DNA from: Macrostomum lignano
Taxonomy: Eukaryota
Assembly (NCBI GenBank): GCA_002269645.1
Contig: NIVC01003622.1
Location: 1-27,424, forward strand
Direction: 5' to 3'
DNA: 27,424 nt
The notes beneath the pieces were generated by a model. That model did no database searches, had not been told where the DNA came from, and worked only from the letters and a program-made list of their open reading frames with translations. This document shows positions 1-27,424 of this stretch, piece by piece (the first letter of the stretch is position 1; every line of letters starts with the position of its first letter). A program made the translations under genes and the position numbers.

Positions 1-64
1 TTCTGTTGAAGCCCGATTTCGTGATGGACTTTGAGCCCGGGGGGTTTGCAAGCGGATTGCTGAG

Positions 65-1796
65 GGGAGACAGCGGATGTAGACGAAGGAAGATATCGAT
101 GTAGACTAAAGGAAGACAGCGGATTTAGACTAAGGGAGACAGCGGATGTAGACTAAGGGAGACAGCGGATGTAGACTAAGGGAGACAGCGGAATGTAGAC
201 TAAGGGAGACAGCGGATGTAGACTAAGGGAGACAGCGGATGTAGACTAAGGGAGACAGCGGATGTAGACTAAGGGAGACAGCGGATGTAGACTAAGGGAG
301 ACAGCGGATGTAGACTAAGGGAGACAGCGGATGTAGACTAAGGGAGACAGCGGATGTAGACTAAGGGAGCGGATGTAGACTAAGGGAGACAGGGATGTAG
401 ACTAAGGGAGACAGCGGATGTAGACTAAGGGAGACAGCGGATGTAGGACTAAGGAGACAGCGGATGTAGACTAAGGGAGACAGCGGATGTAGAGGGAGAC
501 AGCGGATGTAGACTAAGGGAGACAGCGGATGTAGAGGAGACAGCGGATGTAGACTAAGGGAGACAGCGGATGTAGAGGGAGACAGCGGATGTAGACTAAG
601 GGAGACAGCGGATGTAGATAAGGGAGACAGCGGATGTAGACTAAGGGAGACAGCGGATGTATGACTAAGGGAGACAGCGGATGTAGACTAAGGGAGACAG
701 CGGATGTAGTCTAAGGGAGACAGCGGATGTAGACTAAGGAGACAGCGGATGTAGACTAAGGGAGACAGCGGATGTAGACTAAGGGAGACAGTCGGATGTA
801 GACTAAGGGAGACAGCGGATGTAGACTAAGGGAGACAGCGGATGTAGACTAAGGGAGACAGCGGATGTAGACTAAGGGAGACAGCGGATGTAGACTAAGG
901 GAGACAGCGGATGTAGACTAAGGAGACAGCGGATGTAGACTAAGGGAGACAGCGGATGTAGACTAAGGGAGACAGCGGATGTAGACTAAGGGAGACAGCG
1001 GATGTAGACTAAGGGAGACAGCGGATGTAGACTAAGGAGACAGCGGATGTAGACTAAGGGAGACAGCGGATGTAGACTAAGGAGACAGCGGATGTAGACT
1101 AAGGGAGACAGCGGATGTAGACTAAGGGAGCAGCGGATGTAGACTAAGGAGACAGCGGATGTAGACTAAGGAGACAGCGGATGTAGACTAGGGAGACAGC
1201 GGATGTAGACTAAGGGAGACAGCGATTTAGACTAAGGGAGACAGCGGATGTAGAGGAGACAGCGGATGTAGAGGGAGACAGCGGATGTAGACTAAGGGAG
1301 ACAGCGGATGTAGACTAAGGGAGACAGCGGATGTAGACTAAGGGAGACAGCGGATGTAGACTAAGGGAGACAGCGGATGTAGAAGGAGACAGCGGATGTA
1401 GACTAAGGGAGACAGCGGATGTAGACTAAGGGAGACAGCGATGTAGACTAGGGAGACAGCGGATGTAGACTAAGGAAGAGTGGATGTAGACTAAGGAAGA
1501 CAGCGGATGTAGACTAAGGGAGACAGCGGATGTAGATAAGGGAGACAGCGGATGTAGACTAAGGGAGACAGCGGATGTAGACTAAGGGAGACAGCGGATG
1601 TAGAGGGAGACAGCGGACGTAGAGTAAGGAGACAGCGGATGTGGCAAGGGGAGACAGCGTATATAAAGAGGGAGACAGCGGATATAGAGAGGGAGACAAC
1701 GGATATAGAGAGGAAGACAGCGGATGTAAAAAGGGAGACAACGGATATAGAGAGGAAGACAGCGGATGTAAAAAGGGAGACAGCGGATATGGAGGG
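65..1796. repeat. 23-bp minisatellite (gggagacagcggatgtagactaa)n, about 75 units
   Basis: Direct periodicity, many 1-bp indels, degenerate at both ends. Confidence 0.97.
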
Positions 1797-2749
1797 ACTC
1801 GGTTGAACTCATTTAATCCCAAAATGCAGTCGTGCCCAAATTTGAGGCTCATTCCATAGCCTAAAGAAGCAAAACACCTGGCCTGCTCAGAACAGAGCGC
1901 ACACACTGCGTGTAGCTACCGTAGGAAGTGTGAGGACTTCGCCTCATCAGTTCGGAGTCCCGGGGCCAGCGCCTGTGGCATACCTTTAACAAGCGAACGG
2001 GGGGCAGGCATGGATAATGAGGTGCAGCCAGCCGCTCTCCGAGCTCAATCCCATTAGGCCAGCCGTTTTGCCGCTTCCGCCACTGCCCAGCAACCGGGAT
2101 GCGGGTGGAGAAGGAGCAAGCAGAGAGGGGGGATGAAGAGAGACAGACAGGGAGAGGAAGACACTGACGGCCCTCGGCTGATGCGGTGCCCGCGCGCTCT
2201 CCTCCAACCCCTTTCTTTCCTCGAAACTCGAGGAGGATGAAAGGTGAGAGAGAGAAGGGATGCTGGGAAATCCCGCACTCGAGGTGATGAGGCTAGTGCG
2301 GAGCTGAGGCTGATAAAGACGGGCGCAGGCCTAAATTAGGATTTCTCTCGAGTTCCACCTGTGCTTCTCCACTGCGCATTATTTTTTGTTGAGCAGGAAT
2401 TCTGCGGCTCGATTTTCCCCAGCTCATCCCCTGTGCCTTGGCAGCTGGGGAGCCTTTTTCTTAATCACAGCAGCCCCGGTCTCCATGACAGCCGCTTAGG
2501 GAATTCGAAGAGGCGGATAGATAGAACAGACCCGAGCATTTGCTGTGCGCAGCTGCTGCAGCTGAGCGCCAAGGACTACTTATATTGCAGCAGCGTCCTC
2601 AGCTCAAAAAGATTTTTTTGAGCAGTCGAACTGAATATTGCCGGCTGACTGCGTATAAGAATCTTGTAGAATTTGCTCAAATTTTCGCTAGATAAGCTTT
2701 CACTTGTGTTTTTCTCGCAACAGTTTGCAGCTTTCAGGCTGCCGGTCAC

Positions 2750-2881
2750 ATGGGCAGCTGCATCTCCTCTGTTGGACCGCAATCTCCCGTCAGAGCCACC
2801 GAGCCGCCGGAACCCGCCGCCACCGCCGCCGCCGCCGCTGTCACAGGCAGAGGCCAGTCTAACAAGGGATTTAAGCCGGAG
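2750..2881 (+). CDS. Candidate first coding exon of PDE1 (MGSCISSVGPQ...GFKPE)
   Basis: ATG followed by GC-rich coding-like sequence ending at GAG|GTTCGC, just before a repeat-filled intron. The phase 0 end does not directly match the preferred phase 1 frame of the 3682 exon. Confidence 0.45.
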
Positions 2882-2913
2882 GTTCGCCTTTCTCTACTTT
2901 TGTACATGAATAA

Positions 2914-3255
2914 GTCCGCCTGTCTGTCACTTTTTATGCCTGTCCGTCTCTTGTCCCGCCTGTCTGTCACTTTTTATGCCTGTCCGTCTCTTGTCCCGCC
3001 TGTCTGTCACTTTTTATGTCTGTCCGTCTCTTGTCCCGCCTGTCTGTCACTTTTTATGTCTGTCCGTCTCTTGTCCCGCCTGTCTGTCATTTTTTCTGTC
3101 TGTCTGTCTCTTGTCCCGCCTGTCTGTCACTTTTCTGTCTGTCTGTCTGTCTCTTGTCCCGCCTGTCTGTCACTTTTTCTGTCTTTCTGTCTCTTGTCCC
3201 GCCTGTCTGTCACTTTTCTGTCTGTCTGTCTCTTGTCCCGCCTGTCTGTCACTTT

Positions 3256-3258
<3 letters not shown>
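2914..3258. repeat. About 40-bp minisatellite (gtcccgcctgtctgtcactttttatgtctgtccgtctctt)n
   Basis: Unit starts at 2953 and 2993. Later units vary in CTGT number. Confidence 0.93.
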
Positions 3259-3628
<370 letters not shown>

Positions 3629-3681
3629 GTGCATATTAGCAGTGCTCAGTCAACTCCAATTACCGCATCCCCTCACCGCAG

Positions 3682-3807
3682 GAAAACCAAAAGCCGCCAA
3701 CGCCGCCGCAGCCGCAGCAGCGCAACGGTCAGCTCCCGCAGGCAGCCCCAGCAGCCGCATCGTCGAGGTGAAGCCGGTCCGACGGCCCGCAACACCCCCT
3801 GCTGGAG
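3682..3807 (+). CDS. PDE1: PDE1 N-terminal exon (GKPKAANAAAAAAAQRS...PATPPAG)
   Basis: Acceptor cctcaccgcag|, donor GGAG|gtcggg, 126 nt, phase 1 to 1, joins 4352 in frame. Low-complexity, so no homology support. Confidence 0.55.
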
Positions 3808-6800
3808 GTCGGGCGGCTTTGAATTGCTGAGCTCACCCTGCATCTCACTCTGCTCCAGTCCCACCCTGCATCTCACTCTGCTCCAGTCCCACCCTGCATC
3901 TCACTCTGCTCCAGTCCCACCCTGCATCTCACTCTGCTCCAGTCCCACCCTGCATCTCACTCTGCTCCAGTCCCACCCTGCATCTCACTCTGCTCCAGTC
4001 CCACCCTGCATCTCACTCTGCTCCAGTCCCACCCTGCATCTCACTCTGCTCCAGTCCCACCCTGCATCTCACTCTGCTCCAGTCCCACCCTGCATCTCAC
4101 TCTGCTCCAGTCCCACCCTGCATCTCACTCTGCTCCAGTCCCACCCTGCATCTCACTCTGCTCCAGTCCCACCCTGCATCTCACTCTGCTCCAGTCCCAC
4201 CCTGCATCTCACTCTGCTCCAGTCCCACCCTGCATCTCACTCTGCTCCAGTCCCACCCTGCATCTCACTCTGCTCCAGTCCCACCCTACATCTCACTCTG
4301 CTCCAGTCCCACCCTGCATCCCACTCCCTCCCTCCCTTTGCGAACTTCCAGATTCGAGCTCAAATCGTTCGCTGACGGGGGAGAAAACAAAAAACAACGA
4401 GATGGATGACCAGTCTGAGAAAAACGCAGGTGGGCAAGACAATAAATCCTCAGTTGGGATTTCTAAATCCACATTCTGAATCCCATACCCGCTCCCGCAG
4501 GCTCGGAGCCGCTCAGCGGTCTGATGTACAACAGCCTGCAGAAGGCGCCCAGCACGCAGTACGCCGAGTCAGAGCTCGGCACCGAGAGAATGCCTTCAGT
4601 GGGCACCCCCGAGGCCAGCTTCGCCTGTTCCGTGCGGTGGGTCTACCCTGCTGTCTACCCTTCTGTCTACCCTGCTGCATACCCTGCTGTCTAACTTTCT
4701 TACCATGCTGTCTACCATTCTGTCCACCCTGCTGTCTAGCCTGCTATTTACCATTCTGTCTACCTTGCTGTCTACCCTGCTGCCTACCCTTCTGTCTACC
4801 CTGCTGTCTACCCTGCTGTCTAACTTTCTTACCGTGCTGTCTACCATTCTGTACACCCTGCTGTCTAGCCTGCTATTTACCATTCTGTCTAACTTGCTGT
4901 CTACCCTGCTGCCTATCCTTCTGTCTACCCCGCTGTCTATCCTGCTATCTATCAATCTTTCTATTCTGTTTTTTTTCAACCCTGCCCAGGCAGTTCTCAT
5001 GCTCAAAAACGTACACATTGATTTTTCCATAGTTCAACGCGCGCTTTGCCCTCTTCAGGCTGAAAAAGATTGCCAGGCTTGTGGAAGAAGACACAATCAA
5101 CAAGGAGCTGCTGGTGCAGAACCTTCGGTACGCTGTGCAGGTTCTGGAAGCCGTCTACGAAGATGAGACGAAGTGAGCGATGGATTGTATTGATTTCGGT
5201 TTCATAATCTAACGTAATTTAAGGAAAACAATAAATATGAGAATATGGAATTTTCAGGAAAATCCACTAATCTGGAATGGAGTTTCTTGGAAAATCATCA
5301 AATTGAAATGAGATTTCTAAGAAACTCCCAAATCTGCAATAAGATTTCTAGGAAAATCCCAAAGCCGGAATGGGATTTCTAAGAAAAGACCTAAATCTTT
5401 GAATGGGGTTTCTAGGAAAAACCCTAAATCTGGAATGGGTTTCAATCTCTCAGTCTGGCACCGCAATTTTCACCTGCACCAACTGCAGGCGACTCTGCAA
5501 CGAGGACGATGACCTTCCCGAAGTGTCCCCCAACGAGGTGCCAAGCGAGGTGCGCGACTGGCTGGCCTCCACGTTCACCCGGTCGCAGACTTCGCTGAAG
5601 CAGAACAAGGAGAAGCCGCACTTTCGGAGCGTCGCCAACGCCATCCGAGCGGGCATCATGGTGGAGAGGTGATCCCATCGCCCGAACTCAGCTCAATTAT
5701 CTGTTGCTAGGCTGTTTTAAAGCCGTTTTTACGTAGCCGAATTTTGCCATGACAGGATCTACAGGCGCCTGTCCAGCTCCAGCAGCATCAGCGTGCCACC
5801 CAATGTCCTGCTGCTGCTGAAGGTAGGCCTTGACTTTGTGGTTGCCGCAAATTGACTCTTTCGATATGTGCGCGTAACTGCTCAATGAGCCAATGACGAA
5901 CTGGCTATGTCGTAATGATCAGCCATTGACCAATGATAGTCTCTGAGTCTCTGAGATAGTGAGTCACTGAGAAGGTGAGTCACTGAGAAGGTGGGTCACT
6001 GAGAAGGTGAGACACTGAGAAGGTGAGACACTGAGAAGATGAGACACTGAGAAGGTAAGACACTGAGAAGATGAGTCACTTAGAAGGTGAGTCACTGAGA
6101 AGGTAAGTCACTGAGAAGATGAGTCACTGAGAAGGTGAGTCACTGAGAAGGTGGGTCACTGAGAAGGTGAGACACTGAGAAGATGAGTCACTTAGAAGGT
6201 GAGTCACTGAGAAGGTAAGTCACTGAGAAGATGAGTCACTGAGAAGGTGAGTCACTGAGAAGGTGGGTCACTGAGAAGGTGAGACACTGAGAAGATGAGT
6301 CACTTAGAAGGTGAGACACTGAGGTGAGTCACTGAGAAGGTGAGACACTGAGAAGATGAGTCACTTAGAAGGTGAGACACTGAGAAGGTGAGTCACTGAG
6401 AAGGTGAGACACTGAGAAGATGAGTCACTGAGAAGATGAGTCACTGAGAAGGTGAGTCACTGAGAAGGTGGGTCACTGAGAAGGTGAGACACTGAGAAGA
6501 TGAGTCACTTAGAAGGTGAGACACTGAGAAGGTAAGTCACTGAGAAGATGAGTCACTGAGAAGGTGAGTCACTGAGAAGGTGGGTCACTGAGAAGGTGAG
6601 ACACTGAGAAGATGAGTCACTTAGAAGGTGAGACACTGAGGTGAGTCACTGAGAAGGTGAGACACTGAGAAGATGAGTCACTTAGAAGGTGAGACACTGA
6701 GAAGGTGAGTCACTGAGAAGGTGAGACACTGAGAAGATGAGTCACTGAGAAGATGAGTCACTTAGAAGGTGAGACACTGAGAAGGTAAGTCACTGAGAAG

Positions 6801-9800
6801 GTGAGACACTGAGAAGGTGAGACACTGAGAAGGTGAGTCACTGAGAAGGTGAGTCACTGAGAAGGTGATTCACTGAGAAGGTGAGTCACTGAGAAGGTGA
6901 GACACTGAGAAGGTGAGTCACTGAAAAGCTGAATCACTTAGTAGGTGAGTCACTGAGATAGTCACTGAGAAGGTGAGTCACTGACAACACAGGAAATTTC
7001 TCTTCCCCCTGCTCAGGCCGGCCTGGACGAGTGGTGTTTCGACGTGTTCGAGCTGAACGAAGTGTCGGAGAACCACGCAATGAAGTTTGTGGGCTTCGAG
7101 CTGCTGCACAAGTACGATCTGATCAGCAAGTTCAAGGTAAAGCCAGACTGCACTGTGTACTCCGCTGAGGTCAACAGAAAAAACGCGTAGCCAAAAAACT
7201 TTTAGATAAACTCCAGTGTGCTGGAGAACTTCCTGTACAAGTGCGAGGAAGGTTACAGCAAATGGGGCAACCCGTATCACAACCTGGTTCACGGAGCCGA
7301 TGTGGCCCAGACCTGCCACTTCATCATGCACGACTCGAAGCTTGTGGTGAGTTTGTTGCTATGCGATTGTGCATCAATATCGATGGTTGCTATGCGATTG
7401 TGTATCAATATTGATAGTTGCTATGCGATTGTGTATCAATATCGATGGTTGCTATGCGATTGTGTATCAATATCGATGGTTGCTATGCCATTGTGTATCA
7501 ATATCGATGGTTGCTATGCGATTGTGTATCAATATCGATGGTTGCTATGCGATTGTGTATCAATATCGATGGTTGCTATGCGATTGTGTATCAATATCGA
7601 TAGTTGCTATGCGATTGTGTATCAATATCGATAGTTGCTATGCGATTGTGTATCAATATCGATGGTTGCTATGCGATTGTGTATCAATATCGATGGTTGC
7701 TATGCGATTGTGTATCAATATCGATAGTTGCTATGCGATTGTGTATCAATATCGATGGTTGCTATGCGATTGTGTATCAATATCGATGGTTGCTATGCGA
7801 TTGTGTATCAATATCGATGGTTGCTATGCGATTGTGTATCAATATCGATGGTTGCTATGCGATTGTGTATCAATATCGATGGTTGCTATGCGCTTATGGA
7901 TAAACTTTAGAACTGGCTGACGGACCTGGAGATTTTCGCCACAATAATCGCGGCACTGATCCACGACTACGAGCACACGGGCACCACGAACAATTTTCAC
8001 ATCAACATGAACTCGGATCTGGCGCTGTTGTACAACGACAAAGGCGTGCTAGAGAATTACCACGTGAGCGCAATTTTCACGCTGATGCGAGAGGACGATT
8101 ACAACATCCTGACCGGACTGACCCGAGAGGAGTACAAGTGAGGCAGAACCGGGTGGAATAGCTGCATCGATTGCTAGGGCGTTGCTGTGGTGTTTCTAGG
8201 GTGCTGCTGTGATGTTGCTAGGGCGTTGCTGTGGTGCTGCTAGGGTGTTGCTTTGGCGTTGCTAGGGCGTTGCTGTGGTGTTGTTAGGGCGTTGCTGTGG
8301 TGCTGCTAGGGTGTTGCTTTGGCGTTGCTAGGGCGTTGCTGTGGTGTTGTTAGGGCGATGTTGTGGTGCTGCTAGGGTGTTGCTTTGGCGTTGCTAGGGT
8401 GTTGCTTTGGCGTTGCTAGGGCGTCGCTGTGGTGTTGCTAGGGCGTTGCTGTAATGTGGCTAGGGCGTTGCTGTGGTGTTGCTAGAGCATTTCTATGGTG
8501 TTGCTAGGACATTACTATCGTATTGCTATTGCGTTGCTGTGGCATTGTTAAGACATTCTAACTATTGCGAGTTAAAATTTCGTACTAAAATTTCAGAGAA
8601 TTCCGGGCCCTGGTGATTGACATGGTGCTCAACACCGACATGAGCCTGCACTTTCAGCAGATTAAGAACATGAAACAGCTGCTGTCAATGCCGGAAAAGT
8701 AAGTGGCTTTCTTCAAGTAGTTGGTAGCAACAGTAAACTAATCTTGTCTGGACGCTACTAAGGTGTTGTTACTACTGTACTGCTACAATCGTATTCAACA
8801 GGTATTTTGCCGCTTTATCAAGTGATTGACAACCAATCTCTAGATTCTGTACTTGATGCTGCAGAAGTGGACTTTTGTTACGGAATAAATTTATTAGATA
8901 GCGGATTGCCTTATTAGGCTAATATTTTTGTCCATGGCGTCGTTCTCACACTCACCACCTCATCAGCCAATGGTGTCAATCCCTCACCCACCACCACATC
9001 AGCCAATGGTGTCGATCCCTCACCCACCACCCCATCAGCCAATGGTGTCTATTCATCACCCACCACCCCATCAGCCAATGGCATCGATACTTCACCCACC
9101 ACCCCATCAGCAAATGGCATCGATCACTCACCCACCACCCCATCAGCCAATGGCGTCGATCCTTCACCCACCACCCCATCAGCCTATGGCATCGATCACT
9201 CACCCACCAACCCATCAGCCAATGGCGTCGATCACTCACCCACCACTCCATCAGCCAATGGCATCGATCCTTCACCCACCACCCCATCAGCCAATGGCAT
9301 CGATCCTTCACCCACCACCCCATCAGCCAATGGCGTCGATCCTTCACCCACCACCCCATCAGCCAATGGCGTCGATCACTCAAACACAACCCCATCAGCC
9401 AATGGCATCGATCCCTCACCCACCACCCCATCAGCCAATGGCATCGATCCTTCACCCACCACCCCATCAGCCAATGGCGTCGATCCCTCACCCAGCCAAT
9501 GGCGTCAATCCCTGATCCACAGCCCAGCCAATCGTGTCCCGCCAACCTCTCCCGCCGCAGGGACCCCGATCAGGAGTGGCTGTTCTTCGGAAACGGCTCA
9601 AATGTGATGCGCCCGAGACGCACAATGCTCACTACTTTTCCATGCGGGCGAGTCCACTCAAACTAGAATTTTTGCCCAAAACAGCGGAGCACAAATTCTC
9701 GTTTTAATAGATATATCTTATCTATCTAGCCAATTCACTAGCATTTTGGTTTCAACTACCACTTGATTACGTTCGCTGTCACATTATGTTAGAGCAGAGG

Positions 9801-12800
9801 CTGCAGTGGCCAGAAAACTAGCAAGGAAATTATCTCAGTCTGACTGCTTTTTTATGTTTTAATTTCTTATCGAATACACAGCGTCTACCAGAAGGTGTAA
9901 GTATGACTGATAGCCGTCTGCATGCCAGTTGAGCGTAAGGCAATCCGCTATATGGCCTTGTATTTTTGAGTATAGCAACGCTGAGCGTTACAAATTCTTC
10001 CCTTTCTTGAGTGCACCGCTGCTGGGTTTTTATGGACTTTACGGGTTAGGGTCAGGGTTAGGGTTAGCATTGAAGCTGTACTCGCGGTTGCAATAGAGAA
10101 GTTAGTGAGCTGTAGACAGCATAATAAAATTTACGCTCGCATATGTCGTACTTGGCTGGACCGCCACAAAATACGAGTAGTATATAAAAAACGGCAAATC
10201 GATAAATTAAATACCTAGCATAAATTATACTGGAATTTTATTTATTACTCTACTGACAGTAGAAATATAAGAAAAAGACGCAAAGAAATTATTCAGTAAA
10301 AATATTTCCAAAGTATGTACTGTGCAACTAAACCAATAACTTTTGTCACTACACAACACTTAAGTTTATGGTATATCTATTCTCTTCTCTTTTCTCTTCT
10401 TTTTTTCTCCCCTCTCCACTCTCCCCTCTCTCCTCCTCTCTCCTCTCTCTCCTCTCTCCTCCTCTCTCCTCTCTCTCCTCTCTCCCCTATCTCCTCCTCT
10501 CTCCTCTCTCTTGCCTCTCTCCACTCTCCCCTCTCTCCTCTCTCTCTCTCTCCTCTCTCCTCCTCTCTCCCCTCTCTCCTCTCTCCCCTCTCTCCTCCTC
10601 TCTCCTCTCTCTCCTCTCTTTCTCCTCTCTCTCCTCTCTCTCCTCTCTCCTCCTCTCTCTCTCTCTCCCCTCTCTCCTCTCTCCCCTCTCTCCTCCTCTC
10701 TCCTCTCTCTCCTCTCTCCTCCTCCCTCCTCTCTCTCCTCTCTCCTCCTCTCTCCTCCTCTCTCCTCTCTCTCCCCTCTCCCCTATCTCCTCCTCTCTCC
10801 TCTCTCTTGCCTCTCTCCACTCTCCCCTCTCTCCTCTCCTCTCTCTCTCCCTCTCTCCTCTCTCCCCTCTCTCCTCCTCTCTCCTCCTCTCTCCTCTCTC
10901 TCCCCTCTCTCCTCTCTCCCCTCTCTCCTCCTCTCTCCTCTCTCTCCACTCTCCTCCTCTCTCCTCTCTCTCCTCTCTCCTCCTCTCTGCTCCTCTCTCC
11001 TCTCTCTCCCCTCTCCCCTCTCTCCTCCTCTCTCCTCTCTCTTGCCTCTCTCCTCTCTCTCCTCTCTCCTCCTCTCTTCTCTCTCCTCCTCTCTCATCTC
11101 TCCCCTCTTCTCTTCTCTTATAATCTTTTCTCTCATCCCACCTCTTGCCTATCCTCTCTTCGCTCATCTCTCTCATCTTCTATTCCCTCACCTTTCCAGT
11201 GAGCTGCATTCTCTATCTGGTCCTTGAGGTAAAAAAGTTCCCCGACCTCTGGCTGGAGTTGTGAAATGCAATTTCGATTTGCTGAATAGCTACCGATATG
11301 CTAGGCATACTACTCATTTATCAGATTGTTTTGTTGTAGTGTAGGCCGAGCCTGCAAAGTAGCTTGTCTAGCCGGATGTTGCAGGCCGTCCATGCCAGTC
11401 CGTTTTTACTAACGCCAAAAGGTCAAATTTCATTAGTTTTAGTCCAGTTCAGTTTACAAGTAAACCCGTTTTCATTTTCTACACAATATTTTCTATAATA
11501 TTGCGTTTTTTGGGAGCTAAAAATGCCGCACTCACTACTTATCAGCGTCCGAATCGAAATCGCTGCAGAATTGACAAGGAGAAGGCCCTGGCCCTCATGC
11601 TGCACTGCGCTGACATCAGCCACCCGGGCAAACGCTGGGACTTGCACTACCGATGGACTCTGGGCCTGTTGGAGGAGTTCTTCCGGCAGGTGAGTCCAGG
11701 ATCAAGCACAGATACTAGAATGACTAGATGGGCCACTCAGCATAGCTCGTATTCGCGTTTAATCTACTTTCAGTTCAGTAGTAAGTTAAACGGAAGCATT
11801 TTGATGTATTTTAAAGCCACGGCTACTTTTTATTGGCTCTTACCCCCAGCCCCAGCTTAACCCTCCAACCGCGCCTTTCCACGCTACCCCTAGCCCCGCC
11901 CCAATTTTTATTGCCTTTCTCGAAATTCCAGCCTAAAGCTGCCATGTACATTTCAGTTGACTGGCTAATGTACATTATTGCTGAACCAATTAGCAAACTG
12001 TTTACGCCTGTAAGCTTGGGCTTCTAAACTTATCAGTCATTTCATCTGCCCTTTTTATAAAATAGCTTATGTATACTGAACTGAAAGTAGAAAGCTGTTT
12101 TGCTAAGGATATATGTCTGAGTGGCCCTAAAACTTCGTGATAGATCATGCCCAGCGTCGCTTCCGTTTAAAGCAAAGCATACAAGCAGCCTTCCCTGTTA
12201 GAATGCTCAAATACGATCACATTGCCTGGTACACTCACCGAGATTTAACCGCACCAGGGTGACCGCGAGCGAGCTCTGGACCTGCCCTGCTCGCCCCTGT
12301 GCGACAGAACCGTCACCATGGTGGCCCAGTCGCAAGTTGGTGAGCCGCCGCTTTGAGGGCGTCTTGACGCATGGGGTCTGGTTTGAGGATAGGGATTCTG
12401 GGGTTTGCTACCAACCCCAAGGCCCAGAGAGTGTACATGCCTGATGATTAGACTGTCAGGGCCGCTGTACACCCTGTGTGAGCGAGTGCATGAGTGCTCA
12501 GGAGTCTGCGGAATGGGCAGAATCGCCCCAGCGCTGGTTTTTAGGACGAAGCCCTCCTGCGAATATTTACATTAAATTTTATAATGCTCATTGCAGGATT
12601 CATCGACTTCATCATGGAGCCCAGCTTCAACGTGCTCGGCGACATGCTTGAGAAAATTCTCGGGCCGCTGTTTGAGCAGCAGAGAAAAGCTGGCGGCTCG
12701 GCTGGGCCCGACGATGACGGCTGTGAGCTGGGGTCACGTGACTGGTCATTGTAGGCAACTGTTGTAGGCATCTGTGTGTGACATGCGTGATAGCTGAGTG

Positions 12801-14402
12801 ACATGTGTGATATCTGAGTAACATGTGTGTGATAGCTGAGTGAAATGTGTGATAGCTGAGTGAAATGTGTGTGATAGCTGAGTGAAATGTGTGATAGCTG
12901 AGTGAAATGTGTGTGATAGCTGAGTGACAGGTGTGTTATAGCTGAGTGACATGTGTGATAGCTGAGGGACATGTGTGTGATAGCTGATTGATATGAGTGT
13001 GATAGCTGATTGATATGAGTGTGATAGCTGAGCATGAGTGTGATAGCTGATTGATATGAGTGTGATAGCTGATTGATGAGTGTGATAGCTGATTGATATG
13101 AGTGTGATAGCTGATTGATATGAGTGTGATAGCTGATTGATATGAGTGTGATAGCTGATTGATATGAGTGTGATAGCTGAGTAACATGAGTGTGATAGCT
13201 GATTGATATGAGTGTGATAGCTGATTGATATGAGTGTGATAGCTGAGTAACATGAGTGTGATAGCTGATTGATATGAGTGTGATAGCTGAGAGACATGCA
13301 TGTGATAGCTGAGTGACATGTGTGTGATAGGTTAGCATGCCAGTCACACATGAGTGACACATGAGTGACACATGAGTGACACACGAGTGACATATAAAGA
13401 TCATCTCCCGCTCTGCAGCGGCCAGTGAAAGCGGAAGCCCCAGCATCCGCCGGCCCTGGGCAGACGTCATCAAGGAGAACCGCGCCACCTGGAAGGCCCG
13501 GGCTGAGATCGGTGAGTGATTCGGTGCAGCCGGTGAACAGGTGAAACCAATAGAACAAACAGGAAAATCTGTGAACCGGGGGAACTTGTAAATGAGGAAC
13601 CAACAAATTCGGAGACAACTGTGACTGAGAGAAACCCGTGAACCAGAAAATCCAGTGAACCAGAAAAACCCGTGAACCAGAAAATCCAGTGAACCAGAAA
13701 AACCCGTGAACCAGAAAATCCAGTGAACCAGAAAAACCCGTGAACCAAAAATCCAGTAAACCAGAAAAACCCGTGAACCAGAGAACCTGTGAACCAGAAA
13801 AAACCTGCGAACCAGAAAATTCAGTGAACAAGAAAATCCCGCGAACCAGAAATACCCGTGTACCATAAAATCCTGTGAACCAGAAAAACCCGTGAACCAG
13901 AAAATTCAGAGACCCAGAAATACCCGTGAACAAGAAAATCCAATGAACCAGAAGAACACGTGAACCAGAAAATCCAGTGAACTAGAAAAACCCGTAAACC
14001 GGAAAAACCCGTGAACCAGAAAATCTAGTGAACCAGAAAATCCCGTGAACCAGAAAATCCCGTGAACCAGAGAAACCCGTGAACCAGAGAAACCCGTGAA
14101 CCAGAGAAACCCGTGAACCAGAGAAACTCGTGAACCAGAAAATTTAGTGAACCAGAAAAACATGTGAACCAGAAAATCCAGTGAACCAGAGAAACCCGTG
14201 AACCAGAAAATCTAGTGAACCAGAAAATCCCGTGAACCAGAGAATCCCGTGAACCAGAAAATCCCGTGAACCAGAAAATCCCGTGAACCAGAGAAACCCA
14301 AACACAGAACTAAGCCACTCCTCTCTACTTTCTTGTATTGCAGAAGAGGCGGAGAAAAAGCAACGCGAGGCCGAAGCAGCTGAGAAGGAGGAAGCTGGCT
14401 GA
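3682..14402 (+). CDS. PDE1: Ca2+/calmodulin-dependent 3',5'-cyclic nucleotide phosphodiesterase 1 (multi-exon gene; start exon unresolved)
   Basis: Manually spliced exons 3682-3807, 4352-4429, 4501-4636, 5059-5172, 5489-5668, 5756-5822, 7017-7136, 7206-7346, 7911-8137, 8597-8698, 11569-11689, 12258-12339, 12597-12722, 13419-13511, 14344-14402, all with GT-AG introns and compatible phases. 4501 to stop totals 1568 nt plus 1 carried base = 523 codons. Motifs: VPSEVRDWLASTFTR, EKPHFRSVANAIRAGIMVER, YHNLVHGAD, HDYEHTGTTN, TDMS, HCADISHP, SQVGFIDF. Confidence 0.95.
3834..4320. repeat. 28-bp minisatellite (caccctgcatctcactctgctccagtcc)n, about 17 units
   Basis: Almost perfect; one substitution seen near 4288. 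Confidence 0.98.
4352..4429 (+). CDS. PDE1: PDE1 N-terminal exon (DSSSNRSLTGEK...EKNAG)
   Basis: Acceptor acttccag|, donor GCAG|gtgggc, 78 nt. Only the phase 1 frame is open, and it matches exon 4501. Confidence 0.65.
4501..4636 (+). CDS. PDE1: PDE1 exon (GSEPLSG...PSVGTPEASFACSVR)
   Basis: ctcccgcag| acceptor, CG|gtgggt donor, in frame with 5059. Confidence 0.8.
4641..4950. repeat. Degenerate 12-bp repeat (ctaccctgctgt)n
   Basis: Starts at the splice donor, with an internal duplication of about 130 bp. Confidence 0.9.
5059..5172 (+). CDS. PDE1: PDE1 exon, calmodulin-binding region (RLKKIARLVEE...QNLRYAVQVLEAVYEDETK)
   Basis: ctcttcag| and AA|gtgagc. Resembles the PDE1 segment RLRSLVKQLE...KNLEYAATVLESVYIDETR. 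Confidence 0.92.
5245..5443. repeat. Old degenerate repeat of about 32 bp (ttctaggaaaatccctaaatctggaatgggat-like)
   Basis: About 6 diverged units recognisable from recurring tttcta.gaaaa and aatct.gaatg. Confidence 0.7.
5489..5668 (+). CDS. PDE1: PDE1 exon, PDEase_I N-terminal domain
   Basis: Encodes VPSEVRDWLASTFTR...EKPHFRSVANAIRAGIMVER. aactgcag| and AG|gtgatc. Confidence 0.96.
5756..5822 (+). CDS. PDE1: PDE1 exon (IYRRLSSSSSISVPPNVLLLLK)
   Basis: gacag| and AAG|gtaggc. Continues ...ERIYRR as in PDE1. Confidence 0.92.
5940..6984. repeat. 16-bp minisatellite (cactgagaaggtgagt)n, about 65 units
   Basis: Unit starts at 5965 and 5981. Variants gtaagt, gtgggt, gtgaga, atgagt. Confidence 0.98.
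7017..7136 (+). CDS. PDE1: PDE1 exon (AGLDEWCFDVF...YDLISKFK)
   Basis: ccccctgctcag| and AAG|gtaaag, 40 codons. Contains the PDE W-x-FDVF motif. Confidence 0.95.
7206..7346 (+). CDS. PDE1: PDE1 catalytic exon (GYSKWGNPYHNLVHGADVAQT)
   Basis: tttag| and GTG|gtgagt. Contains the metal-binding YHNxxH motif. Confidence 0.96.
7355..7892. repeat. 31-bp minisatellite (gttgctatgcgattgtgtatcaatatcgatg)n, about 17 units
   Basis: Near-perfect, fills intron 7347-7910. Confidence 0.98.
7911..8137 (+). CDS. PDE1: PDE1 catalytic exon (AALIHDYEHTGTTNNFH...YNDKGVLENYH)
   Basis: PDEase signature HDxxHxGxxN. actttag| and AA|gtgagg. Confidence 0.97.
8172..8540. repeat. Degenerate 22-bp repeat (gttgctagggcgttgctgtggt)n
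   Basis: Periodicity of 22, decays toward the 3' end. Confidence 0.9.
8597..8698 (+). CDS. PDE1: PDE1 catalytic exon (EFRALVIDMVLNTDMSLHFQQIK)
   Basis: tttcag| and AA|gtaagt. Contains TDMS and HFQQIK, typical of PDE1. Confidence 0.96.
8930..9505. repeat. 36-bp minisatellite (ccaatggcatcgatccttcacccaccaccccatcag)n, about 16 units
   Basis: 12-aa periodic pseudo-ORF at 8928-9515. Confidence 0.95.
10043..10067 (+). repeat. Short interstitial telomere-like repeat GGGTTAGGGTCAGGGTTAGGGTTAG
   Basis: Four GGG tracts with TTA/TCA loops. Confidence 0.7.
10380..11200. repeat. Polypyrimidine (CT/CCT) low-complexity tract, about 0.8 kb
   Basis: Almost purine-free on the + strand. Confidence 0.97.
11569..11689 (+). 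CDS. PDE1: PDE1 catalytic exon (IDKEKALALMLHCADISHPGK...EEFFRQ)
   Basis: cgctgcag| and CAG|gtgagt. Confidence 0.97.
11764..12090. mobile_element. MITE-like element with a 17-bp perfect terminal inverted repeat
   Basis: ctactttcagttcagta (11764-11780) is the exact reverse complement of tactgaactgaaagtag (12074-12090). No clear TSD. Confidence 0.5.
12258..12339 (+). CDS. PDE1: PDE1 catalytic exon (GDRERALDLPCSPLCDRTVTMVAQSQV)
   Basis: gcaccag| and G|gtgagc. Includes the invariant Gln region. Confidence 0.96.
12597..12722 (+). CDS. PDE1: PDE1 exon (GFIDFIMEPSFNVLGDMLEKI...)
   Basis: ttgcag| and T|gtgagc. Confidence 0.95.
12773..13393. repeat. About 22-bp minisatellite (gtgtgatagctgattgatatga / gtgtgatagctgagtgacatgt)
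   Basis: Two alternating unit variants filling intron 12723-13418. Confidence 0.95.
13419..13511 (+). CDS. PDE1: PDE1 exon (SASESGSPSIRRPWADVIKENRATWKARAEI)
   Basis: ctctgcag| and G|gtgagt. Contains the PDE ENxxxW motif. Confidence 0.9.
13633..14298. repeat. 18-19-bp minisatellite (ccgtgaaccagaaaatc[c])n
   Basis: Recurring gtgaaccag core. Confidence 0.95.
14344..14402 (+). CDS. PDE1: PDE1 terminal coding exon (EEAEKKQREAEAAEKEEAG*)
   Basis: Long pyrimidine tract plus ttgcag|, in frame, TGA at 14400-14402. Confidence 0.85.
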
Positions 14403-15152
14403 ATTGATGAAGCGACCATCCAATGGCAACCCAAAAAGAGTTCGAAAAGTGAACGCTAGTAGCCACTAACGCACCGCAGTTACATGGAATTCTATTTTAA
14501 AAGGTCCAACTTTGCTTTAAAATGCATTAGGAGTTTGGCTTTTTTCACTTTTAGCACAAACAGCATCAGGTGAGCCTGGCTTCAATCAATCAATGGAAGC
14601 GCATAGACTAAGACACGCACTGAGTATTTAATACGCTCGTAACGCCTGCCTCGGTAATGCATTTTCAAGTGTTGGTCCTGTTGCTAACCAGATTCCTTGT
14701 GTAAGCTGGTTTCTTAGTTACTGGCTGTTAAATTTTCAGATTCGTGTTTGGATAAGAACTCGTCTGGCTTTAGACATGCCCTGTCTGCACTACTGACAGT
14801 AGTTGAAGTCCAAGTTTTTTAAATTATTTTAATGTTGTACCTCGCTCACACAGCGTCCAGTATCCCCAGAAATAGTTACCCACTGCCGAAGCAGAACAAT
14901 TCTTGAAATTATCCTAATGCAAAGAATTCTTAGTACTGTAGTAGTCACCTGAAAATCTGCTTAAATGCATATCCTTTTAAGCCCTCTCTAATTCAGCATG
15001 TAGCCAGAAACTAAGAGTACAAACTTGCTATTTTTTATGAAGCATGAAATATAATATAAGATGCACGATGTCTCGGTTTCCACCGGATTGCGGTAACTCA
15101 GAGCTTTGTTGAGTTCTTATTACTGACCCCTGTTGACTCATCTCTGCTTGTC

Positions 15153-15308
15153 TTGGCGACCCTGGATGATTGGGTGAGGGGGTTGGCGACCCTTGATGAT
15201 TGGGTGAGGGGTTTGGCGACCCTGGATGATTGGATGAGGGGTTTGGCGACCCTGGATGATTGGGTGAGGGGGTTGGCGACCCTGGATGATTGGGTGAGGG
15301 GGTTGGCG
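15153..15308. repeat. 30-bp minisatellite (ggcgaccctggatgattgggtgagggggtt)n, about 5 units
   Basis: Pseudo-ORF LATLDDWVRG repeated 5 times. Confidence 0.95.
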
Positions 15309-15365
15309 CGACTTGGCCACCATGATGACGGTTCTGTCGCACATGGGCGAGCAGGGCAGGTCCAG
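15308..15365 (-). repeat. Inverted copy of PDE1 exon segment 12276-12333
   Basis: The reverse complement matches 55 of 58 nt. The - strand ORF reads LDLPCSPMCDRTVIMVAKS versus the exon's LDLPCSPLCDRTVTMVAQS. Confidence 0.93.
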
Positions 15366-16304
15366 TGGTCTGGCGCGGCGCTCTGACGGGCCCAGGCTCG
15401 ATTCTAAGTGCAGTCGCATTAATTTGGGGCTAAATCTTGGCTCTCTTCTCGTGCAATTAACGCGCTTGAGGGCCAACCTCCAAGGCACAGTGAAGTGTAC
15501 ATGCCTAACGAAAAATAAAGTCAGGGCCGCTGTACACAGCTCCTGTACACTATACACACTGCTCACACTGGGTGTACAGCAGCCCAGGCTTTCTTTTCAT
15601 CAGTCGTGTACACTCTCTGTACCTTGGGGGGGGGGGCTGGCCCTCATAGGAGGGAACCGCCCATGAATTGATTTGCAGGGAAAATGCAAAAACAAAAACC
15701 TATGAAAAATTTCCAGACGCTCCTTTGTTCCTGACCGGAGCTTTGACTCGAAAATTCTTTTTTAAAAACAAACCAATGCTCCGGTTCACATCGCAAAATA
15801 TTCTTCAAAGATCTTCAAAGAAATTCCCAGGGGCGATAGGAGATTAAAAATGCAGCAGCACAGACAGTTTTGTCTCGAATTAAATTCAATAAAATTCTGT
15901 CAATAACAAGCTGACAGTTAATTCACTTCTTTCTTGTTGCAAAACAAAAAAACTGCACCTACTTCTAGTACCAATAACGAAGCAAAAGTAGTCTACAAAG
16001 TTCTATCCGTGACGCAAAACTGTACATTGAGAGATATGCAGATCAGATTTCTCAGGTTAACAAAAATCAACGTAACAAGTTTATTGTAAAAATACAGATT
16101 CACCTTCGATACAATGGAAGTTGTTGATAAGGAGATCCGTTTGATGACGCCACTGGCAGCTGACGAATTGCGTGCAGCAGCGCCTTTCCGGGAAATACAA
16201 TATTTCTCACCCTCATCTCCGTGTTTGCATTTTGCTTCTAGTTGTTCCAACACCTGGAACCTGCACTGAACAGTGTTTGATTAGCAGTAGCGTTTGCGCC
16301 TACG

Positions 16305-16800
16305 GCTGGGCCACAGACAATTCCCATGTGCTGACTGTTTGGCCATAGACAGTTCCCAGGTGCTGACTGCTGGGCCATAGACAGTTGCCATATGCTGATT
16401 GCTTGGCCATAGACAGTTCCCAGGTGCTGATTGCTGGGCCATAGAAAGTTCCCAGGTGCTGACTGCTGGGCCATAGACAGTTCCCATGTGCTGATTGCTG
16501 GGCCATAGACAGTTCCCAAGTGCTGACTGCTGGGCCATAGACAGTTCCCATGTGCTGATTGCTGGGCCATAGACAGTTCCCAAGTGCTGACTGCTGGGCC
16601 ATAGACAGTTCCCATGTGCTGATTGCTGGGCCATAGACAGTTCCCAAGTGCTGACTGCTGGGCCATAGACAGTTCCCATGTGCTGATTGCTGGGCCATAG
16701 ACAGTTCCCATGTGCTGATTGCTGGGCCATAGACAGTTCCCAAGTGCCAACTCCTGGGCCATTTCCAACACTTCCAAGACTGGCCATAGATAGTTCCCAT
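16305..16800. repeat. 32-bp minisatellite (ctgggccatagacagttcccatgtgctgattg)n, about 15 units
   Basis: Direct periodicity of 32. Confidence 0.96.
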
Positions 16801-17429
16801 CTGAATACAGTCAAATAAGGGATTATTTTTATAATTAAAAACCATTGGAAACTCCACAACTAAGTAATAAAATGATGCCGAATTGCCATGATAAATTGTC
16901 ATGAAGATGTATATATTATAATATAATGCATCTATAACAGTATTGCACGGAATGGAATTACGGAATATAACAACATTTATAATAGATAAGCACATTTAGT
17001 TCATAAACAGTTTACTTAGTAAAAATTTTCCTGACAATTATAGACAGACACTGTTTGTTTCACAAATAAATATAAGTTGTTTTAAACTTATTCTGTTACT
17101 CCAGAATGTGCAAGAGGACAATAACAAGTTACTATATTCAAACTTTCGATGCAGAAACTAATTAGTTAGTTGCTAAACTACATGTGCTAAGATATCGAAT
17201 AGGTTGGGCACAGGACATTGAAGTGAAATGAAGCATTTTAAGTGGAACACGGAATAGCAATCAAAATGGTTTGCGCCGTCAGTTAGACCGGCTTTTCTCA
17301 TTCAGTTCCAGACAATCTTTTGACAATTCTGTATGGGACAAAATAACAGGTGTTTCTGGGTCTGCATCACAACAATAGTTTGAGGAAGTTTGCAGTTCGA
17401 GAAAGGAGAAACGTTCGAGAATAGACAGG

Positions 17430-17882
17430 GATCTGGGAAATGGGATTTCAAGAATTGGGGGTTGCAGGAAATGCTGTTTTGGGAAATGGAAATTCTGGAA
17501 ATGGGGATTTCAGTTAATGGGGAATTCTGGGAATGGGAGATTCTGGGAATGGGGAATTCTGGGAGTAGGAAATTCTGGGGAAGGGAAATTCTGGGAATGG
17601 GGAATTCTGGGAATGGGGGATTCTGGGAATGGGGGATTCTGGAAATGGCGATGTCAGTTAATGGGAAATTATGGGAATGGGGAATTCTGGAAGAGGGAAA
17701 TCCTGGGAATGGGAAGTTCTGGGAATGGGGAGTTCTGGGAATGGGGAGTTCTGAGAATAAGGAATAATGGGAATGGGGAATCTGGGAATTAGAAAATAGA
17801 GGGACAAGGAATTAAAGGGGATTAGGGATTTCTGGGATTGGGAATTCAGGAAATGGGAATTTCTAGGATTGGGAATTCGAAA
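17430..17882. repeat. Degenerate G-rich repeat of about 16 bp (gggaatggggaattct)n
   Basis: Recurring gggaat and ggaattct. Confidence 0.9.
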
Positions 17883-18007
17883 GTTTCCAACACTTCCAAA
17901 ACGCATCCACCACACTTTCTCTCTTGAGGAGGGTGCGGCTTGCAGTTTTAAAAATATTGTGGAATCGTTGCTTGACTGAGTTGACTTGCATCTCCTAGTA
18001 ACCGCGA

Positions 18008-18189
18008 TCAGACCAGTGAGTCCGGTCTGCTGGCTGTGACGCGTTGGGGCTGCTGCTGCTTCTGTTCCATCGGGGACCTCGCCGGGCGGCCGCTGGTGAC
18101 GCTGGCGAATTTCAAGGTGGCAGCGCGCCCGGCCCCGGCCAGGCCTCCGACCGGTGCGCGCCTGTCGCCCGCGTTGCCTGGCCGGTGAA
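18008..18189 (-). CDS. Probable terminal (C-tail) exon of the TRHR-like GPCR (LHRPGNAG...RPDSLV*)
   Basis: Acceptor atcaattccag|, phase 1 matches the 19517 donor, 60 open codons in a GC-rich island, ends in an S-x-V class I PDZ-type motif. Confidence 0.7.
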
Positions 18190-18191
18190 CT

Positions 18192-18808
18192 GGAATTGAT
18201 GAATTGATGAATTGATGAATTGGTGAATTGGTGAATTGATGATTTGGTGAATTGGTGAATTGATGAATTGGTGAATTGATGAATTGGTGAATTGGTGAAT
18301 TGATGAAATGATGAATAGGTGAATTGGTGAATTGATGAATTGATAAATTGATGAATTGGTGAATTGATGAATTGATGAAATGATGAATTGGTGAATTGAT
18401 GAATTGGTGAATTGGTGAATTGATGAAATGATGAATAGGTGAATTGGTGAATTGATGAATTGATAAATTGATGAATTGGTGAATTGATGAATTGATGAAA
18501 TGATGAATTGGTGAATTGATGAATTGATGAAATGATGAATTGGTGAATTGATCAATTGATGAATTGAATTAATGAATTGATGAAATGATGAATTGGTGAA
18601 TTGATAAATTGATGAATTTGTGAACTAATGAAATAGATGAATTGGTGAATTGATAAATTGATGAATTGGTGAATTGATCAATTGGTGAATTCGTGAATTG
18701 ATAAATTGATGAATTAATGAATTGGTGAATTGATGAATTGATGAAATGATGAACTAATGAATTGATTATTTGATTAAAGTGATAAAATGGATGAATGGAT
18801 GAATTGGA
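18192..18808. repeat. 8-9-bp repeat (tgatgaat / tggtgaat)n
   Basis: Runs directly up to the - strand acceptor at 18190. Confidence 0.96.
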
Positions 18809-19153
18809 ATTGACCTCTACACTCCCTCAGGTTCTGAATTCAGCAAAAACTGCAGCGAACCCAGAATGACACTTCCTGGTCATTAACGTGCTCGGAAATT
18901 GCATTGAGAGGATTTAATTAACATCCGACTTTTCCTAAGCCCCCTGATACAGTGGAAACTATTCTTAGTTGACCTTCGGCGCCTTGTTTTGGTACACAAT
19001 ATAGTGAATAGAATGGCACTAAGTTCTTCATAAAGAGGCTTGGCTATCAGAGTATCGCAGTGTGAGATGATACTTGACTGGTGCAGTGTAAAACTGAGAC
19101 GCAATTATATTACTGTGCGAGACATACGCTACATCCACTGTTCCCTCAAATGC

Positions 19154-19462
19154 CACCTGCACCCACACCGCCTGCACCCACACCACCTGCACCCACACCA
19201 CCTGCACCCACACCGCCTGCACCCACACCACCTGCACCCACACCACCTGCACCCACACCACCTGCACCCACACCACCTGCACCCACACCACCTGCACCCA
19301 CACCGCCTGCACCCACACCACCTGCACCCACACCGCCTGCACCCACACCGCCTGCACCCACACCGCCAGCACCCACACCGCCTGCACCCACACCGCCTGC
19401 ACCCACACCGCCAGCACGCACACCACATGCACCCACGCCGCCAGCACTCACACCACCTGCAA
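19154..19462. repeat. 15-bp minisatellite (cacctgcacccacac)n, about 20 units
   Basis: Direct periodicity. Confidence 0.97.
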
Positions 19463-19516
19463 CCATCCAACCTTCAGTCTAATCAAGTTTCCGCCGCAAA
19501 GGCAGTACAAACTTAC

Positions 19517-19748
19517 GAATCCAATACAGAAGGCTGCGGAATTCACGCCGGAATTTCACCGACATGGCGTTGTAGATGACTGGGTTGATGGCGGAGTTGA
19601 CGAGGACCAGAAGGCGGCTGATCACGCGGTACCACTCGGAGACGATGCGATACTGCGGCGGTACAAAGCTGTTGTAGGCCACCATCAGGCGGTAGGGCAG
19701 CCACAGGATGGCGAACATCACCACGACTACGAATAGCATCTTCACCAC
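19517..19748 (-). CDS. TRHR: Class A GPCR, thyrotropin-releasing hormone receptor-like, TM6-TM7-helix 8 exon
   Basis: VVKMLFVVVVMFAILWLPYR...LVNSAINPVIYNAMSVKFRREF resembles TRHR (KMLAVVV..LWMPYR...NSAINPVIYNLMSQKFR). Acceptor caacacag|, donor C|gtaagt. Family assignment from motifs; orthology not tested. Confidence 0.9.
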
Positions 19749-19923
19749 CTGTGTTGAGTGGCGATGGTGATGGCTGAGTCTGAGTTATAAGGAACTGCAT
19801 GGGATGTGCGGTGAAATGGGTGCATGGTGTGGGTGCAAGTAGGGTGGGTGCAGGTGGTGTGAATGCAAGGTGGGATAGAGGGTATGGACAAGGATGTAAA
19901 TGGAGAGGATGCTAATAGTTGGG

Positions 19924-19996
19924 GTGCTGATGGAGGGGTGCTAATGTAGGAGGTGCTAATGTAGGGGGTGCTTACGGAGGAGGTGCTAACGTAGGG
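19924..19996. repeat. Short repeat of about 16 bp (gaggtgctaatgtagg), about 4-5 units
   Basis: Recurring ggtgctaa. Confidence 0.75.
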
Positions 19997-20140
19997 GTTT
20001 AGCGAGTGGCCGACTTCAGCGCCCACCCCAGCCTGGGAACACCCAAGCTTAAAAGGAATTAAACTATTTAAAAAATGTTTCATCTCTGCTGATTTCCAAG
20101 TTCCTCAAATATTGCAATAAGCATTCAAATCTCCGTTGCG

Positions 20141-23061
20141 ATGAAACGTAGAGCCTCCGGGGCTGAAAACAGACGCAAGAAAAAGCTTCGTCTTCTCGAG
20201 GAAAGCGCCAGAAGCACAGTAGGAATTAGCACTTTCCTGAGCAAAACTTCTGGGCATCCTGCTGCTAAATCTGGCGCCCCTGCTGCTGTTGAATCCGGCG
20301 CCCCTGCTGCTGTTGAATCCAGCGCCCCTGCTGCTGTTGAATCCGGCGCCCCTGCTGCTGTTGAATCCGGCGCCCCTGCTGCTGTTGAATCCGGCGCCCC
20401 TGCTGCTGTTGAATCCAGCGCCCCTGCTGCTGTTGAATCCGGCGCCCCTGCTGCTGCTGAATCCGGCGCCCCTGCTGCTGTTGAATCCAGCGCCCCTGCT
20501 GCTGCTGAATCCGGCGCCCCTGCTGCTGTTGAATCCGGCGCCCCTGCTGCTGTTGAATCCGGCGCCCCTGCTGCTGTTGAATCCGGCGCCCCTGCTGCTG
20601 TTGAATCCGGCGCCCCTGCTGCTGTTGAATCCGGCGCCCCTGCTGCTGTTGAATCCGGCGCCCCTGCTGCTGTTGAATCCGGCGCCCCTGCTGCTGTTGA
20701 ATCCGGCGCCCCTGCTGCTGCTGAATCCGGCGCCCCTGCTGCCAGAGCCCATGCTTCTACTGCTGATACTGGCAGGGGAATCTGCATGATCGACTTGGGT
20801 TTGCACGTTGCTGGTGGCCCTCTGAGTGAACACCTGAATGACCACATTCGTCTTAAGCTGCTTGACTCTGCCTGGTCGCCGTCAGCCAACTACTCAATGC
20901 CTTACTCTACGCGCATTGTAAAGGGCAAACCTGAAAAGCGCTATCTAAGACATGAGCACCTGCAGAAGCACAGCTTTCTAGCCTTCTCAGAAGCTCGATC
21001 TGGGCTTTTCTGTCGGTTCTGTGCGCTTTTTGGGCCAGCGTCTGGGGATGTACGCAACCAGCAGCTCGGCTTCCTAGTGTCAAAGCCCTTGAGTAGGTAC
21101 GACCGTCTGTTTGGTGCAAACGGCTGTCACCTCCCATGCAGCAACAGCGTATCACCAAGATGCTATGGCACGCGCGGCCACCTTCAAGCAGCAAGCAGCA
21201 GCTCGCATCGATGTGGTGAAGCAGCTGGACGAAGCGCGGCAACGACAGGCAGCAGAGAATCGAAATCGACTGCGGCCAATTGTGAAGACGCTGTTGCTCT
21301 GTGGAAGACAAAACATTCCACTTCGCGGTCACCGCGACGATGGCCCGCTTTCAAGTGGCAACTCTGACACGAGTGACGACAATTCGATGGTTTCAGGCAG
21401 CGGCAACTTTCGCGCTTTACTGCAGTTTCGTGTTGATGCTGGTGACGAAGCGTTGGAGAAGCATCTCAAGAATTCAGCAGCAAATGCAACGTACATCAGC
21501 AAGACAATTCAAAAGGAGCTCCTCGAAGCCGCTGGTTGCGTGATTCAGGAAACTCTGGCCACCAAAGTCAATGCAGCAAAATGTTTTTCTGTCCTCATGG
21601 ATGAGACGTGTGACAACTCGAAAAAGAAGCAGATGTCAGTTGCTGCATGCTCGGTACGTCGATGCTGACTGCACTCTCAGGGAAGATTTTCTCGGATTTG
21701 CTCATGTGACCGATCAGTCCGGCTCAGCACTCGCCGCTGCATTGTTCAGTTTTCTCGAGAAGTTGGGCATCAACTACCACCTACTCGTAGGTCAAGGCTA
21801 CGATGGAGCCGCTGCAATGCGGGGTGAGTTCAATGGAGTTCAGGCACATCTTCGGCAGAAGTGTCCAGCAGCGTACTAACATTCACTGCTCCAGTCACTG
21901 CCTAAACCTTGCACTCGTTCATGCCTGCAAACTGCCCCCAATTCGTAACGCAATGGGAGTTATAGGAGAAGTAACAAACTTCGTCAATTCATCGGCAAAG
22001 CGGCTTGAGCTCTTTCAAAGAGTTACATGTACAGCAAGTGGCTCGTGCAGAAGCCGTCGGCGGAAACTGCTAACCCTCTGCGATACTCGCTGGGTCGAGC
22101 GGAATGACGCCGTGCTCGTGTTTTCGCAGCTTTTCGCATCAATTGTGGAATTTCTTGATTTCTGCGAATCCGCCTCCGATCGCGATCCAAGAACTGCTGC
22201 CAAGGCGCAGATGCTGAAGGCCGCCTGCACAATGCCGAACTTCATCGTGGCGCTGCATATGATGGGCGAGGCAGTAATCCGGCCTCTGTCCAGCTTCCTT
22301 CAGAAAGTTAGTATCGATTTGTTTACAGCAAGCAAGCACATCGAGAACGTGCGTGTCACGCTGGAAAAGATGCAGGCAGAAGCCAGCACTGCCTTCAAAA
22401 GCATCTGGTCGTCAGCATCCGAAGCTGCAGCTGAAGCGGACGTAGAGCTGTGCATCCCTCGTCGTAGAGGCTGTCAGCAGGGGCGTGGTGCTAGCGAAGA
22501 CACGCCGGAGGAACACTTCCGTGCTGATGTGTACGAGCCATTCCTACAGCACATTCTGTCTCAGTTCCAGCAGCGCTTTGGGGACCAGGCCCAGCATGAT
22601 GCTTTTCTCCACTTAACATGTTTGCTTCCAAAGTACGTCCATTTATACGATGTCAAAGACTTCGAGCCTTTGACAGACTGTCGCAGTTCAGCAGCTTTTT
22701 AGACACCCATGCAGTTGTTAGGGGCGAGTTTGCCTGCTGGAAAAGTATTTGGGAAAGGTCAAAATCTGTGGCTGCAGCCGACACTGCGATTGAGGCGCTG
22801 GCTAACTGCAATGCTGCATTTTTCCCTAACATTTTCGCACTGCTGAAGATTGCTGCAACTTTACCTGTCTCAACTGCAACTGTTGAAAGATCTTTTTCTA
22901 GTTTGCGACGCTTCAAGTCGTATTTGCGTTCTACCATGCAGCAGGACAGACTTGTCAGCCTGGCTCTGTTGCACACCCACCCTGAGGTTGCAGTGACTGC
23001 GGATCAGGTGATTGATCGATTTTGCAGAAGTGGCTCACGCCGTAAAGACTTTGTTATTTGA
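20141..23061 (+). pseudogene. hAT-superfamily transposase (THAP12/P52rIPK- or ZMYM1-like; DUF4371-type plus C-terminal hAT dimerization region), frameshifted
   Basis: Five overlapping ORFs join into one protein with LFCRFC, NIPLRGHRD, GNFRALL, YISKTIQ, FSVLMDET, GQGYDGA, HCSSHCLNL, TRW and ERSFSSLRRFKSYLRSTMQQDRL. Four frame changes near 21128, 21645, 21878 and 22670. Confidence 0.92.
20270..20743 (+). repeat. In-frame 24-bp coding minisatellite (SGAPAAVE)x19.75 in the transposase N-terminus
   Basis: Unit tccggcgcccctgctgctgttgaa, frame-preserving. Confidence 0.98.
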
Positions 23062-23095
23062 ATTTTCACCCTTTCTGCAAGCATCCGTCTTTTTG

Positions 23096-23971
23096 CTAGC
23101 TATCACTTGCTAGCTATCACAACTAGCTATCACTTGCTAGCTATTACAACTAGCTATCACTTGCTAGCTACCACAACTAGCTATCACAACTAGCTATCAC
23201 TTGCTAGCTATCACTTGCTAGCTATCACAACTAGCTATCACTTGCTAGCTATCACAACTAGCTATCACTTGCTAGCTATCACAACTAGCTATCACTTGCT
23301 AGCTATCACAACTAGCTATCACTTGCTAGCTATCACAACTAGCTATCACTTGCTAGCTATCACAACTAGCCATCACTTGCTAGCTATCACAACTAGCTAT
23401 CACTTGCTAGCTATCACAACTAGCTATCACTTGCTAGCTATCACAACTAGCTATCACTTGCTAGCTATCACAACTAGCTATCACTTGCTAGCTATCACAA
23501 CTAGCTATCACTTGCTAGCTATCACAACTAGCTATCACTTGCTAGCTATCACAACTAGCTATCACTTGCTAGCTATCACAACTAGCTATCACTTGCTAGC
23601 TATCACAACTAGCTATCACTTGCTAGCTATCACAACTAGCCATCACTTGCTAGCTATCACAACTAGCTATCACTTGCTAGCTATCACAACTAGCTATCAC
23701 TTGCTAGCTATCACAACTAGCTATCACTTGCTAGCTATCACAACTAGCTATCACTTGCTAGCTATCACAACTAGCTATCACTTGCTAGCTATCACAACTA
23801 GCTATCACTTGCTAGCTATCACAACTAGCCATCACTTGCTAGCTATCACAACTAGCTATCACTTGCTAGCTATCACAACTAGCTATCACTTGCTACTATC
23901 ACAACTAGCTATCACTTGCTAGCTATCACAACTAGCTATCACTTGCTAGCTATCACAACTAGCTATCACTA
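23096..23971. repeat. 27-bp minisatellite (gctagctatcacaactagctatcactt)n, about 32 units
   Basis: Near-perfect; the unit is a dimer of a ctagctatcac sub-repeat. Confidence 0.98.
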
Positions 23972-24622
23972 CGAGCTGCGCGTGAATTTTTTATAAAGCT
24001 AGCTAAGTTAACAACTGGTCAATAAAGCTTGCATTGCGCGCAATTGCACCTTTTAATAAAGCTAACTATTCACATTTTATAGTCAATATGACAATATGTC
24101 TTTCTGGCTGACATTCAAGTAGTGCTAAACACATCACTTGAGACTTAGCTATTTAATCATTTTTCCGATTTGCTACACGCCTAGGCCTTAGGGCTACTTT
24201 CATTGCAGCTAAATGACAAACTTAAACTACCACACAGCAAGAAATTTACATTTTGTGTAAAGTCAATTAGCCATTTAATTTATATTGCTTCGCATGTCAA
24301 TAATTATCACAAAGGACATTGAGAAGAATATAGCTAAGGACTAAGGTGCTAGGTGCATATGGCGCCCCTCTAGCAGTAGTGCGCCCTTTGTCTGCCTGTC
24401 CGTCCCCACCGAAAGGAATCCTAGATCCGCCACTGCATGACACAAACGGGAGAGAAGCACTAATGATGTTTGCCCATCAAGCCTGCGCCCAGTGTCCGAT
24501 TTCTAAGAAACAGCAAAATCAAAAAGGATCAGATTTGTTTACAAAATTCGAAATCGCTTGGGAAATGGGATAAAATGTTGTTACATAGGAGATCAACTGA
24601 ACATGCGAATTAACTTTTACAC

Positions 24623-26290
24623 AGGGGAATCAAGTGTTAGACAGGGAATCAACTGTTAGACACAGGGAATCAAGTGTTAGACACAGGGAATCAAGTGTTA
24701 GACAGGGGGTTAACTGTTAGACACAGGGAATCAACTGTTAGACACACAGAATCAACTGTTAGACACAGGGAATCAAGTGTTAGACACAGGGAATCAACTG
24801 TTAGACACAGGCAATCAACTGTTAGACACAGGGAATCAAGTGTTAGACAGGGGGTTAACTGTTAGACACAGGGAATCAACTGTTAGACACAGGGAATCAA
24901 GTGTTAGACACACAGAATCAACTGTTAGACACAGGGAATCAAGTGTTAGACACAGGGAATCAACTGTTAGACACAGGGAATCAAGTGTTAGACAGGGGGT
25001 TAACTGTTAGACACAGGGAATCAACTGTTAGACACAGGGAATCAAGTGTTAGACACAGGGAATCAAGTGTTAGACACAGGGAATCAAGTGTTAGACACAC
25101 AGAATCAACTGTTAGACACAGGGAATCGACTGTTAGACACAGAGAATCAACTGTTAGACACACAGAATCAACTGTTAGACACAGGGAATCAACTGTTAGA
25201 CACAGGGAATCAACTGTTAGACACAGAGAATCAACTGTTAGACACAGGGAATCGACTGTTAGACACAGGGAATCAACTGTTAGACACAGGGAATCAACTG
25301 TTAGACACAGGGAATCAAGTGTTAGACACACAGAATCAACTGTTAGACACAGGGAATTAACTGTTAGACACAGGGAATCAAGTGTTAGACACAGGGAATC
25401 AAGTGTTAGACACAGGGAATCAACTGTTAGACACACAGAATCAACTGTTAGACACAGGGAATCAACTGTTAGACACCGGGAATCGACTTTTAGACACAGG
25501 GAATCAAGTGTTAGACAGGGGGTTAACTGTTAGACACAGGGAATCAAGTGTTAGACACAGGGAATCAACTGTTAGACACAGGGAATCAACTGTAAGACAC
25601 AGGGAATCAACTGTTAGACACACAGAATCAACTGTTAGACACAGGGAATCGACTGTTAGACACAGGGAATCAACTGTTAGACACAGGGAATCAACTGTTA
25701 GACACAGGGAATCAACTGTTAGACACAGGGAATCAACTGTTAGACACAGGGAATCAACTGTTAGACACAGGGAATCAACTGTTAGACACAGGGAATCAAC
25801 TGTTAGACACCGGGAATCAAGTGTTAGACACCGGGAATCAACTATTAGACACAGGGAATCGACTGTTAGACACAGGGAATCAAGTGTTAGACAGGGGGTT
25901 AACTGTTAGACACAGGGAATCAAGTGTTAGACACAGGGAATCAAGTGTTAGACACACAGAATCAACTGATAGACACAGGGAATCAACTGTTAGACACAGG
26001 GAATCAACTGTTAGACACCGGGAATCGACTTTTAGACACAGGGAATTAAGTGTTAGACACAGAGAATCAACTGTTAGACACCGGGAATCAAGTGTTAGAC
26101 ACAGGGAATCAACTGTTAGACACCGGGAATCAAGTGTTAGACACACAGAATCAACTGTTAGACACAGGGAATCGACTGTTAGACACAGGGAATCAACTGT
26201 TAGACACAGGGAATCAAGTGTTAGACACAGGGAATTAACTGTTAGACACAGGGAATCAAGTGTTAGACACAGGGAATCGACTGTTAGACA
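24623..26290. repeat. 21-bp minisatellite (gttagacacagggaatcaact)n, about 80 units
   Basis: Direct periodicity with a recurring shorter variant, gttagacagggggttaact. Confidence 0.98.
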
Positions 26291-26403
26291 GGTTACTATC
26301 TAGACAGCCGCAATGGCAGGAAAAGCGGCTGTGGAGTACCGCTATGCTTTATGAAAATATTTATTTATGACTGGCCCTGTCAGTCGGAGTGTCTGAGCAG
26401 CAC

Positions 26404-26455
26404 CTGCCGAGCTGGAACCGCAGTTCGAGTTGAAGCAGTTGCTAGGGATCGTAGG
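26404..26455 (-). CDS. Candidate upstream (ICL3) exon of the GPCR (LRSLATASTRTAVPARQ)
   Basis: ttcctgtag| acceptor, CAG|gtgctg donor. Gives ...ARQ|VVKML, a plausible TM6 lead-in. The donor is weak and there is no strong homology. Confidence 0.35.
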
Positions 26456-26744
26456 CTACAGGAAGTTCAACTGCACAAACTCATGCCTGCCTAGCGCGTA
26501 TGCATGCACAAATATTTGGACAAAAGTGCAAGCGCTTGCTGCAATGTGAACAAATTCGAAAATCCGATTACAGGTTGCTGCAAAGCTCGGCAGTTTGCCA
26601 TCTTCCTTGAGTCACCCCGACTCCAGAACGTCTTATCGGAGCCTTCCATGGCCCAATGTTCTGTGACGCAGCTGGGCAGTGCAAACAGGGGGTGGGAGAT
26701 CGAGGCTGCGAGGGGGAGTGAGGGAGCAGCTGGTGCTACCCAAG

Positions 26745-27378
26745 AGGGAATTCGGGGAATTCAGGGGGGGTCTGGGGAATCATAGGGAGGGAATTAGGGA
26801 TCAGAGGAAGGGAATTGGGGGAATCAAAGGGAGGGAATCGGGGGATTCAGAGGAGGAATGGGGGAATCTGGGGGAGGGAATTGGGGGAATCAGAGTGAGA
26901 TAATCGGAGGAATCAGAGTGAGGGAGTCAAGGGAATCAGATCGAGGGAATCGGGGGAATCAGAGTGAGGGAGTTGGGGAATCAGATTGAGGGAATCGGGG
27001 GTCAGATTGAGGGAATCGGGGGAATCAGAGGAGGGAATCAGGGGAATCAGAGGGAGGGAATTGGGGGCATCAGAGGAGAGAATTGGGGAATCAGAGGGAG
27101 GGAATTGGGGAATCAGAGGAGAGAATTGGGGGAATCAGAGGGAGGGAATTGGGGGAATCAGAGGGAGGGAATTGATGGAATCAGAGGGAGGGAATTAGGG
27201 AATCAAGAGGAGGAATTAGGGGAAATCAGAGGAGGGAATTGGGGAATCAGAGGGAGGGAATTGGGGGAATCAGAGGGAGGGAATTAGGGGAATCAGAGGG
27301 AGGGAATTAGGGAATCAGAGGGAGGGAATTAGGGGAATCAGAGGGAGGGAATTGGGAATCAGAGGGAATTAAGGAATT
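26745..27378. repeat. G-rich repeat of about 24 bp (gggaattgggggaatcagagggag)n
   Basis: Degenerate, becoming more regular toward the 3' end. Confidence 0.93.
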
Positions 27379-27424
27379 CATTGAGATGTTAATCTATCAA
27401 GCAAGTCAGGAATGAAACCAAGAG

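What the first reader, a model, noticed from the sequence alone, without database searches (positions are those of the whole stretch)
15308..15365. Antisense copy of a catalytic exon in the gene's own probable 3' UTR
58 bp matching exon segment 12276-12333 (55/58) lies inverted about 900 nt downstream of the PDE1 stop. I found no AATAAA or ATTAAA between the stop (14402) and 15514, so the copy plausibly lies inside the mRNA. The transcript could then fold back into a duplex of about 58 bp over codons next to the substrate-binding Gln, a potential built-in self-regulation route (ADAR editing, endo-siRNA, exon skipping or translational control). The duplicate is directly seen; its transcription and function are inference.
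Basis: partly seen in the sequence, partly recalled or inferred. Interest (0 to 1): 0.75.

Follow-up and report, generated by a model that had tools for sequence, protein, structure and literature searches.

The report
Inverted exon scrap downstream of PDE1
A 58-71 bp backwards copy of a catalytic PDE1 exon really does lie about 900 nt past the stop codon, but it sits among scrambled bits of the neighbouring intron and a minisatellite and looks like a leftover of a DNA copying accident, not a built-in regulator.

Summary
Positions 15308-15365 are the reverse complement of exon bases 12276-12333 (55/58; 0 of 100 shuffles match). Homology may extend to 71 nt.

If both arms are in one RNA, the duplex is strong (-142 kcal/mol; mean pair probability 0.95 in a model mRNA).

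The copy is not an isolated, exon-specific element:
- Within 100-320 nt of it lie two more copies of the intron next to that same exon, one direct and one inverted. Together they form a hairpin of about 75 bp (15463-15645).
- The order and orientation of these pieces do not fit a simple inversion.
- The exon copy butts directly against a 30-nt minisatellite at a shared GCGAC.
- All three differences in the core are pair-breaking and nonsynonymous, and all appear to lie on the copy's side.
- The amount of divergence fits neutral drift.

My reading is a multi-step templated-insertion or fold-back rearrangement scar in a very repeat-rich region. Any dsRNA it forms is probably incidental. A self-regulating function is not excluded, but nothing here supports it. 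No transcript data or close relatives were available.

The parts
12258..12339 (+). Source: 82-nt PDE1 catalytic-domain exon (GDRERALDLPCSPLCDRTVTMVAQSQV-G). Acceptor is cag|GGTGAC and donor is G|GTGAG at 12340.
12276..12333 (+). Exon arm of the inverted repeat (58-nt core; possible extension back to 12263).
15308..15378 (-). Antisense exon copy. The core is 15308-15365 (55/58) and the diverged extension runs to 15378. The splice donor is not retained. The differences from the exon are at 15344, 15325 and 15314.
15153..15308 (.). 30-nt minisatellite (5.2 copies, unit TTGGCGACCCTGGATGATTGGGTGAGGGGG) ending exactly at the exon copy. The junction reads TTGGCG/CGAC, inside a GCGAC shared by the unit and the reverse-complemented exon.
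   Evidence: the unit is unrelated to the source
12349..12508 (+). Source intron segment just downstream of the exon. It is copied twice near the exon copy. Both copies lack about 46-50 nt (12360-12408) that the source has.
15463..15537 (+). Direct copy of intron 12349-12359 plus 12409-12472 (81.5%); left arm of the palindrome. It contains the first AATAAA after the stop.
15537..15645 (-). Inverted copy of intron 12415-12508 (80%) plus the TGAGGGC end; right arm and loop of the palindrome.
15379..15462 (.). Spacer between the exon copy and the palindrome. It has no significant similarity to the upstream exon, the upstream intron or anything else in the window.
14400..14402 (+). TGA stop of the PDE1 reading frame in the spliced model.
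15514..15519 (+). First canonical AATAAA after the stop, 149 nt past the copy's core (15365) and inside the left hairpin arm.

Best explanation
The antisense exon copy is a small templated insertion. It is one piece of an old, multi-step DNA rearrangement involving replication template switching and fold-back, of the MMBIR/FoSTeS or break-repair type. That event pasted short fragments from a 250-bp stretch of the PDE1 gene (the 82-nt exon and the start of the following intron) into the region about 3 kb downstream, in mixed orientation and next to a minisatellite.

Since then the copy has drifted neutrally while the real exon was held constant by selection on the enzyme.

Shown:
- the three homologous fragments, their orientations and their non-collinear order;
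- the junction with the minisatellite;
- the hairpin;
- the divergence figures.

Inferred:
- the mechanism of origin;
- that the copy has no selected function;
- that any dsRNA it forms with the exon, if the transcript reaches 15308, is an incidental by-product.
For: 1. There is more than one fragment, and two are non-coding. Intron 12411-12472 recurs in direct orientation at 15473-15537, and intron 12415-12508 recurs inverted at 15629-15537, within 100-320 nt of the exon copy. No other part of the window shares non-tandem similarity with this region.

2. The order is scrambled. A simple inversion of exon plus intron would put the intron piece to the left of the exon piece. It lies to the right, with a fold-back copy in between.

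3. The two palindrome arms share a gap of about 46-50 nt and shared base states against the source. They therefore descend from one earlier copy, which means at least two steps.

4. The left junction lies exactly at the end of a 30-nt minisatellite, in a GCGAC shared by both partners. Proximity, inverted orientation and junctional microhomology are the published signature of MMBIR templated insertions (PMC8421209).

5. The divergence is neutral-like. All three pairwise identities among the intron copies are about 80%, or roughly 10% per lineage. The exon copy differs at 3/58 (P = 0.13 for 3 or fewer differences at 10.5%) or 8/71 (P = 0.67).

6. The three core differences are all nonsynonymous (L>M, T>I, Q>K). 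The exon keeps the residues seen in other PDE1s at the L and Q positions, and a residue seen in some of them at the T position. In RNA all three are C:U or C:A mismatches, with no wobble-preserving change.

7. About half the window is minisatellite arrays, and a degenerate hAT transposon lies 5 kb further on. This is an unstable, repeat-rich setting.
Against: - The copy covers almost exactly the exon (12255/12263 to 12333 of 12258-12339). No flanking intron is attached to it, which is a coincidence under a purely DNA-level model.
- Its 95% core identity is higher than the 80% of the intron pieces. The test against neutrality is weak at this size (P = 0.06-0.13), so mild constraint or gene conversion cannot be excluded.
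- No canonical poly(A) signal separates the stop from the copy, and the predicted duplex is very stable. A biological effect is therefore physically plausible.
- The pre-insertion sequence is unknown, so microhomology can be judged at one junction only.
- The template lies 3 kb away, farther than the 100 bp or less searched for in PMC8421209.
Confidence: 0.6

Rival explanations
1. Incidental but active dsRNA. The copy arose as a scar, but it lies inside the PDE1 3' UTR. The mRNA folds back into a 58-bp duplex with three mismatches (loop about 1.2 kb). It is then edited by ADAR, diced, retained in the nucleus or poorly translated to some degree, without the element having been selected for this.
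For: There is no AATAAA or ATTAAA from the stop to 15514. The duplex scores -142 kcal/mol, and 55/58 positions have pair probability above 0.9 in the model mRNA. Duplexes of this length are within the range of known ADAR substrates, where exon-complementary elements act over hundreds of nt or more (PMC3479170, PMC5654063). The exon arm holds 8 adenosines whose editing would recode D, R, T, M and Q codons (read from the sequence).
Against: - There is no transcript evidence.
- Weak AATATA signals at 15048 and 15053 could end the mRNA before the copy.
- Ribosomes would unwind a duplex that involves coding sequence.
- Heavy editing of catalytic codons should be harmful, yet the copy has persisted through about 5-11% divergence.
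Confidence: 0.2
2. Selected self-regulation element. The antisense copy is kept because pairing with the catalytic exon tunes PDE1 output through site-selective editing, endo-siRNA production, skipping of the 82-nt exon (a frameshift) or translational control.
For: The evidence is the same physical plausibility as in the rival above. In addition, the core identity (95%) is higher than that of the neighbouring intron copies (80%). The copy also coincides almost exactly with the exon.
Against: - The identity excess is explained by selection on the exon alone (P = 0.06-0.13).
- All three differences break pairs and none is compensatory or wobble.
- The copy is accompanied by scrambled intron fragments and a minisatellite junction that serve no such purpose.
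- The exon pairing and the intron pairing would cross each other (a pseudoknot), so there is no coherent designed structure.
- No inverted repeat overlaps the homologous exon in 80 distant PDE1 loci.
Confidence: 0.08
3. Mobile-element cargo. The palindrome at 15463-15645 is a MITE-like or foldback element, and the intron piece at 12349-12508 is another partial copy. The exon fragment was captured or carried along by it.
For: The hairpin is long and stable on both strands: -89 kcal/mol (z -6.0) and -100 kcal/mol (z -8.9). All three arm copies are equidistant at about 80%. The window contains transposon remains.
Against: - No target-site duplication is seen at the palindrome ends (read).
- There are no further copies in 27 kb, and no Rfam family matches.
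- The source copy matches one arm and runs through the loop up to the inner end of the other arm. This fits a fold-back of a local copy better than a separate insertion.
- Two independent insertions next to the exon and next to its copy would be an unlikely coincidence.
Confidence: 0.07
4. RNA-mediated origin. The copy is a reverse-transcribed fragment of spliced or partly spliced PDE1 RNA, which would explain why it matches the exon only.
For: The homology is confined to the exon. Alignment to the spliced mRNA extends 4 nt further (CCG-CAG) than alignment to genomic DNA, a score difference of 2.
Against: The 100 nt next to the copy show no significant similarity to the upstream exon (P = 0.08) or the upstream intron (P = 0.29). 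No downstream-exon sequence follows, since the minisatellite starts there. There is no poly(A) tract. Intron-derived pieces lie alongside.
Confidence: 0.03
5. Assembly artefact, that is, a chimeric or fold-back read assembled into the contig.
For: Repeat-rich sequence is hard to assemble.
Against: The copies have diverged by substitutions and indels (95% and 80%). An artefact would be identical to its template.
Confidence: 0.02

Closest known systems
MMBIR/FoSTeS-type templated insertions and fold-back inverted duplications (e.g. PMC8421209; PMC3907307)
   Same: A short segment is copied from a nearby template in inverted orientation. Several segments from one neighbourhood are joined in an order that no single inversion explains. 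A fold-back palindrome is present, and one junction shows shared bases (GCGAC).
   Different: The template is 3 kb away, not within about 100 bp. The event is ancient (about 10% drift per lineage), so the junctions are blurred and the original target sequence is unknown. One junction is with a minisatellite.
ADAR editing-site complementary sequences and editing inducer elements (GRIA2 Q/R ECS; the Gabra-3 intronic hairpin, PMC3479170; PMC5654063)
   Same: A sequence elsewhere in the same transcription unit is complementary to a coding exon and could form a long duplex over functionally critical codons.
   Different: Known ECS elements are mostly intronic, conserved about as well as exons, and form imperfect duplexes that direct editing to specific sites. 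Here the element would be in the 3' UTR, is a near-perfect 58-mer that would favour promiscuous editing, shows no sign of conservation, and has no editing evidence.
Hairpin-RNA/endo-siRNA loci, pseudogene-antisense siRNA sources and young plant miRNA genes born by inverted duplication of their target (from my own knowledge, not checked in the library)
   Same: An inverted partial copy of a gene is able to form dsRNA with the parent sequence, and a separate long hairpin is derived from the same gene.
   Different: Those loci are usually separate transcription units and are defined by small-RNA output. Here the complementary arm is in cis in the same putative mRNA. The true hairpin (15463-15645) is intron-derived and would not target the mature mRNA.
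Inverted-repeat Alu pairs in 3' UTRs (from my own knowledge)
   Same: An intramolecular dsRNA involving the 3' UTR could cause hyper-editing or nuclear retention.
   Different: In that case both arms are transposon copies within the UTR. Here one arm is a coding exon.

Membership tests
Templated-insertion / fold-back complex rearrangement (MMBIR-like) | The inserted segment is a copy of a nearby template, often inverted. | tested here: met
   55/58 inverted match, with the template 2974 nt away.
Templated-insertion / fold-back complex rearrangement (MMBIR-like) | There are several template switches: multiple fragments from one neighbourhood in non-collinear order or orientation. | tested here: met
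   An exon piece (inverted), an intron piece (direct) and an intron piece (inverted). The order is incompatible with one inversion, and the two arms share a derived gap.
Templated-insertion / fold-back complex rearrangement (MMBIR-like) | Microhomology is present at the breakpoint junctions. | tested here: inconclusive
   The left junction, TTGGCG/CGAC, lies in a GCGAC shared by the minisatellite unit and the reverse-complemented exon. The other junctions are blurred and the pre-insertion sequence is unknown.
ADAR editing-site complementary sequence (ECS) | It is complementary to an exon and gives a stable duplex. | tested here: met
   -142 kcal/mol; mean pair probability 0.95 over 58 positions in the model mRNA.
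ADAR editing-site complementary sequence (ECS) | It is co-transcribed with the exon in one RNA. | not testable with these tools
   There is only indirect evidence: no AATAAA/ATTAAA before 15514, but AATATA at 15048 and 15053. No RNA data are available.
ADAR editing-site complementary sequence (ECS) | A-to-I editing is observed at the paired exon. | not testable with these tools
   No cDNA or RNA-seq data are available.
ADAR editing-site complementary sequence (ECS) | The complementary element and its pairing are evolutionarily conserved. | tested here: inconclusive
   No close relative was found: protein identity is at most 80% in 80 metagenome loci, and window ORFs are not on record. None of the 80 loci has an inverted repeat overlapping the homologous exon. 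Within the window, all 3 differences break pairing.
hpRNA / endo-siRNA source locus | It has a long inverted repeat able to form dsRNA. | tested here: met
   The exon:copy duplex and the 15463-15645 hairpin, z -6.0 and -8.9.
hpRNA / endo-siRNA source locus | Small RNAs of about 21-24 nt map to the arms. | not testable with these tools
   No small-RNA data are available. Rfam gives no match at gathering thresholds.
Processed (retro) copy of mRNA | An exon-exon junction or neighbouring exon sequence is adjacent to the copy, or a poly(A) tail is present. | tested here: not met
   The flank is not significantly similar to the upstream exon (P = 0.08). No downstream exon or A-tract is present.
MITE / foldback transposon carrying host fragments | It has terminal inverted repeats with a target-site duplication and multiple genomic copies. 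| tested here: inconclusive
   Inverted arms are present. No target-site duplication is seen and there are no extra copies in the window. Genome-wide copy number cannot be tested.

The most novel reading that the evidence does not exclude
The PDE1 mRNA carries, in its own 3' UTR, an antisense copy of the exon next to its purine-binding glutamine. The resulting CDS-3' UTR duplex is used as an autoregulatory switch, acting through ADAR hyper-editing or recoding of catalytic residues, Dicer-dependent self-silencing, or skipping of the 82-nt exon. This would be an 'ECS in the UTR' born from a rearrangement scar and then co-opted.
Probability: 0.08. Interest if true: 0.7.

Novelty: new member of a known kind. 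Interest (0 to 1): 0.3.

Why it matters
As a scar, it is a tidy natural example of how template-switching repair scatters short gene fragments nearby, and of how such fragments could supply raw material for exon-complementary RNA elements.

It would matter more if the copy proves to be transcribed with the exon. A 58-bp duplex over catalytic codons of a Ca2+/calmodulin phosphodiesterase would then be a ready-made case for studying how cells tolerate or exploit self-complementary mRNAs.

Nothing found here raises it above an ordinary neutral rearrangement.

Tried and rejected
- **Minisatellite origin.** I tested whether the 30-nt minisatellite unit derives from the exon or its donor region. It does not: local score 16 against a shuffle mean of 14.9.
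- **Retrocopy origin.** I looked for an exon-exon junction or upstream-exon sequence beside the copy. Nothing significant turned up.
- **Spacer homology.** I compared the 15379-15472 spacer with the source spacer 12334-12410. Only an 11-nt collinear CGC(T)TTGAGGG match appeared; it is suggestive and not significant on its own.
- **Other PDE1 fragments.** A word-7 blastn of 14403-16300 against the window found none. A 13/13 inverted match, 14841-14853 against 12474-12486, is at chance level (E about 1).
- **Rfam.** A scan of the whole window at gathering thresholds gave 0 matches.
- **Species and orthologues.** All of these failed to identify the species or provide a usable orthologue:
  - The protein search gave a best identity of 65-75%.
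  - Exact look-up of two window ORFs found nothing on record.
  - The metagenome scan returned 80 PDE1 loci, all distant.
  - The hAT search gave at most 34% identity.
- **Minus-strand ORF.** The ORF at 15138-15566 runs through the copy and the minisatellite. It has no Pfam match and the copy retains no splice donor, so I rejected it as a gene.

Full report
**Observation**

The inverted match is real and far beyond chance. Bases 12276-12333 on the + strand match the reverse complement of 15308-15365 at 55 of 58 positions (blastn E 2e-19 within the window). A pattern search allowing three mismatches finds only these two sites, and none of 100 dinucleotide-preserving shuffles gives a second site. 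Ungapped extension reaches 12263-12333 against 15308-15378, 71 nt at 89%. The added 13 nt match at only 8/13, so the 58-nt core is certain and the extension only plausible.

**Gene context**

The window carries the 3' half of a calcium/calmodulin-dependent phosphodiesterase (PDE1) gene on the + strand. Conserved motifs locate exons at about 7218-7330, 8025-8138, 8592-8696, 11567-11689, 12258-12339, 12597-12722 and 13419-13511.

Joining 11567-11689 | 12258-12339 | 12597-12722 | 13419-13511 | 14344-14402 at consensus splice sites gives one uninterrupted frame. It reads ...EEFFRQGDRERALDLPCSPLCDRTVTMVAQSQVGFIDFIMEPSF...RRPWADVIKENRATWKARAEIEEAEKKQREAEAAEKEEAG*. The stop is TGA at 14400-14402. The best solved-structure match is human PDE1B (E 5e-39).

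The source of the copy is therefore the 82-nt exon 12258-12339. The copied stretch ends at the first base of the CAA codon for the Gln in SQVGF, which aligns with AQSQIGF of PDE1B. From my own knowledge of PDE structures, this is the invariant purine-binding glutamine (Gln421 in PDE1B; that residue name occurs in PDE1B papers, which I did not read).

- No AATAAA or ATTAAA lies between 14403 and 15513.
- The first AATAAA is at 15514.
- Weak AATATA variants lie at 15048 and 15053.
- Further canonical signals follow at 15843, 15879 and 15888.

**What else is there**

The exon copy is not alone. The intron immediately downstream of the source exon is also represented near the copy, twice:
- 12411-12472 matches 15473-15537 in direct orientation (81.5%).
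- 12415-12508 matches 15629-15537 in inverted orientation (80%).

Together these form a near-palindrome, 15463-15645. As RNA it folds into a hairpin of about 75 bp on either strand: -89.1 kcal/mol (z -6.0) on the + strand and -100.3 kcal/mol (z -8.9) on the - strand.

A three-way alignment shows that both arms lack about 46-50 nt that the source has (12360-12408). They also share base states that differ from the source, for example GAAAAG-AAAG against GATTAG-ACTG. The arms therefore descend from one earlier copy that was later folded back.

On the + strand the order is: minisatellite, inverted exon piece, 84-nt unrelated spacer, direct intron piece, inverted intron piece. A single inversion of exon plus intron would place the intron piece to the left of the exon piece, which is not what is seen. 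At least three joins are needed.

On its left side the exon copy abuts the last unit of a 30-nt minisatellite (15153-15308, 5.2 copies). The join, TTGGCG/CGAC, lies in a GCGAC found in both the repeat unit and the reverse-complemented exon. The unit itself is unrelated to the source.

Nothing else in 14403-16300 resembles any part of the gene, and these are the only non-tandem repeats in the whole window.

**Divergence**

The three intron-derived copies are about 80% identical in every pairing, which is roughly 10% change per lineage. The real exon is held constant by selection, so under neutrality the exon copy should differ from it by roughly 10-12%.

Observed values are 3/58 and 8/71:

| Stretch | Differences | Assumed rate | Probability of that few or fewer |
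|---|---|---|---|
| 58-nt core | 3 | 10.5% | 0.13 |
| 58-nt core | 3 | 12.5% | 0.06 |
| 71 nt with extension | 8 | 10.5% | 0.67 |

There is thus no significant excess of conservation.

The three core differences are all nonsynonymous in the exon's frame: CTG>ATG (L>M), ACC>ATC (T>I) and CAG>AAG (Q>K). The exon retains the residues seen in other PDE1s at the L and Q positions. At the T position PDE1s vary, and the exon's T is one of the residues seen there. The changes therefore appear to be on the copy's side. In an RNA duplex they would be C:U, C:A and C:U mismatches at 12297/15344, 12316/15325 and 12327/15314. None is of the wobble-preserving kind expected if pairing were maintained. Three events are too few for a formal test, but they give no support to constraint.

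**RNA-level plausibility**

If both arms are in one RNA, the duplex is thermodynamically dominant. duplexfold of the arms gives -142 kcal/mol. In a 1.6-kb model of the spliced mRNA ending at 15545, the 58 positions have a mean pair probability of 0.95 (55 are above 0.9), with a loop of 1189 nt.

The exon arm contains eight adenosines. Their deamination would recode D, R, T, M and Q codons (read from the sequence). Skipping the 82-nt exon would shift the frame.

Several points count against a working structure:
- The exon:copy helix and the possible intron:15537-15629 helix cross each other, so they could not both form as nested helices.
- Ribosomes would open a duplex that involves coding sequence.
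- The weak AATATA signals could end the mRNA before the copy.
- No transcript, editing or small-RNA data are available here, so this part remains inference.

**Comparative evidence**

I could not find the organism or any close relative:
- The protein database gives at most 65-75% identity to the PDE1 exons.
- Two window ORFs are not on record.
- A metagenome scan returned 80 PDE1 loci at 40-80% amino-acid identity.
- The hAT transposase has relatives only at 30-34% identity.

In those 80 loci, no inverted repeat of 40 nt or more overlaps the homologous exon. An antisense exon copy is therefore not a general PDE1 feature. However, the loci are too distant, and often too short, to say anything about this lineage. 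Rfam has no match anywhere in the window.

**Interpretation**

The anatomy has five features:
- several short fragments from one 250-bp neighbourhood;
- mixed orientation and non-collinear order;
- a fold-back palindrome;
- a junction with shared bases;
- a template a few kb away.

This is the anatomy of replication- or repair-based template switching and fold-back events. The published MMBIR templated-insertion signature is an insertion near its template, in inverted orientation, flanked by microhomology (PMC8421209). Fold-back inverted duplications are described in PMC3907307.

The setting fits. By my sum of the non-overlapping arrays, about 13.6 of 27.4 kb are minisatellite arrays with unrelated units. 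A degenerate hAT transposon lies at 20141-23061.

I therefore read the copy as an old, neutrally decaying rearrangement scar (confidence about 0.6). The main rival is that the scar is nevertheless transcribed in the 3' UTR and forms dsRNA with incidental consequences (about 0.2). A selected self-regulatory role (about 0.08) is not excluded, but nothing found here favours it.

One oddity remains. The copy coincides almost exactly with the exon, yet there is no evidence of an RNA-mediated origin.

**Comparison with known systems**

It would work like an ADAR editing-site complementary sequence or an endo-siRNA inverted duplicate if it were transcribed. The defining features of those families are co-transcription, editing or small RNAs, and conservation. 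These are untestable here or inconclusive. It meets the testable features of templated-insertion rearrangements. I classify it as a new member of a known kind and score interest at 0.3.

Noticed in passing
whole window (e.g. 65-1788, 5944-6984, 7355-7892, 8934-9494, 12787-13330, 13635-14292, 23096-23970, 24619-26290): About half the window (roughly 13.6 of 27.4 kb, my sum of the non-overlapping TRF arrays) is minisatellite arrays with periods of 8-36 nt. Each array has its own unrelated unit, and nearly every PDE1 intron carries one. This density is unusual.
   Followed up: partly
window 20141-23061 (+): A degenerate hAT-family transposon lies here. DUF4371 (E 2e-6) and the hAT C-terminal dimerisation domain (E 2.6e-10) fall in different reading frames. 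A 24-nt minisatellite (20259-20742) sits inside the first ORF. The nearest database relatives are only 30-34% identical, e.g. oyster P52rIPK-like proteins.
   Followed up: partly
window 15463-15645: An imperfect hairpin of about 75 bp is built from two copies of PDE1 intron sequence. It is stable on both strands (z -6.0 and -8.9), and the first AATAAA after the stop (15514) lies in its left arm. It could mask that signal or act as a hairpin-RNA precursor.
   Followed up: partly
window 19143-19360 vs 19817-19882: Inverted copies of the 15-nt minisatellite unit CCACCTGCACCCACA lie about 500 nt apart. This is a second local inverted repeat, made of tandem units.
   Followed up: no
window 14567-14575: A consensus-like splice donor, CAG|GTGAGC, lies 165 nt after the stop codon. 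This leaves open a 3' UTR intron or an alternative 3' exon structure.
   Followed up: no
window 2750-4375 (+): A long ORF starts MGSCISSVGPQSP... and then runs into TGTC and 28-nt repeats. The start could be an upstream coding exon, or the ORF may simply be a repeat artefact.
   Followed up: no
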